Shown: positions 1 through 64,000 of the stretch, one piece after another
How positions within the stretch are numbered: the stretch's first letter is position 1
How the letters are laid out: every line of letters starts with the position of its first letter
IMG/VR virus record: IMGVR_UViG_3300030085_002431
Location: 62,001 to 126,000 of that record
Length of the DNA: 64,000 bases
Strand: one strand, 5' to 3'
Translations under genes and position numbers: made by a program
The notes under the pieces: generated by a model
Databases searched by the model: none
What the model was told of the DNA's origin: nothing
The model's input: only the letters and a program-made list of their open reading frames with translations

Positions 1-680
1 TCTATATCTCCACCATATTTTTTTATGCAGCATTCCGCTACGTGCTGGAAACTTACTGGGGCACTAGTTCCAAGGTCATAGATTCCTGAACCTTTTTTAT
101 TATCCAGGACAACTTTAACAATGTCATCAACACAAATAAAGTCCCTTAGGAAGTCTTGAGAACCTTCAAATAATTTTAGTTTTCCAGTCTCTTCTATTTC
201 TTTAGCAAATTTACTTACTGGACTTGCTTGGTTTCCTTTATCATTCTCACCATCACCATAGACATTGAAGTAACGGAATCCTTGAATTAATGGAAATCTA
301 TCCATATTATCTTGAACCCAATAATCTGTTGTTACTTTGGATAATGCGTAGTAATTGAGTGGGTTGATAATTCCTTGTTCATTACCATAAACAGAAGCAG
401 ATGAAGCATACTTAACTGGAATTTCATGTTTTGCTGCTTGCTCAAACAACCACTCACTAAATTCAATATTGAATGTAAATATTTGCTTTAAGTTTGTATT
501 TGTAGTAGAGGACATGGCACCTTGGTGGATAATGCATTCTACTTCTTTCCACCTATAGAAATTTTTTCTCCAATGCCAACTATTGTTCTTCTCTACTTCT
601 ATTACTTCTTTACCTTTTTTCTTTAGGGCGGCAAGAAATTTCTTTCCAATGAATCCCTTAGAACCAGTTAATATAATCAT
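1..680 (-). CDS. hldD: NAD-dependent epimerase, ADP-L-glycero-D-manno-heptose 6-epimerase-like (runs off the window start)
   Basis: Not in the ORF track. Manual reverse-strand translation from ATG at 680: MIILTGSKGFIG (Rossmann GxxGxxG), IHQGAMSSTT, YASSASVYG, PLNYYALSK (YxxxK), GFRYFNVYG, RDFICVDD. Confidence 0.85.
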   Translation of the reverse strand, partial: MIILTGSKGFIGKKFLAALKKKGKEVIEVEKNNSWHWRKNFYRWKEVECIIHQGAMSSTTNTNLKQIFTFNIEFSEWLFEQAAKHEIPVKYASSASVYGNEQGIINPLNYYALSKVTTDYWVQDNMDRFPLIQGFRYFNVYGDGENDKGNQASPVSKFAKEIEETGKLKLFEGSQDFLRDFICVDDIVKVVLDNKKGSGIYDLGTSAPVSFQHVAECCIKKYGGDI

Positions 681-687
681 ATAAATA
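680..687 (+). promoter_or_regulatory. T4-type late promoter TATAAATA
   Basis: Exact TATAAATA about 30 nt upstream of a structural gene; overlaps the divergent hldD start codon. Confidence 0.7.
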
Positions 688-716
688 CTAAAAATAGCTG
701 TATATTGGGGTATAAA

Positions 717-2042
717 ATGGCCTTTGGCTTACTACAATCAATTATACCAGAAGTTGATAAGAACACAACCTTATATGGTGCTCCAAGTCAGACATTGGCG
801 CAAGGAAAGATTTCAATTTCTAGTAAAAATTATAATCCAGTACGAGTACGTGTTTGCTTATCAACCACATCTGCGTATGATGATGTTGAGTATTTAGAAT
901 ATGATAGGTATATCAATTATGGTGAAACCTATGAGACTGGAATTATTAGTGTTGGAAACGGCCAACGAATTGTAGTACGAGCTGACCATACAAAAGTAAA
1001 TTTTGTATTTACTGGAGAAGAATTTAATGAAGGTTCTGGAATACTCAATGGAAATTATTCTGGATTATTGGGTAATGTAATATCTACTAATTCTGATGAT
1101 AAGTTACTATACTCTGTTCCTACTGGATTAAAGGCCAATACAGCAACATTAAACATCGTTAATTTAAAATCATTCCCAGCAAAAGCAAGGATTGGTTTAT
1201 TAAAATCCGTAGATGCAATTACAGATTTTAGTTCTGAGGATTATATTGAATATGATGTAGAAATTGGACCAAATGATACTTATGTAAGGTCTGACTTAAA
1301 ATTAGATGAATCACAAAAAATTGTTGTATCATCATCTAATGATTCTAGGCTACAGTTTTTAGTTCATGGAAGACTTAGATCTACTCTTTCAGGAGGACAA
1401 GATGACTTTGATGTAGATGGAAGATTATATGTTGCTGGTCCTGCAGGTATTGGAACTGTCCCAAGAGCAAAACTGGATGTAATTGGTGGTGCTCTTATTT
1501 CTGGTCAGGCAAAAGTTGGTCTAGGAATGACCATCGGTAATGAACTATTTGTTGGTCAAAACTTATCAGTTGGTGGGACAATTACTGGAACATTTGACCC
1601 AACAGATATAAGCAATGCAATTTTCACACAAGGTTCATTACCTGCTGTTGATGGTTCTGCACTGACTGGAGTTACCGCACAGGGTACTGGTGTTGTAATT
1701 CAAGATGACACAGTGCCTCAAGGTACTGCCACTACTTTAAACTTTAATGGTGGTATTGCAGCAGTAACTAATGGTAGTACTGCTACTGTTAGTTTGGCAA
1801 ATCAAGTTAATGTTCTTCAAACATTGACTGTTAATAGTAATAAATTTATTGTGGAAGGTGCAACTGGAAATACTACAGTTGCTGGAAATGTCAATGTTCA
1901 ATCAAATCTCACAGTTTCTGGTCATATTGATGTACTAAATAGTCATATCGTGAATGTTGGGTATCCAACATCAGATCATCATGCGGTGTCAAGGTCATAT
2001 GTTGACTCTAAAACAACTGCAATGTCAATAGCCCTCTCATAA
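717..2042 (+). CDS. Virion structural / fibre-like protein with two tandem N-terminal beta domains
   Basis: ATG at 717 is in frame with the track ORF. Internal duplication GLL..LY..P...EY(L/I)EYD..I; beta-rich stalk; C-terminal VGYPTSDHHAVSRSYVD neck-like motif; late promoter upstream. Confidence 0.6.
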   Translation: MAFGLLQSIIPEVDKNTTLYGAPSQTLAQGKISISSKNYNPVRVRVCLSTTSAYDDVEYLEYDRYINYGETYETGIISVGNGQRIVVRADHTKVNFVFTGEEFNEGSGILNGNYSGLLGNVISTNSDDKLLYSVPTGLKANTATLNIVNLKSFPAKARIGLLKSVDAITDFSSEDYIEYDVEIGPNDTYVRSDLKLDESQKIVVSSSNDSRLQFLVHGRLRSTLSGGQDDFDVDGRLYVAGPAGIGTVPRAKLDVIGGALISGQAKVGLGMTIGNELFVGQNLSVGGTITGTFDPTDISNAIFTQGSLPAVDGSALTGVTAQGTGVVIQDDTVPQGTATTLNFNGGIAAVTNGSTATVSLANQVNVLQTLTVNSNKFIVEGATGNTTVAGNVNVQSNLTVSGHIDVLNSHIVNVGYPTSDHHAVSRSYVDSKTTAMSIALS

Positions 2043-2074
2043 ACTTATCATTCTTTGTATAGGAGAATCAATAC

Positions 2075-5000
2075 ATGGCAAAAAAGCAAATTAAGAACTA
2101 TGTGTTCCTTCCTGGCGCCGCAGGAGTAGGTAAAATAAAAGTTCTAGACAAGATTGACCAAGAGTCAATTTTGCTAATTACGAATACGACAGATAATACA
2201 ACCCTTTATAACTTTGGTGATGGTTCCAAAAAAATCACCACAACATTCCAAAGAGTACAGGATAACGAGGATCCACATTTCCCATATGCTACCTCCACTT
2301 CGGAAGGTATTACGCATATTATATTCCAATTTGATACATCAACACAAAGTTCTACTGACAACCTACAAATTTTTGTAGAAGCAGAAGAAGCAGTTTTTAG
2401 ACCATATAAGTTTGGTACTGATGCTATTGAGAGGATGCGTATTGCAGCACCTCAATCAATGATTGATGCTGACTTTGAATATGGTCTACAACCAACTAAG
2501 TGGCAGACTATTGATATTCAAAGAGGGTATCCATCAATCTTTGAAATACCTGGTTCTGAAACCACAATTGACACAATCACAACTGATGCATCATCAGCAA
2601 CTAGTGGTATTGGTGACTCATTGATTACAGTAACCACTGTTGTTAATCATGATATGGAAGTTGGTCAACCAATCAGAATTTCTGGTACAGATGATGATGT
2701 AACTGGAAGTTCCAGAGCAAACGGTTCCTTCATCATTAGTGATGTTCCTTATGCAAATCAATTTACCTATTATGCAAAGGGTAGGGTTGGTACTACCAAT
2801 GGTGAAAGTATTAAATCATCATACACCAGCCTAAAGAAAGGTGGATTCTACACTGGTGCAGAAATTGGAACTCCAACCTTTACTGTAGAATCTCAAGGTT
2901 CTAGTGGAACAGTATATTCATTCTTCAATCTTCCTGCTGGTTCAAATAGAGTTGCTTATGGTGGAACTGGTGGTGCAGTAGTTGGTTCACCTCTTTCAGG
3001 AACAGGAATTGCTAATGGTACTCAGGTAACAGGTTTAACAGGAGTAACAACAACAAAAACCGTTAATACAGATGTATTTTCTGGTCAAAACTCTATTATT
3101 CTTGATGATACTGCGACTGTCGCAGTTGGTGCTGCATTAAGTACCAATGTTTCTGGTGTAGCAACTGCACTATTTGTTACTAATATCGTAAACAATACTC
3201 TAAGTTTAAGTGGACCTCTGCAAGAGTCATATCTTGGTGGTTCTTCTGATCTAGGTCAAAAGGAAGTACAATCATTACATTCCAATGGAAGTGGTGCATT
3301 ATTTGATGTAACTAGAAGAAATGGACATTATGCTGTTGCTTTAACTAATATTTCAAAATCCATAACTGGTACTTCTGGCACTACAATTATTGGTGTTAAT
3401 AATATAACAAATCTACTTGTTGGAATGACGGTATCTGGTTCCAGTATTGGTGCTGGAACAACCATTGTTGGATTGGGAACAAATACTGTTGAGATATCCC
3501 AAGGAACTTCTGGTGCGGTTAGCACTGCAAACTTCAGTAATCCAGGTGTAGGATACACAACTAATGACAGAATTCGTCTCCGTGGTAATTTCTTAGGTGG
3601 TGGATTAAATAATGATTGTATCGTAAGAGTTGTTGAAACTGGTGCTGGTGGAAGTATATCATCGATTTCTTCTTCTAAGGTTGTTACTCCAGTTAGCACT
3701 GCAAAGATTAGTACAGCACAAGCAAAAACTGGTGGTTCATCACTGCTTCTGAATGGAACTTCTGATGGTATTACTATCACTGATGCAATTACTGATGTAA
3801 ATTATTCTGAACTATACATTGGTGATAATGATTTCTCAATAGATTTTTGGATTTATAGAAATCGTATTAGTGTTGCAGAAGTTTTGGTTGATGCTCGTAC
3901 CACTGCCTCCACTGATGTAAGACCACATATTATCATTAATGCTAACAACAATGTAGTTTATGGTGTAGGTGGTAATACAAGAATTACTGGTACAACACAA
4001 ATATTAGCATCCACATGGACACATATTGCTGTTTCTAGAAATTCGGGAACTACAAGACTATTTGTTAATGGTGTCGAAGATGGTACAGACACAAACAATG
4101 ATACATTTGCTACAGCAGCATCATATGTGGTAACTGTTGGTAAACTTGGATATGGAGCTTCTGGATATGCTTCTGCATATATTGATAACTTTAGAATGAC
4201 ATATTCTTATGGAAGATTCGCATCAGCATTTGATGCATCTGCTTTAGCTATTTCTAATGATGTCTATAATTCAGTATTGTGTAACTTTAGAGGTCTTAAT
4301 AATGCAACTACTTTCCAAGATGATTCAAAGGGACGAGCAATTTTAAGTAGTGCTATTTACACCAATGTTCAAGGTTTATCTTCACAAAATGGTAGTGGAG
4401 CAACATACACAATCACAAGAAGTGGTGGTGGTTCTTCTACCTATAGTGTAACTCAGACTTCTGGTGGTTCTGGATATGTTGCTACCGAAACAATTACTGT
4501 TGATGGTTCTGTTCTCGGTGGTGTAAGTACTGTAAACGACCTAACGATAACTGTTAATACTGTTGATGCAAATGGAACAGTTCTAACTTCATCTGCTAAT
4601 GGTACTGCATCTGATGGTTATTTGACTTCCATTTTAATGGGAGATTTTAATAATAAGGCATCTAATAGTGGTACTGGACTTGAAGTTAGTGTATCTAGAG
4701 GAAATGGTGTATATGGTGTAACTGTGGACACTGCTGGTAATGGATATTATCCAGAGTACCAGGAGTTTATTCCTGGAAATCAACTTGGTGGTCAAACTCC
4801 TGCAAACGATCTAACACTTACAACTAATAATCTAAGTACTTCTGCATTTGGTGCTGTAAATAGTGTATCTGTTTCTGGCACACCAATTGCTGCAGATTCC
4901 ATTACATTCTATCCAAGTTTAACATTAAGTGAACCTACTACAGCAACCCTTGCTGATGATACTGCAATAACTTTCTCATCTATTGCTTCTATTGGATGCA

Positions 5001-7345
5001 CATTTGCATCTAATCATGGTCTAACACCTGGAAGTCCAGTTTTTGTTACAGTTGGTTCTAGTGGTCAAAATCATGATTTGGTTGGTGGACCTAGAATTAT
5101 TGAAAGTATTCCAGAACTCGATAAGATTGTATTTAAAGCAAGGTCTGCTGGACAAGTTGGTGCTGCAATTACTGGAGAGATTTATACAAGACCAGACTGC
5201 TTCTATATCCACAGACCATTTGATGGTGGTGTTCTCCTAGGAACTGGAAGTCCAACGCATGGTGTTACTGCTGTTCGTCAATCTAAGAAGTATCTTCGTT
5301 ATCAGTCAGGTAAAGGTATCATGTTTACCACTGGTACTTTGATGGCACCAAGTTATGACTTAAGGTCTGGAACTTCAAATGGAACTGCAGTTGGTAGTAT
5401 TGTAACATTTATTACTGATGATGTTGAGCATGGTCTACAAGCAGGTGCAGAAATTATAATTAAAGGTTTCTCAACTTCTGGATATAATGGTCACTATGAA
5501 GTCCAAACAATTGTTGATGAGTATACATTTACAGTTCTTGCAAATGAAACACTTGGAGCAACCAATGCTCTACTAGCTGACCAACCTCAAGTATCATTGT
5601 ATCAGTGGAAAGGTTCAACTGTTCGTGCTGGTGCATTTGATGACCAAAATGGAATTTACTGGCAATATGATGGAATCAATCTTTCCATTGGTCTAAGATC
5701 ATCTACATATCAAATTGCAGGAACTATTGCAGTTAATACAGATTCAAATACTGTTACTGGAACAAATACTCGTTTTAGAGAGCAGTTAATTGCTGGTAAT
5801 AAAATTGTTATTCGTGGTATGACACATACTGTTACCCACATTGCTAGCAATACAGAATTGACAGTAACTCCAGACTTCAGAGGTGTAAATAACGTATCTG
5901 GTGTCAAAGCAGCACTAATCAAAGATATATTGATTCCACAGAGTCAGTGGAACTTGGATAGAGGTGATGGTACTGGTCCTTCTGGATATAAGATTGAAGT
6001 CAATAAGATGCAGATGTATGGTTTCCAGTATTCCTGGTATGGTGCTGGTTTCATCGACTGGATGCTTCGTGGACCAAATGGTGACTATCTATATGTACAT
6101 AGACTCAAGAATAACAACAGAAACACGGAAGCATTTATGCGTTCTGGTAACCTACCTGTACGTTATGAGGTTATTAATGAAGGTGCTAAGACAAAACTAA
6201 CTGCACCAGTTGGAACTGGTTCAACAACATTAAGTATTGATGACGTAAGACTGTTACCAACAGCAGGTTCATTGTATATTGATAACGAAATTATTAATTA
6301 CACTGGTGTAACTACAGCAACTAATACTCTAACAGGTATTACAAGAGAAGGAACATACAGTAATTATTATTCTGGTTCTACCAGAACATATTCTGCAGGT
6401 ATTGCAACCGATCACAGTAGTGGAACAGGTGCAATTCTTCTTTCCAACACTGCAACTCCAATTATCAGTCACTGGGGTTCTGCTTACTTGACTGATGGTC
6501 TATTTGATACAGATAGAGGTTACATCTTCAACTATCAGGCAACTGGTTTTGATATCTCAACCGTTAAGCAGACTGCGTTCTTAATCCGTCTATCACCTAG
6601 TGTTTCTAATGCAATTCTTGGTGACCTTGGTGAGAGAGAACTAATTAACCGAGCACAGTTACTACTTAAAGGTCTTGAGTTTACTGCAACTGGTGGTACG
6701 GCTACTCAAGGTGTTGTCATCGAGGGTGTTCTAAACCCACAAAACTATCCAACAAATCCAGATGACGTTGAATGGTTCCCACTAAACAACGTTTCTGTTG
6801 GTGGACAACCATCATTCGCACAGATTGCGGATGGTACTCGGGTTACATGGCCTGGTGCAACAACTACTTACCAATATACCAACTCACTTGATAGACCCTA
6901 TAAGACTACGTGGGTTCCATTCCTTGCCTCAGAAGCAGCAAACTTAAGAGTTGGTATGCAAGTATCTGCTTCTGGACTAAAAGGTGGTACTACAATTAGA
7001 AAAATTGAAAGTTATACTTTCCAGAGTGGTGGTCAAACACATAGGTGGGTCGTACTCACTAACCGTGTCAATGCTGGTACTGCTGGTAGTACTCAATTTA
7101 CCTTCACTACTGTTGATAATCGTGCAATCCCAGGTGAAACTATCTTCTCGTTCATCGGAAGTGGTGGTGGAGGAAATGCTACCTCTTTAGATTTGTCTGA
7201 CCTTAAGGAATTAAACAATACCCCAATCGGTGGTAGAGGTGCATTCCCCAACGGACCTGATGTTCTTGCAATTAACGTTTATACTACGGATGGTAGTGAC
7301 TTTACTGGTAACCTCGTTCTTAGATGGTCTGAGGCACAGGCATAA
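2075..7345 (+). CDS. Large virion structural protein (fibre/baseplate-associated) with a LamG/concanavalin-like domain
   Basis: 1756 aa, Gly/Thr/Ser-rich. FSIDFWIY...WTHIAVSRNSGTTRLFVNG is LamG-like; AGGAGA RBS; lies upstream of gp13. Confidence 0.7.
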   Translation: MAKKQIKNYVFLPGAAGVGKIKVLDKIDQESILLITNTTDNTTLYNFGDGSKKITTTFQRVQDNEDPHFPYATSTSEGITHIIFQFDTSTQSSTDNLQIFVEAEEAVFRPYKFGTDAIERMRIAAPQSMIDADFEYGLQPTKWQTIDIQRGYPSIFEIPGSETTIDTITTDASSATSGIGDSLITVTTVVNHDMEVGQPIRISGTDDDVTGSSRANGSFIISDVPYANQFTYYAKGRVGTTNGESIKSSYTSLKKGGFYTGAEIGTPTFTVESQGSSGTVYSFFNLPAGSNRVAYGGTGGAVVGSPLSGTGIANGTQVTGLTGVTTTKTVNTDVFSGQNSIILDDTATVAVGAALSTNVSGVATALFVTNIVNNTLSLSGPLQESYLGGSSDLGQKEVQSLHSNGSGALFDVTRRNGHYAVALTNISKSITGTSGTTIIGVNNITNLLVGMTVSGSSIGAGTTIVGLGTNTVEISQGTSGAVSTANFSNPGVGYTTNDRIRLRGNFLGGGLNNDCIVRVVETGAGGSISSISSSKVVTPVSTAKISTAQAKTGGSSLLLNGTSDGITITDAITDVNYSELYIGDNDFSIDFWIYRNRISVAEVLVDARTTASTDVRPHIIINANNNVVYGVGGNTRITGTTQILASTWTHIAVSRNSGTTRLFVNGVEDGTDTNNDTFATAASYVVTVGKLGYGASGYASAYIDNFRMTYSYGRFASAFDASALAISNDVYNSVLCNFRGLNNATTFQDDSKGRAILSSAIYTNVQGLSSQNGSGATYTITRSGGGSSTYSVTQTSGGSGYVATETITVDGSVLGGVSTVNDLTITVNTVDANGTVLTSSANGTASDGYLTSILMGDFNNKASNSGTGLEVSVSRGNGVYGVTVDTAGNGYYPEYQEFIPGNQLGGQTPANDLTLTTNNLSTSAFGAVNSVSVSGTPIAADSITFYPSLTLSEPTTATLADDTAITFSSIASIGCTFASNHGLTPGSPVFVTVGSSGQNHDLVGGPRIIESIPELDKIVFKARSAGQVGAAITGEIYTRPDCFYIHRPFDGGVLLGTGSPTHGVTAVRQSKKYLRYQSGKGIMFTTGTLMAPSYDLRSGTSNGTAVGSIVTFITDDVEHGLQAGAEIIIKGFSTSGYNGHYEVQTIVDEYTFTVLANETLGATNALLADQPQVSLYQWKGSTVRAGAFDDQNGIYWQYDGINLSIGLRSSTYQIAGTIAVNTDSNTVTGTNTRFREQLIAGNKIVIRGMTHTVTHIASNTELTVTPDFRGVNNVSGVKAALIKDILIPQSQWNLDRGDGTGPSGYKIEVNKMQMYGFQYSWYGAGFIDWMLRGPNGDYLYVHRLKNNNRNTEAFMRSGNLPVRYEVINEGAKTKLTAPVGTGSTTLSIDDVRLLPTAGSLYIDNEIINYTGVTTATNTLTGITREGTYSNYYSGSTRTYSAGIATDHSSGTGAILLSNTATPIISHWGSAYLTDGLFDTDRGYIFNYQATGFDISTVKQTAFLIRLSPSVSNAILGDLGERELINRAQLLLKGLEFTATGGTATQGVVIEGVLNPQNYPTNPDDVEWFPLNNVSVGGQPSFAQIADGTRVTWPGATTTYQYTNSLDRPYKTTWVPFLASEAANLRVGMQVSASGLKGGTTIRKIESYTFQSGGQTHRWVVLTNRVNAGTAGSTQFTFTTVDNRAIPGETIFSFIGSGGGGNATSLDLSDLKELNNTPIGGRGAFPNGPDVLAINVYTTDGSDFTGNLVLRWSEAQA

Positions 7346-7372
7346 ATATAATTACGGGTAAGTAGGTAGTAA

Positions 7373-8203
7373 ATGGCATCACCCAATTCTAGAGCAAGTT
7401 TAATCGAATATTGTCTCAGGAAACTGGGTAAACCAGTTCTTGAGATTAATGTCGATGATGACCAAATCGGTGATTTGGTAGATGATGCCTTACAATATTT
7501 TAATGAAAGGCATTATGATGGTGCTGTTCGTACTTACTTAAAGCATCAATTAACTGCAGATAATAAAGCAGCAATTCTTTCAAAATCAACTGAACAAAAA
7601 ACAAATACTGCTACTGTTGGTATTGCAACTGTTTCTGGAACAACAGATTTTGAAGAAGGAAATAATTTCTTGGAATTACCAGATAGTATTATTGGAGTCA
7701 ACAATGTTTTCAAAGTTGACTCTAGTACAATATCATCTGGTCTTTTTAATATTAAATATCAGATATTTTTAAACGACTTATATTACTATGGTGCTCTAGA
7801 CCTAATGAACTATGCGATGGTCAAGACTCACCTGGAAGATATTAGTAGATTACTAACACCTGATGTTCAGTTAAGATTCAACAAGAAACAACATAGACTA
7901 TATCTTGATATTGACTGGAAACAAGTAGATGAAGACCAGTACATTGTTTTAGATTGTATTAGAATAGTCAATCCAAATGATTTTACAGCAGTTTATAATG
8001 ACTGGTGGGTCAAGAGGTATACTACTGCACTAATTAAAAGACAGTGGGGGCAAAACCTTATTAAGTTTAATGGGGTGCAACTTCCTGGTGGCATCAGTCT
8101 TAATGGTAGAGAAATCTATGAAGATGCTATTCGAGAAATTGATAAGTTAGAGGAAGAACTCCATAATGATTATGAATTACCTCCAATGGATATGATTGGT
8201 TGA
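7373..8203 (+). CDS. gp13: Neck protein gp13
   Basis: YCLRKLGKPVLEINVDDDQ, KRQWGQNLIKF..VQLPGG; synteny; TAAATA at 7343. Confidence 0.95.
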   Translation: MASPNSRASLIEYCLRKLGKPVLEINVDDDQIGDLVDDALQYFNERHYDGAVRTYLKHQLTADNKAAILSKSTEQKTNTATVGIATVSGTTDFEEGNNFLELPDSIIGVNNVFKVDSSTISSGLFNIKYQIFLNDLYYYGALDLMNYAMVKTHLEDISRLLTPDVQLRFNKKQHRLYLDIDWKQVDEDQYIVLDCIRIVNPNDFTAVYNDWWVKRYTTALIKRQWGQNLIKFNGVQLPGGISLNGREIYEDAIREIDKLEEELHNDYELPPMDMIG

Positions 8204-8204
8204 T

Positions 8205-11200
8205 ATGGCACCTTTAAACTCTTATTTCTTACAAGGTTCTCCTAGTGAGCAAAGACTTGTACAGGATTTAATTAACGAACAACTAAGCATTTATGGGCAA
8301 GATGTTGTATACATGCCCAGAAAAATCATCAATGAAGAGAAAGTAATCAAGGAAATTACTGTCTCTAAATTTGATGATAGTTTTCGTATTGAGGCATATA
8401 TCTCAACGTTTGATGGTTATGGTGGACAAGGTGATATCCTTAGTAAGTTTGGTGTAAGAAGCACAGATGAGATTACTTTCGTAATCTCGAAAGAACGTTA
8501 TGCAGACTTCATTACCCCAAAGATTAGTTTATTTAAGGACCAAGTAAAAACTGCAGAAAGACCACAAGAAGGTGATTTAATCTATCTTCCATTAGACAAT
8601 AGTCTCTTTGAGATTAAGTATGTTGAGATGAAGGCACCCTTCTATCAACTCAATAATCTTTATGTCTATGAACTCCGTTGTGAGCTCTTTGAATATGAGG
8701 ATGAAATTATTGATACTGATATTGCAGAAGTTGATGAGTCTGTACAAGACTTTGGTTACATACAGACTTTGGTTATGCATAACAGCACTACCTTTATTCA
8801 AGCTAGAGCAAGCTCAATTGACTTACATGCATCATTAGTAGGTACTCGTCCAGGTTTACCTAAGTATGGTGTTGTTTATATTGATATTATTAATGGTGGT
8901 TCTGGATATCTTACTCCACCAGAAGTTAGGTTTAAGAAACCTGGTGGTTTTGGAATATTACCAACGGTAGAGGCAATCCTCGATAGGGGGTCCATATCTA
9001 AGGTATTAATTAGTCACCCTGGCATGGGTTATACCTTTGCTCCAGAAATTACATTCCACGGTGGTGGAGGAGTAGGTGCTGCTGCTACAGCAGTTATTGC
9101 TAAGGGAATTCCTTTAGTTGGACTTACAACAGGTGGTGTTGGATACTCTACTGCACCTAATGTATACATTAATAATCCAGTAAATCCAAATAGTCCTAAT
9201 GGTTTCGACCCAATCTTCAATCCTAAGTATATTACTAGACTAAATTCTGTAGGTAATGTTGTCTCAATACTTGCAGAACAGGTTGGTGGCAAGTATGACG
9301 AGTTTGCATCTGGTGCGGGATTACCACCATCAGCTGCTATAGATCCACAATCCCCAACTTTCATTAATCGTCAGGGAGCAACAGCAACTGCGACAGTTGG
9401 TGCTGGTGGGTCTGTCACGGCAATTAGCATAACAAACGGTGGTGCAGGATATAACTCTGCACCAGTGGTAAGTATTTCCACGGCACCAGATACAACTACA
9501 ACCAGTATAGAAACAATATTACTTGAGGATGTTGGATTAGGTTATACTGTCGGTACATATACATTAAGACCTTTCCCAGGACAGAACCCAACTCCTGTGG
9601 GAGCAAATGGTATTGTTAGTATAGATTCAGTTGGTGTTGGTGGAAGTATCACAGGAATATCAGTTTCTGCTGGAGGAACTAATTTTGCTGTAGGGGAAAG
9701 ATATATATTTGGTGGTAATGTGGGTGCATCAACAATTACCAGTTCTTTACTTGGAGCAGCATCACTTACCGCATCAACTGAACCAACAGAATACCAAGAT
9801 AATGATGATGATTGGTGGGAACTCGATCTCCCATGGAATATCATATATGCTGGCAGTGAATATGCGAAAGTTTTTGTTAGTACAAATAACTTCCTGACCT
9901 TTATTGAAGGAAGTGACGAGTATGATCACGAGTACCCCGATACTCCAGAACTTCCTAAGATTCGTATTCGAGCTGATGATAACTCAGTACAAAGAATATA
10001 CTATGGTACAGAAGGAACTGCACCAAATAGAACATTCAGAATCCGTTCAGAGGGAACTAATGATACTGAGGGTATACTAGGTGATCCAAACATGGTATAT
10101 GAAGCTATTTTCTATGAAGCAACTCCAAATCAGATTGATATTCAAAATGGAGAATTGGCAAGAAACGACCAATCAGATTATCCTGGAGTAAGTGGTGCGT
10201 TTTCAGATGATGCTCTTCTTGTGACTGGAAATCTCGGAACCCCATTTAGTGGAACTCGGTTAACAAGTAGTGCTCTGCCTGGTAACGGAGCACGTATAAA
10301 TGTTACTGGTCTAGCAACAGATATAGGAGTAACTGCAACAGCAACCGCAGTAGTTGGATCTGGTGGTACTATTGGTGCGATTACAATAACAAACCCAGGA
10401 GCTGGATATACTATTACACCAACAGTGGATATTGCTCTTCCAATCATACCTAATAGTGCTAATTTCAGAGAAGCAACAGCAACTTCAACAATAGGTACTT
10501 CTGGAACTGTCACATCACTAACTATAACAGATAATGGTTTGGGATACGGTTCAGCACCAGTTGTAAGTATTTCCACAGCACCTTATAGAGATGATTCCAT
10601 TCAGCACTTTAGATTGAATAGTTCTGGTATCCGAACAGGTGATGTATATACACAAGGACCAGGTGGAAACAGCAGTGGTGTTGGTGGATTCTCAGGAAGT
10701 CATGGTTCCAATTATGACGTTGGTGATATACTCAGAATGGATCCTCCTTCCCACCTGACTGGTTCGGGTGCAATAATCCGTGTTGATTCTGTTCAATCTG
10801 AAGGTAGTGTTACTGGATTTACCATGCTCTATGGTGGTTCTAACTATCAAACAGTACAGAATTTCTCAATGGATTTATATGATGCAACATATGTTACTGC
10901 AGCAGGACTTGGAACTGGCACACAGCTTAGATTGGTAGTAGATACAGTTGAAACAGTTCAAGGAGTAAATGCAACAGCAACCGCAGTTTTAGGTGTTGGT
11001 GGTAGTGTCACTGGTTTAACAATAACAAATCCTGGTCTTGGATATAGCAATGCACCAACAGTTACTATGAGTCCAGCAACAGCTCCTGGTTCCAATACAA
11101 TTGGAATAACAACAGGGCACTTCAAATTCAATGAGACTGTCACTGGTCAAACTAGTGGAGTTACTGGAGTTGTTAAATCTTGGGACCATGATACCAGAAC

Positions 11201-11396
11201 ACTAAAAGTTTCTATCGTCAGTGGTACTTTCCAGAAAGGAGAAAAAATCGTTGGTAATGAGAGTTCTGCATCTCACAAGATTAATTCAATTTTCTCAGAT
11301 GACATCTATGATGATTTCGCAGAGAATGATGTTATAGAGACTGAAGCAGACAAGATTCTTGACTTCACTGAAAAGAACCCATTTGGAGAGCTCTAA
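8205..11396 (+). CDS. gp14: Neck protein gp14 with a very large repeat/adhesin-like insertion
   Basis: N-terminal gp14 motifs (EQRLVQDLINEQL.IYGQDVVYMPR, RPQEGDLIYLP, PFYQL) and C-terminal ILDFTEKNPFGE; about 800 aa inserted between them. Start is 8205 (ATG) or 8196. Confidence 0.9.
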   Translation: MAPLNSYFLQGSPSEQRLVQDLINEQLSIYGQDVVYMPRKIINEEKVIKEITVSKFDDSFRIEAYISTFDGYGGQGDILSKFGVRSTDEITFVISKERYADFITPKISLFKDQVKTAERPQEGDLIYLPLDNSLFEIKYVEMKAPFYQLNNLYVYELRCELFEYEDEIIDTDIAEVDESVQDFGYIQTLVMHNSTTFIQARASSIDLHASLVGTRPGLPKYGVVYIDIINGGSGYLTPPEVRFKKPGGFGILPTVEAILDRGSISKVLISHPGMGYTFAPEITFHGGGGVGAAATAVIAKGIPLVGLTTGGVGYSTAPNVYINNPVNPNSPNGFDPIFNPKYITRLNSVGNVVSILAEQVGGKYDEFASGAGLPPSAAIDPQSPTFINRQGATATATVGAGGSVTAISITNGGAGYNSAPVVSISTAPDTTTTSIETILLEDVGLGYTVGTYTLRPFPGQNPTPVGANGIVSIDSVGVGGSITGISVSAGGTNFAVGERYIFGGNVGASTITSSLLGAASLTASTEPTEYQDNDDDWWELDLPWNIIYAGSEYAKVFVSTNNFLTFIEGSDEYDHEYPDTPELPKIRIRADDNSVQRIYYGTEGTAPNRTFRIRSEGTNDTEGILGDPNMVYEAIFYEATPNQIDIQNGELARNDQSDYPGVSGAFSDDALLVTGNLGTPFSGTRLTSSALPGNGARINVTGLATDIGVTATATAVVGSGGTIGAITITNPGAGYTITPTVDIALPIIPNSANFREATATSTIGTSGTVTSLTITDNGLGYGSAPVVSISTAPYRDDSIQHFRLNSSGIRTGDVYTQGPGGNSSGVGGFSGSHGSNYDVGDILRMDPPSHLTGSGAIIRVDSVQSEGSVTGFTMLYGGSNYQTVQNFSMDLYDATYVTAAGLGTGTQLRLVVDTVETVQGVNATATAVLGVGGSVTGLTITNPGLGYSNAPTVTMSPATAPGSNTIGITTGHFKFNETVTGQTSGVTGVVKSWDHDTRTLKVSIVSGTFQKGEKIVGNESSASHKINSIFSDDIYDDFAENDVIETEADKILDFTEKNPFGEL
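9460..10582 (+). repeat. Near-identical 28-nt direct repeats within the gp14 insertion
   Basis: caccagtggtaagtatttccacggcacc (about 9460) versus caccagttgtaagtatttccacagcacc (about 10555); protein repeat ATATA..G..G.V....ITN.G.GY..AP.V.IS occurs at least 4 times. Confidence 0.7.
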
Positions 11397-11420
11397 ATAC
11401 TTTTATCATAATATATTGAC

Positions 11421-12467
11421 ATGTTTGGTTCCTATCACTATCACGAAATTATAAAGAGGACAATCGTTGCTTTTGGCACATTGTTCAACAATCTTTATAT
11501 CAAACACCAGGATGGCACTGGTGCTGATAATAGTGTCATAAAGGTTCCTATTTCATATGGTCCTGTTCAGAAGTTTCTTGCCAGATTAGATGAGAAACCA
11601 GATCTGAGAAGAAGAGTTGCAATTACTCTTCCTCGGATGTCATTTGAGATGACAGATATTGTTTATGATGCTTCCAGAAAAGTATCTTCCGTTCAGAAGT
11701 TTCAAGCAAATAGAGAAGGAGTTGGACCAATTCAGGTTTATATGCCTGCACCATACAATCTTAGTATTGAACTGAGTATTATAACTAAGTATCAAGATGA
11801 CATGCTCCAAATTTTGGAGCAGATTTTACCATACTTCCAACCACAGTTTAATCTAACAGTTGACTTGGTAAATTCTATTGGTGAAAAGAGAGATATTCCA
11901 ATCACCCTAGAAGGAATTAGTATGCAAGATGACTATGAGGGTGACTATACAACTAGAAGAAGTTTAGTATATACTCTTAGATTTACTGCTAAGACATCAA
12001 TCTTTGGTAAGATTGACGATAAGGAAGGACCAATCATCAAGAAAGTTACCGTTGATTATTATGGTGATACTGACAGACAAGAAGCTTCCAGACAGTTGAG
12101 ATATCAGGTAACACCAAGAGCAATTAAAGATTATAACAATGATAATACTACGACTCTTGAAGCAGACATCAGTGAAACACAAAGAACATTTGATGTATCT
12201 AATGCATCTCAGTTTGTAGTAGATTCATATATTATGATTAATGAAGAGTCAATGCTGATTACCAAGATTGCAGGTAATACATTGACGGTTACAAGAGGTA
12301 TGGATAAGACAATCAATGCCAAGCATCAAGTTGGTGATCAAATCAATATGATTAATGCTGCTGACGATGCACTCATTAACTATGATGATGAGTTTGGTTT
12401 CAATGAAGACCTCTTCGACTTTGGAGATGGACGACTGTATAGTCCCAGAAAGGATACTGACGTATGA
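11421..12467 (+). CDS. gp15: Tail terminator / sheath stabiliser gp15
   Basis: YHEIIKRTIVAFGTLFNN, KVPISYGP.QKFLARL, LPRMSFE, QILEQILPYFQP. Confidence 0.95.
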   Translation: MFGSYHYHEIIKRTIVAFGTLFNNLYIKHQDGTGADNSVIKVPISYGPVQKFLARLDEKPDLRRRVAITLPRMSFEMTDIVYDASRKVSSVQKFQANREGVGPIQVYMPAPYNLSIELSIITKYQDDMLQILEQILPYFQPQFNLTVDLVNSIGEKRDIPITLEGISMQDDYEGDYTTRRSLVYTLRFTAKTSIFGKIDDKEGPIIKKVTVDYYGDTDRQEASRQLRYQVTPRAIKDYNNDNTTTLEADISETQRTFDVSNASQFVVDSYIMINEESMLITKIAGNTLTVTRGMDKTINAKHQVGDQINMINAADDALINYDDEFGFNEDLFDFGDGRLYSPRKDTDV

Positions 12468-12889
12468 AGAATGATTTTGATGCGATAAACGATTCACTGG
12501 ATATAGAAGCAACTCCTACTGAGATTGTTTCTACTCCCGATACTTCTCTTAGAAAAACTCCTAAAAAGGGAGAAAAAGAAGAGACTGACTATGATTATGA
12601 TTATACTAGAGGGCAACTCTATAGTCTAATAGAAAAAGGACAAGAAGCAGTTGATGGAATCTTAGATATTGCTCAGCAGTCTGACTCTCCAAGAGCATAT
12701 GAAGTTGCTGGTCAACTTATTAAAAACGTTGCTGATACAACAGATAAGTTACTAGACCTTCAAGCAAAACTTAAAAAGTTAAAAGAAGAAGAAGCAGGTC
12801 CAAAGAATGTTACCAACAACAATACTATGTTTGTTGGTTCAACAGCAGAACTACAAAAACTGCTGAAGAAAGGTTTACCAAAAGAATAA
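12464..12889 (+). CDS. gp16: Terminase small subunit gp16
   Basis: DYDYTRGQLYSLIEKGQEA, SPRAYEVAGQLIK, FVGSTAELQK. Confidence 0.95.
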   Translation: MKNDFDAINDSLDIEATPTEIVSTPDTSLRKTPKKGEKEETDYDYDYTRGQLYSLIEKGQEAVDGILDIAQQSDSPRAYEVAGQLIKNVADTTDKLLDLQAKLKKLKEEEAGPKNVTNNNTMFVGSTAELQKLLKKGLPKE

Positions 12890-12912
12890 ATAGTTAAAAA
12901 TTGTATCTTCCA

Positions 12913-13620
12913 ATGAAATCTTTTGCGGAATTTATTGATGAATCGAAGAGTGGTGATAGTTCTCTGCGTGACTGGTTTAGCAAGAGTTCTTCTGATGATG
13001 GCACCCCTGGTTGGGTTCAGTTGGGTGGCAAATATGCAGGGAAACCCTGTGCAAGACAACCAGGACAAAAGACCAAACCAAAGTGTGGGTCTTCAAAAAT
13101 GAAGAGAAACCTCTCAAAGGAAGAGGAAGAAAAGGCATTTAGACGCAAGAACCGTGAAGACGGTAATCCAGATCGCAGAGGTAAAGCAAAGAACGTTGCT
13201 ACTGAAGAAACTGTTCTGGAGAAAGCAGGTGAAAAGGATGCGTGCTATAAAAAGGTCAAGTCTCGTTATAGAGTTTGGCCAAGTGCATACGCATCTGGAG
13301 CACTTGTAAAATGTCGCAAAGTTGGTGCTGCGAACTGGGGTAATAAAACTAAGAAGGAAGACTTCTCCCCAAAAGCAACAGCACTAGTGGAGAGATATAC
13401 TAAATTACAGGAGAGAGGCAAAACTTATCACGTCCGTTTTCAGTGGAGAGGGAAGTACGAAGGTATCCAAATATTCTTCCCAAGTCTGACAACACCCACT
13501 AAAATGGAAGTGTCTGCCCAGATTGAAAAAATCTATCCTGGTGCAACAGTAATCTCTTTTGGTCCACACTTTAGAGACCCAACCCAACCATTACTACATG
13601 TAGGAGAAGACAACCCATGA
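12913..13620 (+). CDS. Conserved basic modular phage protein, putative internal head protein
   Basis: Starts MKSFAEFIDE (T4 capsid-targeting-like); contains DACYKKVKSRYRVWPSAYASGALVKCRK; TAAATA at 12887. Confidence 0.6.
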   Translation: MKSFAEFIDESKSGDSSLRDWFSKSSSDDGTPGWVQLGGKYAGKPCARQPGQKTKPKCGSSKMKRNLSKEEEEKAFRRKNREDGNPDRRGKAKNVATEETVLEKAGEKDACYKKVKSRYRVWPSAYASGALVKCRKVGAANWGNKTKKEDFSPKATALVERYTKLQERGKTYHVRFQWRGKYEGIQIFFPSLTTPTKMEVSAQIEKIYPGATVISFGPHFRDPTQPLLHVGEDNP

Positions 13621-13793
13621 ATCCTGATGAAATAACACTTGATTCTCTTTCCAAGACGTTTGAATACGAGAAACAAGTACGAGAAATCGAGGACTGTGAT
13701 GATATTAAAACAATCAAAAATATTTGTAAAGCATATATTAAGTTATATCTAAAACAGCAAGAAACAGTTGCTGCAATTGGTTTAATGAGTTAA
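13617..13793 (+). CDS. 58-aa helix-loop-helix protein, NblA-like (phycobilisome degradation adaptor candidate)
   Basis: Below the track cutoff. MNPDEITLDSLSKTFEYEKQVREIEDCDDIKTIKNICKAYIKLYLKQQETVAAIGLMS; AGGAGA upstream; ATGA overlap with the previous stop. Confidence 0.5.
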   Translation: MNPDEITLDSLSKTFEYEKQVREIEDCDDIKTIKNICKAYIKLYLKQQETVAAIGLMS

Positions 13794-13802
13794 AAATTTT
13801 TC

Positions 13803-15452
13803 ATGGCTGACAAACATTATAAGGGCAATCCAAATCTCAAAGCAGAGAATGTCCAGGTTGAATTTACTGAAGAGCAAATTTCTGAGTATCTAAAATGCAA
13901 AGCAGATCCAGTTTATTTTGCACTTAAGTATATTCGTATCGTTTCTCTGGATGAGGGTTTGATTCCCTTTGACATGTATGACTTCCAGAAAGATTTAATT
14001 AAAAACTTTCACGAACAACGTTTTAATATTGCGAAACTACCTCGTCAGACTGGAAAGTCTACGACTGTGGTTTCGTATCTACTTCATTATGCACTGTTCA
14101 ACGATAATATTAGGATTGCAATCCTAGCAAACAAAGCAGAGACTGCAAGAGAACTGCTTCAGAGGTTGCAACTTTCTTATGAGAATTTACCAAAGTGGTT
14201 ACAGCAAGGTGTTGGTTCTTGGAACAAGGGTTCTCTAGAACTTGAGAATGGTTCTAAGATTATTGCTGCATCCACCTCCAGTTCTGCTGTCCGAGGAAAT
14301 TCATTTAACATCATTTTCTTGGACGAATTTGCGTTCATCCCAAACCATATTGCAGAGCAGTTCTTTAGTTCTGTATATCCAACGATTTCATCTGGTAAAA
14401 CAACCAAGGTTATTATCATTTCTACCCCTAACGGGATGAATATGTTCTATAAACTTTGGCACGATGCTGAACGTGGAAAGAATGATTACAAACCATTAGA
14501 AGTTCATTGGAGTGCAGTTCCTGGTAGGGATGCAAAATGGAAAGAAGAAACCATACGTAATACATCAGAGAGACAGTTTACTCAGGAGTTTGAGTGTGAG
14601 TTCCTGGGGTCTGTTGATACTCTTATTGCGCCTTCTAAACTTAGAAATATGGTCTATAGTGATCCTATACAAAGAAATAAGGGTCTAGATGTATATGAAG
14701 AACCAAAACCAGACCACCAATACTTAATGACAGTTGACGTTGCCAGAGGAACTGGAAAAGACTACTCTGCGTTTGTCATGTTTGATATTACAAGTTTCCC
14801 GTACAAGATTGTTGCAAAGTATAGGAATAATGAAATTAAACCAATGCTATTCCCAAATATTATTGATAGGGTAGGAAAGGCATATAATAAATCTTTCATT
14901 CTAGTTGAGGTCAATGATATTGGTGAACAGGTTTCCAGTATGCTTCAATTTGATTTGGAGTATGACAACCTTCTGATGTGTGCCATGAGAGGTAGAGCAG
15001 GTCAAATGGTTGGTCAGGGATTTTCTGGTAAGAAATCTCAGTTAGGAATTAAAATGTCCAAAACTGTAAAACAAGTTGGGTGCTCCAACTTAAAAACAGT
15101 TATTGAAGATGATAAGTTGCTTATAAATGATTATGATATCATCAGTGAATTAACAACATTTATTCAAAAGAATCAAACATTTGTAGCAGAAGATGGTTGC
15201 CATGACGACCTTGCTATGTGTCTTGTTATTTTCTCTTGGTTGATTGTTCAACCATACTTTAAAGAAATGACGGATAATGATATCCGAAAAAGAATTTATG
15301 AGGACCAAAGAGACCAGATTGAACAAGACATGGCACCATTCGGATTTGTAAGTGATGGTTTATCTGACGACAGTTCATTTGTAGATGCTGCTGGTGATAG
15401 ATGGCATACAGATGAGTATGGTGACCGTTCATATATGTGGGAGTATTATTGA
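13803..15452 (+). CDS. gp17: Terminase large subunit gp17
   Basis: PRQTGKST Walker A, IIFLDEFAF Walker B, ISTPNG, RNase H-like DVARG...HDDL. Confidence 0.98.
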   Translation: MADKHYKGNPNLKAENVQVEFTEEQISEYLKCKADPVYFALKYIRIVSLDEGLIPFDMYDFQKDLIKNFHEQRFNIAKLPRQTGKSTTVVSYLLHYALFNDNIRIAILANKAETARELLQRLQLSYENLPKWLQQGVGSWNKGSLELENGSKIIAASTSSSAVRGNSFNIIFLDEFAFIPNHIAEQFFSSVYPTISSGKTTKVIIISTPNGMNMFYKLWHDAERGKNDYKPLEVHWSAVPGRDAKWKEETIRNTSERQFTQEFECEFLGSVDTLIAPSKLRNMVYSDPIQRNKGLDVYEEPKPDHQYLMTVDVARGTGKDYSAFVMFDITSFPYKIVAKYRNNEIKPMLFPNIIDRVGKAYNKSFILVEVNDIGEQVSSMLQFDLEYDNLLMCAMRGRAGQMVGQGFSGKKSQLGIKMSKTVKQVGCSNLKTVIEDDKLLINDYDIISELTTFIQKNQTFVAEDGCHDDLAMCLVIFSWLIVQPYFKEMTDNDIRKRIYEDQRDQIEQDMAPFGFVSDGLSDDSSFVDAAGDRWHTDEYGDRSYMWEYY

Positions 15453-15676
15453 TGGACCTCGGTGATGATTTTTCTTTTTCATTTCCTAAAGATAGAAAAT
15501 GTAGAGTTTGTGGAAAGGTGAAAGACTTAGAGACTGGATTCTACAAAACTAGAAAAGAAAAAGGAAGTTCGTCAGGTGCGTATTCATATGAGTGTAAGGA
15601 TTGCACAATTAGGAGAGTTTCCAGAAAAAAGAATAAAATAAAGAAGTTTATAGAGAGTGACTATCCAGACTGGTAA
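15452..15676 (+). CDS. Small zinc-finger protein (CxxC...CxxC)
   Basis: CRVCG...YECKDC; TGATG overlap with the gp17 stop. Confidence 0.6.
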   Translation: MDLGDDFSFSFPKDRKCRVCGKVKDLETGFYKTRKEKGSSSGAYSYECKDCTIRRVSRKKNKIKKFIESDYPDW

Positions 15677-15759
15677 ATGTTTCCCCAGTTTCCCCACTAA
15701 AAAGAGTCTGATTTCTAAATATTAGTAGACTAATATGAACTTCTTTAAGAGGGGACAAA

Positions 15760-18144
15760 ATGGCGTTAAATTTAGTATCACCAGGAGTACAGATAAGAGA
15801 GGTTGACTTAACTGTTGGAGCAATTACTGCTGCTAACGATCAAGTCGGTGCCTTTGCTGCTCCATTTTCAAAAGGTCCTGTCAATGAGCCTGTTCTCATT
15901 ACAACCGAAGCAGAGCTTCTCGATACTTTTGGAAAACCATCTGAAACTGATGGTCAAAATGAGTACTGGTTGTCAGCATCTAACTACCTCTCTTACGGTG
16001 GTGTAATGAGAGTTGTAAGAGTAAATGGAACTTCTCTTAACAATGCAAACTCAGATTCTCTTGTAGATCTATCGATTTTAAACGAAGAGGATTACGACAC
16101 AAATCATACATCAGATACAACTTGGGAATATGCTGCAAGAACTCCTGGTTCTTGGGCAAATGACCTGAAGGTTTGTACCATTGATGGAATGGCAGACCAA
16201 ACCATTTCTGGAATTGGAACCACTGCTACATCTGTAACTACAACAACCACAGTAGCAACTAAAACTGGTGATGTTGGTATTACCACCAACTTAATCACAG
16301 GAATCACTACTTCTTCACTAACTGTTGGTGACGAAGTTGTCAACGCAAACTTCCCAGCAGATACTCAAATTCTATCAATTGGTGTATCTCAGATTATAGT
16401 AGATGATGATTCAACCAATACTGGTGCATTAACAGCAGAAACTTTCACATTTACACAAGATACAACATCAACTGTTGCTACTGATGTTGTTGTTGGTTAT
16501 GCTGTAACCCAGGCACTTTCTTCTAGTTATGCAGAAGATGGTGAAGTTAAAACCTTCAATGGACAAATTAGAGGAATTATTACTGGAATTGGCCAAGAAG
16601 AAATCTACGTTAAGGTTGTAGATAGAATTCCATCAAGTACTGGAATTCCTGAACCAATTGAGTATAAGAATCCTGGACAGGGAACTAATGCATACTCATT
16701 CCAGAATGATGCTACTACTGATGTTCACATCGTAACTCAAGCAGGAATTACTACAAATAGTTTTTCCAGCACAGAGGCAAATGACTGGTATGAAACTCAG
16801 AAGTTAGGTTTATCTAACCAAACCATCTTCTGGAAGTCTATTGCACCAAAACCTGGAACCTCACAGTATGCTGAAGATAGAAGTGGTAAGAATGACCAAA
16901 TTCATATTGTAGTTGTTGATGACACTGGTAAAGTAAGTGGTACTGCTGGTTCTATTTTAGAGAAGTATACATTCCTTTCTAAGGCATACGACGCAAAAAT
17001 TAGTCCAACACAGGGAATTTACTACAAGGATTATCTAGCAACAAACTCGCAAAATATTTTTGCTGGTGTTGCAAGAGCACTTGTTGGTTCAAGCATACTT
17101 CCTGGTTCTGGAGGTGCATTTACTGTACCACTAGGTTCATGGGGTTCTGAGGCACAGGGAACATCATTTAATGTTTCTGGTAGTCAGTCTTATAAGTTCA
17201 GCAATGGTGTTGATTACTCTTCAACAAATGGAATGGCACCTACCCTAGGGGATGTGAATACAGCTTATGAAATCTTTAGAAATCCAGCAGAATATGATAT
17301 TGATTATCTAATCATGGGTCCATCTGGTGGAGCCAGCATATTTGAGTCACAAGCAAAGGCAACAACTCTGATGTCTATTGCAGATGAAAGAAAGGATTGC
17401 ATAGCAGTTATTTCTCCACACAGAGGTGATATTGTTGCACAGGCAAATACCACCACTCAAACTGATAAAGTTATTGAGTTCTTTGAACCACTTCCTTCAT
17501 CTTCTTATGCAGTATTTGACAGTGGTTATAAGTATACATTCGATAGATTTAATAACAAGTTTATCTATCTAGCACTTAATAGTGATATTGCAGGATTGAT
17601 GGCAAGAACAACTGCCGAAGATTTTGCTTGGTTCTCACCTGCAGGTGCTAATAGAGGTGCAATTAATAATGCTATCAAACTTGCATATAATCCATCTAAG
17701 GCACAGAGAGATCTACTTTACACTAAGAGAATCAATCCAGTGATTGCTTCTTCTGGACAAGGTATTATTCTCTTTGGTGATAAAACTGCTCTTGGTTATG
17801 CTTCTGCGTTCGACAGAATTAACGTTCGTAAACTCTTCCTCGCACTTGAAGATTCAATCGAGGGAGCAGCAAGAGCACAACTCTTTGAGTTCAATGATAC
17901 CACCACAAGAACAAACTTTATCAATATTGTTGAACCTTTCCTGAGAGATGTTAAGGGTAAGAGAGGTATCACAGAATTCATTATCGTTTGTGACGAAACT
18001 AACAACACACCTGATGTTGTTGATTCAAATCAGTTTAAAGCTGATATCTTCGTGAAACCAGCAAGATCAATTAACTTCATTGGTCTCACCTTCGTTGCTA
18101 CCCGTACTGGTGTTAGCTTCTCCGAAGTAGTTGGAACTGTTTGA
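15760..18144 (+). CDS. gp18: Tail sheath protein gp18 (with a Thr-rich inserted domain)
   Basis: LVSPGVQIREVDLT, WFSPAG..RG, FDRINVRKLF, IFVKPARSINFI; TAAATA at 15716. Confidence 0.97.
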   Translation: MALNLVSPGVQIREVDLTVGAITAANDQVGAFAAPFSKGPVNEPVLITTEAELLDTFGKPSETDGQNEYWLSASNYLSYGGVMRVVRVNGTSLNNANSDSLVDLSILNEEDYDTNHTSDTTWEYAARTPGSWANDLKVCTIDGMADQTISGIGTTATSVTTTTTVATKTGDVGITTNLITGITTSSLTVGDEVVNANFPADTQILSIGVSQIIVDDDSTNTGALTAETFTFTQDTTSTVATDVVVGYAVTQALSSSYAEDGEVKTFNGQIRGIITGIGQEEIYVKVVDRIPSSTGIPEPIEYKNPGQGTNAYSFQNDATTDVHIVTQAGITTNSFSSTEANDWYETQKLGLSNQTIFWKSIAPKPGTSQYAEDRSGKNDQIHIVVVDDTGKVSGTAGSILEKYTFLSKAYDAKISPTQGIYYKDYLATNSQNIFAGVARALVGSSILPGSGGAFTVPLGSWGSEAQGTSFNVSGSQSYKFSNGVDYSSTNGMAPTLGDVNTAYEIFRNPAEYDIDYLIMGPSGGASIFESQAKATTLMSIADERKDCIAVISPHRGDIVAQANTTTQTDKVIEFFEPLPSSSYAVFDSGYKYTFDRFNNKFIYLALNSDIAGLMARTTAEDFAWFSPAGANRGAINNAIKLAYNPSKAQRDLLYTKRINPVIASSGQGIILFGDKTALGYASAFDRINVRKLFLALEDSIEGAARAQLFEFNDTTTRTNFINIVEPFLRDVKGKRGITEFIIVCDETNNTPDVVDSNQFKADIFVKPARSINFIGLTFVATRTGVSFSEVVGTV

Positions 18145-18180
18145 TTTATTATTGATTAAAACATTAAGAGGAACCTATCG

Positions 18181-18831
18181 ATGTCAAACGCAACTAACAA
18201 CACCCCACTTTACAATACCAGAACACTCAGTGATTTTAAATCAAGACTAGTTGGTGGTGGTGCAAGACCCAATCTCTTTGAGTGTGTTCTTGCATTCCCC
18301 TCTGGTCTTAGCACCGAAGTTAAAGTTGATGAAGACTTCACCTTCATGGTGAAGGCTGCTCAACTTCCAGCATCCAATGTCAACGTAATTGACATTCCTT
18401 TCAGAGGCAGAAACCTCAAAGTTGCTGGTGATAGAACATTCGATCCATGGACAATCACTGTCATTAACGACACCAACTTCAAACTCAGAAATGCGTTTGA
18501 AAGATGGATGAACTTCATCAACAGACATGATGATAATGCAGGTGTTATCACTCCTGCTGCTTATCAGACTGAGATGCTAGTTCACCAACTTGGTAGAGGA
18601 AATGAAGTAAATGGAACTAATGGAAAACTTCCATCAAATAATGCAAAAATCCCAGTTCTCAAAACTTACAAGTTCTATGGAACTTTCCCAACAAACGTAA
18701 GTCCAATTGAACTTTCTTATGATGCAGCAGATTCCGTTGAGGAATTCACAGTTGACCTACAGGTTCAGTGGTGGGATGCTCTTGATCCAGAATCTGGCAA
18801 TTCAATTCTTGGTACTTCAGAAACCACCTAA
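18181..18831 (+). CDS. gp19: Tail tube protein gp19
   Basis: GGGARPNLFE, PFRGRNLKVAGDRTFDPWTITVIND, EEFTVDLQVQWW. Confidence 0.97.
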   Translation: MSNATNNTPLYNTRTLSDFKSRLVGGGARPNLFECVLAFPSGLSTEVKVDEDFTFMVKAAQLPASNVNVIDIPFRGRNLKVAGDRTFDPWTITVINDTNFKLRNAFERWMNFINRHDDNAGVITPAAYQTEMLVHQLGRGNEVNGTNGKLPSNNAKIPVLKTYKFYGTFPTNVSPIELSYDAADSVEEFTVDLQVQWWDALDPESGNSILGTSETT

Positions 18832-18865
18832 ATACTAGGACAAGACAGTCCAGTATTTCGTAGAG

Positions 18866-20512
18866 ATGCCTAAATTATTTGGTTACAAGTTTGAGGAATC
18901 GGATAATAAGAAGAACGATTCGGTTCTTTCTCCGATTCCTCAAAATGATGAGGATAAGTCTGATTTTTACTTATCTAGTGGTTTTTATGGTCAATATGTA
19001 GATATTGAAGGTGTCTATAAAAACGAACAAGATTTAATTCGTAGATATAGAGAAATGGCACTACACCCTGAGTGTGATAGTGCCATTGAAGATATTGTTG
19101 ATGAAGCAATCGTCTCAGACCTGAACGATTCACCAGTGGAAATCGAACTTTCTAATGTTCCTGGTTCGGATAAACTAAAGGAAAGCATTAGAGAAGAGTT
19201 CAAATACATTAAGGAAATCATGGACTTCGATAAGAAGGCTCATGAGATTTTTCGTAACTGGTATATTGATGGAAGAGTCTATTACCATAAGGTAATTGAT
19301 GTCAAAAAACCAGAAGAGGGTTTGAAAGAAGTCCGTTATGTTGACCCTCTTAAAATTCGTTACGTAAGAAAGTTAAAGAAGAACAAAGAGGATAATCTTT
19401 CTGGAATTACTAGAGCAATTGCAGCACAAGATAATTCTTTCACAAACCCAGAAATAGAAGAGTATTATCTCTACAATCCTAATGGTGCTCTTAAGGGTGG
19501 TGGTGCAACTTATTCTGCTTCAAATTCAGATAACAAAGCAGTAAAAATTGCACCCGATTCAATTTCATTTGTTACTTCTGGTCTAGTTGATAGAAATAAG
19601 CAAACAATTCTTTCATATCTTCATAAAGCAATCAAATCTCTCAATCAACTTCGTATGATTGAGGACTCTCTTGTCATCTACAGATTATCAAGAGCACCAG
19701 AACGTAGAATTTTCTACATTGATGTTGGCAATCTTCCTAAGATTAAAGCAGAACAGTATCTGCGTGATGTCATGAATCGTTATCGTAACAAGTTGGTTTA
19801 CGATGCAAACACTGGTGAGATTCGTGATGATAGAAAATACATGGCAATGCTTGAGGATTTCTGGCTCCCTCGTCGTGAAGGTGGCAGAGGAACAGAAATC
19901 TCTACACTTCCTGGTGGTCAGAACTTAGGTGAACTTGCTGATATTGAGTATTTCCAGAAAAAACTATTCCGTTCACTGAATGTTCCAGAGACAAGAACTA
20001 ATGGAAGTAGTGGTTTTAGTCTTGGTCGTTCTTCTGAAATTCTAAGAGATGAAGTTCGTTTTACTAAATTTGTAGGAAGACTTCGCAAGAGATTTACAAG
20101 CCTCTTCAACGATATGTTGAAGACTCAACTTGTTCTAAAAAATATTGTTGCTCTAGAAGATTGGGATAGACTTTCCGACCATATTCAGTATGACTTCCTG
20201 TATGACAATCATTTCTCTGAACTAAAAGAAACCGAACTTCTCAATGATAAGTTGGCAGCATGTGCAGCAATCGAACCTTATCTTGGTAAGTACTTCTCTG
20301 CTGAGTATGTAAGAACCAAAATCCTTAAGCAAACTGATGGTGAGATTAAGGAAATGGATAAGCAGATGAAGAAAGAAATTGATGATGGAATCATTATGGA
20401 TCCTAAACTAATGAACATGCCTGAAGACCCTGCTGCAGCACCACCAATAGCAGGTGGACAAGCACCAGCAATGGGAGATGCTATCAGTGAACCAGGAGCT
20501 GGTGAAATCTGA
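18866..20512 (+). CDS. gp20: Portal protein gp20
   Basis: IYRLSRAPERRIFYIDVGNLP, EDFWLPRREGGRGTEI. Confidence 0.98.
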   Translation: MPKLFGYKFEESDNKKNDSVLSPIPQNDEDKSDFYLSSGFYGQYVDIEGVYKNEQDLIRRYREMALHPECDSAIEDIVDEAIVSDLNDSPVEIELSNVPGSDKLKESIREEFKYIKEIMDFDKKAHEIFRNWYIDGRVYYHKVIDVKKPEEGLKEVRYVDPLKIRYVRKLKKNKEDNLSGITRAIAAQDNSFTNPEIEEYYLYNPNGALKGGGATYSASNSDNKAVKIAPDSISFVTSGLVDRNKQTILSYLHKAIKSLNQLRMIEDSLVIYRLSRAPERRIFYIDVGNLPKIKAEQYLRDVMNRYRNKLVYDANTGEIRDDRKYMAMLEDFWLPRREGGRGTEISTLPGGQNLGELADIEYFQKKLFRSLNVPETRTNGSSGFSLGRSSEILRDEVRFTKFVGRLRKRFTSLFNDMLKTQLVLKNIVALEDWDRLSDHIQYDFLYDNHFSELKETELLNDKLAACAAIEPYLGKYFSAEYVRTKILKQTDGEIKEMDKQMKKEIDDGIIMDPKLMNMPEDPAAAPPIAGGQAPAMGDAISEPGAGEI

Positions 20513-20542
20513 TAAATAGTAAAAGTTAATTATTTTTAAACT

Positions 20543-20737
20543 ATGGAAGACGAAACTATGGAAGTGGAACAAGAATATGAGGCACCACGTCTTGTAGACA
20601 TTTTGGACAGTGATGATTCGTCCCGCATTAGTGATGCAATCAAAGATGTTTTGATGCAAAAGTCAGTCGAAAGAGTCGAATCTCAGAGACAAGCAGTTGT
20701 TTCTCAGATGTTCGATTTGGAAGATAATGCCGAGTGA
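20543..20737 (+). CDS. Small acidic protein, probable prohead core (gp67-like position)
   Basis: 64 aa acidic protein directly after gp20; TAAATA at 20513. Confidence 0.5.
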   Translation: MEDETMEVEQEYEAPRLVDILDSDDSSRISDAIKDVLMQKSVERVESQRQAVVSQMFDLEDNAE

Positions 20738-20770
20738 GTCTAAATAGAATATATCAGTACACATAGATAG

Positions 20771-21013
20771 ATGATTATCAAACCACTGGACACTGAAAGG
20801 TCGCCTAATGCGATTGAGATTACAACGTCTAAGCTCGTTAGACTGGTAAATAAGCACGCTACTGATTCCTCTCTAATTGCAATTGCAAATGCAACTGCTG
20901 CTGAGTTTACCCTTTTACCATTATCTAGTGAGATTGTTGAGAAAGAAATCGGTGCAGTAATTACTGCTTCTGGTGGTACTGTTTTAGCAACTCCAGTAGC
21001 ATTTACGAATTAA
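20771..21013 (+). CDS. Hypothetical protein in the head module
   Basis: 80-aa ORF with TAAATA at 20741. Confidence 0.55.
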   Translation: MIIKPLDTERSPNAIEITTSKLVRLVNKHATDSSLIAIANATAAEFTLLPLSSEIVEKEIGAVITASGGTVLATPVAFTN

Positions 21014-21017
21014 TCCA

Positions 21018-21668
21018 ATGAAATTAATTACCGAAGAAATCGAAAAGGTTGAACTTATTGTCGAAGAAAAGAACGGCAAGAAGAACCTGTTTATTGAGGG
21101 TATTTTCCTTCAGGCAAATAAGCCTAACAGAAACAAAAGACTCTATGAGATGAACATCCTAGAGAAAGAAGTTAAGCGTTACAACGAAAACTTCGTTCAA
21201 AAGGGTCGTGCTCTTGGAGAACTTGGTCACCCCGATGGACCTACTGTCAATCTAGACAGAGTATCTCACAAGATTACCATGCTTGAGAGAAAGGGTGATA
21301 ATTTTGTTGGAAAAGCAAAAATCCTAGAAACCCCAATGGGTAAGATTGCATCTAATCTTTTAAGTGAAGGTGTATCTTTAGGTGTGTCTTCCCGTGGTGT
21401 TGGTTCACTAAAACCAACATCTGAAGGTTATTCCTTAGTTGGTGAAGACTTCATGCTAGCAACTGCTGCTGACATCGTTGCTGATCCTTCTGCACCTGAT
21501 GCATTTGTTCAGGGTGTTATGGAAGGAAAAGAATGGGTGTGGGACGGGGGAATCCTCCGTGAGCAACTAGCAGAGAAAACTTATAAGAGAATAAATACTC
21601 TAGTTGACCAGAAGGTACTAGACGAGCATAAGCTCAATTTATTCCAAGAGTTCCTTTCAAATCTATAA
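21018..21668 (+). CDS. gp21: Prohead protease gp21
   Basis: MKLITEE, ALGELGHP, GVSSRGVGSL, DIVADPSAPDAFV. Confidence 0.97.
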   Translation: MKLITEEIEKVELIVEEKNGKKNLFIEGIFLQANKPNRNKRLYEMNILEKEVKRYNENFVQKGRALGELGHPDGPTVNLDRVSHKITMLERKGDNFVGKAKILETPMGKIASNLLSEGVSLGVSSRGVGSLKPTSEGYSLVGEDFMLATAADIVADPSAPDAFVQGVMEGKEWVWDGGILREQLAEKTYKRINTLVDQKVLDEHKLNLFQEFLSNL

Positions 21669-21723
21669 CTAATAAATAAATATAGATTAAGTATAATATA
21701 GTCTAAAATTTCGGAGAGTTCAA

Positions 21724-22890
21724 ATGTCCCGTGGTAACGATTTACAGGAAATGGAAGTAGGCACAGCACAATCCAAATCTGCCGTTAATGCAGGTGCTAA
21801 GCCAGCAGAAGGTATGCCAGCAGCAGGTTCTAATGCTTCTGGTGTATCTACTCCTGGTCAAAGCCCTTCCTACGAAGATCTAGGTGGTCCATCACCAGAT
21901 AACTATAAGCCTGATGACGATTCAGCAAAGCTGAAGACTCCAGGTGCTTCCTTGTCCCAGGTAAAAGACGTAGTTAATGCAAAGGCAAAGCCTGCAGATG
22001 CTATGAAGTCTATGGCAAGAGAAGAAGTAGAAGCAGAAGAGGAAGCAATCTCTGAAGAGGAAGTAACTACTGATGAAGTAGTTGCTGAATCTGAAGAGGC
22101 AACCGAAGAGACCATTTCTGAGGAAGAAGTAGAGTCCGAAGCAGTTGCATCTATCGAAGAAGCAATTGAAGAAGATGTAAACGCACTTCTTTCTGGTGAA
22201 GAACTCTCCGAAGAGTTCCGTGACAAGGCAAAGACAATCTTTGAGGCAGCAATCAATGCTCGCACTCAACAGATTGAAGAAGCAGTTGCGGCACATTATG
22301 AAGCACAGTTCAACGAGCAAGTCGAAGAACTGAATGAATCACTGACTGCACGTCTTGATTCATATCTTGAGTATGTTGCTGAAGAGTGGTTCCAAGAGAA
22401 CGCACTCGCAGTTGAAAAAGGAATCCAAGCTCAGGCAACTGAGTCATTCCTATCTGGCCTGAAGGGCCTTTTTGAAGAACATTATGTATCAATCCCTGAA
22501 GAGAAATATGATGTGCTTGAGAGCATGGTAGAAAAACTTGATGAAATGGAGTCAAAACTCAACGAGCAAATCGATAAGAACGTTGCTCTAAACAAGAGAT
22601 TGGCAGAATCAGTAACCGACGTAATCTTTGCAGAGGTTTCTGAAGGACTAGCTCTTTCCCAAAAGGAAAAGCTTGCTACTCTCGCAGAAAATGTTGAGTT
22701 TGGTAGTGAACAGGACTATCGTGAGAAACTAGTAACTTTGAAGGAATCATACTTCTCTTCAAATACAGTTACTCAGAGAGATTCTCAAGATTATATTGCT
22801 GAAGAAACTACCACTTTAAACGAGCAAGTCGATGTAACTGGCTCAATGGGTATGTATCTAGAAGCACTACAGAGAGTTTCTAAAAAGTGA
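21724..22890 (+). CDS. gp22: Prohead scaffolding protein gp22
   Basis: Acidic coiled coil; LSEEF..KAKTIFEAA, YLEYVAEEW; sits between gp21 and gp23. Confidence 0.95.
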   Translation: MSRGNDLQEMEVGTAQSKSAVNAGAKPAEGMPAAGSNASGVSTPGQSPSYEDLGGPSPDNYKPDDDSAKLKTPGASLSQVKDVVNAKAKPADAMKSMAREEVEAEEEAISEEEVTTDEVVAESEEATEETISEEEVESEAVASIEEAIEEDVNALLSGEELSEEFRDKAKTIFEAAINARTQQIEEAVAAHYEAQFNEQVEELNESLTARLDSYLEYVAEEWFQENALAVEKGIQAQATESFLSGLKGLFEEHYVSIPEEKYDVLESMVEKLDEMESKLNEQIDKNVALNKRLAESVTDVIFAEVSEGLALSQKEKLATLAENVEFGSEQDYREKLVTLKESYFSSNTVTQRDSQDYIAEETTTLNEQVDVTGSMGMYLEALQRVSKK

Positions 22891-22934
22891 TTTTTAGATA
22901 ATAATCAAACTTAAATTTTCCGAGGACAACTAAA

Positions 22935-24332
22935 ATGCAAATGTTCAATGCTGAACAACTGCAGGAAAAGTGGGCACCTCTCCTAGACTACAACGGTCTA
23001 GGTGAAATCAAGGATTCCCACAGAAGAGCAGTTACTGCTATCCTGCTAGAGAACCAAGAGAAGGCACTCCGTGAAGAGCGTGAGTTCCTCTACGAGACTC
23101 CAACCGTAAATACTGACCCAGGTGCATCAGGTAATGCTGGCTTCTCTGGTGCAGCAGCTCCAGGTGGTCCAGTTGCAGGTTTCGACCCTGTTCTGATCTC
23201 CCTAATCCGTCGTTCAATGCCTAACTTGGTCGCATATGACCTAGCAGGCGTCCAACCAATGAACGCACCAACAGGACTCATCTTTGCGATGCGTTCTAAG
23301 TATGTCGATCAAAACGGTGCAGAAGCACTATTCGACGAAGCAGATACCGCATTCGCAGGACAGAATGCTGGTAAGGGCCTCTCCGCAGGTATGACCAACT
23401 CTGCAGTTGGTTTCGGTACTACCTCCCAGGACGGCACCAACCCAGGTCTGCTTAACCCAACCGCTACCTCAACCGACACCTATAACGTTGGTCAGGGTAT
23501 GTCAACTGCTGAAGCAGAAGGACTTGATGGTTCTGGCTCAGCAGCGTTCAACGAGATGGCATTCTCAATCGAGAAAGTCACCGTAACCGCAAAGTCAAGA
23601 GCACTCAAAGCTGAGTACTCACTAGAACTCGCACAAGACCTCAAGGCAATCCATGGTCTGAATGCTGAGGCTGAACTCGCAAACATTCTCTCCACAGAGA
23701 TTCTTGCTGAGATCAACCGTGAAGTCATCAGAACCATCTACAAGATTGCTGAGCAGGGTGCAACCCTCAACACAGCAAATGCAGGTGTATTCGACCTCGA
23801 CGTTGACTCCAACGGCAGATGGTCAGTTGAGAAGTTCAAGGGACTTATCTTCCAAATCGAGAGAGATGCGAACCAAATCGCACAAAGAACTCGTAGAGGA
23901 AAGGGTAACATGATCCTCTGCTCCGCAGACGTTGCATCAGCACTTACCCACGCAGGTCTTCTTGACTACACCCCTGCACTCAACGCAAACCTCAACGTTG
24001 ACGATGCTGGTAACACCTTCGCAGGTGTTCTCAACGGTCGTTACAGAGTATACATTGACCCATATGCTGCTAATAACAGCCAGGATCAATACTACGTTGT
24101 TGGTTATAAGGGTTCTTCACCTTACGACGCAGGTCTGTTCTATTGCCCATACGTACCTCTCCAGATGGTCCGTGCAGTTGGTGAGAACAGCTTCCAGCCC
24201 AAGATTGGCTTCAAGACTCGTTACGGCATTGTTGCAAACCCCTTCGCAGAAGGAACCAATGCTGGTCTTGGCCGTCTCGAGCGCAACTCCAACCGTTACT
24301 ACAGAAGAGTCAAGGTCGCAAACCTCATGTGA
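22935..24332 (+). CDS. gp23: Major capsid protein gp23
   Basis: GVQPMNAPTGLIFAMRS, KSRALKAEYSLELAQDLKAIHG, FQPKIGFKTRYG. Confidence 0.99.
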   Translation: MQMFNAEQLQEKWAPLLDYNGLGEIKDSHRRAVTAILLENQEKALREEREFLYETPTVNTDPGASGNAGFSGAAAPGGPVAGFDPVLISLIRRSMPNLVAYDLAGVQPMNAPTGLIFAMRSKYVDQNGAEALFDEADTAFAGQNAGKGLSAGMTNSAVGFGTTSQDGTNPGLLNPTATSTDTYNVGQGMSTAEAEGLDGSGSAAFNEMAFSIEKVTVTAKSRALKAEYSLELAQDLKAIHGLNAEAELANILSTEILAEINREVIRTIYKIAEQGATLNTANAGVFDLDVDSNGRWSVEKFKGLIFQIERDANQIAQRTRRGKGNMILCSADVASALTHAGLLDYTPALNANLNVDDAGNTFAGVLNGRYRVYIDPYAANNSQDQYYVVGYKGSSPYDAGLFYCPYVPLQMVRAVGENSFQPKIGFKTRYGIVANPFAEGTNAGLGRLERNSNRYYRRVKVANLM

Positions 24333-24352
24333 TTCTTTTTCACGGTTTTCTC

Positions 24353-24378
24353 AGAGGTCCTTCGGGACCTCTTTTTTT
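24353..24378 (+). terminator. Intrinsic terminator after gp23 (C-UUCG-G tetraloop)
   Basis: AGAGGTCC-TTCG-GGACCTCT followed by a T run. Confidence 0.9.
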
Positions 24379-24431
24379 ATGTCTAAATAGTGTCAGGAAC
24401 TTGCATATTATTCAAGGTGGCAGAAACAATA

Positions 24432-24968
24432 ATGCCTTTAGATAGGCAATTAGCAAATAGAAATTTCCTACAACCAACAGGGTTTAAGTTTACTCTGGGC
24501 AAGTATCCTAAGGTAGATTTCTTTTCTAATACTGCTCAAATTCCTTCAATAAACCTTGGAGTTGCATTCCAACCAACTTACCTAAAAGATATTCCCATCC
24601 CAGGTGATAAGTTAACTTACGACGACTTAACACTTAGCTTCTTAGTTGATGAGGACTTGGTTAACTACAGAATAGTTCATCAGTGGTTAGAGAGATTTGG
24701 TTATCCAGAATCTGTAGAACAGTATCAAGACCTTTTAGACTTAGAAGAAGGATTTACTAAAGGTAGGCAATTTGCAGAAGCAGGACAGAGTGATGGAACA
24801 CTCATAATCTATAACAGTAATTTTAATCCAGTTGCTTCTGTTGTTTTTACAGGATTGTTTCCTGTATCTCTATCAACAATTGAATTTGATGCTAAGGCAA
24901 CTGACGTTGAATATGTCACAGCATCAGTAACCTTTAAGTACACTCACTATACTATTACAAAATACTGA
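24432..24968 (+). CDS. gp3: Tail tube terminator / completion protein gp3
   Basis: NRNFLQPTGFKF, PGDKLTYDDL.L.FLVDE, FPVSLS; TAAATA at 24384; ATG at 24432 is in frame. Confidence 0.9.
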   Translation: MPLDRQLANRNFLQPTGFKFTLGKYPKVDFFSNTAQIPSINLGVAFQPTYLKDIPIPGDKLTYDDLTLSFLVDEDLVNYRIVHQWLERFGYPESVEQYQDLLDLEEGFTKGRQFAEAGQSDGTLIIYNSNFNPVASVVFTGLFPVSLSTIEFDAKATDVEYVTASVTFKYTHYTITKY

Positions 24969-24973
24969 TTGGT

Positions 24974-25402
24974 ATGAACCTTGATGAAATACAGGCGTCT
25001 TGGGCAGAGGATTCAAAACTCGACCCAGACAACTTACATAATGAGTCCATTAAAATTCCATCTTTACATTCAAAATACTACAATATCTACAACAATATAG
25101 TTCTCTTAAAGAAGATGGAGGAGAACAAGTATAAAATTTTAAAAAAGAAAAAGTGGTTGTATTACACAGGAAAAGCAGAACCTGACGTGTACAAAGAAAA
25201 CCCCTTTGACCATAAGGTCTTAAAACCAGATATTGATAAGTACATGGATGCAGACGAAGACATAATGCGTCTTGTATCCAAAATTGAATACTACCAAACG
25301 ATGTTGAGTTTTATCGATAGTATTCTCAAAACTATCTTAAATAGAACTTACCAGATTAAAAATGCGATTGAATTCATGAGATTCACTGCTGGTTATGACT
25401 AA
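24974..25402 (+). CDS. uvsY: Recombination mediator UvsY
   Basis: ESIKIPSLHSKY, WLYYTGKA, RTYQIKNAIEF. Confidence 0.93.
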   Translation: MNLDEIQASWAEDSKLDPDNLHNESIKIPSLHSKYYNIYNNIVLLKKMEENKYKILKKKKWLYYTGKAEPDVYKENPFDHKVLKPDIDKYMDADEDIMRLVSKIEYYQTMLSFIDSILKTILNRTYQIKNAIEFMRFTAGYD

Positions 25403-26858
25403 CTTAAAGATTAGAAAAAAGAACGAAGTCTATTTGACTATTGAAGCAGAACCTTTTGTCAAACAGGAACTGTGTGATTATTTCACTTTTGAAGTTCCTG
25501 GGGCAAAGTTTATGCCGCAGTATCGTAGTAAATATTGGGATGGAAAGATTAGATTATTCTCACCACACAATGGTGAAATTTATATTGGTTTATTAGATAA
25601 AGTTTGCTCTTGGGCAAAGAAATCTGGATTCACTGTAGAGTTTATTGATAACAAATTCTATGGAACACCCTTTGAGGTAAATGACCATATCTCTTATGAG
25701 GGTACGAAAGACTTTATGTCTAGACTTACCAGTTATCAACCTAGAGATTATCAAGTTGATGCAGTATATGATGCACTTAAGTACAATCGAAAACTAATTG
25801 TATCACCTACTGGTTCAGGTAAGTCATTGATGATTTACTCTGTAGTGAGATACTTTGCAGAAACGGATAGAAAGATTCTTCTAATTGTTCCTACTACTTC
25901 TCTTGTTGAACAAATGTTCAAAGACTTTGAGGACTATGGTTGGGATGCAGAATCTAACTGTCATAAAATTTATTCTGGTAGAGATAAAACATCTGGAAAG
26001 AGTGTAGTAATTACAACTTGGCAATCAATCTATAAACTTCCTAGGTCTTGGTTTGAACCATTTGATGTGGTTATTGGTGATGAAGCACACTTGTTTAAAT
26101 CAAAATCTTTAGTCAGTATCATGACTAAGATGGATAATGCAAAATATAGATTTGGTTTCACGGGAACACTTGATGGATCTCAAACTCACAAGTGGGTTCT
26201 AGAGGGGTTGTTTGGTCCTTCTTATAAAGTAACACAGACAAAGGACCTTATTGAGAAAGGTCATCTATCAAAACTTCAAATCAAAGTTCTTCTTCTTAAG
26301 CATGATGAACATCAGTTTGGTGAGTATGAAGATGAAATCCAATATATTATTGGTCATGAAAAAAGAAATAAGTTCATCAAAAATCTTACTGTTGATTTAA
26401 AGGGTAATAGTCTTGTTCTCTTCAATCGAGTTGAAACTCATGGGGAACCAATTTACAATTTGATAAATAACTCTGTAGAAGAGGGACGACAAGTATTCTT
26501 TGTCTATGGAGGAGTCCCTGCCCAGGAAAGAGAAAGAGTAAGAGAGATTACTGAGAAAGAAAATAATGCAATTATTGTTGCATCGTATGGAACTTTTTCT
26601 ACGGGGATTAACATCAAGAATCTACATAATGTAATTTTTGCATCACCATCTAAGTCTAGAGTCCGAAACCTACAGTCTATTGGTAGGGTACTTAGAAAGG
26701 GAGACAATAAGTCTCAAGCAGTTCTATATGATATTGCTGACGATATTACGTTTAAGTCAAGAAAAAACTACACACTCAATCACTTAATTGAGAGAATCAA
26801 AATTTATAACGAAGAAAATTTCAATTATGAGGTATTGCAGATTAATTTCAGAGGGTAA
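25395..26858 (+). CDS. uvsW: SF2 helicase UvsW
   Basis: SPTGSGKS, DEAH, GFTGT, QSIGRVLR. Confidence 0.97.
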   Translation: MTNLKIRKKNEVYLTIEAEPFVKQELCDYFTFEVPGAKFMPQYRSKYWDGKIRLFSPHNGEIYIGLLDKVCSWAKKSGFTVEFIDNKFYGTPFEVNDHISYEGTKDFMSRLTSYQPRDYQVDAVYDALKYNRKLIVSPTGSGKSLMIYSVVRYFAETDRKILLIVPTTSLVEQMFKDFEDYGWDAESNCHKIYSGRDKTSGKSVVITTWQSIYKLPRSWFEPFDVVIGDEAHLFKSKSLVSIMTKMDNAKYRFGFTGTLDGSQTHKWVLEGLFGPSYKVTQTKDLIEKGHLSKLQIKVLLLKHDEHQFGEYEDEIQYIIGHEKRNKFIKNLTVDLKGNSLVLFNRVETHGEPIYNLINNSVEEGRQVFFVYGGVPAQERERVREITEKENNAIIVASYGTFSTGINIKNLHNVIFASPSKSRVRNLQSIGRVLRKGDNKSQAVLYDIADDITFKSRKNYTLNHLIERIKIYNEENFNYEVLQINFRG

Positions 26859-26861
26859 AAA

Positions 26862-27278
26862 ATGGAAGAAGAATTTTACGCAGTTATTAAATTAATTTCA
26901 GGGGAAGAGATATTCTCAAAGGTTTGTCCCTGTGAAGAGGAAGATAGGACAATCTTGCTTTTAGATAATCCAGTTACTATTGAGACATTTAATATGAGAC
27001 AGATGGGAGTCTCTGGACTAAAGATTAACCCATGGATTAAATATACTGATGACTCAATGTTTGTTATGGACATGGATAGAGTTATTACTATGTCTGAAGT
27101 AACAGACGAAGAGATGCTCTTCATGTATGCTAAGTATATTAAAAAGAAAAATAAAAAACCCAGTGTCTCTAACAAACCATCAGAGAGTATGGGTTACTTA
27201 AAATCTATAACTGAAGCAAGAGTCTCCTTAGAAAAAATATTTAAAGAGTCTGGTGAAAAAGATCCTAAAGATACTTAA
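26862..27278 (+). CDS. Conserved hypothetical protein (Sm-like fold candidate)
   Basis: IKLISGEEIF...NP...PW pattern; position after uvsW. Confidence 0.65.
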   Translation: MEEEFYAVIKLISGEEIFSKVCPCEEEDRTILLLDNPVTIETFNMRQMGVSGLKINPWIKYTDDSMFVMDMDRVITMSEVTDEEMLFMYAKYIKKKNKKPSVSNKPSESMGYLKSITEARVSLEKIFKESGEKDPKDT

Positions 27279-27337
27279 TTAAATATATTATTAACCTTGA
27301 ACGTCTACAGACTCATTATACACATTATCATCAACCC

Positions 27338-27366
27338 TTGTCAACTAACTCTAAAAGATGTATACT
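27338..27366 (+). promoter_or_regulatory. Sigma70-type promoter upstream of gp55
   Basis: TTGTCA-N17-TATACT. Confidence 0.6.
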
Positions 27367-27389
27367 CTTTACAGAAATCAAAATAATTA

Positions 27390-27860
27390 ATGGTTAGAGA
27401 ACGTAAAAATCCTCACTATGTGAATAATAAAGATTTCCATCTTGCTCTCATTGAGTATAAGAAGAAAGTCGAACATGCAAAAGAGAATGGACTAGAACCA
27501 CCTAGAATTACAAACTATTTGGGTGATTGTTTTCTAAAGATTGCTACTCACCTGTCTTATCGTCCTAATTTTGTGAACTATATGTTCCGTGAAGACATGA
27601 TTAGTGATGGTGTAGAGAACTGTGTTCATTATATTAATAATTTCAACACAGAAAGAACTAATCCGTTTGCTTACTTCACTCAGATTGTTTACTATGCATT
27701 TCTGAGAAGAATCCATAAAGAGAAGAAGCAGATGGAGATTAAAGAAAAGATTATTGAGAAGTCGGGTTACGACGAAGTATTCTCTGTGGATGGTGACAAT
27801 TACAACTCCTCGGATTATAATACTATTAAGGACAATATCCAGATTAAACTTTATCAATGA
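27390..27860 (+). CDS. gp55: Late-transcription sigma factor gp55
   Basis: HYVNNKDF, IATHLSYRPNFVNY, NPFAYFTQI.YYAFLRRI.KEKKQ. Confidence 0.96.
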   Translation: MVRERKNPHYVNNKDFHLALIEYKKKVEHAKENGLEPPRITNYLGDCFLKIATHLSYRPNFVNYMFREDMISDGVENCVHYINNFNTERTNPFAYFTQIVYYAFLRRIHKEKKQMEIKEKIIEKSGYDEVFSVDGDNYNSSDYNTIKDNIQIKLYQ

Positions 27861-28894
27861 AGATTGCCTTAATTACTGATACTCACTATAACTTCAAAAA
27901 AGCAAATAAAAATTTTCATGATTACTTTGAGAAGTTCTATGAAGATATCTTTTTTCCTTATCTAAAAGAACACGATATCAAACATTGTATTCACTTGGGG
28001 GATGCTTTTGATAATCGGAAAGGAGTAGACTACTGGGCACTTGATTGGGCAAAGAAGAATGTATATGATAAGTTTTTAGAATTAGGAGTTAATGTTTTTA
28101 GTATCTGTGGGAATCATGATACTTATTATAAGAATACTAATTCTGTAAATTCTATTGACATTCTTCTGAACGAATATTTTAATGTCGTAAAAATTTCTTC
28201 TCCCAAAGAAGTCAAGGTTGGTGACCTGGATTTTGTCATGCTTCCTTGGATTAATGCTGATAATCAAGAGGAAACTTTTGAGTTATTGGAGACTAGTAGA
28301 AACAAGTTTGTTTGTGGTCATCTTGAACTGAGTGGATTCCCAGTTTTTCCTGGGCAAGACCAAATCCGTGGTATGGATAAGGAAGTATTCTCTAAGTTTA
28401 CTAGAGTATTTTCTGGTCACTATCACACTCGCAGTAATGATGGCAAGATTTTCTATCTTGGTAATCCATATCAAATGTTCTGGAATGATTGGAATGATGT
28501 GAGGGGTTTTAATATTTTTGATACAGAAACCCTACAGTTAGAGCATATTCCCAATCCATACACTATCTTTGAAAAGATATACTATGATGATTACACTGAG
28601 ATTGGTGACCTTGACATTGAAAACAAGTTCGTTAAACTTATCGTAAAGAGTAAAAAAAATCAAAAAAACTACGACAAGTTTTTAGATGAACTGTTGTCTA
28701 GAAAACCACTAGACGTAAAGATATCTGAAATCCTCGATGTTGATGATACTAATTTCCAATATCAGGAGTCTGATGTTGAAGATACTCTTACAACACTAAA
28801 CTCATACATAGAAGAGTCTGAATTTGATTTGGATAAAAAAATCGCAAAACAAATTATAAAAGATGTTTATCTTGAAGCAATGGAGATTGAGTAG
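27857..28894 (+). CDS. gp47: Recombination endonuclease subunit gp47 (Mre11/SbcD-like)
   Basis: DTH, HLGD.FD, GNHD, GHLE, SGHYH metallophosphoesterase motifs. Confidence 0.96.
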   Translation: MKIALITDTHYNFKKANKNFHDYFEKFYEDIFFPYLKEHDIKHCIHLGDAFDNRKGVDYWALDWAKKNVYDKFLELGVNVFSICGNHDTYYKNTNSVNSIDILLNEYFNVVKISSPKEVKVGDLDFVMLPWINADNQEETFELLETSRNKFVCGHLELSGFPVFPGQDQIRGMDKEVFSKFTRVFSGHYHTRSNDGKIFYLGNPYQMFWNDWNDVRGFNIFDTETLQLEHIPNPYTIFEKIYYDDYTEIGDLDIENKFVKLIVKSKKNQKNYDKFLDELLSRKPLDVKISEILDVDDTNFQYQESDVEDTLTTLNSYIEESEFDLDKKIAKQIIKDVYLEAMEIE

Positions 28895-29391
28895 TGAAAG
28901 TAATTGATAATTATCTTCCAGAACAATACATGGATGAACTGATTAGTATCATTTGTTCGGATGAGTTTCAGGCATGGTCTTTTTGTCCTAGAGTTGCTTC
29001 TGGGGATGAAAAAATCAGTAATAACAATTATTACTTCATACATAAAATCTATCAAGATTATTCTCCAATGTCATTCTTATGGGGAAAACTTGAACCCTTT
29101 GTAAAAGAACTTGCACCAGATGCTGTCATACGAGCAAGAGTGTTGATGTACAGTAATGTTGGAGAATTTATTGAGCATGAACCACACATAGACTTTCCTT
29201 ATTCCCATACTGCCGCATTACTGTATTTGAATACAAATAATGGATATACTGGGTTCGTTGATGGAACTAAAGTAGAATCTAAAAGAAATAGACTATTGCT
29301 ATTTGATGGTTCTGTACCACATCACAGTACTACTTGTACTGATGAACAATCAAGATATGTTTTGTCTATGAACTACTTAAGACAAGAATAA
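28894..29391 (+). CDS. 2OG-Fe(II) oxygenase-like protein
   Basis: PHID (HxD), LYLNTNNGYT, NRLLLFDG..PH, distal R. Confidence 0.8.
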   Translation: MKVIDNYLPEQYMDELISIICSDEFQAWSFCPRVASGDEKISNNNYYFIHKIYQDYSPMSFLWGKLEPFVKELAPDAVIRARVLMYSNVGEFIEHEPHIDFPYSHTAALLYLNTNNGYTGFVDGTKVESKRNRLLLFDGSVPHHSTTCTDEQSRYVLSMNYLRQE

Positions 29392-29417
29392 ATAAAGACA
29401 AGATTGCTTGTAGAAAT

Positions 29418-29702
29418 ATGTTTATACTAGCACTCAAAGATGATTCCGATGAAGGAGCATATGCTGTCCAGAATGATGATGGAGAGCAGGTTGTTTACTT
29501 TTTTGAGGATGAAGATGATGCCATTCGTTATAATGGGTTACTAGAAGCAGAGGATTATCCAGAGATGGGTATCGTCGAGGTTGACCCAGAGGTTGCTGTG
29601 AAAACATGTGACATGTATGACTACAAGTATGCTATAATAACAACTAATGACTTTGTGATACCACCAAGAGATGATTATATTCCAGAAGATTCGGTTTCGT
29701 AA
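29418..29702 (+). CDS. Conserved acidic cyanophage hypothetical protein
   Basis: EGAYAV...FEDEDDAIRY...DFVIPP; lies between gp47 and gp46. Confidence 0.65.
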   Translation: MFILALKDDSDEGAYAVQNDDGEQVVYFFEDEDDAIRYNGLLEAEDYPEMGIVEVDPEVAVKTCDMYDYKYAIITTNDFVIPPRDDYIPEDSVS

Positions 29703-31386
29703 CTTCCTTTCAACAGGCAATAATTTCACGGAACTAAATTTTCTAGACAATAAAACAACACTTATAATGGGAGCAAACGGGAGTGGAAAATCTACCCTCC
29801 TAGATGCTCTCTGTTTTGTTTTATTTAATAAAGCATTCCGTAAGATTACTAAGGGACAATTAGTAAACTCAACTAATGAAAAAGATTCTGTTGTAGAGAT
29901 TGAATTTGAGACAGCAGGATATCAATGGAAAATACGAAGAGGTATAAAACCAGCAATATTTGAAATTTATAAGAATGATGTAGTGATGGACCAACTTGCA
30001 TCTGCTGCAGACCAGCAGAATTGGTTGGAGAAAAATGTTCTTAAGTTGAATTATAAGTCGTTTACTCAGATTGTTATCTTGGGTAGTGCATCTTTTGTGC
30101 CATTTATGCAACTGTCTACATCACACCGTAGAGAGATTGTAGAGGACCTCCTAGACATCAAAGTTTTCTCTTCTATGAACACTCTCTTAAAGGAGAAAAT
30201 TAAACTCCTCAGAGACAAGCAGAAGGATATTGAGATGAAGAGGGAATCAACGTTTGAAAAGATAGAAATGCAGGAGAGTTTTATTAAGACTCTTGAGACT
30301 AATACTGCATTAGAAGTTGAGGAGAAGACTAAACAAATTGAAAAAATAGATGAATCGATTCACGAAACAAGAGTATTAGTTGGACAGATTAATAAAACCT
30401 TGATGAATGAACTTCAACCAAAGCTTGATGAGTTCTCTAATGCTAGTGCTAAGATTCGTAAGTTAGAAAATCTTAAAATAAAAATTGAAGAGAAGGTATA
30501 TTCCGAAACACAATTACTAGACTTTTTTGAAAATAATACGGTATGCCCTACATGCACTCAAAGTATTGAAGATGGGTTGAGGTTAAATAAAGTTAGGGAC
30601 CATCACGATACTATTTCTGAACTGAGAGACGGTCTCATGGACATGCACAAAACTCTTCTAAAGGAAGAGGAAAGGCAGTCTGAGTTTGTCCAATTAAGTA
30701 AGGAGATTACTAAACTCAACAATGACGTTTCTAACCACAATCTTGAAGTTAGCCAAAACCAGAAACGAAAGGGAGAACTGGAACTTGAAGTTCAAAGACT
30801 TACCAGAAAAAATGAAGACAAAAGTGTTGAGCAAAGTGTCCTAGCAAAGTTAAAAAAACAACTGAATAAACTCGACCATGATAGGTCCAAATATAGAGAA
30901 CTCCATTCCTATTATGCCTTCACTCAGAACCTCCTGAAAGATGGAGGGGTGAAGGCTAAAATCATTCAGAAATACTTACCATTGATGAATCAGCAGATTA
31001 ATAAGTATCTGCAGATGATGGACTTTTACATTAACTTCACTCTTGATGAAGAGTTCAATGAAGATATAAAGTCTGCTGTTCATGAAGATTTTTCATATGC
31101 CTCTTTTAGTGAGGGTGAAAAAATGAGAATCAACCTTGCTCTTCTGTTTACATGGAGAGAGATTGCAAGGATGAAGAACTCAGTAAGAACAAATCTACTC
31201 ATTCTTGATGAGGTATTTGATAGTTCCCTCGATGGTGCGGGAATTGATTACTTCAGTAAGATTATTAGATATACGATTGATGATGCAAATATTGTTGTCA
31301 TTTCACACAAAACAGATGAACTTATTGACCTGTTTGAAAACGTGATAAAGGTAGAGAAGGTCAAGGGTTTCAGCAAAATGACTTGA
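29671..31386 (+). CDS. gp46: Recombination endonuclease ATPase subunit gp46 (Rad50/SbcC-like)
   Basis: GANGSGKST, CPTC zinc hook, FSEGEK signature, LILDEVFD. Confidence 0.97.
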   Translation: MIIFQKIRFRNFLSTGNNFTELNFLDNKTTLIMGANGSGKSTLLDALCFVLFNKAFRKITKGQLVNSTNEKDSVVEIEFETAGYQWKIRRGIKPAIFEIYKNDVVMDQLASAADQQNWLEKNVLKLNYKSFTQIVILGSASFVPFMQLSTSHRREIVEDLLDIKVFSSMNTLLKEKIKLLRDKQKDIEMKRESTFEKIEMQESFIKTLETNTALEVEEKTKQIEKIDESIHETRVLVGQINKTLMNELQPKLDEFSNASAKIRKLENLKIKIEEKVYSETQLLDFFENNTVCPTCTQSIEDGLRLNKVRDHHDTISELRDGLMDMHKTLLKEEERQSEFVQLSKEITKLNNDVSNHNLEVSQNQKRKGELELEVQRLTRKNEDKSVEQSVLAKLKKQLNKLDHDRSKYRELHSYYAFTQNLLKDGGVKAKIIQKYLPLMNQQINKYLQMMDFYINFTLDEEFNEDIKSAVHEDFSYASFSEGEKMRINLALLFTWREIARMKNSVRTNLLILDEVFDSSLDGAGIDYFSKIIRYTIDDANIVVISHKTDELIDLFENVIKVEKVKGFSKMT

Positions 31387-31411
31387 CTAAAACGTGGGTA
31401 GTCGATATACT
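31383..31411 (+). promoter_or_regulatory. Sigma70-type promoter
   Basis: TTGACT-N17-TATACT. Confidence 0.7.
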
Positions 31412-31438
31412 GATATTGGCTACCTATTTCTTTTTATT

Positions 31439-31948
31439 ATGACAATTGGAACCTCCTTTGGTGGAGATACCGTAATCTTTGGGGGAGAAGGTTCAGATAC
31501 CATCAGTTCTTGGGCTGCTGCGGAAGATTATCCTGTGTATGCAGCAGGACCTGTTGACTTCCCTTACTGGGCTGAAGATGGAATCAGCATCACAGGCAAT
31601 CCCTATGCTGCACCTGACACTATTTCTTTTGACACGAACATGACTACTAGTAATAATCCTAATCGATTTAAGTATAGTGAAGAACGTATTCTTAAAGAAC
31701 TGACTGACTATATTTCCTCAACGTACAATCAGCACTATTCTGCTGGTGATGATGCCGTTCAAACACTTGATTTGATTGAAGCATGTGGTGATGGTGAGTC
31801 TTTCTGCCGCAGCAACATCCTCAAGTATGCATCCCGTTATGATAAGAAGGGCACTGCACGACGTGACATTATGAAGATTTTGCACTATGCTGTGCTACTG
31901 ATGCATTTCAACGACAAGAATGCACAACGTGAAACCTACAACCAATGA
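31439..31948 (+). CDS. Conserved phage protein (DUF3310-like C-terminal domain) with an acidic N-terminal extension
   Basis: TYNQHYS...FCRSNILKYASRYDKKG...DIMKILHYA. Confidence 0.65.
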   Translation: MTIGTSFGGDTVIFGGEGSDTISSWAAAEDYPVYAAGPVDFPYWAEDGISITGNPYAAPDTISFDTNMTTSNNPNRFKYSEERILKELTDYISSTYNQHYSAGDDAVQTLDLIEACGDGESFCRSNILKYASRYDKKGTARRDIMKILHYAVLLMHFNDKNAQRETYNQ

Positions 31949-32616
31949 GCATGAAACTATCACCTGAAACTATTACTATTCTCAAAAACTTTGCTTCGAT
32001 TAACCAATCAATTCTTGTTAAAGGTGGTAACCAACTTCGCACTATCAGTGTGATGAAGAACATCCTTGCAGAAGCAGAGGTAAAAGAACAATTTCCTAAA
32101 GACTTTGCTATCTATGACCTTAATCAGTTTCTGAATGGTCTCAGTCTTCACCAAGACCCTGACTTGGATTTTTCTAACGATGCACACTTGATTATTCGTG
32201 AAGGCAAACGTCGAGTTAAGTATTTCTTTGCAGACCCAGAAGTCATTGTTGTTCCTCCTGATAAAGAACTTTCTCTTCCTACTGAAGATGTATGTTTCCA
32301 ACTGGAGCACTCCCAACTTGACCGATTGATTAAAGCATCTGCAGTGTATCAACTGCCCGACCTGTCTGCTGTTGGTGAAGCAGGAGTTGTACGTCTCGTC
32401 GTTCGTGATAAGAAGAACGATACTTCTAACACCTTTTCTATTGATGTTGGTGAGACCTCAGCAGAATTCTGCTTCAATTTCAAAGTAGAGAATATCAAAA
32501 TTATTCCTGGAACTTATGATGTTGTTGTTTCTCAGAAACTCCTGTCTAAGTTTACTAATTCACGTCACAACCTGAACTACTATATTGCTCTGGAACCTGA
32601 CTCCACCTTTGGTTGA
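31945..32616 (+). CDS. gp45: Sliding clamp gp45
   Basis: LKNFASINQSIL, FAIYDLNQFL, YYIALEPDS. Confidence 0.97.
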   Translation: MSMKLSPETITILKNFASINQSILVKGGNQLRTISVMKNILAEAEVKEQFPKDFAIYDLNQFLNGLSLHQDPDLDFSNDAHLIIREGKRRVKYFFADPEVIVVPPDKELSLPTEDVCFQLEHSQLDRLIKASAVYQLPDLSAVGEAGVVRLVVRDKKNDTSNTFSIDVGETSAEFCFNFKVENIKIIPGTYDVVVSQKLLSKFTNSRHNLNYYIALEPDSTFG

Positions 32617-32632
32617 TTAAACCTTTTTTATT

Positions 32633-33577
32633 ATGCGTGATGAATTTCTTTGGGTTGAAAAGTATCGACCCAAAACTATTGAAGATTGCATTCTCCCTGC
32701 TTCTACTAAGAAAACTTTCAAAGATTTTGTTGAACGGGGAGAAGTTCCTAACTTGTTACTTGCTGGACCTGCTGGTTGTGGCAAGACAACTGTTGCAAAA
32801 GCACTATGCCATGAACTGGGGGTAGATTATTATGTCATCAACGGATCCGATGAAGGACGTTTCCTCGATACCGTCCGAAACAATGCGAAGAATTTTGCTT
32901 CGACCGTCTCGCTTACGGCAACTGCTAAACACAAAGTCATCATCATTGATGAGGCAGATAACACAACCAATGACGTACAACTCCTCCTACGGGCATTTAC
33001 TGAGGAGTTTAGTGGCAACTGCAGATTCATCTTTACCTGCAACTACAAAAATAAAATCATCGAACCCCTCCATTCCCGTTGTGCCGTTGTGGAGTTTTCC
33101 ATCACAGGAAAGCAAAAACCAGGAATTGCTGCAAAGTTTTTCTCAAGACTTCAGTCTATCCTCACCGACGAAGGAATCAAGTTCGACAACAAAGTCCTCG
33201 TTGAACTCATCAACAAACACTTCCCAGACTGGAGAAGAGTCCTCAATGAGTGCCAAAGGTACTCGGTGGGTGGGGAGATTGATACAGGCATCCTTGCGTC
33301 CTTTGCAGAAGTAAAAACTGATGAACTTATTAAGAACCTTAAGGAAAAAAACTTTCCTGAAGTACGTAAATGGGTCGTCAGTAACCTGGACAATGATTCT
33401 GGTGTACTTCTTCGTCGTGTTTACGATGCTTGTTACGAAACCCTCGACGGTCCTAGTATTGCTGCTGCTGTTCTTATTGTTGCTAAGTATCAGTATCAAG
33501 CAGCTTTCGTAGCAGACCAAGAAATTAATCTTCTTGCAGCATTAACGGAAATTATGGTGGAGTGTAATTTTAAGTGA
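32633..33577 (+). CDS. gp44: Clamp loader large subunit gp44
   Basis: LWVEKYRP, GPAGCGKTT, IIDEAD, PLHSRC. Confidence 0.97.
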   Translation: MRDEFLWVEKYRPKTIEDCILPASTKKTFKDFVERGEVPNLLLAGPAGCGKTTVAKALCHELGVDYYVINGSDEGRFLDTVRNNAKNFASTVSLTATAKHKVIIIDEADNTTNDVQLLLRAFTEEFSGNCRFIFTCNYKNKIIEPLHSRCAVVEFSITGKQKPGIAAKFFSRLQSILTDEGIKFDNKVLVELINKHFPDWRRVLNECQRYSVGGEIDTGILASFAEVKTDELIKNLKEKNFPEVRKWVVSNLDNDSGVLLRRVYDACYETLDGPSIAAAVLIVAKYQYQAAFVADQEINLLAALTEIMVECNFK

Positions 33578-33783
33578 CAAACGAACTGTATACTACAAAT
33601 AGAAACGAACTAATGCACCAACGTCTACAGGCATGGTTACGTGAAAATAAAAGTGATGACGTTGAATACCTTGGATATTATGATGATGTTCTTGGTCAAC
33701 CGAACTATTGGTATCGCATTGGTAAATATGATGTGACTGTAGACTGTATTGAAGACATTACCCTAGCAGAAGAAAATGATTGA
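33574..33783 (+). CDS. Hypothetical protein
   Basis: 69-aa ORF translationally coupled to gp44. Confidence 0.55.
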   Translation: MTNELYTTNRNELMHQRLQAWLRENKSDDVEYLGYYDDVLGQPNYWYRIGKYDVTVDCIEDITLAEEND

Positions 33784-34069
33784 CATTAAACTTATTCGAT
33801 TGATTACTGGTGAAGAAGTAGTTGCAGAAGTTCTTGAGGATACGGGAACTACTGTTAAAGTCCAGAATGCCCTCGTAGTTATTCCTCAGAGTACTGGTGT
33901 TGGTTTTGCACCTTGGGCAACAGTTATCTCTAAGGACAATCCTGAGATTGTGTTGAAGCAAGAACATATTGTCTACATTGTAGAAGTTCAAGAAGAAGTT
34001 GCTGGTAAATACAATGAGATGTTTGGCAGTAAACTTGTTACTCCAGCAGCTAAAAAACTCGTTTTGTGA
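33776..34069 (+). CDS. Hypothetical protein (Sm-like fold candidate)
   Basis: IKLIRLITGEEVVAEV...FAPW...YNEMFGS. Confidence 0.65.
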   Translation: MIDIKLIRLITGEEVVAEVLEDTGTTVKVQNALVVIPQSTGVGFAPWATVISKDNPEIVLKQEHIVYIVEVQEEVAGKYNEMFGSKLVTPAAKKLVL

Positions 34070-34072
34070 ATT

Positions 34073-34273
34073 ATGAAAATCCCTAGACAAAAGAAATCCA
34101 GAACGTATTACTACTTCTGGTCATTTATGGCACTTACCGTGTTCTTTGGACAACTATATGTTGGATATGGATACCGTCTGATGCATGGAAGTATTCTCGA
34201 TCTACTGGATAAAGTTGATGGAGTTCTTCTACATAAAAATGAAGTTGAAGATAACCATCGCAAGTATCTATGA
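34073..34273 (+). CDS. Small single-pass membrane protein
   Basis: Hydrophobic stretch YYYFWSFMALTVFFGQLYVGYGY. Confidence 0.55.
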   Translation: MKIPRQKKSRTYYYFWSFMALTVFFGQLYVGYGYRLMHGSILDLLDKVDGVLLHKNEVEDNHRKYL

Positions 34274-34413
34274 ACTGCGAAGTAACTTTATTCAAAGCAG
34301 GTCAGGTATTTAAAGAAAAGGTTGTTGCAAGGGATTACGAGGATGCACGTAAAGTTGCTCTTGCTCGTAATCCTGGAGCAACTGTAGTAGGTGTGAACGC
34401 AGTATTTAAGTAG
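34270..34413 (+). CDS. 47-aa hypothetical protein
   Basis: Not in the track. MNCEVTLFKAGQVFKEKVVARDYEDARKVALARNPGATVVGVNAVFK fills the gap exactly, with an ATGA overlap. Confidence 0.6.
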   Translation: MNCEVTLFKAGQVFKEKVVARDYEDARKVALARNPGATVVGVNAVFK

Positions 34414-34416
34414 ATT

Positions 34417-34803
34417 ATGGGAATTGAATTGAAGGACTGGTTGAATTCCATCAACCAGACTAAAAAGAATATTATTGATGAAGACCCTTCGACAGAGAAA
34501 CAATATCCTCCATACATTGTTAATAAATGCTTGAGTGGAAGCATTGATTGTCTCATGCTAGTTAATGAGATGAATATGCATCATCAATTAGAAAAGAGAC
34601 TCCAATACGATTTCCTTATAAATACTATACGATCCAAGAAAAGATTCAATCCTTGGATAAAGAAAGAGAAAATTAAAGACCTTGAATGTGTAAAATCTTA
34701 CTATGGGTATAGTAACGAAAAAGCAGAGCAAGCTCTGAGAATTTTGTCTGATGAGCAACTTAAATTTATTAAATCTAAACTTGATATTGGAGGAACAAGA
34801 TGA
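34417..34803 (+). CDS. gp62: Clamp loader small subunit gp62
   Basis: DWLNSIN, YPPYIVNKCLS, YYGYSNEKA. Confidence 0.93.
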   Translation: MGIELKDWLNSINQTKKNIIDEDPSTEKQYPPYIVNKCLSGSIDCLMLVNEMNMHHQLEKRLQYDFLINTIRSKKRFNPWIKKEKIKDLECVKSYYGYSNEKAEQALRILSDEQLKFIKSKLDIGGTR

Positions 34804-35240
34804 GCGTCGTTCAGGAACCTGAGGTAAGATGGTCACCAGACAAAATGGTGGAAGTTATTCTCAACGAACCTGATGACTTTTTGAAAGTGAGAGAAACACT
34901 AACTAGAATTGGTGTAGCATCCCGCAAAGAAAAAAAGATTTATCAGTCATGCCATATCCTGCATAAGCAGGGTAAATATTATCTAGTACACTTCAAGGAA
35001 CTGTTTGCTCTTGATGGCAAACCAGCAAACTTAACTGTCAATGATGTTCAACGTCGTAATAGAATTACCCAACTCTTAGCAGATTGGGGTTTGATTAACG
35101 TTGTTGATGCAGAAAAAATTCAAGATATTGCACCATTGAATCAAATTAAGGTTCTCCCTTATAGGGATAAGCAAGATTGGATTCTAGAAACCAAGTATAA
35201 TATTGGCACAAAGAAAAAGAAGGTTGAGGAAACCGAATGA
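34800..35240 (+). CDS. regA: Translational repressor RegA
   Basis: DDFLKVRETLTRIG, QSCHILHKQG.YY.VHFKELF. Confidence 0.97.
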   Translation: MSVVQEPEVRWSPDKMVEVILNEPDDFLKVRETLTRIGVASRKEKKIYQSCHILHKQGKYYLVHFKELFALDGKPANLTVNDVQRRNRITQLLADWGLINVVDAEKIQDIAPLNQIKVLPYRDKQDWILETKYNIGTKKKKVEETE

Positions 35241-35246
35241 TAAGGT

Positions 35247-35270
35247 AGGGGGTTCCGAACCCCCTTTTTT
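35247..35270 (+). terminator. Intrinsic terminator after regA
   Basis: AGGGGGTT-CCG-AACCCCCT followed by a T run. Confidence 0.85.
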
Positions 35271-35280
35271 AATGTCACCA

Positions 35281-35348
35281 TATAAATAGACATGGATGCC
35301 TTCGGGGTCCACACAAAAACAAACTCGCTTAATAAAGGAGCTAGAATA
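35281..35348 (+). promoter_or_regulatory. Late promoter TATAAATA plus a structured 5' leader of hsp20
   Basis: TATAAATA at 35281, then a GGATGCC-TTCG-GGGTCC hairpin, an A/C-rich spacer and an AAGGAG RBS. Confidence 0.6.
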
Positions 35349-35783
35349 ATGGGTAACCTCCAACGATGGAGTGCAGCAGACCTGCCTGCGCTCATGGAAA
35401 GAATCAACCGAAATAGTATCGGGATGGATGAGTACTTTGACCGTCTTTTTCACCTACATGAAAGTACCTCAAACTATCCGCCATATAACCTAGTGCAAGT
35501 TAATAATGTAGAGTCTAGACTTGAATTAGCACTAGCTGGATTCAAAAAAGAAGAAGTCAATGTCTACACGGAATACGGTAAACTCTTTATTGAAGGCAAG
35601 AAAGAGGATAAAGAAACACAGTCTTCATACGTCCACAAAGGTTTGGCTCAACGGTCGTTTACACGAACCTGGACTCTCAGTGACGACACGGAAATTGGAT
35701 CAGTTAATTTTGAAAATGGGCTTTTAGAGATTGTCCTTAAAAAAGTAGTACCAGATCATCATGCTCGTAAAGATTGGTTTTGA
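35349..35783 (+). CDS. hsp20: Small heat shock protein Hsp20 (IbpA-like)
   Basis: YPPYNL, ELALAGF, HKGLAQRSFTR, NGLLEI; ATG at 35349 follows AAGGAG. Confidence 0.95.
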   Translation: MGNLQRWSAADLPALMERINRNSIGMDEYFDRLFHLHESTSNYPPYNLVQVNNVESRLELALAGFKKEEVNVYTEYGKLFIEGKKEDKETQSSYVHKGLAQRSFTRTWTLSDDTEIGSVNFENGLLEIVLKKVVPDHHARKDWF

Positions 35784-35823
35784 TTTCATAACAGTCTCTT
35801 TATAATTTAGTCACCGATGCTAC

Positions 35824-35850
35824 AAAAGTGTATCAACGTGATACACTTTT
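35824..35850. promoter_or_regulatory. Perfect 12-bp inverted repeat (operator or AT-rich terminator) upstream of a -10 box
   Basis: AAAAGTGTATCA-ACG-TGATACACTTTT; TATAAT at 35856-35861. Confidence 0.55.
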
Positions 35851-35882
35851 TGCTATATAATATGTACTTTGGAGGACGACTT

Positions 35883-35966
35883 ATGAATCTCACAGCCGCC
35901 ACTCTTACAATTGGGACCGCAATGACTCTTTTTTTCAACGGGTTCCTTGGGGGCGCATTCCCCTAA
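35883..35966 (+). CDS. 27-aa hydrophobic micropeptide
   Basis: GGAGG RBS; MNLTAATLTIGTAMTLFFNGFLGGAFP. Confidence 0.5.
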   Translation: MNLTAATLTIGTAMTLFFNGFLGGAFP

Positions 35967-36008
35967 TAGTCCACCCAGTATAGAGTCCTTTTACTTTACA
36001 ACTCCATA

Positions 36009-36119
36009 ATGGCAATTTTCGCAACTATCGCATTTATTGGTTCAGCAATTTTCGGAGCATATCAACTAACACCCAAAACAGCAAAAGTAACTGTTGATGA
36101 CGAGTTACTTCCTTATTGA
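36009..36119 (+). CDS. 36-aa single-pass membrane micropeptide
   Basis: MAIFATIAFIGSAIFGAYQLTPKTAKVTVDDELLPY. Confidence 0.45.
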   Translation: MAIFATIAFIGSAIFGAYQLTPKTAKVTVDDELLPY

Positions 36120-36120
36120 A

Positions 36121-36189
36121 TAAATAAAACTGAATATCGTCGCCGCAGGGGACCGACTGGCAAAATCCAGTTGAATCCCCTCTTTTTTT
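36121..36189 (+). ncRNA. Candidate late small RNA (about 55-60 nt) ending in a terminator hairpin
   Basis: TAAATA at 36121, no ORF, GC-rich 5' segment ATATCGTCGCCGC, stem AGGGGA..CGACTGG/CCAGTTG..TCCCCT, then T7. Confidence 0.4.
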
Positions 36190-36199
36190 GTATTATAAT
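36171..36199 (+). promoter_or_regulatory. Sigma70-type promoter for ndhD, overlapping the terminator
   Basis: TTGAAT-N17-TATAAT, 15 nt before the ndhD ATG. Confidence 0.65.
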
Positions 36200-36214
36200 A
36201 GTTAGTGAAACTTT

Positions 36215-37774
36215 ATGAACCATACTATGCCTTGGTTGAGTTTATCTATTCTAGTTCCTATCGTTGCTGCTTTATTCATCCCCTTCATTCCAGATAAAGG
36301 TGATGGAAAGGTTGTCAGATGGTATGGACTATCGACTACATTAGTTACATTTTTAATTACTGTAGCAGCATATCTAACTGGATACGACCCAAGTGTAAGT
36401 GGTCTCCAGATGGTAGAGAAGGTTTCTTGGATTCCCTCACTGGGTCTGCAGTGGTCTGTGGGGGCAGATGGACTGTCTATGCCACTAATCCTTCTAACTA
36501 GTTTTATCACTAGTCTTGCTGCCCTTGCCGCATGGCCTCTACGATTCAAACCTAAACTATTTTACTTCCTTCTTTTGTTGATGGATGGTGGGCAGATTAT
36601 GGTTTTTGCGGTACAGGATTTGATTCTTTTCTTCCTGTCATGGGAACTAGAACTTGTTCCTGTTTACATGATGCTCTCTATTTGGGGAGGAAAGAAACGT
36701 CAATATGCTGCTACAAAGTTTATTATTTACACAGCAGGTAGTTCTTTGTTTATTCTTCTGGCAGGACTTGCCATGGGATTCTGGGCATCTAATGGTGCTC
36801 CAAACTTTGACTACACATATCTAATGCAGCAGGGATTCCCAAAGAGTTTTCAACTTTGGTGTTATGCTGGATTCTTAATTGCCTTTGGTGTAAAACTCCC
36901 TATTGTTCCATTACATACATGGTTACCTGATGCACACGGGGAAGCAACTGCGCCAGTCCATATGCTTCTGGCAGGTATCCTTCTGAAGATGGGTGGATAT
37001 GCACTGCTGCGATTTAACTGTCAACTTCTTCCAGAAGCACATACAGTATTTGCACCTATCTTGATTGTCCTTGGTGCTGTGAATATCATTTATGCAGCAT
37101 TGACATCATTTGCACAACGCAACCTCAAACGCAAGATTGCATATAGTTCTATCAGTCACATGGGATTTGTACTTATCGGTATTGGGAGTTATAGTGCTCT
37201 TGGAACCAGTGGTGCTATGCTCCAGATGGTAAGTCACGGTTTGATTGGTGCATCTCTGTTCTTCCTGGTGGGTGCAACCTATGACAGGACCCATACTCTT
37301 GAACTTGCTGAGATGGGTGGTGTGGGCAAGAGTATGAAGATTATGTTTGCAATGTGGGTTGTCTGTACAATGGCATCTTTGGCACTTCCAGGAATGAGTG
37401 GATTTGCAAGTGAACTGATGGTCTTCACTGGATTTGCAACTGACACAATGTATAGTGTGCCGTTCCGTGTATTCATTTGTATTCTTTCTGCCATTGGTGT
37501 TATTCTTACACCCATTTATTTGCTATCGATGCTTCGTGAGATATTCTTTGGCAAAGAGAATAAGGAACTTGTCAATCATACAAACCTAGTTGATGCAGAA
37601 CCAAGGGAAATATATATTATTAGTTGTCTTCTTGTTCCTATCATCGGACTTGGAGTGTTCCCAAGAATTATGACTGATACATATCAGAGTTCTATCGAAG
37701 CACTAGTTGAAAGAGATAAGGCACCATTGGTAAGACCCCATCTAGTTAGAATGTATACACCCCCAACAGTATGA
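36215..37774 (+). CDS. ndhD: NAD(P)H-quinone oxidoreductase (NDH-1) subunit 4, cyanobacterial NdhD1/D2-type
   Basis: Multi-TM protein. [84 protein letters not shown]. Confidence 0.96.
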
Positions 37775-38316
37775 ACCTAGATATTTGTGATAAGATAGCA
37801 GAAAAACTTATATTAGAAACTAATACTAGTAAACGCACATCTTTCTTTAAAGGTGACCACAATGTATATTCTATGAGTATTGCATTTACAAAAGATGGAA
37901 TTGAAGAATTGCTAGAAAATTATGGTTACTTAAAACCTTTTATTGATGAAGCTGTTGATACTGATACTTACAATGTTTTTTGGTTAAATTCATTGATAAT
38001 TGGAAACGGGGAAGAGATACAACGACATAGAGATGCTACAATAAGTAGATATACTAAAGTTCCCATCTTGGCAGATAGAGTAACTGTACTTTATGTAAAA
38101 GTTCCTAGTGATATGATTGGTGGAGAACTTAAAATATATCATTATCGTCGTATAGAAACAGTAACACCAGAGAAGGGGAAAATGGTAATTTTTAAAAATC
38201 AAACTCATTCTATTGATGAAGTTACTACAGATAGTGAGAGAATTAGTTTAGTTCTTGAGAGTTACTATCTTGATGAAATAGACTTTCCTAAAATACCCAA
38301 GTATGATAAAGAATAA
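37771..38316 (+). CDS. 2OG-Fe(II) oxygenase-like protein
   Basis: HRD (HxD), VTVLYV, GGEL, P.KGKMVIF...H, RISLV. Confidence 0.7.
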
Positions 38317-38320
38317 ATCT

Positions 38321-38359
38321 AAGGGGAGGTTTGACACCTCCCTTTTTTATTGCTAAAAT
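38321..38359 (+). promoter_or_regulatory. Fused terminator hairpin and sigma70 promoter
   Basis: AGGGGAGGT-TTGAC-ACCTCCC.. hairpin plus T run; TTGACA(38331)-N17-TAAAAT(38354). Confidence 0.8.
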
Positions 38360-38381
38360 TCTAAGAGGAAACGAGTGGTTT

Positions 38382-38711
38382 ATGGCTGTTAAACTTGCTG
38401 TATTGAAGTCTGGTGAAGACGTAGTTGCCGACATTAAAGAACTCTGTGACGAGCAGGATAATGTTGTAGCACTAGTGTTTAGTAACCCTGTTGTTGTGAA
38501 GTTGATTACTAATCAGACTTTACTTGAAAGTGAAAATGCTGATGAATATAAAGTAGCATTTTATCCTTGGCAACCACTCTCGGCGGAAAGAGATATTCCT
38601 GTTCGGTCTGACTGGATTGTTAGTATTTCTGAACCTATTGAACTTGTAAAAACATCTTATCAGGAGAAAATGAATGGAAGAAACAGCACTGATGGTAGCA
38701 GTCCTGAATAG
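38382..38711 (+). CDS. Conserved hypothetical protein (Sm-like fold candidate)
   Basis: VKLAVLKSGEDVVADIKE...FYPW.PLS; ATG at 38382. Confidence 0.7.
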   Translation: MAVKLAVLKSGEDVVADIKELCDEQDNVVALVFSNPVVVKLITNQTLLESENADEYKVAFYPWQPLSAERDIPVRSDWIVSISEPIELVKTSYQEKMNGRNSTDGSSPE

Positions 38712-38934
38712 TGGAATTGCTCTGATTACTGAGATTGAAGAAGTTGCTGCTTCAATTCCTGGTGAACCAGATTGTAAATTTATAAATCCCTTTGAAATAA
38801 AGGGTGACACCCTGGTTCCTTGGTTGTATGATTACACTGACGAACGCACCGTCATGATTAGTTCTGACAGGATTCTTACTCTTGTAGAACCAAAGAAAAC
38901 ATTCCTTGAAAAGTACAAAGACCTTACGAAATGA
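38674..38934 (+). CDS. Conserved hypothetical protein upstream of gp43
   Basis: IPGEPDCK.INP...PWL...SSDRILTLVEP. Confidence 0.7.
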   Translation: MEETALMVAVLNSGIALITEIEEVAASIPGEPDCKFINPFEIKGDTLVPWLYDYTDERTVMISSDRILTLVEPKKTFLEKYKDLTK

Positions 38935-41435
38935 GATTCTATACCAACGTCTACGAAAAGTTCAATAAGATTCTAGTTCGTGGTTATGACAACGGTAGAT
39001 ACTTTCAGACAGAGGAGGATTTTAATCCTACATTCTTCGTCACTTCAAAGAAAAAGACACAGTATAAAACTTTAGATGGAACTGTGGTTGAACCGATTCA
39101 ACCTGGTTCCATTTCTGATTGTAGGGAATTTATCAAGAAGTATTCAGAGGTTGAGGGATTTGCTGTATTTGGCAATGATAACTTCAAGGCACAGTATATC
39201 TCTGAGAAATATCCAGAGGACGAAATTAAGTTTGATATTAACAAAATCAGACTGTTTACGATTGACATTGAGGTCTCTGCAGAAAACGGATTCCCTAATG
39301 TATTTGAATGTGCAGAAGAACTTCTGACTATCACACTTCAAAACTATGCTACTAAGCAGATTATCTGTTTTGCAAATAACCGTGACTACGAGAATACTCG
39401 TAAGGATGTCATGTATGTGAAATGTGATAGTGAACAGGACATGGCACTGAAGTTCTTGGCATTCTGGGAGCAGAATACTCCTGATGCAATCACTGGATGG
39501 AACTGTGAACTGTATGATATTCCATACATTGCTGGAAGGTTTGAACGTATTCTTGGAACAAAAGACACCCGTCGTCTTTCTCCATGGAAGAATGTTCGAC
39601 GTAAAGAATTTGTGATTCAGGGACGTGAACAAATCTCTTATGAGATTGCTGGTGTTTCTGTTATTGATTATCTTGACCTCTATAAGAAGTTTACTTACAA
39701 GGCACAAGAATCATATCGATTGGACCACATCGCATTTGTGGAACTTGGACAGAAGAAGTTGGACCACTCTGAGTTTGATACCTTTAAGGACTTCTATACA
39801 AAGGACTGGCAGAAGTTTGTTGACTACAACATCAAAGACGTTGAACTTGTTGACCGTCTGGAAGACAAGATGAAACTCATTGAACTCTGTATGACTATGG
39901 CATACGATGCGAAGATTAACTATAATGATGTTTTCTTCCAGGTACGTACATGGGATGCAATTATCTACAATTATCTGAAGAAAAGGAATATCGTAATTCC
40001 TCCAAAAGATAGGAGTGAGAAGAATGAGAAGTATGCAGGTGCGTATGTTAAGGAACCGATTCCTGGGGTATATGATTGGGTTGTCAGTTTTGACCTCAAT
40101 AGCCTGTACCCTCACCTTATTATGCAGTACAATATCTCACCAGAGACACTCCAGGATTCGAGGCATCCCTCAGCAACAGTTGATAAGATACTTAATCAAC
40201 AGGTGACATTTGAGATGTATAAGGACAGTGCGGTTTGTGCTAATGGAGCAATGTATCGCAAGGATGTCCGTGGATTCCTACCTGAACTGATGGAGAAGAT
40301 GTATGGGGACAGAGTTGTATTCAAGAAACGAATGCTTGAAGCAAAGCAGCAGTACGAGAAGACTCCTACTAAAGCACTTGAGAAAGAAATCGCACGTTGT
40401 AACAACATTCAAATGGCGAAGAAGATTTCTCTTAACTCTGCTTATGGNNNNNNNNNNATTGGTAATCAATACTTCAGGTATTACAAACTAGCAAACGCAG
40501 AAGCAATTACTTATTCTGGTCAGGTATCAATCCGTTGGATTGAAAATAAAATGAATAAGTATCTAAATAGATTGTTGAAAACAAGTGATGTCGATTATGT
40601 TATTGCTTCTGATACTGATAGTATCTACCTTAACATGGGTCCTTTGGTCGAAATTGTATACAAGGGAAGAGAAAAAACTAATGAAAAGGTTGTCAATTTC
40701 CTTGACAAGATCTGTAAAATGGAACTTGAGCCTTATATTGAAAGTTCTTACCAAGAACTGGCGGACTATGTGAACGCATACGACCAAAAGATGCAGATGA
40801 AACGGGAAAACATTGCCAACCGTGGAATTTGGACAGCAAAGAAACGATACATCCTTAATGTATGGGATAGTGAAGGTGTTCGATACGAAGAACCTAAACT
40901 AAAAATCATGGGCATTGAAGCAGTAAAGTCTTCAACTCCTGCTCCATGCCGTAAGATGATTAAGGATGGACTCAAAATTGCTATGACTAAGACAGAAGAT
41001 GAGTTGATTGATTTTATTGAAGAGTCGAGAAAGCAATTTAATCAATATGGACCTGAGGAAATTTCTTTTCCTAGGACAGCATCTGATGTCATGAAGCATA
41101 AAGCACATGCAACAATCTACGGAAAGGGAACACCAATCCATGTAAGAGGTGCATTGCTTTATAATCACATGATTAAAGAAAGGGGATTGGATAAGAAGTA
41201 TGCTTCTATTCAGAATGGTGAGAAAATTAAGTTCTGCTATTTGAAACTTCCAAATCCTATTCGTGAGAATGTTATATCTTTCATCTCTGATTTCCCTGTG
41301 GAACTCGGACTAGACAAATATATCGACTATGACCTACAATTCTCAAAGGCATTCCTTGATCCCATGAAGGTCGTTTTGGATGCAATTGGTTGGAAAGTCG
41401 AACGAACCGTTACCCTAGAATCATTTTTTTCCTAA
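38931..41435 (+). CDS. gp43: Family B DNA polymerase gp43 (spans an assembly gap)
   Basis: DIE exonuclease motif, SFDLNSLYP, KKISLNSAYG, SDTDS, KKRY; Ns at 40448-40457. Confidence 0.97.
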   Translation: MRFYTNVYEKFNKILVRGYDNGRYFQTEEDFNPTFFVTSKKKTQYKTLDGTVVEPIQPGSISDCREFIKKYSEVEGFAVFGNDNFKAQYISEKYPEDEIKFDINKIRLFTIDIEVSAENGFPNVFECAEELLTITLQNYATKQIICFANNRDYENTRKDVMYVKCDSEQDMALKFLAFWEQNTPDAITGWNCELYDIPYIAGRFERILGTKDTRRLSPWKNVRRKEFVIQGREQISYEIAGVSVIDYLDLYKKFTYKAQESYRLDHIAFVELGQKKLDHSEFDTFKDFYTKDWQKFVDYNIKDVELVDRLEDKMKLIELCMTMAYDAKINYNDVFFQVRTWDAIIYNYLKKRNIVIPPKDRSEKNEKYAGAYVKEPIPGVYDWVVSFDLNSLYPHLIMQYNISPETLQDSRHPSATVDKILNQQVTFEMYKDSAVCANGAMYRKDVRGFLPELMEKMYGDRVVFKKRMLEAKQQYEKTPTKALEKEIARCNNIQMAKKISLNSAYXXXXIGNQYFRYYKLANAEAITYSGQVSIRWIENKMNKYLNRLLKTSDVDYVIASDTDSIYLNMGPLVEIVYKGREKTNEKVVNFLDKICKMELEPYIESSYQELADYVNAYDQKMQMKRENIANRGIWTAKKRYILNVWDSEGVRYEEPKLKIMGIEAVKSSTPAPCRKMIKDGLKIAMTKTEDELIDFIEESRKQFNQYGPEEISFPRTASDVMKHKAHATIYGKGTPIHVRGALLYNHMIKERGLDKKYASIQNGEKIKFCYLKLPNPIRENVISFISDFPVELGLDKYIDYDLQFSKAFLDPMKVVLDAIGWKVERTVTLESFFS
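40448..40457. other. Scaffold gap (10 N)
   Basis: Run of N inside polymerase motif B. Confidence 0.95.
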
Positions 41436-41605
41436 TGGAACTCCCTATCAACGATAAAGAATTGAACACTATTGTAAGTGCTTTGCGTCTTGGTGGAGAT
41501 ACATCTTTGTATCAGAAATTGAAGACTATCAAGGAAATTCGTGAAAATAATCCTGGTGGTGCCTATAAAAAAGTTGCCCGTGAACAATTTGGTTTTGTGC
41601 TATGA
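41435..41605 (+). CDS. Small conserved hypothetical protein
   Basis: MELPINDKELNTIVSALRLGGDTSLYQKL; TAATG overlap. Confidence 0.6.
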   Translation: MELPINDKELNTIVSALRLGGDTSLYQKLKTIKEIRENNPGGAYKKVAREQFGFVL

Positions 41606-42237
41606 CGTTTGAGGAAGATACATGGTATACAATAATTCCCAGCAATGTGAATTTATACAAGTGTGAACTTGGTCCTACTGCTGTAGGATATCTTTGGGAT
41701 AGGGTGAAGCAAGCAACTGAAAATCCACGTTCTTTTAAACAAACTCTTGCTGGTAATATCAATGAGAGTTTGATTTTAGTTGATAAGGGTAATTATTTTT
41801 TTAAAAATCATTTAGAGTATGCTGCTCATAAGTACATACAAGATAATGGACACAGAGCAATACAACATGTTAAAGATAACAAACTGAAACTAGAATCTTT
41901 TTGGGTAAACTTTCAAAATAAGCACGACTTTAATCCAGTTCATTATCATATTGGAATATTATCATTTGTTATTTGGATGAAAATTCCGACAAGACACAAA
42001 GAGCAGTATAGTCTTCCAATTTCTGCTAACTCAAACAATCCATGTGCTTCTGATTTTGAGTTTTTATACACTAATATTCTTGGTGATATTGAACGAATGG
42101 ATGTTAAGATGGATCCAGAAGTTGAAGGAACTATGTTTATTTTTCCTTCATCTCTAACGCATCAAGTGTATCCATTTTATAATACGGATGATCAAAGAAT
42201 ATCTATATCTGGAAATATTGCTATCGATGAGGAGTAA
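41602..42237 (+). CDS. 2OG-Fe(II) oxygenase-like protein
   Basis: WVNFQ...[32 protein letters not shown]. Confidence 0.8.
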
Positions 42238-42239
42238 TT

Positions 42240-43247
42240 ATGGATTTTTTAAAAGACATTGTAAAAGAAATTGGTGGTGAATACACCCAACTAGCATCTG
42301 CGATTGATGAAACAGAAACTTATGTGGACACAGGTTCGTACATTTTTAACGGACTTGTTTCAGGGTCTTTATTTGGTGGTGTATCTGGGAATAAGATTAC
42401 TGCCATTGCTGGGGAGTCTAGTACTGGAAAAACTTTTTTCTCCCTCGCAGTGGTTAAAAACTTCCTTGATAATAATCCTGACGGTTATTGTCTTTACTTT
42501 GACACTGAAGCCGCAGTTAATAAGTCTCTCCTTGAATCAAGGGGTGTTGATTTGGAACGAGTTGTTGTCGTCAACGTCGTAACTATTGAAGAGTTTCGTA
42601 GTAAAGCACTCAAGGCAGTTGACATGTATTTGAAGGCACCTGAGGCAGACCGTAAACCCTGCATGTTTGTTCTTGATTCTCTTGGAATGCTTTCTACTGA
42701 GAAGGAAATCACAGATGCTCTTAATGAGAAGCAGGTCAGGGATATGACCAAATCACAACTGGTCAAAGGAGCATTCCGTATGCTAACCTTAAAGATGGGA
42801 CAGGCAAAGATTCCCATGATTGTCACCAACCATACCTATGATGTTGTGGGTGCTTATGTTCCTACAAAAGAAATGGGTGGAGGTAGTGGACTCAAGTATG
42901 CAGCATCTACTATCATCTATCTTTCTAAAAAGAAAGAGAAAGATGGTACAGACATCGTTGGTAACATTATCAAAGCAAAGACTCAAAAGTCTCGTTTGAG
43001 TAAAGAAAATCAGCAAGTCGAAGTTCGTCTATACTATGATGAACGTGGATTGGATAAGTACTATGGTCTTCTTGACCTAGCAGAGAAGTATGATATCTTT
43101 CCTAAGAAAGGTACAAGGTATCAGTGCCCAGATGGCACAACTCAGTATGGGAAAACCATTATGGAAAACCCAGAAAAATATTTCACTCAAGAAGTAATGA
43201 TTGAGTTGGATAAAGCAGCAGAAAAAGAATTCTCTTACGGAGGGTAA
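42240..43247 (+). CDS. uvsX: RecA-like recombinase UvsX
   Basis: [26 protein letters not shown]. Confidence 0.97.
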
Positions 43248-44620
43248 TGGAAAACGTCGAGACTACTATTCTTAGGAATCTGATTTTTAATAATGACTAC
43301 TGCAGAAAGGTTCTACCTTTTATCAAAAGTGAATACTTTGAAAATCTCCATGAGAAGGTAGTCTTTGAGGAGATTACTAATTTCATTACTCAGTATGAGA
43401 AACTTGCTACTAAAGAAGTTCTGCTTATTGAGGCAGAGAATCGTACTGACATCAGTGAAGAGACTTATCGAACTATTTGTGAGTATGTCACTAATATCAA
43501 TGAAGTAGAAGCAGATAGTCAGTGGTTGGAAGACACCACAGAAAAGTGGTGTCGTGATCGTGCTATATATCTTGCACTCATGGAGTCCATCAAGATTGCT
43601 GATGGGGATGATGAGAAAAAGAATCGTGATGCTATCCCTAGCATCTTGTCTGATGCCCTAGCAGTGTCATTCGATAACAACATCGGACATGACTACTTCA
43701 AAGACATCGAAGCACGATACGACTTCTACCACGAACGTGAGGATAAAATTCCTTTCGATCTGGAATACTTCAACAAAATTACAAAGGGTGGTCTTCCTAA
43801 CAAGACTCTCAATGTTGCTCTTGCGGGTACTGGTGTGGGTAAGTCTTTGTTCATGTGTCATTGTGCCGCTTCTACTCTCTTACAGGGCAAAAATGTTCTG
43901 TATATCACTATGGAGATGGCCGAAGAAAGGATTGCAGAAAGGGTAGATGCTAACCTTCTCAATGTGAATATTCAGGATATTCAAACATTACCTAAAATTA
44001 TGTTTGAGAGCAAAGTAAATAGTGTTAGTAAGAAAAGTCAAGGGACTTTGATTATTAAGGAATATCCTACTGCTTCTGCACATGCTGGACACTTTAGGGC
44101 ACTTCTTAACGAACTTGCACTTAAGAAGTCATTTAGACCTGATATTATTTTCATTGATTACCTTAATATATGTGCTTCCAGCAGATATAAGCAGGGTGGT
44201 TCTATCAATTCATATAGCTATATTAAGAGCATTGCAGAAGAACTTAGAGGACTGGCTGTTGAAGCAAACGTCCCTATCGTTTCTGCCACGCAGACCACTC
44301 GTTCTGGTTATAGTAGCAGTGATGTTGACCTTACTGACACTAGTGAGTCCTTTGGTCTCCCTGCTACTGCTGATCTTATGTTTGCCCTTATTGGCACTGA
44401 GGAACTTGAATCGCTTGGACAGATTATGGTGAAGCAACTTAAGAACAGGTATAATGACCTTGCAATGAACAGAAGGTTTGTTGTTGGTATTGATAGAGCA
44501 AAGATGCGTCTGTATGATGTAGAGCAAAGTGCTCAGAAAGATATTCTTGATTCTGGTCAGGACGAAGAGTATGATCCAGAAGAAGACAAAACAAGTAAAT
44601 TCTCTGGATTTAAATTCTAG
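43247..44620 (+). CDS. gp41: Replicative helicase gp41 (DnaB-like)
   Basis: AGTGVGKS, ITMEMAEE, IFIDYLNI, SESFGLPATAD, QLKNRY. Confidence 0.97.
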   Translation: MENVETTILRNLIFNNDYCRKVLPFIKSEYFENLHEKVVFEEITNFITQYEKLATKEVLLIEAENRTDISEETYRTICEYVTNINEVEADSQWLEDTTEKWCRDRAIYLALMESIKIADGDDEKKNRDAIPSILSDALAVSFDNNIGHDYFKDIEARYDFYHEREDKIPFDLEYFNKITKGGLPNKTLNVALAGTGVGKSLFMCHCAASTLLQGKNVLYITMEMAEERIAERVDANLLNVNIQDIQTLPKIMFESKVNSVSKKSQGTLIIKEYPTASAHAGHFRALLNELALKKSFRPDIIFIDYLNICASSRYKQGGSINSYSYIKSIAEELRGLAVEANVPIVSATQTTRSGYSSSDVDLTDTSESFGLPATADLMFALIGTEELESLGQIMVKQLKNRYNDLAMNRRFVVGIDRAKMRLYDVEQSAQKDILDSGQDEEYDPEEDKTSKFSGFKF

Positions 44621-44624
44621 AGGA

Positions 44625-44653
44625 TTGACACTTAATTAATAATTCAGTATAGT
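44625..44653 (+). promoter_or_regulatory. Sigma70-type promoter upstream of mazG
   Basis: TTGACA-N17-TATAGT. Confidence 0.75.
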
Positions 44654-44674
44654 AAACAAAAAGAACACAGCATT

Positions 44675-45082
44675 ATGTCCCGAATTGATTTCAAGCGTTA
44701 CGAAAAGTTTGTTGATGCAGTCACTAGTGACCCATCTAAAGACTTTGTTGGTCTTGCAGACCGTATGGTTGAACTGGATGAGAAGGGTGCAAACATCGAA
44801 CGTCTTCTGACTGCTGGTGTTGGTATCAATGCCGAGGGTGGTGAGTTCCTTGAGATTATCAAGAAGATGATTTTCCAGGGCAAACCGTTCAGTCCCGAAA
44901 ACAAAGAGCACATGATTATCGAACTTGGTGATTTGATGTGGTATGTTGCTCAGGCATGTATGGCACTTGAAGTTGACTTTGACAAAGTGATTGACCGTAA
45001 CGTTAAGAAACTTGAGAAACGTTATCCTGGTGGTGCATTTGATGTATACTATTCCGAGAATCGTGAAGAGGGAGACCTGTGA
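44675..45082 (+). CDS. mazG: MazG-like nucleotide pyrophosphohydrolase
   Basis: AEGGEF.E..KK, ELGDLMWY, N..KL..RYP; follows gp41. Confidence 0.93.
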   Translation: MSRIDFKRYEKFVDAVTSDPSKDFVGLADRMVELDEKGANIERLLTAGVGINAEGGEFLEIIKKMIFQGKPFSPENKEHMIIELGDLMWYVAQACMALEVDFDKVIDRNVKKLEKRYPGGAFDVYYSENREEGDL

Positions 45083-45267
45083 TTAATCTTGAGATGAGTA
45101 TGCATGATGCAGTTCTTTTACGTCATACTCTTTTCATGCACACAAAAGACCATCCTGGTTTCTTTACTGATGAAGGTATTCTAAAGATTAGAGGAATATC
45201 TCAACAGTTAGATAAGCAGATTGAGATGGAGTTTGAAAATCAGCAAAAGGAGGTTGAAGATGATTAA
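45079..45267 (+). CDS. Hypothetical protein (paralogue of the next gene)
   Basis: MINLE...A..LR..LF..T...IR....LD.QIE. Confidence 0.6.
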   Translation: MINLEMSMHDAVLLRHTLFMHTKDHPGFFTDEGILKIRGISQQLDKQIEMEFENQQKEVEDD

Positions 45268-45433
45268 TGTAGAATTAGAACTACGTCAAGCAGCAGCAGT
45301 ACGTGAAGCATTGTTTCGGTCTACATCACAAGACAGTTACGAGTTTCCTTCTCAAAGAACTGTAGAGATTAGAGAAGCAATTCGTATTCTTGATGAACAA
45401 ATTGAGAGGTCAATTGAAAATGATAATCAATAA
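45260..45433 (+). CDS. Hypothetical protein (paralogue of the previous gene)
   Basis: AGGAGG RBS, ATG at 45260; MINVE...A..VR..LF..T...IR....LD.QIE. Confidence 0.6.
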   Translation: MINVELELRQAAAVREALFRSTSQDSYEFPSQRTVEIREAIRILDEQIERSIENDNQ

Positions 45434-46061
45434 TCTAGAGCAAGATAAAAATCAAAGTTGGTTCAAAGAAAATCAAGTAAATTTATTTTACAGTAAAATA
45501 TACTACTGTAAGATTGAGAGATATCAATCTGTAGATGCAGAACTGAAGGAAGCACTGAAGGATGTAGATTGGCGCAGGAAAGATTCATGGGGTAAAACTC
45601 ATTTTTTGTCAGACCCAACATTTAAAGAAAACTTTATTGAAGAAAAAAATCTCAAGATATTTAAGCAAGAAATTGAATATCATGTAGGGCAATATACAAA
45701 GTTGCATGGGAAAGTTTTAAAAAAATTCGCAAAGAATTATGATATCGTAGATTCTTGGGCTGCAAAGTTTGAACCTGGAGATTATGCACATGTCCATAAT
45801 CATGGATATGCAGATATTGCGGGAGTTTACTATTATAAACGTCCTACTTCTAAAAGTAAGCATTGTGGAAATATTTTTTTCAATGCTCCAGGTCCAGAAT
45901 ATAATGCTAATCCACTATATTCTCCAATGGCAAGAGCATCTTGGTACTTCCCTGAAGGTACTTTGGTCTTATTCCCTGGTTTCTTACCCCATGGTGTTGA
46001 AACTAATGAGACGGAAAAGGATAGAATTAGTATCTCATTTAATATTAGACTAAGAAGATGA
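45420..46061 (+). CDS. 2OG-Fe(II) oxygenase-like protein
   Basis: HVHNH, AGVYY, LVLFPGFLPHGV, RISISFN. Confidence 0.8.
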   Translation: MIINNLEQDKNQSWFKENQVNLFYSKIYYCKIERYQSVDAELKEALKDVDWRRKDSWGKTHFLSDPTFKENFIEEKNLKIFKQEIEYHVGQYTKLHGKVLKKFAKNYDIVDSWAAKFEPGDYAHVHNHGYADIAGVYYYKRPTSKSKHCGNIFFNAPGPEYNANPLYSPMARASWYFPEGTLVLFPGFLPHGVETNETEKDRISISFNIRLRR

Positions 46062-46063
46062 TT

Positions 46064-46099
46064 AAATCCCTCTCTAAATAATAGAGAGGGATTTTTTTT
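46064..46099 (+). terminator. Terminator hairpin with a late promoter (CTAAATA) at its loop
   Basis: AAATCCCTCTCTA / TAGAGAGGGATTT arms followed by a T run. Confidence 0.8.
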
Positions 46100-46105
46100 A
46101 TTTCC

Positions 46106-47113
46106 ATGGCAGGAACTAGGTCAGCCCAAGAAGTAAATCTTCTAGCAAAAGTTAAGAAGTTCCAAGAGAAGTGTGGTGGAAAACCAATCAACATAGTATT
46201 TTCTAACCAGGGTTTTGGTTCAGTTGGACCAGCTGCTGGAGGTCAGATTGAAGATATAACTAACTTCCTTGAAAACCCTCAAGGTGATAGGTCTGCTGCG
46301 GATATTGTTGCTATTGATAGTAGTCAAAGGCAATATAGTATTTCATGTAAGCAATACAATCCAGGAAACTTCTGTGGACAGGGACTAAAAAGTTTTACAG
46401 AAGAAAATAAAGTTATGAATTTATGGATGCATCAGGTTCTTGGTAGTGTTGCGGCATTTTATCAAAAGAAAACTGACGATGCTGTTAAATATGCTATTGA
46501 TTATCTTTTAAAAATAATTAGAAATAGTCCTGCCAATCAACCATTAACTCCTGTGCAACAGCAGGCAATAGAAAGACAATGGAAAAAAGCTAAGGGATTG
46601 ATGCTTCCTAACTTATACATACCCATTCCTGCAGGAATGAGAAGAGCATTATTTGAATGTAAGCAAATTTACACTGGAGAGGTTGTCACTCATTATATAA
46701 CTGGTGGAACTGCAAATAATCCAGATGAGGATGTAAAAAAAAGAACAATTACTTTTAGTGATTGTACTCTTAAAACTGTTGATGAAATGGTACAGGATTC
46801 TGGTATGATATATCTTGTGATTAGGAAGAGAAGAGCAGACCAGTTTCTTAATATCACAGATAGAAGTGGAAACCCGATAAAAGATTCTCGTAAGTTTTTA
46901 CAAATTTTTGGAGCTGGTATAAAGGGTGAAAGTGGTAGAAGAGTTCAAGTTAGGCAGCAGAGGCAGTTGCCTACTAAATTGAGAAATAATGTTTTCTTAG
47001 ATAATGGTCAGAAGACATCAAGAGCAAGTAAAACATCTGATTCTGAGATTTTAGAAGTGCCATTGAGTGAAGTTCTAAATGGTATTGCTGCCGCAAAATA
47101 CAATAATAAATAA
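46106..47113 (+). CDS. Hypothetical protein, possible PD-(D/E)xK-fold nuclease
   Basis: ADIVAID...YSISCK resembles the D...(S/E)xK nuclease core. Confidence 0.45.
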   Translation: MAGTRSAQEVNLLAKVKKFQEKCGGKPINIVFSNQGFGSVGPAAGGQIEDITNFLENPQGDRSAADIVAIDSSQRQYSISCKQYNPGNFCGQGLKSFTEENKVMNLWMHQVLGSVAAFYQKKTDDAVKYAIDYLLKIIRNSPANQPLTPVQQQAIERQWKKAKGLMLPNLYIPIPAGMRRALFECKQIYTGEVVTHYITGGTANNPDEDVKKRTITFSDCTLKTVDEMVQDSGMIYLVIRKRRADQFLNITDRSGNPIKDSRKFLQIFGAGIKGESGRRVQVRQQRQLPTKLRNNVFLDNGQKTSRASKTSDSEILEVPLSEVLNGIAAAKYNNK

Positions 47114-47135
47114 AACATAAGAGGTAATCATATTA

Positions 47136-48308
47136 ATGAAGAGTTTTGCTCACTTTTTTCAAGAAGCAGTAGAAACCCTTGCATCTACTGAAGCAAAGAA
47201 CCGTGGTCTCCAGGGCAACGGTCATGGAGACTGGTACGATGCCAAGGGTAACTTTGTAGCAAAAACTGTAGGTGGAAAGTTAAAGTATTTTGGTGCTGGT
47301 GATACTAAGTCTGTAGACGGAAAACCTGGTGAGGAAGTAAAAAGACAGAAACCACAGAGAGCAAAACCAGCAGTACAACAGACAGAGCAAGAACCAGAGA
47401 ATGGATTGGTTGTTGTTCTTGGTAAGTTCAATCCCCCATCAAAGAATCATGAGGGTCTTTTGAGAGCAGGATTCTCTCAGGCCAATAGACTTGGATATGA
47501 GTTTAGAATTTATCCAAGTAGAGCAACAGATCCACAGTCAAACCCACTCAATCCAACTGCTAAAATTGATTATATGAAGCAGTTGTTCCCCAAGTATGCT
47601 GACTATGTTGTTGATAGTGAAGAGTCTAGAACTATCTTTGATATCCTCCAGTCAACATATAATGATGGGTACACTGCAATCACATTAGTCGTAGGACAAG
47701 AAAGACTAGGTGAATTCCAGAGTCTTGTTCATAAGGGTGAAGGGCAAGGATATGAGTTTAATAATATTGAAGTAATTTCTGCAGGGGTCAAAGACCCAGA
47801 CAGTGATGTTGAGTCTCCTGGTTCAGCAGCACTTATGAGAGCAGCAGTTGCTATGGATGACTTTGAGAACTTTAAGGGTGGGGTTCCGATGGGAATCTCT
47901 GATGCTGTAAAGAGAAAACTATTCTCAACCATGAAGAAATCCATGGAAGCAACGGAAGTTACTGAAGCATGGAAGATTGCACCAGAACTTGACCGTGATG
48001 GATTGAGATGGAATTATAAGAATAATGGACTGTTTGAAGTTGGAACCATTGTAGAAAGTCTTAGTAATGGTCTCAGAGGTATTATCAAGAGACGTGGTGC
48101 TAACTATCTGATTTGTGTAACTGAAGATGGAATTATGTTCAAGAGTTGGTTGAGAGATGTTATGGAAGTCCATGAGGTTGGGACGGATGAATATAGAGAG
48201 TATCTTCAGCAACTCACTCCAGGTGAGACAAAGCATAGATTTACTGATGGTGTCGTACCAAATACTTACCCGAAAAAGAAATCTATAAATAATAAAAGGA
48301 AAAAGTAG
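47136..48308 (+). CDS. Cytidylyltransferase-like (HxGH nucleotidyltransferase fold) protein
   Basis: GKFNPPSKNH, D...NPL....K...MK.LFP, VVGQER, ISAG, SAALMRAA; N-terminus MKSFAHFFQE. Confidence 0.8.
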   Translation: MKSFAHFFQEAVETLASTEAKNRGLQGNGHGDWYDAKGNFVAKTVGGKLKYFGAGDTKSVDGKPGEEVKRQKPQRAKPAVQQTEQEPENGLVVVLGKFNPPSKNHEGLLRAGFSQANRLGYEFRIYPSRATDPQSNPLNPTAKIDYMKQLFPKYADYVVDSEESRTIFDILQSTYNDGYTAITLVVGQERLGEFQSLVHKGEGQGYEFNNIEVISAGVKDPDSDVESPGSAALMRAAVAMDDFENFKGGVPMGISDAVKRKLFSTMKKSMEATEVTEAWKIAPELDRDGLRWNYKNNGLFEVGTIVESLSNGLRGIIKRRGANYLICVTEDGIMFKSWLRDVMEVHEVGTDEYREYLQQLTPGETKHRFTDGVVPNTYPKKKSINNKRKK

Positions 48309-48319
48309 ACCTATTTGAG

Positions 48320-49924
48320 ATGGCTGAAAGCAACTACGCCAAATTCCAGAGACAGAAAAGAGAAAGAGCACAAGCAAAAAGAACTGCTGCTGCGAAGAGA
48401 GCTGCTGCTAATAAGATTATTAATGACCTTGCAAAGGAAGGTAAGAAGGAGAAGGCAGGTAAAGGTGAAGATTCTCCTTGGTTCCAACTGCAAAAGCAGC
48501 AGTTTGAACTGAGAAAGAAGAAGTACGAAGACCAGAGAAATAAAGAAAAAAGCAAAGATAAGGGAGAGGAAGATAAGAGGGGTGCTAGGAGAGCACTCTC
48601 TTCATTAGGACAGGGACAAAGAATTTCATCAGACGAAGGTGGTGCTACAGCATCTCAAAAAGCATTTAGTAATGCTGCTGGTGATGTTGGCAAACTAGCA
48701 AAGGCAGCTTTCTTAGGAGCCCGTGGTGCCCTTAAGACTGTTAAAGGCAAGAGGGATGCTGCATCGAGACCAGACAAAAAGGAAATGGGTAAGGGTGGAA
48801 GACCACGCAAACTTCAAGCACCCACTCCACCAAAACCAGAAATGAAGCAAATTGGTGGAACCCAAGTTAAGGGACTTCTTCCACCAGAAAGAAGGAAGAA
48901 TAAAATTGGTAGACAACTACCTCCTGCCTCTAGTCCTGACCCAACTAAGAAACCAACTGTTGGACAACCTGCTGCAGGAAGTAGACCAATGCTTCCAGGT
49001 AGCATGAAGAGAAGAATGTTACCTGGTGCAGGTGAGAGTGGTCCAACTAGAACTGCTAAAGGTACGATTGGAACTTCTAGAGTTGGCCAACCAACACCAA
49101 AAAGACCTGCATTACCTATGGCTGTTGATAAGAGAAAGATGCTTCCCCCAGCATCAAAAAGTGATGGTCCAGCAAAAGTTGCAGGTGGAAAGTCCTATGG
49201 TAAACTCGGACAGTCAGCAAGAGCAAATCCTGCCTTGAGAGCAAAACTAACCAAGGAAAGAGGTGGTCAGACTGACTTTAAGAAGGCAAAGAGAAAGGTT
49301 CTTGGTCTTGAGGAGTTTTCATATAAAGAGCAACTCCTTATTGAAAAAGTTGAGTTTCTTCAAGAAGTAGATAATAAAGAGGATAAAAAGAAAAAGAGAA
49401 AGGATGTCATCGACATCATGAAGGGTAAGAATAAAGTTACTATTAATCCGATGGAGGAATCCAAGGATTATGAGGGCAAGATGGCAAGGAACCAACTTAA
49501 TACTATGGAGAGAGCAATTAAATCTCTTCGTAAAAAGTTAGGGAACGACCATCAAGAACTTCCTGCTTGGGTTCAGTCTAAGATTACCAAAGCAACTGAT
49601 TATATTGATACAGTTGCAGATTATATGGACAGTAGTGATGACATTTCTGAGGGCATAGATAAGTCTAAAATGAAATGCAATAAACCAAAAGCACAAGCAG
49701 TAGGTAACTCTCTCACTGGAAAGTCTCATGTTGTTAAGGCATGTGCTAATGGACAAGAAAAGATTATTCGTTTTGGTCAGAGGGGTGTAAAAGGTTCACC
49801 TAAAAAGAAAGGTGAGTCTAAGGAATATGCTTCTCGTCGCAATAGATTTAAATCTAGACATGCGAAGAATATTGCCAAAGGTAAAATGAGTGCAGCTTAT
49901 TGGGCTAATCGGGTCAAGTGGTGA
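48320..49924 (+). CDS. Large basic, low-complexity modular late protein
   Basis: TATAAATA at 48284; Lys/Pro/Gly-rich; modules DYEGKMARNQL..LPAWVQSKIT and IIRFG...FKSRH...YWANRVKW. Confidence 0.65.
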   Translation: MAESNYAKFQRQKRERAQAKRTAAAKRAAANKIINDLAKEGKKEKAGKGEDSPWFQLQKQQFELRKKKYEDQRNKEKSKDKGEEDKRGARRALSSLGQGQRISSDEGGATASQKAFSNAAGDVGKLAKAAFLGARGALKTVKGKRDAASRPDKKEMGKGGRPRKLQAPTPPKPEMKQIGGTQVKGLLPPERRKNKIGRQLPPASSPDPTKKPTVGQPAAGSRPMLPGSMKRRMLPGAGESGPTRTAKGTIGTSRVGQPTPKRPALPMAVDKRKMLPPASKSDGPAKVAGGKSYGKLGQSARANPALRAKLTKERGGQTDFKKAKRKVLGLEEFSYKEQLLIEKVEFLQEVDNKEDKKKKRKDVIDIMKGKNKVTINPMEESKDYEGKMARNQLNTMERAIKSLRKKLGNDHQELPAWVQSKITKATDYIDTVADYMDSSDDISEGIDKSKMKCNKPKAQAVGNSLTGKSHVVKACANGQEKIIRFGQRGVKGSPKKKGESKEYASRRNRFKSRHAKNIAKGKMSAAYWANRVKW

Positions 49925-49959
49925 TAAATAGTTGAGAAATTATTTTTGAGGATGAACCC

Positions 49960-50163
49960 ATGCTTGCATTTTTACTCCCACTAGCGTCCAAGGTAATCAG
50001 AGATGCAGTTAACCAAATTCCAGAGAATGAAGAACTCGGTGAGAAATTGGTTGAGATCTGTCTTGTTATCCTTGCTAAAGCGGTTAAGTTAACCAAGACC
50101 GATATGGATGACAAACTTCTCGAAGTTGTCACCGAAGCAATCAAGACAAGAGACGAAGCTTGA
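49960..50163 (+). CDS. Small conserved hypothetical protein
   Basis: TAAATA at 49925, GAGG RBS; KAVKLTKTDMDDKLLE. Confidence 0.65.
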   Translation: MLAFLLPLASKVIRDAVNQIPENEELGEKLVEICLVILAKAVKLTKTDMDDKLLEVVTEAIKTRDEA

Positions 50164-50179
50164 TACTAACTACCTTTAG

Positions 50180-50204
50180 GGGGGAGAAGTGATCTCCCCC
50201 TTTT
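50180..50204 (+). terminator. Intrinsic terminator
   Basis: GGGGGAGA-AGTGA-TCTCCCCC-TTTT. Confidence 0.75.
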
Positions 50205-50262
50205 AGTATCTAAACAATATTATAAATAAAAAAAGGTAAATGACTCATACGGAATAGAGAAC

Positions 50263-50757
50263 ATGGCACTTTGGGGAAACAAAGATACGGTGTACTCAAC
50301 TGGAACAGTAACTTCAGTTGATGCTGCTGGTGTAGTTACTGGTAATGGTACTACTTGGAATAGTGGAAATGGTGTTGTACCTGGTTTGGTAATCACTCTT
50401 GGTACTGGAAATGGTAGTGGTGTTATTAAGTCTGTTGATTCAACAACTCAACTTACTCTAGTATCTACTGCTGGTGTGTTGGGAACTGTTAACGCAGGCA
50501 CTGCATATAATATTTCTGAGCAACCAGTCTATCTCCCTGAAGATAGCAACTATACTGGTAATGAGATTTACGGTATTGATACCACAGAAATTGGTGTTGC
50601 AAAAACCACTGCATATGGTGGTGTTGCACATGCTGGATGGGTTGGTGTTACAACCTACACTGATACACACGGAAAACTGAGAGTCAAGAGTGAAGTGCTA
50701 GTTGCAGGCAGCAGCATTACAGCTGACGCAGCAGACGACGCAAGATTCGCAGAATGA
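50263..50757 (+). CDS. Probable virion structural protein
   Basis: TATAAATA at 50221; MALWG, HAGWV...G.LRVKSEVLVA; Gly/Thr-rich. Confidence 0.65.
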   Translation: MALWGNKDTVYSTGTVTSVDAAGVVTGNGTTWNSGNGVVPGLVITLGTGNGSGVIKSVDSTTQLTLVSTAGVLGTVNAGTAYNISEQPVYLPEDSNYTGNEIYGIDTTEIGVAKTTAYGGVAHAGWVGVTTYTDTHGKLRVKSEVLVAGSSITADAADDARFAE

Positions 50758-50771
50758 TAAGTTGATGGTAT

Positions 50772-51143
50772 ATGAAATTTACTGAATTGAACGAAGATAC
50801 ATATCTTTTATTTGCTATTAAAAACTATGAAAATCCTCACTATGTTACACAAGATGATTTCTATTGTGATTTAAAACGGTTTAAGTGGATAAAAAGATTA
50901 TTACGTAGATATAAGAAAAAAGGTGAGTTAAAAACTCACCTTTTGATTAATCATTTTATAGTTTTGTATAATGTCTTTGGTGATGCTGCCACACCTCTAC
51001 TATTCTATAAGATTGATAGAGAGTTCTGGAGTACACTAAAAACTTTTATTGTATATCTTGATAGGTTGCCAGATTATCCATTAACAAGCATTCATGGTAT
51101 TGAACTAGACAAATTTTGTCTAGACGAACTTCAAAAAATTTAA
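50772..51143 (+). CDS. Conserved T4-like hypothetical protein
   Basis: FAIKNYENP...DLKRFK.IKRL...LINH..VLYNVFG. Confidence 0.7.
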   Translation: MKFTELNEDTYLLFAIKNYENPHYVTQDDFYCDLKRFKWIKRLLRRYKKKGELKTHLLINHFIVLYNVFGDAATPLLFYKIDREFWSTLKTFIVYLDRLPDYPLTSIHGIELDKFCLDELQKI

Positions 51144-51340
51144 TGAAAAAATTAGAGGACATTTTAAAAATCATAAGAGAAGAAATAGCAATGGCTGCTC
51201 CTACCAATAACGTAGGTGGAGGTAAAATTGCTGGTACTGCTGAGGCAGGTGATGATCCCCCTGTAAGGAAGAAGAAGAAACCTCCTATCCTTGCTAGAGG
51301 TAAGATGCCTGGTGCCAGAAAACGTTGGATGCAAAAGTAA
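51143..51340 (+). CDS. Small basic hypothetical protein
   Basis: MKKLEDILKIIREE-IAMAAPTNNV...DDPPV; TAATG overlap. Confidence 0.6.
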   Translation: MKKLEDILKIIREEIAMAAPTNNVGGGKIAGTAEAGDDPPVRKKKKPPILARGKMPGARKRWMQK

Positions 51341-51352
51341 TCGAGAAGAAAA

Positions 51353-51766
51353 ATGCCTTTTGGAATCGGTAGATTATCGGTTTTAGAATCAAAAGTAAGT
51401 ATCTACGAAGAGTTGTCTAAGGAGATGTTAGGCAAACTCGAAAATGCAGTAGCAACTATTTCTGAGAACAGTAATAAGGTTGCTGTGATTCTAGAAAGGC
51501 ATGAGAATAGGTTGAATGAGAGTGATAAAAATGATGCTCTAATCATTAGTATGCTAGAGGACGTAAAGGTAGCAAATACAAAAGAGCATAAGCAAGTTTT
51601 AAGCAGAATCGAATCAGTAGAGAATAGAATATCAGAGTTATCTAAGTTCCGTTGGATTGCAGTTGGCATTGCTATTGCTGCTGTGACAGTCCTGAAAGCA
51701 CCTGATATCTTCAGAGGTGTCTTGACACCCCCACCTGAGACGGTTATCATACAGGAAGGTAAGTAG
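51353..51766 (+). CDS. Coiled-coil protein with a C-terminal TM helix
   Basis: Heptad-like region followed by FRWIAVGIAIAAVTVL. Confidence 0.6.
   Translation: MPFGIGRLSVLESKVSIYEELSKEMLGKLENAVATISENSNKVAVILERHENRLNESDKNDALIISMLEDVKVANTKEHKQVLSRIESVENRISELSKFRWIAVGIAIAAVTVLKAPDIFRGVLTPPPETVIIQEGK
51722..51750 (+). promoter_or_regulatory. Sigma70-type promoter for primase-nrdAB
   Basis: TTGACA-N17-TATCAT inside the 3' end of the upstream gene. Confidence 0.65.
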
Positions 51767-51780
51767 TACCCTCCTGTAGA

Positions 51781-52773
51781 ATGAGTTTCGTTGATTCCAA
51801 GTACATTGGACTGGTATCTTCACGGTTAGTTAAGTTTGCCAAGAAGAAAGAAGGTCTTTATAATTTTCGATGCCCCTACTGTGGAGACAGTCAGAAGCAG
51901 AAGAATAAAGCACGAGGGTATATTTACAAATTAAAAAACGACCATAACTTTAAGTGTCATAATTGTGGTGTTTCTAGAACATTTACAAACTTTCTTAAGG
52001 ATATGGATACTGTTCTCTATGACCAGTATGTTATGGAGAGATATAAGAATGGACTGACTGGAAGGGGAAGTCAGACAAAGAACCCAGAGATTAAAATTGA
52101 CAAGCCGAGTTTTGCCAAGAAGGCATTTAATCTTCCAAGAATCTCTCAACTAAATAAAGAACACTTGGCAAGAAAATATCTAGAAGACAGGAAAATTCCA
52201 GAAGAATATTTCCGTGATTTGTATTTTTGTGAGAACTTTAAGGAGTGGACAAACACTCAAAAACATACTTTCGATAAGGTAGACAAAGACGAACCACGAA
52301 TCATTATCCCACTCATCAACGAGGGAAAAATCATAGGGTTTCAAGGTCGAAGTTTACAGAAGAAATCAAAAATTAAATATATCACTATAATGTTGGAGGA
52401 GGATGCACCGAAGATTTACGGACTCGATAGAATCAAAAAAGGAGATAGAATCTATGTTACTGAAGGACCTTTCGACAGCACGTTCATTCGCAACTCGATT
52501 GCTCTTTGCGGAGCTGACGGTGATATTGGCAAGTGGGTTACTGGCGATACTGTTTGGATTTATGATAACGAACCCCGCAATCGAGAGATTGTCTCCAGAA
52601 TCGAACGTACAATCAACAACGGTGCAAGGGTAGTAATTTGGCCAAAAGATATCCAAGAGAAGGATATTAATGATATGTTTTTATCTGGACTTAACGTACA
52701 GTCCGTGGTAGAATCGAACATATTCTCTGGTTTAGAAGCAAAACTTAAATTTAACACTTGGAAGAAAGTATGA
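51781..52773 (+). CDS. gp61: DNA primase gp61
   Basis: CPYCGDS...CHNC zinc finger, TEGPFDS, YDNEPRN, KDIND. Confidence 0.96.
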   Translation: MSFVDSKYIGLVSSRLVKFAKKKEGLYNFRCPYCGDSQKQKNKARGYIYKLKNDHNFKCHNCGVSRTFTNFLKDMDTVLYDQYVMERYKNGLTGRGSQTKNPEIKIDKPSFAKKAFNLPRISQLNKEHLARKYLEDRKIPEEYFRDLYFCENFKEWTNTQKHTFDKVDKDEPRIIIPLINEGKIIGFQGRSLQKKSKIKYITIMLEEDAPKIYGLDRIKKGDRIYVTEGPFDSTFIRNSIALCGADGDIGKWVTGDTVWIYDNEPRNREIVSRIERTINNGARVVIWPKDIQEKDINDMFLSGLNVQSVVESNIFSGLEAKLKFNTWKKV

Positions 52774-55031
52774 GTAACGGTACAAAAGTAATTAAACGGA
52801 ATGGTCGTGTTGAGTCCCTTGACCTGAATAAGATTCATCTCATGGTTGATGAAGCATGTAAGGACCTCGCAGGGGTCTCTGCTTCTCAGGTTGAAATGCA
52901 ATCTGGTATTCAATTTTATGATGGCATCACAACTGCTGAGATTCAAGAAATCTTGATTAAGAGTGCATCTGACTTGATTGATTTGGAAAATCCAAACTAT
53001 CAGTTTGTTGCTGCAAGGCTTTTGCTTTTTGCAGTTAGAAAATCCCTAAATGGTAAGGTACAGGATCATCCTGGTTTCGTTGACCATATTACTAAGTGTG
53101 TAGAACTTGGAGTCTATGATGCTTCAATCTTTACTAACTATACTGAAGAGGAACTTACCAAATGTGGTAATTACCTTAATCATCACCGTGACTATCTGTT
53201 CACTTATGCAGGTCTACGTCAAGTCGTTGACAAGTACCTGGTGCAAGATAGAAGCACGGGGAAGGTTTACGAGACTCCCCAGTTTATGTACATGATGATT
53301 GCTCTGACTATTTTTGCAGAGTATCCAAAAGAAACGAGAATCTCTTACGTCAAAAAGTATTATGACGCAATCTCCAAACACAAAATCAACATTCCCACAC
53401 CTATCATGGCAGGAGTGCGAACTCCACTTCGACAATTTNNNNNNNNNNCTGATATGGCTATCGGCAGATATGTTGCACAAAGGGCGGGAATCGGTATCAA
53501 CGCAGGCAGAATCCGTGGCATCAACGCTAAAATCAGAGGCGGAGAGGTACAACACACAGGTGTGGTCCCCTTCCTTAAAAAGTTTGAATCAACTGTGCGA
53601 TGCTGCACACAAAACGGCATCAGAGGTGGTTCAGCTACAGTCCACTTTCCTATCTGGCATCAGGAAATCGAAGACATCATCGTCCTGAAGAACAACAAAG
53701 GAACTGAAGACAATCGTGTTCGTAAACTCGATTACTCAATCCAAATCTCTAAACTCTTCTATGAACGATTCATCACCGATGGAGAAATCTCACTTTTCTC
53801 TCCGCACGACGTTCCTGGTCTGTATGATGCTTTTGGTACTCCTGGATTTGACGACTTGTATGTGGGTTATGAACGAGATCAGTCTATTCCAAGAAAGACT
53901 ATCGGAGCTCAAGAACTCATTCTGGACCTTCTGAAAGAACGTGCAGAGACTGGTCGTTTGTATCTTATGAACATTGACCACTGCAACTCCCACTCTTCCT
54001 TCAAGGATAAAGTGGAGATGAGTAACCTGTGTCAGGAAATTACACTCCCCACCAAACCACTCCAACATATCGATGACCCAGAGGGTGAAATTGCTCTTTG
54101 TATTCTTTCTGCAGTCAATGTTGGTAAGGTGAAAGATAATGATGAGTTTGAAGAACTCTGCAGTCTTGCTGTACGTGGTCTTGAAGAACTTATTGACTAC
54201 CAAGATTATCCTGTAGTTGCCGCAGAGAAGTCCACAAAGGCACGTCGTTCCCTTGGAGTAGGATTTATTGGTCTGGCACATTATCTTGCCAAACTAGGTT
54301 TCTCCTACGACTCTCAAGAAGCATGGGATGCCGTTCATGGTCTTTCAGAATCTTTCCAGTATTACCTCCTTAAGGCATCAAATGAGGTAGCAAAAGAAAA
54401 AGGTGCTTGTGAATACTTTAATCGGACCAAGTACTCAGATGGACTTCTTCCGATTGATACATATAAGCAGGATGTCGATGAAGTTTCATCTATAGAATAT
54501 CAACATGATTGGGAGTCTCTTAGAGTATCTATCTCCAAATACGGACTGCGACACAGCACGTTGTCCGCACAGATGCCATCGGAGAGCAGTTCCGTTGTGT
54601 CAAATGCAACAAATGGAATCGAACCACCTAGAGGATACTTGTCCGTTAAAAAGAGCAAAAAAGGACCCCTTAAGCAGATTGTTCCGCAGTATACCTCGTT
54701 AAAGAATAACTACACACTGTTGTGGGATATGACCTCTAATGAGGGTTATATCAATGTCGTTGCAGTGATGCAAAAATTCTTTGACCAGGCAATTTCTGGC
54801 AACTGGAGTTATAATCCAGAGAACTATCCAGACAATGAGGTTCCTGTTTCAGTAATGGCACAAGACTTCTTGACAACATACAAGTTGGGATGGAAAACTA
54901 GTTACTATCAGAATACATATGACAACAAAACTGATGAGGTAAAGGAGGCATCAGACAAAGCAGACGCAGACCTAATCGCAGAAATTTTAAGTTCAGAAGG
55001 AGAAGAAGATTGTGAATCCTGTAAAATTTAG
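52770..55031 (+). CDS. nrdA: Ribonucleotide reductase class Ia alpha subunit (spans an assembly gap)
   Basis: ATP cone VIKRNG, PTPIMAG, SNLCQEI, C-terminal CESC; Ns at 53439-53448. Confidence 0.97.
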   Translation: MSNGTKVIKRNGRVESLDLNKIHLMVDEACKDLAGVSASQVEMQSGIQFYDGITTAEIQEILIKSASDLIDLENPNYQFVAARLLLFAVRKSLNGKVQDHPGFVDHITKCVELGVYDASIFTNYTEEELTKCGNYLNHHRDYLFTYAGLRQVVDKYLVQDRSTGKVYETPQFMYMMIALTIFAEYPKETRISYVKKYYDAISKHKINIPTPIMAGVRTPLRQFXXXXDMAIGRYVAQRAGIGINAGRIRGINAKIRGGEVQHTGVVPFLKKFESTVRCCTQNGIRGGSATVHFPIWHQEIEDIIVLKNNKGTEDNRVRKLDYSIQISKLFYERFITDGEISLFSPHDVPGLYDAFGTPGFDDLYVGYERDQSIPRKTIGAQELILDLLKERAETGRLYLMNIDHCNSHSSFKDKVEMSNLCQEITLPTKPLQHIDDPEGEIALCILSAVNVGKVKDNDEFEELCSLAVRGLEELIDYQDYPVVAAEKSTKARRSLGVGFIGLAHYLAKLGFSYDSQEAWDAVHGLSESFQYYLLKASNEVAKEKGACEYFNRTKYSDGLLPIDTYKQDVDEVSSIEYQHDWESLRVSISKYGLRHSTLSAQMPSESSSVVSNATNGIEPPRGYLSVKKSKKGPLKQIVPQYTSLKNNYTLLWDMTSNEGYINVVAVMQKFFDQAISGNWSYNPENYPDNEVPVSVMAQDFLTTYKLGWKTSYYQNTYDNKTDEVKEASDKADADLIAEILSSEGEEDCESCKI
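53439..53448. other. Scaffold gap (10 N)
   Basis: Run of N after RQF; the expected SC-containing segment is not visible. Confidence 0.95.
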
Positions 55032-56211
55032 AGTCAGTTCGGACGATGAGTTTAATAAAAAGATGACTAGCGTTAAAGGCATGACTGTCTTTAACACAGA
55101 TAAGACAGAACTTAAAAAACAACCTATGTTCTTTGGTGCTCCTCTTGGAGTTCAAAGATATGATTCCTACAAGTATCCTATCTTTGATAAACTAACCACT
55201 CAGCAACTAGGTTATTTTTGGAGACCAGAAGAAGTCTCCCTTCAAAAAGACAGGTCAGATTACAAGACCCTTCGTCCTGAACAAAAGCATATCTTTACTT
55301 CTAATCTGAAGTATCAGATTCTGCTTGACTCTGTTCAGGGTCGTGGTCCTGGTATGGCATTCATTCCTTATTGCTCTCTTCCTGAACTGGAAGCATGTAT
55401 GGAAGTCTGGGGATTCATGGAAATGATTCATTCCCGTTCCTATACTTACATCATTAAGAATGTCTACCCTGATGCTGCAGAGGTATTTGATACTATTCTT
55501 GATGATGAAAGAATCATTGATCGTGCTAAGAGTGTTACTCAGGCATATGATGATTTCATTCAAGCAGCACAACAGTATGGTAATACTAGTGAGTGGGAGA
55601 TGGCACAAGAGGGTGCTGGATATTTCCGTGAAAACCGTAAAGAACTAAAGAGAAAACTATATAGAGCAGTTGCCAACGTCAATATCCTAGAGGGGATTAG
55701 ATTCTATGTTTCGTTTGCTTGCTCGTTTGCGTTTGGTGAACTCAAACTTATGGAAGGATCCGCTAAAATCATCTCTCTCATCGCAAGAGACGAAAATCAG
55801 CATCTTGCAATTACTCAAAACATCCTCAACAAGTGGAGTTCAGGGGATGACCCAGAGATGGCAGAAATTGCTAAAGAGGAAGAAGAGTGGGTGATTGGTG
55901 CTTTCCGCAACTGTGTTAATGAAGAGAAGGAATGGGCAAACTATCTGTTCAAAGATGGTTCCATGATTGGTCTTAATGACAAACTTCTCCATAATTATGT
56001 TGAGTGGGTTGCTAATCGTCGTATGAAGTCGATTGGTCTCAAACCAGTGTTTGATATTCCTGCTAAGAACAATCCTCTTCCTTGGACAGAGCATTGGATT
56101 TCTTCAAAAGGTCTTCAAGTTGCTCCTCAAGAAACAGAAGTTGAGTCTTATGTTGTTGGTGGAATCAAGCAAGATGTCAAGAAAGACACATTTAGTGGAT
56201 TCAAACTCTGA
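55012..56211 (+). CDS. nrdB: Ribonucleotide reductase class Ia beta subunit
   Basis: FWRPEEV, EMIHSRSY, LEGIRFYVSF, RDENQH, VAPQETE. Confidence 0.97.
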   Translation: MNPVKFRVSSDDEFNKKMTSVKGMTVFNTDKTELKKQPMFFGAPLGVQRYDSYKYPIFDKLTTQQLGYFWRPEEVSLQKDRSDYKTLRPEQKHIFTSNLKYQILLDSVQGRGPGMAFIPYCSLPELEACMEVWGFMEMIHSRSYTYIIKNVYPDAAEVFDTILDDERIIDRAKSVTQAYDDFIQAAQQYGNTSEWEMAQEGAGYFRENRKELKRKLYRAVANVNILEGIRFYVSFACSFAFGELKLMEGSAKIISLIARDENQHLAITQNILNKWSSGDDPEMAEIAKEEEEWVIGAFRNCVNEEKEWANYLFKDGSMIGLNDKLLHNYVEWVANRRMKSIGLKPVFDIPAKNNPLPWTEHWISSKGLQVAPQETEVESYVVGGIKQDVKKDTFSGFKL

Positions 56212-56231
56212 CAAATTGAATATTTTGTGGT

Positions 56232-56261
56232 TAAATAGGGGTAGTTAATACCCCTATTTTT
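56232..56261 (+). promoter_or_regulatory. Hairpin/terminator with a late-promoter core in its 5' arm, abutting the glgP start
   Basis: TAAATA at 56232; AAATAGGGGTA-GTTAA-TACCCCTATTT; ATG at 56262. Confidence 0.6.
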
Positions 56262-58652
56262 ATGCCAACTACTGATATACGCAGTGGAATCAATGAACGT
56301 CTCCTTTATACATTAGGAAAAAGACCAGAGGATGCCACTGTAAATGATGTATATAAAGCATTATGCTATGCCGTAAGGGATAGAATGGTTTCCGATTATC
56401 TTGAAGAGAAACCAGCACAGAAAGAAGTTGCATATCTCTCTGCTGAGTTCTTGATTGGACCTCAGTTAGGAAATAATCTTTTCAATCTAGATATACAGAA
56501 AGAAGCAGAGACTGCGGTAAAAGAATACGGATATACCCTTGATGATGTCTTAGAGGAGGCATGTGAACCTGGACTAGGAAATGGTGGTCTGGGTCGTCTT
56601 GCTGCTTGCTACATTGAGTCCTTGTCAACTCTCAAGGTTCCTGCAGTTGGATATGGAATCCGATATAAGTATGGTATTTTTAAACAGAGTATCAAAGATA
56701 ACAAGCAGGTAGAAGTAACGGATAACTGGTTACATGGTGATTGGCCATGGGAACTTTGCTATCCTGACCAGTCGGTTACAGTCTCATTTGGTGGGAAGGT
56801 AGAGCACTACACTTCAGATAAGAATAACTACAGAACTCGTTGGGTTCCTGAAGAGCAAGTAGTTGCTGTCCCTTATGATGTTTTGCAGGCAGGATATAAG
56901 GTCAATAAGTGCAATAAACTTAGACTATGGAGAGCAGATGCTATTGATGTATTTGATTATTCTGCTTTCAATAGTGGGGATTACTTTGGTTCAGTTGAAA
57001 ATAGAGTAGCATCAGAAACTATCTCTAAGGTTCTTTATCCAAATGATGAAACTACACAGGGAAAAGAACTGAGACTCAAGCAACAGTTCTTCTTTGTTAG
57101 TGCTTCTATCCAAGATATGGTAAGAAGTCTCAAGGAAAGAAATCTACCACTGGAAGATTTCCATGAGCATTATCAAGTTCAATTAAATGATACCCACCCA
57201 TCAGTTGCAGTTGCTGAACTGATGAGAATTCTCACTGATGAGAATCATATGGATTGGGATTTGGCATGGGATATCACAAACAAGTCTATTGCATATACAA
57301 ACCATACACTACTTCCAGAGGCACTGGAGAAGTGGGACCTAACCTTGTTTGGTAACTTACTCCCAAGGCACCTAGAAATAATCTATGAAATCAATCATAG
57401 GTTCTTGCAGATTGTTCGACTGAGATATCCTGGTGATGATGATATGCTTAGAAAGTTGTCCATCATTGACGAGTCTGGAAAACGTTCAGTTCGGATGGCA
57501 CACCTTGCAACAGTTGGGTCTCATCATGTGAATGGTGTTGCAGAAATCCATTCTGATTTGGTGAAGACAAAACTAATGCCAGAGTTCTATGCTCTTTGGC
57601 CTCACAAGTTTACTAATGTTACTAATGGTGTGACACCACGTCGATGGTTGGCATGTTCAAATCCAGACCTAGCAAAAGTTCTTAATCACTATGTTGGACC
57701 TGAGTGGGTATCAGATACTAGTCTCTTAAGTCACTTGGAAAATCATGTTGATGATAGTGAACTTCTAGAGAAACTAAACTTAACAAAACTAGAGGGAAAA
57801 CGTAAACTGTCTCGATATATACAAAACACACTTGGTATATCGGTTGATCCGACAAGTATGTTTGACGTACAGGTAAAGAGGATTCATGAGTACAAACGAC
57901 AGCATCTCCTTGCTTTATGGATTGTTAGTAGGTATATGTACATTAAGAATCACAAAGACGATTATGTTGTTCCTCGTACAATAATCTTTGGTGGTAAGGC
58001 AGCACCTGGATATTGGATGGCAAAACTAATCATCCAATTTATTTGCAACCTTGCCGAGACAATCAATTCCGACCCAGACATGGATGGAAAGTTGCGTGTT
58101 GTATTCTTACCTAACTACAGTGTTAAGTTGGGTGAGAAGGTTTATCCTGCTGCAGATTTGTCGGAGCAAATTTCTACTGCTGGTAAGGAAGCATCTGGTA
58201 CTGGTAATATGAAGTTCCAAATGAACGGTGCTTTAACTATTGGAACACTTGATGGTGCAAACGTTGAGATTAGGGACCTTGTAGGTGAAGAAAACTTCTT
58301 CTTGTTTGGTAACACTGAACCAGAGATTGAAGAACTTTGGAAGAATGGATATAATCCTAAACTCTTTATGAGTGCTGGATTGTTTAATTCTCTTGAACTT
58401 ATTTCCTCAGGTCATTTCTCCAATGGTGATAAAGAAGTATTCAAACCTCTGGTCTTGGATATCATGAACAAAGACCCATTCTGTGTTGCTGCTGACTTTG
58501 ATGATTATTGTCGTGCTCAAAGTGTAGTAGATACATGTTGGGGTAATAGAGAAGAGTGGAATAAAAAAGCACTCATTAATATTGCACGTTCTGGTTTCTT
58601 TTCTTCTGATAGGTCTATTGAAGACTACTGTGATAATATCTGGAAGATGTAG
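56262..58652 (+). CDS. glgP: Glycogen/alpha-glucan phosphorylase (GT35, PLP-dependent)
   Basis: YLSAEFLIG, GLGNGGLGRLAAC, ELRLKQQFF, QLNDTHP, YTNHTLLPEALE, VKRIHEYKRQ, EASGTGNMK (PLP lysine), TLDGANVE, FSSDRSI. Confidence 0.97.
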   Translation: MPTTDIRSGINERLLYTLGKRPEDATVNDVYKALCYAVRDRMVSDYLEEKPAQKEVAYLSAEFLIGPQLGNNLFNLDIQKEAETAVKEYGYTLDDVLEEACEPGLGNGGLGRLAACYIESLSTLKVPAVGYGIRYKYGIFKQSIKDNKQVEVTDNWLHGDWPWELCYPDQSVTVSFGGKVEHYTSDKNNYRTRWVPEEQVVAVPYDVLQAGYKVNKCNKLRLWRADAIDVFDYSAFNSGDYFGSVENRVASETISKVLYPNDETTQGKELRLKQQFFFVSASIQDMVRSLKERNLPLEDFHEHYQVQLNDTHPSVAVAELMRILTDENHMDWDLAWDITNKSIAYTNHTLLPEALEKWDLTLFGNLLPRHLEIIYEINHRFLQIVRLRYPGDDDMLRKLSIIDESGKRSVRMAHLATVGSHHVNGVAEIHSDLVKTKLMPEFYALWPHKFTNVTNGVTPRRWLACSNPDLAKVLNHYVGPEWVSDTSLLSHLENHVDDSELLEKLNLTKLEGKRKLSRYIQNTLGISVDPTSMFDVQVKRIHEYKRQHLLALWIVSRYMYIKNHKDDYVVPRTIIFGGKAAPGYWMAKLIIQFICNLAETINSDPDMDGKLRVVFLPNYSVKLGEKVYPAADLSEQISTAGKEASGTGNMKFQMNGALTIGTLDGANVEIRDLVGEENFFLFGNTEPEIEELWKNGYNPKLFMSAGLFNSLELISSGHFSNGDKEVFKPLVLDIMNKDPFCVAADFDDYCRAQSVVDTCWGNREEWNKKALINIARSGFFSSDRSIEDYCDNIWKM

Positions 58653-58656
58653 TCAT

Positions 58657-58686
58657 AGGGGGCATTGCCCCCTTTTTTTATAAATA
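58657..58686 (+). terminator. Terminator after glgP, followed immediately by late promoter TATAAATA
   Basis: AGGGGGCA-T-TGCCCCCT plus a T run; TATAAATA at 58679-58686. Confidence 0.75.
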
Positions 58687-58706
58687 AAAGAAACTGTGTC
58701 CATAAG

Positions 58707-61388
58707 ATGTCAAATATAGATGACGTAAAAAATCTGTATGAGGGAATTGCGGCAGAAGCATATAAAATGCCTGATCGAGTTGACCCAGCAGATATTAGAA
58801 AAGCACAACGTGCAAAGAAAGTAAGAAACCTTGCAACCGATGGTGCTACTGAAGGTGAAAGGGCAGCAGCAGAAAGAAAGACTAAAGGTCCTAAGATGTT
58901 TGGTGAAGGTAAGTACTCCAACTCTGAGACTTATGTAAAGGGTACTGCACCAGTTAGAGCAACTTATGGTGGGAAAACTGAATCTTTTCCTAAAGAAACT
59001 TATAAGAAGAAATCAAAAAAGAACGTAACTGAAGATACTTGTCCAGTTTGTGGGTTTGATCCATGCCAGTGCCTAGAAGGTACTTTGGTTGAGAAGAAGA
59101 AAGATTGTGTCAAGGCAGACAAAAAGACCATGCACAATTGTGCTAAGAAAGTCTGCTCTGAGCAGTGGGGTGTTGGTGAGTGCATCTATGGACAACATGC
59201 TGTCCCTGATGCTGAAGGTAACGTCGCATGGTATGACGTATTGTTCGAGCATGGCATCGAGAAAGGTGTAGATATCTCGACACTGGAAGTCCTGGAAGAA
59301 GGTTCACATAATGAGCATGTTGAGCACAGTGCTGAACTCACTGAAAAGAAGAAAGATGAGGCAAATATTGGTGGTGGCAACCTAAAGAAACTTGCTAAGA
59401 AAGCAACTAAGAGAGTTGACTCCAATGTAGATGGCACTGTAAACAGCAGTGACATGAAGGATTCTGATGTCGGTGAGTTTGTACCTGGACCAACTGGTGG
59501 CAAGGTAAAGACTAAGGCAAGATTTGAGAACTGGAGAAGTGATATGCATCCTCTCGTTGAGAGGACTATGACTGCTAAAGATAAGAAGAAAGAAGACCGT
59601 CTCAAGGATAAGTATGATGATTCTGAGATGAAGCAGAATATGATTGATAAGTACGGAAAGGAAGAAGGTGAAAAGATTTATTATGCAACAATCCGTAAGC
59701 AGGCAATGAAGGAGGAGATTGATAAGAGAAGAGCACCAGCAGAGCTGGTTTCTAGACTGAGTGCGAAACGTGAAGGTCACATGGCACAGGATGGACCTAA
59801 CAAAGCAGCATATGATGCTAAGCAGAGACTCCTTGCTAAGTCAAAAGCAAAAAGAGTTGATGAAGCAAAGTTCTTCCCTAATGCAGAAGACCCATTTGGT
59901 GCAACTGATAGACTTAAGAAGGTAAAACGTCCTGGCACAATCAAAAACAAAGGTGCTGGATATAAGGAGGGACAATCACTCAAGCACACTATCTTGAAGA
60001 AAGAAGGTCGCAAGGGTAAGGAAGGTATTGAATCTGCTGTTACAAGTCAAAAAGATAAACTAAGACAAAGAGGAAGACTTGCTGTTCCAACTCCTAAAGC
60101 CGTTTCTGATATGAGAAAGGCAAGTCTTGAAAAGTCTATGAGTAAAAAATCAAAGACTCCAGACCATGAGACTACTAGAGCAAAACTTGATAAGTCTCTG
60201 AAGTCTAAGTTGGGTGGTGACAGCAAGATGCAAAAGGCAGCAGATGATATTCTGTCTAGGGCAGCAAAAGATTCGGCAGTTGGTCCAGAATCTAAAGCAG
60301 CAGCATCTAGAGTCTTTAGTGGAAATATCAGTGGTAAGGGTGAAGAGAAACTAGTTGGTGGTGGTAAGCAACCAACTAAGAGACAGAGAGCAAAACTCAA
60401 TATGAGCAGAGACCTTGCGAAAGCAGGTGTTTCAATGAAAAAGGAACCATCCAAGAAAGTTAGTAGAAAACTTGAAAATACAACAGCAGGTGGTCCAGTA
60501 AAAGTTGTTAAAGCAGCACAAGATAAAAACAATAGTCCAAAGAAAGACAAAAGGTCTGAACCAAAGAGAAAAATCAAAAAGTCTCTTGGTGAGGAATACC
60601 TTGCACTCTATGGAGATGTGATTGCAGCACTTCTCGATTCCGAGTATGCAATCAACGAAGAGTCTGCAAACAATCTATTTGATTGCATGACTGAGGATGC
60701 TCTTACTGTAATCACTGAGCAGTATCTAGAGGAAAAAGCAAGAGGCACTAGAAAGAAATCTACTGCACACATCTATGATATGGACGAGACTCTTTATGGT
60801 CATGACCACTCTAAGGTAAGAGTCCACGTCAATGATAAGTCTGGTAAGAGAATTCAGAGTCTGAGCAATCAGGAGTTCAATACTCACAAACTAGATAAAG
60901 CTAAGGGTCATAAGTATGACTTCTCCGAGTTCGGTAGTTCAAAGACTTTCCAAAAGTCTGCGAAACCACTCAAGAAGATGATTAAGCATATGAAGAGACA
61001 GAAGGCAAGAGGATATGATACCCATATCGTCACTGCACGTTCTGACTTTGATGATAAGAAGCATCTTGCAAAGCAGCTCAATAAGCATGGTGTTGACATC
61101 ACACCAAATAAGAAAGGGACACACACTCACCTACACCGTTCTGGTAATGAAGAGGGTGATGATGTAGGTAAGAAGAAGCAAAGAGTTCTTTCAAGACTTG
61201 CTAAGAGACATGGGTACAAAAAAATCCACATGTACGATGATGCCGAGAAAGTCCATAAGGCAACTCATGGAAAGACTCCTGGCACTAAAGTCAAAGGACA
61301 TATGGTAAAACCAAATAAAAAAGGTGAGGTTACTTCCCGTCCTTACAAACCTACCAAACCTGGAACTGGTAGAAATAACAACAAATGA
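58707..61388 (+). CDS. Large modular late protein with a C-terminal HAD-family phosphatase domain; putative internal head polyprotein
   Basis: ATG at 58707 follows the late promoter; basic modules are separated by hydrophobic-x-Glu sites; HAD motifs DMDET, IVTAR, K, YDD. Confidence 0.65.
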   Translation: MSNIDDVKNLYEGIAAEAYKMPDRVDPADIRKAQRAKKVRNLATDGATEGERAAAERKTKGPKMFGEGKYSNSETYVKGTAPVRATYGGKTESFPKETYKKKSKKNVTEDTCPVCGFDPCQCLEGTLVEKKKDCVKADKKTMHNCAKKVCSEQWGVGECIYGQHAVPDAEGNVAWYDVLFEHGIEKGVDISTLEVLEEGSHNEHVEHSAELTEKKKDEANIGGGNLKKLAKKATKRVDSNVDGTVNSSDMKDSDVGEFVPGPTGGKVKTKARFENWRSDMHPLVERTMTAKDKKKEDRLKDKYDDSEMKQNMIDKYGKEEGEKIYYATIRKQAMKEEIDKRRAPAELVSRLSAKREGHMAQDGPNKAAYDAKQRLLAKSKAKRVDEAKFFPNAEDPFGATDRLKKVKRPGTIKNKGAGYKEGQSLKHTILKKEGRKGKEGIESAVTSQKDKLRQRGRLAVPTPKAVSDMRKASLEKSMSKKSKTPDHETTRAKLDKSLKSKLGGDSKMQKAADDILSRAAKDSAVGPESKAAASRVFSGNISGKGEEKLVGGGKQPTKRQRAKLNMSRDLAKAGVSMKKEPSKKVSRKLENTTAGGPVKVVKAAQDKNNSPKKDKRSEPKRKIKKSLGEEYLALYGDVIAALLDSEYAINEESANNLFDCMTEDALTVITEQYLEEKARGTRKKSTAHIYDMDETLYGHDHSKVRVHVNDKSGKRIQSLSNQEFNTHKLDKAKGHKYDFSEFGSSKTFQKSAKPLKKMIKHMKRQKARGYDTHIVTARSDFDDKKHLAKQLNKHGVDITPNKKGTHTHLHRSGNEEGDDVGKKKQRVLSRLAKRHGYKKIHMYDDAEKVHKATHGKTPGTKVKGHMVKPNKKGEVTSRPYKPTKPGTGRNNNK

Positions 61389-61480
61389 CTTGTCCCAAGT
61401 GGCAGAACCCTCTCTGCCACTGAGAATAAATAAACGATAAATATAATTATAACGAAGGTAAAATCCACTACCCTAGAAAG

Positions 61481-62818
61481 ATGAATAGAGAAGACTTAGG
61501 TGCGCTGAAAAATTTGTATGAAGGATTGCAATCATCTCCTTCATCCGAGACAGATAAACCAACAGTAACCAAAACAATCACAACTGGGTTGGACATTTAC
61601 GAGTCCCAAATCCAAAATACAACTACTGAAGAAACTGCATCTAATGTGCTTTCTGAGGAAGTAGAAACTGTGACAAAAATTACAGCATCTACACCTTCAA
61701 CAACTCCTTTAAAGAATACTACAGGAACCTTCTCTGAGGCATCATGGGGAACCATGTCCACAGTTAAGGATATCGCAGATATCTATTCTAATCTATACGA
61801 GAAGAAAGATCAAGATAAAGATGGTGATAATGACTTTGATGATGTTCGCATTGCGAGAATGATTGCTTCTGGCATGTCCAGAGAAGAAGCAATGAAGAAA
61901 GTCAAGGAAGATCCTAAAGGTGATGAAGTAAAGGAAGAGACCGAGACTGTAGATGAAGTCTACAAGGGTAAGCACGGTCAATCTGATAAAGAGTATGCTG
62001 CTTCCCGTTCACAGGGTGGCAAGATGATTTCTGGTGATGACAAGATGAGTGGTGCTGAATACACTCACGGTCGTAGAGTCAAGGCAGCAAACCCTGGAAT
62101 GCAACCTGATGTAGGTGGCAAGACCAAGCCCAAGTCCCAGGGTAAAATGGACAGAGGTACAAAAGCAGACCTCATGTACCGCAAAGCAAATCTTAAGAAA
62201 GCAAACGAGGAAACTGAAATGGCAAATGAGTACGAAGTCTACAATGTAGTCTCCACTTATCTTCTGGAGAACAACTTTGCAGAATCACAAGAAGGTGCTG
62301 ATGCAATCATCGAGAACATGAGTTCTGAGTGGGTAGAGCAAGTTATCGAAGAGTACAACGAGTATGTAGATGAGTACAACCTCTTCCTTGAGGAACTCGA
62401 TGCAGTTGGTGTAGACCTCGATGAGTGGACCGATGAGGAACTAGAAGAAGCATACAAGAAGCTTCCATTCCGCAAGATGGTCAAGCAGGCAAAGAAGACT
62501 GGTAAGTCCCTCGACGACGTTATGAAGGTCTCCCAGAGCCACAACCCATCCAGAGTAAAGGGTCGTTCTGAAGCAAACAAGATGGCAGGTGCTATCACTG
62601 GAGGACGTGCAGCAGACCGTAACCCACCAAAGGCAGATAAGTCTAAGGACGAGCCAGGTGGATATGGTGATATGTCCAAGTACACTGGTGACATCTATGC
62701 TAAGAAGTTCAAGCCAGGTAAGACAGTTCCTAAGGTAATGAAGTTCGGCAGACCTTTCGGTAAGTACAAGCCAAGAAGCATCAAGTTCGATGACATCAAG
62801 AAGCAAGGTCTCGATTGA
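61481..62818 (+). CDS. Modular late protein, putative internal head protein
   Basis: TAAATA at 61427 and 61438; KNLYEG N-terminal motif shared with the upstream gene; alternating acidic and basic blocks. Confidence 0.6.
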   Translation: MNREDLGALKNLYEGLQSSPSSETDKPTVTKTITTGLDIYESQIQNTTTEETASNVLSEEVETVTKITASTPSTTPLKNTTGTFSEASWGTMSTVKDIADIYSNLYEKKDQDKDGDNDFDDVRIARMIASGMSREEAMKKVKEDPKGDEVKEETETVDEVYKGKHGQSDKEYAASRSQGGKMISGDDKMSGAEYTHGRRVKAANPGMQPDVGGKTKPKSQGKMDRGTKADLMYRKANLKKANEETEMANEYEVYNVVSTYLLENNFAESQEGADAIIENMSSEWVEQVIEEYNEYVDEYNLFLEELDAVGVDLDEWTDEELEEAYKKLPFRKMVKQAKKTGKSLDDVMKVSQSHNPSRVKGRSEANKMAGAITGGRAADRNPPKADKSKDEPGGYGDMSKYTGDIYAKKFKPGKTVPKVMKFGRPFGKYKPRSIKFDDIKKQGLD

Positions 62819-62843
62819 GACTCAACTTAAAACTGTATCACAC

Positions 62844-62879
62844 GGCACCCTTGACAGGGTGCTTTTTTATGCCTAAAAT
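62844..62879 (+). promoter_or_regulatory. Fused terminator hairpin and sigma70 promoter
   Basis: GGCACCC-TTGACA-GGGTGCT plus a T run; TTGACA(62851)-N17-TAAAAT(62874). Confidence 0.8.
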
Positions 62880-62940
62880 GACTCTGTGGAGTTTCAAGGT
62901 TATATTGTAGCCCTAAATACTTCATAATACTTTTTATATA

Positions 62941-63381
62941 ATGAGTACTTATGAAAATCCTTGGGTGTTCTTGGAACGAGATTTTGATAGCTCTGATGTT
63001 GGGGACCACTTTGGGTTTGTGTACCTCATTACCAATCTCAAGAACCAACGACAGTACATTGGGAGAAAGTATTTTTGGTCGTTCCGAACCCCAAAAGGTA
63101 AGAAACGAAAAGTAAAGTCAGAGTCTGACTGGAAAAAATATTATGGTTCTTGTCCAGAACTAAAAGAGGATATAAAAAAGTTTGGTAAGGAAAATTTTCG
63201 TAGAGAAATTATATCTTTACATCAAACTAAAGGCAAAGTGAACTACGAAGAAACCAGACAACTCTTTGTGAACGGTGTGTTGACCGAATCTCTTGACGAT
63301 GGCACACCCAAATACTATAATAGTAATGTCCTAGGACGATATTATCGTAAAGATTACTTCAATGAACAGTCTGGAAACTGA
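62941..63381 (+). CDS. GIY-YIG family nuclease-like protein
   Basis: GFVYLITN....QYIGRK, YYGS, F.REI, E...Q, YYN.N. Confidence 0.8.
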   Translation: MSTYENPWVFLERDFDSSDVGDHFGFVYLITNLKNQRQYIGRKYFWSFRTPKGKKRKVKSESDWKKYYGSCPELKEDIKKFGKENFRREIISLHQTKGKVNYEETRQLFVNGVLTESLDDGTPKYYNSNVLGRYYRKDYFNEQSGN

Positions 63382-63556
63382 AATCATCTGCAACACTATC
63401 ATTCAAAGTCATATTGACAGAATGCATCAACTATGTGATGATAAAAAGTTCATGGAAGCAGAAAGTCTTTACATGGAAATTCAACAGTGGGTTATTGAAA
63501 AGGATAATTTAGACGTTCTAACTCTTCCTTTGATTCCTGCTTCTGAATTTGAATAA
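63362..63556 (+). CDS. Hypothetical protein
   Basis: 64-aa ORF overlapping the upstream stop. Confidence 0.5.
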   Translation: MNSLETEIICNTIIQSHIDRMHQLCDDKKFMEAESLYMEIQQWVIEKDNLDVLTLPLIPASEFE

Positions 63557-63557
63557 T

Positions 63558-63628
63558 GCGAGTGTGGTGTAGCGGTAACATGCGAGCCTTCCAAGCTCTT
63601 GTCACGGGTTCGATCCCCGTCACTCGCT
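63558..63628 (+). tRNA. tRNA-Gly (anticodon TCC), CCA not encoded
   Basis: Acceptor stem GCGAGTG/CACTCGC, anticodon loop CTTCCAA, T-arm ACGGG-TTCGATC-CCCGT. Confidence 0.93.
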
Positions 63629-63644
63629 TGATTAAAATAGAACA

Positions 63645-63893
63645 ATGACTACAGTAAGATGCAAAAATTGTAATGTAGAATTGACAAGTACTAGCAAAGT
63701 ACAATGTTGCGGATGCGACAACCAAATGATGATAGTTGATGATAAAATAGGAGCAGTGAATCTCGATTTAGTTGAGATAGTTAATACTTCCTATAAAAAA
63801 GAAGGTAAAAACGTTCTTAGCAATGAGGATTTACAGTACCAAGAATCAAGACGTACACGAAAAGTAAGAAGAATAGACTTTGAAGAAAAGTAA
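63645..63893 (+). CDS. Small zinc-binding hypothetical protein
   Basis: CKNC...CCGCDN. Confidence 0.65.
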   Translation: MTTVRCKNCNVELTSTSKVQCCGCDNQMMIVDDKIGAVNLDLVEIVNTSYKKEGKNVLSNEDLQYQESRRTRKVRRIDFEEK

Positions 63894-64000
63894 ATTTCTT
63901 AATTTTTACTTAATGAGTGTTACGGGATGAACACATTTATGGTCAAGTGAGGCACTAGTTATTATTATATAATAAGTATAACTTCACGGAGACTAACCAC

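What the first reader, a model, noticed from the sequence alone, without database searches (positions are those of the whole stretch)
36215..37774. Full-length phage ndhD with its own early-type promoter
Seen: an intact 519-aa NdhD with the conserved Glu/Lys motifs (WELE, VKLP, LLKMG), inserted between hsp20 and gp43 and preceded by TTGAAT-N17-TATAAT. Known: NdhD is the exchangeable subunit that specifies NDH-1 type; D1/D2 serve respiration and cyclic electron flow, D3/D4 serve CO2 uptake. Viral ndh genes have been reported from marine metagenomes but are not standard cyanophage core genes. Inference: supplying this one subunit early could bias host NDH-1 toward ATP-generating complexes.
Basis: partly seen in the sequence, partly recalled or inferred. 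Interest (0 to 1): 0.6.

Follow-up and report, generated by a model that had tools for sequence, protein, structure and literature searches.

The report
Cyanophage-encoded NdhD1 subunit gene
A large marine cyanophage carries an intact, strongly conserved copy of the host's NdhD1 subunit of the NDH-1 proton pump, plus the small partner subunit NdhP. Phage ndhD genes have already been published, so this is a good example of a known kind and not a new one.

Summary
The ORF is real: 36215..37774, + strand, 519 aa. All 45 other phage copies start at the second in-frame ATG (36227), which gives 515 aa.

- **Identity.** It is an NdhD1-type NDH-1 subunit. It scores 948.6 bits on NCBIfam NF002713 (cut-off 827), 759 bits against T. 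elongatus NdhD1 and 299 bits against NdhD3. The proton-channel Glu, Lys and His residues are all kept.
- **Setting.** It lies in a 250.6-kb T4-like cyanomyovirus, in the gap between hsp20 and gp43.
- **Distribution.** The same gene sits at that locus in about 50 IMG/VR contigs and in isolate S-SCSM2R, and at another locus in S-8S53 and S-8S56.
- **Evolution.** The phage copies group together (SH-aLRT 81). They are 77-80% identical to the nearest cell proteins and have dN/dS of 0.04-0.09.
- **Promoter.** TTGAAT-N17-TATAAT exists, but the match alone is no better than chance. The real support is comparative: 36 of 37 distinct upstream regions keep a hairpin, a T-run and a -10 box about 23 nt before the ATG. 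The -35 is not conserved and lies inside the terminator stem. Early timing is not shown.
- **Partner gene.** The genome also encodes NdhP, which is specific to NDH-1L, as do the other five ndhD phage genomes or contigs tested.
- **Most likely role.** It supplies NDH-1L parts to sustain ATP-generating electron flow during infection.

Phage ndhD was reported in 2011 (metagenomes) and 2025 (isolate). Its function is still untested.

The parts
36227..37774 (+). ndhD coding sequence, NdhD1-type NDH-1 subunit 4. It is 515 aa from the conserved start; an in-frame ATG at 36215 would give 519 aa.
   Evidence: ORF. NCBIfam NF002713 scores 948.6 bits against a cut-off of 827. Pfam PF00361. PDB 6hum_D (NdhD1) scores 759 bits against 299 bits for 6tjv_D (NdhD3). 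The conserved MPWL start is shown.
36147..36189 (+). Intrinsic-terminator-like hairpin (36147-36181) plus a T7 run (36183-36189). It ends the upstream small-ORF unit.
   Evidence: Folds at -19 kcal/mol, z = -2.6. A hairpin and T-run are kept in 34-36 of 37 distinct upstream regions, with non-homologous stems in different groups.
36171..36199 (+). Sigma-70-type promoter-like site: TTGAAT (36171-36176), 17-nt spacer, TATAAT (36194-36199).
   Evidence: The -10 box is conserved 21-28 nt (mode 23) before the ATG in 36 of 37 relatives, 33 of them with an extended TGn. The -35 is not conserved and overlaps the hairpin arm.
37771..38316 (+). 2OG-Fe(II) oxygenase gene. Its ATG overlaps the ndhD stop (ATGA), so it is probably co-transcribed with ndhD.
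   Evidence: Pfam PF13640. Overlap seen. GC 30% and GC3 17%, against 38% for the genome. Present only in the window lineage and L019.
38321..38359 (+). Second terminator-promoter module: hairpin 38321-38345 with TTGACA in the loop, then a T-run, then TGcTAAAAT. It closes the ndhD-2OG unit and opens the DUF6561-DUF6561-gp43 unit.
35883..35966 (+). Context: gene for a 27-aa hydrophobic peptide, with a GGAGGA ribosome-binding site and its own hairpin, T5 and TATAAT (35828-35861). It is conserved beside ndhD in many phages.
   Evidence: Sequence. Conservation (listed as orf49). Deep metatranscriptome contigs cover 35861-35968. No family or PDB match.
36009..36119 (+). Context: ORF for a 36-aa protein with a hydrophobic N-terminal stretch (possible single membrane span), directly upstream of the ndhD terminator/promoter.
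   Evidence: 46-61% identity in L032 and L034-36. No family or PDB match.
35292..35783 (+). hsp20, the upstream core neighbour. Its likely true start is 35349.
   Evidence: PHROG 432 and Pfam PF00011. AAGGAG ribosome-binding site before ATG 35349 and TATAAATA at 35281-35288. An RNA contig covers 35294-35835.
38931..41435 (+). gp43 DNA polymerase, the downstream core neighbour.
   Evidence: ORF. 68-71% identity to the gp43 of other ndhD-carrying contigs.

Best explanation
This is a virus-encoded orthologue of the cyanobacterial NdhD1 subunit, the NuoM-like proton-pumping antiporter subunit that, together with NdhF1, defines the NDH-1L complex. It appears to have entered T4-like cyanomyoviruses once from a picocyanobacterium, and it has since been kept under strong purifying selection as a self-contained cassette: hairpin and T-run terminator, sigma-70-type -10 box, a U-rich leader of about 16-20 nt, then ndhD.

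During infection, host RNA polymerase would transcribe it in the pre-late (early or middle) phase. The protein would insert into the thylakoid membrane and dock onto host NdhB and NdhF1, held in place by the phage's own NdhP, which is encoded 30 kb away next to gnd. This would maintain or raise the pool of NDH-1L, so that electrons from ferredoxin keep flowing to plastoquinone and protons keep being pumped. That means cyclic flow in the light and oxidation of pentose-phosphate reductant otherwise, and it makes ATP for phage replication while carbon fixation is shut down.

- **Shown here:** gene identity, D1 type, phage context, conservation, selection, and co-occurrence with ndhP.
- **Inferred:** transcription timing, membrane assembly, and the effect on electron flow.
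For: **D1 identity**
- NF002713 scores 948.6 bits against a cut-off of 827. The host's second paralogue instead fits NF009212, and D3/D4-type proteins fit NF005060.
- 759 bits to T. elongatus NdhD1 against 299 bits to NdhD3.

**Catalytic residues**
- E144 (WELE), K227 (VKLP), K258, H315 and E400 are kept. The last three correspond to the NdhD1 Lys254, His311 and Glu396 named in PMC6358722, exactly so in 515-aa numbering.
- 281 of 338 host-invariant columns are kept in at least 97% of phage copies, and the changes are mostly conservative.

**Selection and age**
- dN/dS is 0.04-0.09 across ten phage pairs, with dS of 0.5-1.6.
- GC3 is 33%, like the phage genome.

**Single phage group**
- All 18 representatives form one group (SH-aLRT 81), including the copies at a different locus.

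**Phage context**
- The genome is 250.6 kb and CheckV rates it 100% complete.
- The order regA-hsp20-ndhD-DUF6561-gp43 recurs in about 50 contigs.

**Partner subunit**
- NdhP is at G000:C1:128495-128626, with E = 3.6e-8 to the PDB NdhP chain.
- NdhP is present in all 6 ndhD-carrying phage genomes or contigs examined (the window's own plus five others).
- NdhP is exclusive to NDH-1L, contacts only NdhD1 and stabilises the NdhD1-NdhB link (PMC4131877, PMC11794437).
- Complex prediction for phage NdhD with phage NdhP scored ipSAE 0.80, with a best control of 0.00. That mark was reached by 51 of 78 solved complexes and 2 of 108 mismatched pairs. The runs agreed in at least 94% of contacts and the partner pLDDT was at least 77. 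The pass may come from the model's memory of solved NDH-1L.

**Promoter**
- The conserved -10 module is of the same design as the one before the gp43 operon.

**Metabolic context**
- The genome has gnd next to ndhP and a PTOX-family oxidase and psbA/psbD elsewhere, but no PSI genes.
- Cyanomyoviruses lack alt, mod, motA and asiA, so sigma-70-type promoters are read by unmodified host polymerase (PMC2984593).
Against: - There is no direct evidence of expression. In four RNA libraries from four studies, contigs at 95% identity or more covered hsp20 and the small-peptide gene. They did not cover the ndhD body, except for a few mismatched pieces in one library.
- The phage does not supply NdhF1, which is also needed for NDH-1L. 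A gain in complex number would therefore require spare host NdhF1 and NDH-1M cores.
- Phage NdhD lacks about 20-30 residues of the (variable) host C-terminal tail. The effect of this is unknown.
- The only physiological study of a phage that carries ndhD measured PSII parameters only, and found photosynthesis at or slightly below the control level (PMC12801897).
- The complex prediction can pass from memory of solved NDH-1L structures.
Confidence: 0.6

Rival explanations
1. Re-specification. Excess phage NdhD1 and NdhP out-compete NdhD4/NdhF4/CupB-type modules for the shared NDH-1M core. This switches the host from CO2-uptake complexes to NDH-1L and so helps shut down carbon concentration and fixation as well as making ATP.
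For: The variable D/F modules share one NDH-1M core, and the NdhB-NdhD joint is the weak point (PMC11794437). Synechococcus-type hosts do carry D3/D4-type paralogues (L148 and L149 at 36-38% identity). The phage supplies both proteins that sit at the NdhD1-NdhB joint.
Against: The Prochlorococcus genome checked had only the two D1/D2-type paralogues and no D3/D4-type match, so this cannot be the general role in such hosts. NdhF1 is not supplied. Nothing here measures complex ratios. This rival overlaps with the best explanation and does not exclude it.
Confidence: 0.2
2. Interference. The phage protein is a poison or decoy subunit, or a free proton leak, that disables host NDH-1 or depolarises the membrane instead of sustaining it.
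For: It has a shorter C-terminal tail than host NdhD1, a long stem branch (0.55) leading to the phage group, and a few host-invariant positions that vary in phages.
Against: All proton-channel residues and 83% of host-invariant columns are kept, and dN/dS is 0.04-0.09. It co-occurs with the stabilising subunit NdhP and has a confident predicted interface with it. A decoy would not need an intact proton channel.
Confidence: 0.05
3. Artefact. The gene is a host fragment mis-assembled into a viral contig, or a recent passenger with no function.
For: None, beyond the general risk in metagenome assemblies.
Against: An independent 8.7-kb IMG/VR contig carries the identical gene with the same flanks (L005). 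In all, 57 viral contigs and three cultured phages carry it. The nearest cell protein is 80% identical. Base composition matches the phage. Purifying selection is strong.
Confidence: 0.01

Closest known systems
NdhD of Synechococcus phage S-SCSM2R (PQ898602, ORF157; BMC Biol 2025, PMC12801897)
   Same: 86% amino-acid identity. Same locus order: regA, sHsp, small ORFs, NdhD, two DUF6561 genes, gp43. A genome of about 245-250 kb that also carries ndhP next to gnd.
   Different: gp43 is only 68% identical, so this is a different lineage. S-SCSM2R has a 76-aa ORF between the conserved element and ndhD, and a different hairpin directly before ndhD. It has no 2OG oxygenase fused behind ndhD. The window has a better -35 but lacks the extended TGn.
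NdhD of Kanaloavirus phages S-8S53 and S-8S56 (OQ504982, OQ504984)
   Same: 82% identity and the same phage NdhD group. They have the same hairpin, T-run and TGn -10 design upstream, and they also carry ndhP.
   Different: Genomes of 176-177 kb. ndhD lies at another locus, between the psbD/2OG/glutaredoxin region and thyX.
Cellular NdhD1 of marine and freshwater picocyanobacteria, and T. elongatus NdhD1 (PDB 6HUM, 6KHI and others)
   Same: 77-80% identity to picocyanobacterial NdhD1. 759 bits to T. elongatus NdhD1. Same NCBIfam model and the same proton-channel residues.
   Different: The phage proteins form their own group on a long stem. They are 503-520 aa against 523-564 aa for host proteins, because of a shorter C-terminal tail. 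They have phage-like base composition.
Phage psbA, psbD and PSI gene cassettes (for example P-TIM68), the paradigm of photosynthetic auxiliary genes
   Same: A host-derived membrane subunit of the electron-transport chain, carried by T4-like cyanophages and thought to sustain ATP supply. P-TIM68 enhances cyclic flow (PMC6359870).
   Different: The target is a different complex, NDH-1L rather than PSII or PSI. This genome has psbA and psbD but no psaA or psaB. There are no functional data for ndhD.

Membership tests
NdhD1-type NDH-1 subunit 4 (NCBIfam NF002713 / PRK02546) | Whole-protein score above the curated cut-off, and better than the paralogue models | tested here: met
   948.6 bits against a cut-off of 827. 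NF009212 scores 752.7 bits. The host orthologue scores 1009 bits on NF002713, the host second paralogue 886 bits on NF009212, and a D3/D4-type protein 690 bits on NF005060.
NdhD1-type NDH-1 subunit 4 | Closer to a structurally defined NdhD1 than to NdhD3 | tested here: met
   6hum_D (chain 4 1) scores 759 bits against 299 bits for 6tjv_D (NdhD3). The host second paralogue reaches only 559 bits against 6hum_D.
NdhD1-type NDH-1 subunit 4 | Antiporter-like proton channel residues: TM5 Glu, TM7 Lys, central TM8 Lys, bridging His, TM12 Glu | tested here: met
   E144, K227, K258, H315/H341 and E400 are present. K258, H315 and E400 correspond to Lys254, His311 and Glu396 of NdhD1 in PMC6358722.
NdhD1-type NDH-1 subunit 4 | Binds NdhP, the subunit specific to NDH-1L | tested here: inconclusive
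   ipSAE 0.80 against a best control of 0.00. The mark was reached by 51 of 78 solved complexes and 2 of 108 mismatched pairs. The result may reflect memory of solved NDH-1L.
NdhD1-type NDH-1 subunit 4 | Assembles with NdhB and NdhF1 into NDH-1L and supports respiration and cyclic flow | not testable with these tools
   This needs BN-PAGE with mass spectrometry and P700 kinetics. A lysine that probably corresponds to the NdhF1 salt-bridge partner (window K168) is invariant, but the mapping to Synechocystis K166 is inferred.
NdhD3/NdhD4 (CO2-uptake NDH-1MS types) | Best match to D3/D4 models or structures | tested here: not met
   NF005060 scores 395.6 bits against a cut-off of 747. Identity to host D3/D4-type paralogues is 36-38%.
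Cyanophage auxiliary metabolic gene | Sits in a bona fide phage genome between phage core genes, in independent assemblies | tested here: met
   gp62, regA, hsp20 and gp43 flank it. It occurs in 57 IMG/VR loci and 3 isolates.
Cyanophage auxiliary metabolic gene | The phage copies form a lineage distinct from hosts and are under purifying selection | tested here: met
   Phage copies form one group, SH-aLRT 81. dN/dS is 0.04-0.09.
Cyanophage auxiliary metabolic gene | Expressed during infection | tested here: inconclusive
   RNA-library contigs cover the neighbours but barely cover ndhD, and contigs cannot show absence.
Sigma-70-type (early/middle) promoter of T4-like cyanophages | -35 and -10 hexamers with 16-18 nt spacing | tested here: met
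   TTGAAT-17-TATAAT matches 10 of 12 positions, but such sites are not enriched over shuffles.
Sigma-70-type (early/middle) promoter of T4-like cyanophages | Conserved in position among relatives | tested here: met
   The -10 box is kept in 36 of 37 distinct upstream regions, 21-28 nt before the ATG, and 33 of them have TGn. The -35 is not conserved.
Sigma-70-type (early/middle) promoter of T4-like cyanophages | Mapped transcription start and early kinetics | not testable with these tools
   Only contigs of RNA libraries were available, and none starts at ndhD. No time-course data exist for any phage that carries ndhD.

The most novel reading that the evidence does not exclude
Cyanomyoviruses carry a two-part 'NDH-1L kit'. 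NdhP alone is present, mostly unannotated, in many isolates beside zwf and gnd. NdhP together with NdhD1 is present in a subset. Together the two proteins rebuild or lock the fragile NdhD1-NdhB joint, so that reductant from the phage-boosted pentose-phosphate pathway is converted into proton-motive force. Where the host has CO2-uptake NDH-1 complexes, the shared NDH-1M cores would be diverted away from them. The conserved small membrane peptides next to ndhD (27 aa and 36 aa) could be further virus-specific accessory subunits that play the part of NdhQ.
Probability: 0.2. Interest if true: 0.7.

Novelty: new member of a known kind. Interest (0 to 1): 0.38.

Why it matters
NDH-1L is the main route of cyclic and respiratory electron flow in picocyanobacteria, so a virus that supplies its type-defining subunit could change the ATP/NADPH balance of infected cells across large parts of the surface ocean.

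The gene class is already published, so the value of this work lies in four sharper statements:
- The phage gene is specifically the D1 orthologue.
- All phage copies look like one old acquisition that has been kept under strong constraint.
- Every ndhD-carrying phage genome or contig tested also has NdhP, and NdhP is more widespread in cyanophages than the literature says.
- The gene travels as a cassette with its own terminator and -10 promoter.

Because S-SCSM2R, S-8S53 and S-8S56 are in culture, the function can now be tested directly.

Tried and rejected
- PHROGs has no family for this protein. That reflects the age of the library, not novelty.
- A strict genome-wide pattern for the terminator-promoter module was too narrow. 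A relaxed pattern was used instead.
- tblastn of the 44-aa NdhP against the phage collection found nothing. The low-complexity filter on a short hydrophobic query is the likely cause. blastn did find it in 20 records.
- The two small peptides next to ndhD were tested as possible NdhQ, NdhP or photosystem subunits. There was no match in PDB at E up to 10, in Pfam or in NCBIfam. Those libraries also miss the real NdhP, so the blank is weak evidence.
- Rfam on 33000-42000 gave only a chance-level ROSE_3 hit in the hsp20 leader (E = 0.97). Folding does not show a sequestered ribosome-binding site, so the RNA-thermometer idea was dropped.
- RNA libraries: no contig shows ndhD transcribed or its 5' end. 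This neither supports nor refutes expression.
- Host contamination or a chimeric assembly was rejected.
- D3/D4 type was rejected.
- The position of the phage group relative to the marine Synechococcus/Prochlorococcus group and the Cyanobium group is an unresolved three-way fork. No donor lineage is claimed.
- Doron 2016 and Sharon 2011 are not held in the library. Statements about them rest on secondary citations (PMC10452541, PMC2984593) or on my own knowledge.
- The exact equivalent of Synechocystis NdhD1 Lys166 could not be mapped without that sequence. Window K168 is my inference.
Full report
**1. Observation**

The + strand carries an open frame at 36215..37774 of 519 aa. Upstream, the sequence reads TTGAAT (36171-36176), 17 nt, then TATAAT (36194-36199), followed 15 nt later by the first ATG.

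Two corrections are needed. First, every other phage NdhD (45 sequences) begins at MPWL, which is residue 5 here. In the closest relatives the stretch homologous to the window's first ATG is untranslated leader. The likely start is therefore ATG 36227, giving 515 aa. In that numbering the central Lys, bridging His and TM12 Glu fall exactly on Lys254, His311 and Glu396, the positions given for NdhD1 in PMC6358722. Second, ndhD is not directly flanked by hsp20 and gp43. The local order is:
- gp62 clamp-loader subunit (34417)
- regA (34800)
- hsp20 (35292)
- a small-peptide gene (35883)
- a 36-aa ORF (36009)
- ndhD
- a 2OG-Fe(II) oxygenase, whose ATG overlaps the ndhD stop (37771)
- two DUF6561 genes
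- gp43 (38931)

**2. What the protein is**

[quoted passage not shown] Pfam finds the Proton_antipo_M domain.

Against solved structures the best match is T. elongatus NdhD1 (6hum_D, 759 bits). NdhD3 of the CO2-uptake complex (6tjv_D) scores only 299 bits.

Picocyanobacterial genomes hold up to three classes of paralogue:

| Class | Identity to the phage protein | Best NCBIfam model | Notes |
|---|---|---|---|
| NdhD1 orthologue | 78-79% | NF002713 | The phage protein fits this model |
| Second D1/D2-type paralogue | 54% | NF009212 | 559 bits to NdhD1 |
| D3/D4-type | 36-38% | NF005060 | Seen in Synechococcus WH 5701 |

The phage gene is therefore the NdhD1 orthologue.

**3. It is a phage gene**

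The window is part of a 250,613-bp IMG/VR virus record that CheckV rates 100% complete. An independent 8.7-kb viral contig (L005) carries the identical gene with the same neighbours. In all, 57 IMG/VR loci encode a relative at 73-100% identity.

Three cultured phages also carry the gene:
- S-SCSM2R, 86% amino-acid identity
- S-8S56, 82%
- S-8S53, 82%

In about 50 of the viral loci and in S-SCSM2R the gene lies in the same gap: regA, hsp20, small ORFs, ndhD, two DUF6561 genes, gp43. Three loci have the order regA-ndhD-hsp20. The Kanaloavirus isolates and L042 have it near thyX. Relatives without ndhD show hsp20 followed directly by the DUF6561-gp43 unit, so ndhD is a presence/absence difference at this site.

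The nearest cell proteins are only 77-80% identical.

**4. Evolution**

I built a maximum-likelihood tree of 88 representatives, rooted on the 54% paralogue. All 18 phage representatives fall on one side of a branch (SH-aLRT 81, stem length 0.55), including the copies at the other genomic locus. This group, the marine Synechococcus/Prochlorococcus group and the Cyanobium/freshwater group meet in an unresolved fork. I read this as one old acquisition from a picocyanobacterium, followed by spread among phages. The donor is not resolved, and 'one acquisition' is an inference.

- dN/dS among phage copies is 0.04-0.09 at dS of 0.5-1.6.
- ndhD has 41.7% GC and 33% GC3. The phage genome has 38.2% GC, and host ndhD has 38-65% GC.
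- Of 338 columns that are at least 97% invariant in 135 cell sequences, 281 are equally invariant in the 46 phage sequences. Only three show a near-fixed difference, and all three are conservative: L to M, L to I and R to K.
- Phage proteins are 503-520 aa and host proteins 523-564 aa. The difference is a shorter, variable C-terminal tail.

**5. The promoter claim**

As a bare match the hexamers are not significant. The 5.5-kb region has 22 promoter-like sites against 17.4 +/- 4.3 in shuffles. TTGAAT also lies in the descending arm of a hairpin (36147-36181, -19 kcal/mol, z = -2.6) that is followed by T7. That makes it a textbook intrinsic terminator for the upstream unit.

The comparative picture is much stronger. 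Among 37 distinct upstream regions of phage ndhD:
- 36 keep a T-run followed within 1-6 nt by TAnAAT (TATATA in the Kanaloavirus copies). The 37th (L039) has a hairpin and TGcTATAAT behind only three T's.
- 33 have an extended TGn.
- The -10 box ends 21-28 nt (mode 23) before the conserved ATG.
- 34 have a hairpin of -8 kcal/mol or better just before the T-run.

The hairpins fall into about a dozen sequence types that do not resemble each other. The structure has therefore been kept while the sequence was replaced. The window itself lacks the TGn but has the best -35 of the set.

The most common hairpin type is a conserved element found in 29 viral contigs:
- In relatives that lack ndhD, it sits between hsp20 and the DUF6561-gp43 unit.
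- In some phages that carry ndhD, it lies after ndhD instead of before it.

The same design recurs in this genome: a hairpin, often with TTGAC(A) in its loop, then a T-run and a -10 box. It is found before the first DUF6561 gene (38321-38359) and at a few other sites.

So ndhD does have its own sigma-70-type promoter, insulated from upstream transcription. That promoter belongs to the class that also drives the DNA-polymerase operon. By contrast, hsp20 is preceded by a T4-late-type TATAAATA box (35281-35288).

Cyanomyoviruses lack alt, modA/B, motA and asiA, so such promoters are thought to be read by unmodified host polymerase (PMC2984593). 'Early-type' is thus reasonable as a promoter class, but the timing was not measured.

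In four RNA libraries from four studies, contigs at 95% identity or more cover hsp20 (35294-35835, with no mismatch in one run) and, at high depth, the small-peptide gene (35861-35968). The ndhD body appears only as three mismatched pieces in one library, whose record calls it a viral metagenome. Expression of this ndhD is therefore not shown, and contigs cannot show absence.

**6. A partner gene outside the window**

The same genome encodes a 44-aa NdhP at G000:C1:128495-128626. This is 2.5 kb beyond the window's end, and its start overlaps the end of gnd. It is 80% identical to S-SCSM2R NdhP and matches the NdhP chain of solved NDH-1L at E = 3.6e-8. All five other ndhD-carrying phage genomes or contigs tested also have it, including the Kanaloaviruses.

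NdhP-like genes also occur in isolates that lack ndhD, often beside zwf or gnd and mostly labelled hypothetical. Examples are P-TIM40, S-SSM4, S-SSM6b, S-WAM2, S-RIM4, S-RIM32, metaG-MbCM1, S-SZBM1 and Sf-CH1b. ndhP is therefore commoner than the S-SCSM2R paper states, and ndhD carriers look like a subset of ndhP carriers.

NdhP is found only in NDH-1L (PMC4131877). It contacts only NdhD1 and, with NdhQ, stabilises the NdhD1-NdhB joint (PMC11794437).

A complex prediction of phage NdhD with phage NdhP gave these figures:
- ipSAE 0.80, with a best control of 0.00.
- The mark was reached by 51 of 78 solved complexes and 2 of 108 mismatched pairs.
- The runs agreed in at least 94% of contacts, and the partner pLDDT was at least 77.

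Because NDH-1L structures are solved, the pass shows likeness to the known interface. It does not show that these copies bind.

**7. Mechanism**

The best-supported reading has four steps. The phage makes NdhD1 and NdhP from sigma-70-type promoters before the late phase. These join host NdhB and NdhF1 on NDH-1M cores. NDH-1L is thereby maintained or increased. Ferredoxin-to-plastoquinone electron flow with proton pumping continues, and ATP is made for replication.

The rest of the genome fits this reading. It has gnd next to ndhP, a PTOX-family oxidase, psbA and psbD, but no PSI genes. Identity, type, conservation and linkage to ndhP are shown. Expression, assembly and effect are inferred.

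It cannot be general, because the Prochlorococcus genome checked has no D3/D4-type paralogue. A poison-subunit role is unlikely given the intact proton channel and the strong constraint.

**8. Comparison with what is known, and novelty**

- Viral ndhD was inferred from marine metagenomes in 2011 (cited in PMC10452541).
- It was reported in an isolate in 2025. The S-SCSM2R paper calls it the first report in a cyanophage genome (PMC12801897).
- The 2023 GenBank records of S-8S53 and S-8S56 already annotate it.
- The S-SCSM2R study measured only PSII parameters, so no function has been shown.

The window's gene is a new member of this known kind, in a distinct lineage of large cyanomyoviruses (gp43 is 68% identical to that of S-SCSM2R). 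What this analysis adds is the D1 assignment, the single phage group under strong constraint, the constant pairing with ndhP, and the conserved terminator-promoter cassette.

**9. Verdict**

Interest is moderate to low because the gene class is published, although the open functional question can now be tested in cultured phages.

Noticed in passing
window 35828-35968: A small gene for a 27-aa hydrophobic peptide (ATG 35883, GGAGGA ribosome-binding site). It has its own hairpin, T5 and TATAAT module (35828-35861). It is the most deeply covered stretch in the metatranscriptome contigs (35861-35968) and is conserved beside ndhD in many phages. No family or PDB match; function unknown.
   Followed up: partly
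window 36009-36119: ORF for a 36-aa protein with a hydrophobic N-terminal stretch (possible single membrane span), just upstream of the ndhD terminator/promoter. It is conserved at 46-61% identity in a few ndhD contigs (L032, L034-36) and in L156, which lacks ndhD. No family or PDB match. An NdhQ-like role was considered but has no support.
   Followed up: partly
window 35281-35360: The true start of hsp20 is probably ATG 35349, which has an AAGGAG site 8 nt upstream and is where the PHROG match begins (residue 20). A T4-late-type TATAAATA box lies at 35281-35288, and an RNA contig begins at 35294. The leader's 5' hairpin is also conserved in L028, L030 and L040. A weak ROSE_3 (RNA thermometer) hit, E = 0.97, was not supported by folding.
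   Followed up: partly
window 37771-38316: The 2OG-Fe(II) oxygenase gene overlaps the ndhD stop. Its composition is very atypical (GC 30%, GC3 17%, against 38% for the genome). It is found behind ndhD only in this lineage and in L019 (48% identity), so it looks like a more recent insertion.
   Followed up: partly
window 36132-36189; L150-L174: A noncoding element of about 60 nt (a conserved leader, a long hairpin with a CAAAAT loop, then T7) is conserved at nucleotide level in 29 IMG/VR contigs whose coding genes are saturated at synonymous sites. It lies 5' of ndhD, 3' of ndhD, or between hsp20 and DUF6561 in phages that lack ndhD. A late-promoter-like ATAAATA often precedes it (36123-36129 here). 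It may be more than a terminator.
   Followed up: partly
G000:C1:128495-128629 (outside the window; L143:4495-4629): ndhP overlaps the end of gnd. NdhP-like genes are present but unannotated or mislabelled in at least nine cultured cyanophages that lack ndhD, usually beside zwf or gnd. This contradicts the published statement that ndhP was previously known only from P-TIM68.
   Followed up: partly
G000:C1:163609-164465 (outside the window): psbD matches the Photo_RC family in two separate pieces (163609-163821 and 163857-164465). This could mean an intron, a frameshift or a masked stretch.
   Followed up: no
window about 40440-40460 (inside gp43): A short run of N (read as XXXX in the translation) interrupts the gp43 reading frame. 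It is presumably a masked or withheld stretch and not a real gap.
   Followed up: no
window 62863-62879; genome 168222-168237 and 213606-213619: Further modules of the same design (hairpin with TTGAC(A) in its loop, T-run, then a -10 box) occur at a handful of sites in the genome. This suggests a recurrent dual terminator/promoter architecture in this phage.
   Followed up: partly

What the first reader, a model, noticed from the sequence alone, without database searches (positions are those of the whole stretch)
56262..58652. Intact glycogen phosphorylase in a cyanomyovirus
Seen: a 796-aa GT35 phosphorylase with all hallmark motifs including the PLP lysine (EASGTGNMK), AT-rich codon usage like its neighbours, placed directly after nrdAB with phage-type signals on both sides and no N-gap between it and nrdB. 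Known: GlgP releases glucose-1-phosphate from glycogen, the main cyanobacterial carbon store, feeding the oxidative pentose phosphate pathway (NADPH, ribose-5-P) that cyanophages boost with talC/zwf/gnd/cp12. It is not among the standard cyanophage auxiliary genes I know. Inference: the phage taps stored carbon directly to fuel dNTP synthesis.
Basis: partly seen in the sequence, partly recalled or inferred. Interest (0 to 1): 0.8.

Follow-up and report, generated by a model that had tools for sequence, protein, structure and literature searches.

The report
Cyanophage-encoded glycogen phosphorylase gene
A virus of marine cyanobacteria carries an intact, host-derived enzyme for breaking down the cell's glycogen store; the gene is widespread in uncultured relatives and, unlike the host copies, lacks two cysteine-bearing end pieces that may be regulatory.

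Summary
Window 56262-58652 (+) is an intact 796-aa GT35 alpha-glucan phosphorylase. It has every catalytic residue and sits between nrdB and a late-type gene in a T4-like cyanomyovirus (IMG/VR contig of 250.6 kb). Contigs from three independent metagenomes bridge both junctions without a mismatch.

It is not a one-off. At least 198 IMG/VR contigs encode relatives of 71% identity or more. All 80 contigs examined are T4-like cyanomyovirus backbones. Only one isolate in GenBank has the gene (S-SCSM2R, annotated but not discussed).

The phage proteins form one clade under strong purifying selection (dN/dS 0.03-0.12). Their nearest relatives are Prochlorococcus and marine Synechococcus GlgP (64-65%).

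- Every phage copy lacks the N-terminal (PTPGC) and C-terminal (ITCD) cysteine-bearing peptides found in all 27 host orthologues.
- In 20 of 80 loci, including the earliest branches, glgP overlaps a PMM-type phosphohexomutase gene.
- The gene occupies three insertion hot spots, often near gnd, talC or psbA.

Best reading: a phage metabolic gene that releases glucose-1-phosphate from glycogen to feed the oxidative pentose phosphate pathway. The identity is well supported. The pathway role and the loss of regulation are inferred. It is a new member of a known kind, of moderate to high interest.

The parts
56262..58652 (+). glgP: 796-aa GT35 alpha-glucan (glycogen) phosphorylase. The PLP lysine K651 is encoded at 58212-58214 and the EASGTGNMK motif at 58188-58214.
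   Evidence: The alignment to rabbit muscle GP maps K651 to K680, K539/R540/Y544/K545 to K568/R569/Y573/K574, H348 to H377, N455 to N484, E643/S645/G646/T647 to E672/S674/G675/T676, and G108/G109/L110 to G134/G135/L136. All are invariant in 11 phage homologues.
52758..55031 (+). nrdA, ribonucleotide reductase large subunit. It contains a 10-N run at 53439-53448.
   Evidence: Pfam PF02867, PF00317 and PF03477. N run.
55012..56211 (+). nrdB, ribonucleotide reductase small subunit. It is the conserved left border of the insertion hot spot.
   Evidence: Pfam PF00268. nrdB is followed by the SegE-like gene in 63 of 72 related contigs that lack glgP.
56233..56259 (+). Hairpin (11-bp stem, 5-nt loop) followed by a U-run, ending 5 nt before the glgP ATG. 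It is a terminator-like element between nrdB and glgP.
   Evidence: -15.4 kcal/mol, z -3.13. The consensus scan did not list it.
58657..58680 (+). Intrinsic-terminator-like hairpin (7-bp GC-rich stem) plus a U7 run, directly after the glgP stop codon.
58679..58686 (+). TATAAATA, the T4 late-promoter consensus, upstream of the next ORF.
   Evidence: 6 copies in the window, all on the + strand, several just upstream of ORFs. The count is not enriched over shuffles (15 of 100 shuffles reach it).
58665..61388 (+). 907-aa ORF of unknown function. The listed TTG start overlaps the terminator, so the true start is probably further downstream. It is lineage-specific cargo between glgP and the SegE-like gene.
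   Evidence: No Pfam hit and weak PHROG hits only. Present in L003 and L005, absent in L011 and L045.
61481..62818 (+). 445-aa ORF of unknown function, also cargo of the same island.
62941..63381 (+). SegE-like GIY-YIG homing endonuclease. It is the conserved right border of the nrdB hot spot.
   Evidence: PF19835, 4e-55. It lies directly after glgP in 13 loci and after nrdB in 63 of 72 contigs without glgP.
34800..35783 (+). regA (34800-35240) and hsp20 (35292-35783). In this genome this is the empty version of the site that holds glgP in 52 of 81 related loci.
   Evidence: PHROG 242 and 432. Site map.

Best explanation
The gene is a functional auxiliary metabolic gene of T4-like cyanomyoviruses, derived from the host. 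It encodes a PLP-dependent alpha-1,4-glucan phosphorylase that, during infection, splits glucose-1-phosphate off the host's glycogen.

A phosphohexomutase then converts glucose-1-phosphate to glucose-6-phosphate. In many relatives this would be the phage's own PMM-type enzyme. In this genome it would be the host's enzyme. Glucose-6-phosphate enters the oxidative pentose phosphate pathway, which these phages already reinforce with zwf, gnd, talC and cp12. That pathway yields NADPH and ribose-5-phosphate for the nucleotide synthesis carried out by the adjacent nrdAB.

The phage enzyme has lost both cyanobacteria-specific terminal peptides, each carrying a conserved cysteine. It is therefore probably blind to whatever control (possibly redox or thioredoxin) the host exerts through them.

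Shown here: gene identity, intactness, phage location, clade structure, selection, loss of the terminal peptides, and gene neighbourhoods. Inferred: substrate, metabolic fate of the product, and loss of regulation.
For: - Identity and catalytic residues.
- Genuine phage locus.
- Family size: 198 IMG/VR contigs and more than 120 protein clusters at 72-96% identity. All 81 copies examined are full length.
- Selection: dN/dS is 0.03-0.115 in 14 phage pairs.
- Phylogeny: a single phage clade with support 100/100. The nearest relatives are picocyanobacterial GlgP at 64-65%. The grouping with Prochlorococcus has support 97/97.
- Terminal peptides: 27 of 27 host orthologues have PTPGC in an N-terminal extension of about 30 aa, and a 12-16-aa C-terminal tail with a conserved Cys. 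All 81 phage copies lack both.
- Precedent for regulation: the C-terminal peptide is a cyanobacteria-specific regulatory element. In Synechocystis GlgP1 it is a thioredoxin-sensitive redox switch.
- PMM-type mutase: it has an intact DVDGT motif, overlaps glgP by 13 nt in 20 of 80 loci, and is present in the earliest phage branches.
- Pentose phosphate neighbours: gnd is on the same contig at L002:11975-13057. talC is near glgP in L035, L054, L056, L075 and L323. S-SCSM2R carries glgP together with talC, zwf, gnd and cp12.
- Host regulon: host glgP peaks at dusk with the pentose phosphate genes, in one RpaA regulon.
Against: - No enzyme assay or infection data exist.
- The only transcription hint is one 250-nt contig in a metatranscriptome, and that could be DNA carry-over.
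- Neither the NCBIfam GlgP nor the MalP equivalog cut-off is reached, so a preference for glycogen over maltodextrin is not established.
- In Synechocystis GlgP1, deleting the C-terminal peptide lowers activity. Loss of the peptides therefore need not mean a more active enzyme.
- No PMM, talC or zwf was found in the window or in the flank held.
- A terminator-like hairpin sits right before the ATG and no promoter was found, so how the gene is transcribed is unknown.
- In S-SCSM2R, L006 and L323 the gene borders glycosyltransferase and nucleotide-sugar islands, which fits a different fate for glucose-1-phosphate.
Confidence: 0.6

Rival explanations
1. The enzyme supplies glucose-1-phosphate for nucleotide-sugar synthesis (UDP-, dTDP- or ADP-glucose), not for the pentose phosphate pathway. 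The sugars would glycosylate the cell envelope, the virion or the DNA. On this reading the PMM-type enzyme does its canonical job of making mannose-1-phosphate for GDP-mannose.
For: In S-SCSM2R, glgP lies at the edge of a block of 10 or more glycosyltransferase, UDP-glucose dehydrogenase and Kds genes, and is followed by a weak GT8-like ORF. L323 shows the same kind of island upstream. The window and its contig encode a cytidylyltransferase, a nucleotide-sugar epimerase and a GDP-mannose-dehydratase-like ORF. The PMM family is named for mannose.
Against: The commonest, and apparently oldest, context is regA-glgP-PMM-hsp20 in the replication module, with no glycosyltransferases. Neighbours there are purS, purM, nrdAB, gnd and talC. 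No sugar-1-phosphate nucleotidylyltransferase is adjacent to glgP in any locus examined.
Confidence: 0.2
2. It has the same enzymatic role, but its purpose is to power infection in darkness or deep low light, when photosynthesis cannot supply ATP and NADPH. It boosts the dose of an otherwise normally regulated step rather than overriding control in the light.
For: Host glgP and the pentose phosphate genes are night-phase genes. Deleting the Synechocystis C-terminal peptide gives a low-activity rather than a hyperactive enzyme.
Against: The loss of both Cys-bearing peptides in all 81 phage copies is not explained by a simple dosage role. No depth or light data were analysed here.
Confidence: 0.15
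3. The gene is a passenger with no function for the phage, either host DNA picked up recently or an assembly chimera.
For: The window comes from a metagenome assembly and contains two N runs.
Against: Both junctions are bridged without mismatch in three independent runs. The same nrdB-glgP arrangement is found in 18 other contigs. The composition matches the phage rather than the host. There is a long-stemmed single phage clade with dN/dS below 0.12. A cultured isolate carries it.
Confidence: 0.02

Closest known systems
Picocyanobacterial GlgP (Prochlorococcus and marine Synechococcus glycogen phosphorylase, e.g. Prochlorococcus MIT 9322, locus L082)
   Same: 64-65% identity over the whole 796 aa, the same GT35 fold family and the same catalytic residues. 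The maximum-likelihood tree puts the phage clade with Prochlorococcus.
   Different: The host proteins are 840-854 aa. They carry an N-terminal extension of about 30 aa with PTPGC, and a 12-16-aa C-terminal tail with a conserved Cys (ITCD). Every phage copy lacks both. The phage stem branch is long, at 0.44 substitutions per site, and GC3 differs.
Synechococcus phage S-SCSM2R ORF260 'carbohydrate phosphorylase' (PQ898602; BMC Biol 2025, PMC12801897)
   Same: 77% amino-acid identity, the same phage clade, and a large (244 kb) T4-like cyanomyovirus. That genome also has talC, zwf, gnd and cp12.
   Different: A different genomic site (petF-peroxiredoxin-glgP-GT8-like, next to a glycosyltransferase island and psbA/psbD) rather than nrdB-glgP. 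The paper's main text does not discuss the gene.
Synechocystis GlgP1 and its C-terminal redox switch (bioRxiv 10.1101/2022.11.21.517384). The best PDB match, 9wvu (855 aa, about 1006 bits), has an unnamed source organism.
   Same: A cyanobacterial GT35 enzyme that aligns over residues 36-832 of the solved chain. It shows that the cyanobacteria-specific terminal peptide is regulatory.
   Different: The Synechocystis switch is a Cys837/Cys842 pair within the C-terminal tail. The picocyanobacterial orthologues have one Cys in each terminal peptide, and the phage enzyme has neither peptide. Whether the picocyanobacterial peptides act as a redox switch has not been tested.
Established cyanophage pentose-phosphate auxiliary genes (talC, zwf, gnd, cp12)
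   Same: They are host-derived, reside in cyanomyoviruses, and belong to the same host dusk regulon as glgP. They co-occur with glgP on the same genomes or contigs.
   Different: glgP acts one or two steps upstream, mobilising the polymer store. It is much rarer in isolates (1 genome) and has not been characterised.

Membership tests
GT35 glycogen/starch/alpha-glucan phosphorylase (PF00343 / TIGR02093) | Full-length match to the family profile above the curated cut-off | tested here: met
   PF00343 at 1033 bits, profile positions 2-713 of 713. TIGR02093 at 1124 bits against a cut-off of 553.
GT35 glycogen/starch/alpha-glucan phosphorylase (PF00343 / TIGR02093) | PLP-binding lysine in the EASGTGNMK motif | tested here: met
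   K651 aligns with rabbit K680. It is invariant in 11 phage homologues.
GT35 glycogen/starch/alpha-glucan phosphorylase (PF00343 / TIGR02093) | Phosphate- and glucosyl-binding residues (rabbit G134-L136, H377, N484, K568, R569, Y573, K574, E672, S674-T676) | tested here: met
   All are identical in the window protein by alignment to 3zcp_A, and invariant across phage copies.
GT35 glycogen/starch/alpha-glucan phosphorylase (PF00343 / TIGR02093) | Phosphorolytic activity on alpha-1,4-glucan, and a preference for glycogen over maltodextrin | not testable with these tools
   The NCBIfam equivalogs for GlgP (889 bits against 1546) and MalP (888 against 1273) are both below cut-off. An enzyme assay is needed.
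Cyanobacterial GlgP subgroup with terminal regulatory peptide | Cyanobacteria-specific C-terminal extension (PMC12892837). In picocyanobacteria there is also an N-terminal PTPGC extension. | tested here: not met
   The window protein ends 2 residues after the conserved IW motif, and an in-frame stop lies 9 codons upstream of its ATG. All 81 phage copies lack both peptides, while 27 of 27 host orthologues have them.
Phage auxiliary metabolic gene (host-derived metabolic gene kept by a phage) | Lies inside a phage genome, flanked by phage genes, and is not an assembly artefact | tested here: met
Phage auxiliary metabolic gene (host-derived metabolic gene kept by a phage) | Host homologue as nearest cellular relative, and a phage-specific clade under purifying selection | tested here: met
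   The exact donor within the picocyanobacteria is unsettled (AU p 0.084 and 0.42).
Phage auxiliary metabolic gene (host-derived metabolic gene kept by a phage) | Expressed during infection and changes host metabolism | tested here: inconclusive
   One metatranscriptome contig covers 57650-57899 with 1 difference. DNA carry-over is not excluded, and there are no infection data.

The most novel reading that the evidence does not exclude
The phage GlgP is a deregulated, redox-blind version of the host enzyme. By shedding the two Cys-bearing terminal peptides through which the cell keeps glycogen breakdown switched off in the light, it lets the phage mobilise glycogen at any time of day. Together with the overlapping PMM-type mutase it forms a two-gene module that turns glycogen into glucose-6-phosphate. 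That module would complete the phage-encoded copy of the host's night-time programme (cp12, zwf, gnd, talC). It would also identify glycogen as the carbon source for the phage-boosted pentose phosphate pathway.
Probability: 0.35. Interest if true: 0.75.

Novelty: new member of a known kind. Interest (0 to 1): 0.6.

Why it matters
Cyanophages are known to redirect host carbon into the pentose phosphate pathway, but how the substrate for that pathway is supplied has been assumed rather than shown. A phage-borne glycogen phosphorylase points directly at the cell's glycogen store. It is frequent in uncultured cyanomyoviruses, often coupled to a phosphohexomutase, and co-resident with gnd, talC and zwf.

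The question is now testable, because one cultured phage (S-SCSM2R) carries the gene. The consistent loss of the two host-specific cysteine-bearing termini also offers a natural experiment on how picocyanobacterial GlgP is regulated, which has not been studied. If glycogen is drained early in infection, that affects estimates of carbon released on lysis and of day-night infection dynamics in the ocean's most abundant phototrophs.

Tried and rejected
- Assembly chimera: rejected (and the recurrence of the arrangement).
- Other tblastn hits in the phage collection: these are Salmonella and E. coli cellular or fragment records and gut 'Bacteriophage sp.' contigs at 47% identity or less. They are not cyanophage relatives.
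- Prior description: full-text searches found no description of a phage-encoded GlgP. The exceptions are the S-SCSM2R annotation and a review sentence citing Waldbauer et al. 2019, which says GlgP homologues occur on putative viral fragments. That paper is not held, so I could not read what it shows.
- Promoter: the sigma-70 scan found nothing upstream of glgP.
- Other pathway genes: PMM, talC and zwf were not found in the window or in L002. Only gnd was found, just beyond the window end. The PHROG family lists were cut at 25 families, so small genes such as cp12 are not excluded.
- Frequency estimate: glgP was present in 5 of 73 regA-anchored loci and 0 of 72 nrdB-anchored loci.
- Donor within the picocyanobacteria: AU tests were inconclusive (p 0.084 and 0.42). 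The two constrained searches gave mutually inconsistent likelihoods, so I do not claim a Prochlorococcus donor.
- Glycine dehydrogenase next to psbA in L006: it looked new but is already known from P-HM1, P-HM2 and MED4-213.
- Structure prediction: not run. The fold is not in doubt given the very strong sequence match to a solved cyanobacterial structure (about 1006 bits), and the tool returns no coordinates from which to measure the Cys-Cys distance.
Full report

Yes. The ORF at 56262-58652 (+) starts with ATG and encodes 796 aa. Its translation carries EASGTGNMK at residues 643-651. Pfam PF00343 (carbohydrate phosphorylase) matches end to end at 1033 bits. NCBIfam TIGR02093 scores 1124 bits against a cut-off of 553.

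I aligned it to rabbit muscle phosphorylase (3zcp_A; chain index minus 1 gives the usual numbering). Every residue of the catalytic site is identical:

| Window residue(s) | Rabbit residue(s) |
|---|---|
| G108/G109/L110 | G134/G135/L136 |
| H348 | H377 |
| N455 | N484 |
| K539/R540/Y544/K545 | K568/R569/Y573/K574 |
| E643/S645/G646/T647 | E672/S674/G675/T676 |
| K651 | K680, the PLP lysine |

The mammalian gate residues N284 and F285 are not conserved, as in the cyanobacterial (9wvu) and 9ukq enzymes aligned here.

nrdA and nrdB lie directly upstream. The only N runs are at 40448-40457 and 53439-53448, so none separates nrdB from glgP. GC3 of glgP is 0.315, close to its neighbours (0.34-0.38). 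It is far from Prochlorococcus glgP (0.20) and Synechococcus glgP (0.74-0.80).

**2. Is it really in a phage?**

Window 40000-64000 matches 411 phage records, all of them cyanophages, at about 77% nucleotide identity. PHROG searches find the full T4-like set. This includes tail fibre, sheath, tube, portal, major head protein, terminase, gp45, gp44/62, regA, hsp20, gp43, UvsX, gp41, MazG and primase.

The window is part of IMGVR_UViG_3300030085_002431, a contig of 250,613 bp. At least 18 marine metagenome runs hold the 4-kb stretch around glgP. In three runs from three different studies, assembler contigs cross the nrdB-glgP junction without a single difference (for example 56106-56536 and 56106-56762). 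They also cross the junction between glgP and the downstream ORF without a difference (58190-58967, 58182-59400, 58190-59122).

**3. How common is it?**

In GenBank phage genomes, only Synechococcus phage S-SCSM2R (244 kb, host WH7803) has a close homologue. It is 77% identical and annotated 'carbohydrate phosphorylase'. The paper's main text does not mention it.

In uncultured data the gene is common. 198 IMG/VR contigs encode relatives of 71% identity or more. The protein database lists more than 120 clusters (at 90% identity) of 72-96% identity, all 791-813 aa long. Several sit on contigs of 228-251 kb.

In rough samples, 5 of 73 regA-anchored cyanomyovirus contigs carry glgP, and 0 of 72 nrdB-anchored contigs do. 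It is a minority gene, but widespread.

A review citing Waldbauer et al. 2019 notes that host GlgP keeps being made during infection and has homologues on putative viral fragments. I could not read the original paper.

**4. Genomic anatomy across relatives.**

In the 80 loci fetched, glgP always sits in a T4-like cyanomyovirus backbone. It occupies three kinds of site:

- **Site A:** between regA and hsp20, near gp43 (52 loci).
- **Site B:** between nrdB and a SegE-like GIY-YIG endonuclease gene (19 loci, including the window).
- **Site C:** an auxiliary-gene island with petF, psbA, psbD, petE and talC (S-SCSM2R, L006, L323).

Sites A and B are general hot spots. In contigs without glgP, regA is followed by hsp20 in 62 of 71, and nrdB by the SegE-like gene in 63 of 72. 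The gaps range from about 60 nt to 3 kb. In the window the regA-hsp20 site is empty (34800-35783).

On the glgP tree the site label changes at least 6 times, so the gene has moved repeatedly between hot spots.

In the window, glgP is bracketed by a hairpin plus U-run ending 5 nt before its ATG. After the stop there is a GC-rich terminator, followed by a TATAAATA late-promoter-like box for the next ORF. No promoter for glgP itself was found.

**5. Origin and selection.**

The closest cellular proteins are:

- Prochlorococcus and marine Synechococcus GlgP, at 64-65%.
- Cyanobium, at 58-62%.
- All others, at 55-57% or less.

All phage copies form one clade. It has SH-aLRT 100 with 94 rows. It has 100/100 under LG+C20 PMSF with 45 rows. 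The clade sits on a long stem (0.41-0.44) and groups with Prochlorococcus at 97/97.

AU tests do not reject placing the phage clade outside Prochlorococcus plus Synechococcus (p 0.084), or outside all sampled picocyanobacteria (p 0.42). The constrained searches were heuristic. Both the phages and Prochlorococcus are AT-rich. I therefore claim a picocyanobacterial origin, but not a specific donor.

Pairwise dN/dS within the phage clade is 0.03-0.115, and all 81 copies are full length. This is a long-resident gene under selection, not a passenger.

**6. What differs from the host enzyme.**

Host orthologues are 840-854 aa long. All 27 sequences of the clade nearest the phages carry two extra pieces:

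- An N-terminal extension of about 30 aa containing PTPGC.
- A 12-16-aa C-terminal tail with a conserved cysteine (consensus P-V-E-I-T-C-D).

A neighbouring cyanobacterial clade lacks both cysteines together.

Every one of the 81 phage proteins lacks both peptides. They end 2-4 residues after the conserved IW motif (one has 11 residues), with no cysteine in the tail. An in-frame stop 12-35 codons upstream of the LxYTLG motif rules out a host-length extension. In the window the stop is 9 codons before the ATG.

The literature calls the C-terminal peptide a regulatory feature unique to cyanobacterial GlgPs (PMC12892837). In Synechocystis GlgP1 a Cys837/Cys842 pair in that peptide is a redox switch. 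Reduced thioredoxin inhibits the enzyme and oxidation activates it. Deleting the peptide gives the low-activity state (bioRxiv 10.1101/2022.11.21.517384).

By inference, the phage enzyme cannot respond to whatever acts through these peptides. Whether that makes it more or less active is unknown.

One lead is recalled from memory only. In mammalian phosphorylase the N-terminal tail and the last five residues compete for the same surface at the subunit interface. That would make a disulfide between the two host termini geometrically plausible. It is untested.

**7. Companions.**

In 20 of 80 loci, at both site A and site B, glgP is followed by a 238-245-aa ORF that overlaps its end by 13 nt. The ORF matches:

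- PF03332, eukaryotic-type phosphomannomutase (1e-21).
- Solved PMM structures from fungi, Leishmania and human, over its full length (3e-22).

The HAD nucleophile motif DVDGT is intact.

Rooted with host sequences, the earliest phage branches all have the arrangement regA-glgP-PMM-hsp20. The pair is therefore probably ancestral, and PMM was later lost several times, including in the window's lineage (tblastn finds none in the window). From established knowledge, enzymes of this family also interconvert glucose-1-phosphate and glucose-6-phosphate. The pair would then make glucose-6-phosphate from glycogen.

Other neighbours and co-residents:

- purS, purM, 2OG-Fe(II) oxygenases and psbA.
- gnd on the window's own contig, at L002:11975-13057, about 6.8 kb downstream of glgP and just past the window end.
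- talC within a few kb of glgP in L035, L054, L056, L075 and L323.
- talC, zwf, gnd and cp12 together with glgP in S-SCSM2R.

In the host, glgP peaks at dusk with zwf, gnd and tal (PMC2663038). It belongs with them and cp12 to one RpaA-controlled module.

**8. Mechanism and rivals.**

The best-supported reading is that the phage enzyme phosphorolyses host glycogen. A mutase, either the phage PMM where present or the host PGM here, makes glucose-6-phosphate. The oxidative pentose phosphate pathway then yields NADPH and ribose-5-phosphate for nucleotide synthesis next to nrdAB. I give this a confidence of 0.6.

| Rival | Confidence | Main point |
|---|---|---|
| Glucose-1-phosphate feeds nucleotide-sugar and glycan synthesis | 0.2 | Suggested by the glycosyltransferase islands beside site C |
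| Dosage role for dark or low-light infection, without deregulation | 0.15 | Host glgP is a night-phase gene |
| Passenger or assembly artefact | 0.02 | Contradicted |

Substrate preference (glycogen against maltodextrin) is not settled by sequence.

**9. Novelty and verdict.**

The enzyme family and the concept of cyanophage carbon-metabolism genes are both well known. The gene is already in public databases and is annotated in one isolate.

The following were found in none of the literature I could search:

- Recognition of a coherent, selected phage GlgP family.
- Its ancestral coupling to a PMM-type mutase.
- Its mobility among hot spots.
- The uniform loss of both host terminal peptides.

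I file it as a new member of a known kind, with interest 0.6. The claim of rarity holds for isolates but not for nature. The metabolic inference is plausible and strengthened by context, but unproven.

Noticed in passing
L078:12364-13095; also L033, L034, L048, L054, L056, L067-L081 and others; isolates P-TIM68 gp126 (L324:3965-4711) and S-SSM7_237 (L325:4001-4693): There is a family of PMM-type (PF03332, HAD) phosphohexomutase genes of about 240 aa in cyanomyoviruses. It overlaps glgP in 20 of 80 loci. It also occurs without glgP in isolates, where it is annotated only as 'hypothetical protein'. It looks like an undescribed auxiliary metabolic gene.
   Followed up: partly
window 62941-63381 (+): The ORF that PHROGs label 'NAD synthetase' is a SegE-like GIY-YIG homing endonuclease (PF19835, 4e-55). 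It follows nrdB in 63 of 72 related contigs and marks the right border of the variable island that holds glgP. Endonuclease-driven recombination may explain why cargo collects there.
   Followed up: partly
L002:11975-13057 (about 1.4 kb beyond the window's end, same contig): A 6-phosphogluconate dehydrogenase gene (gnd; PF03446 and PF00393) lies about 6.8 kb downstream of glgP. It is followed by a 2OG-Fe(II) oxygenase ORF and a GDP-mannose-dehydratase/epimerase-like ORF.
   Followed up: partly
window 40448-40457 and 53439-53448: Two runs of exactly 10 N lie inside gp43 (DNA polymerase) and nrdA. Both ORFs read through them in frame, so they look like masked bases rather than scaffold gaps of unknown length.
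   Followed up: no
window 58665-62818 (+): Two large ORFs (907 and 445 aa) have no Pfam match. They sit between glgP and the SegE-like gene only in the window's close relatives (L003, L005). L011, L045 and others go straight from glgP to the endonuclease gene. Their function is unknown. The 907-aa ORF has a weak C-terminal hit to a polynucleotide-kinase PHROG.
   Followed up: no
window 23001-24000: There is a local GC peak (0.506, against about 0.38 elsewhere) inside the 465-aa ORF at 22935-24332, whose function was not assigned individually here. The reason for the peak is unknown.
   Followed up: no
L006:13680-16217: A glycine dehydrogenase (GcvP, 846 aa) gene lies next to psbA and glgP on a phage contig. 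It looked unusual, but homologues of 68-69% identity are annotated in Prochlorococcus phages P-HM1, P-HM2 and MED4-213, so it is ordinary.
   Followed up: yes
L108-L116 (Cyanobium/Synechococcus genome loci): Freshwater and brackish picocyanobacteria carry a second GlgP clade that lacks both the PTPGC and the C-tail cysteine. Cyanobium sp. ATX 6A2 has one gene of each type (L105 and L112). The two cysteines are present together or absent together, which hints that they work as a pair.
   Followed up: partly
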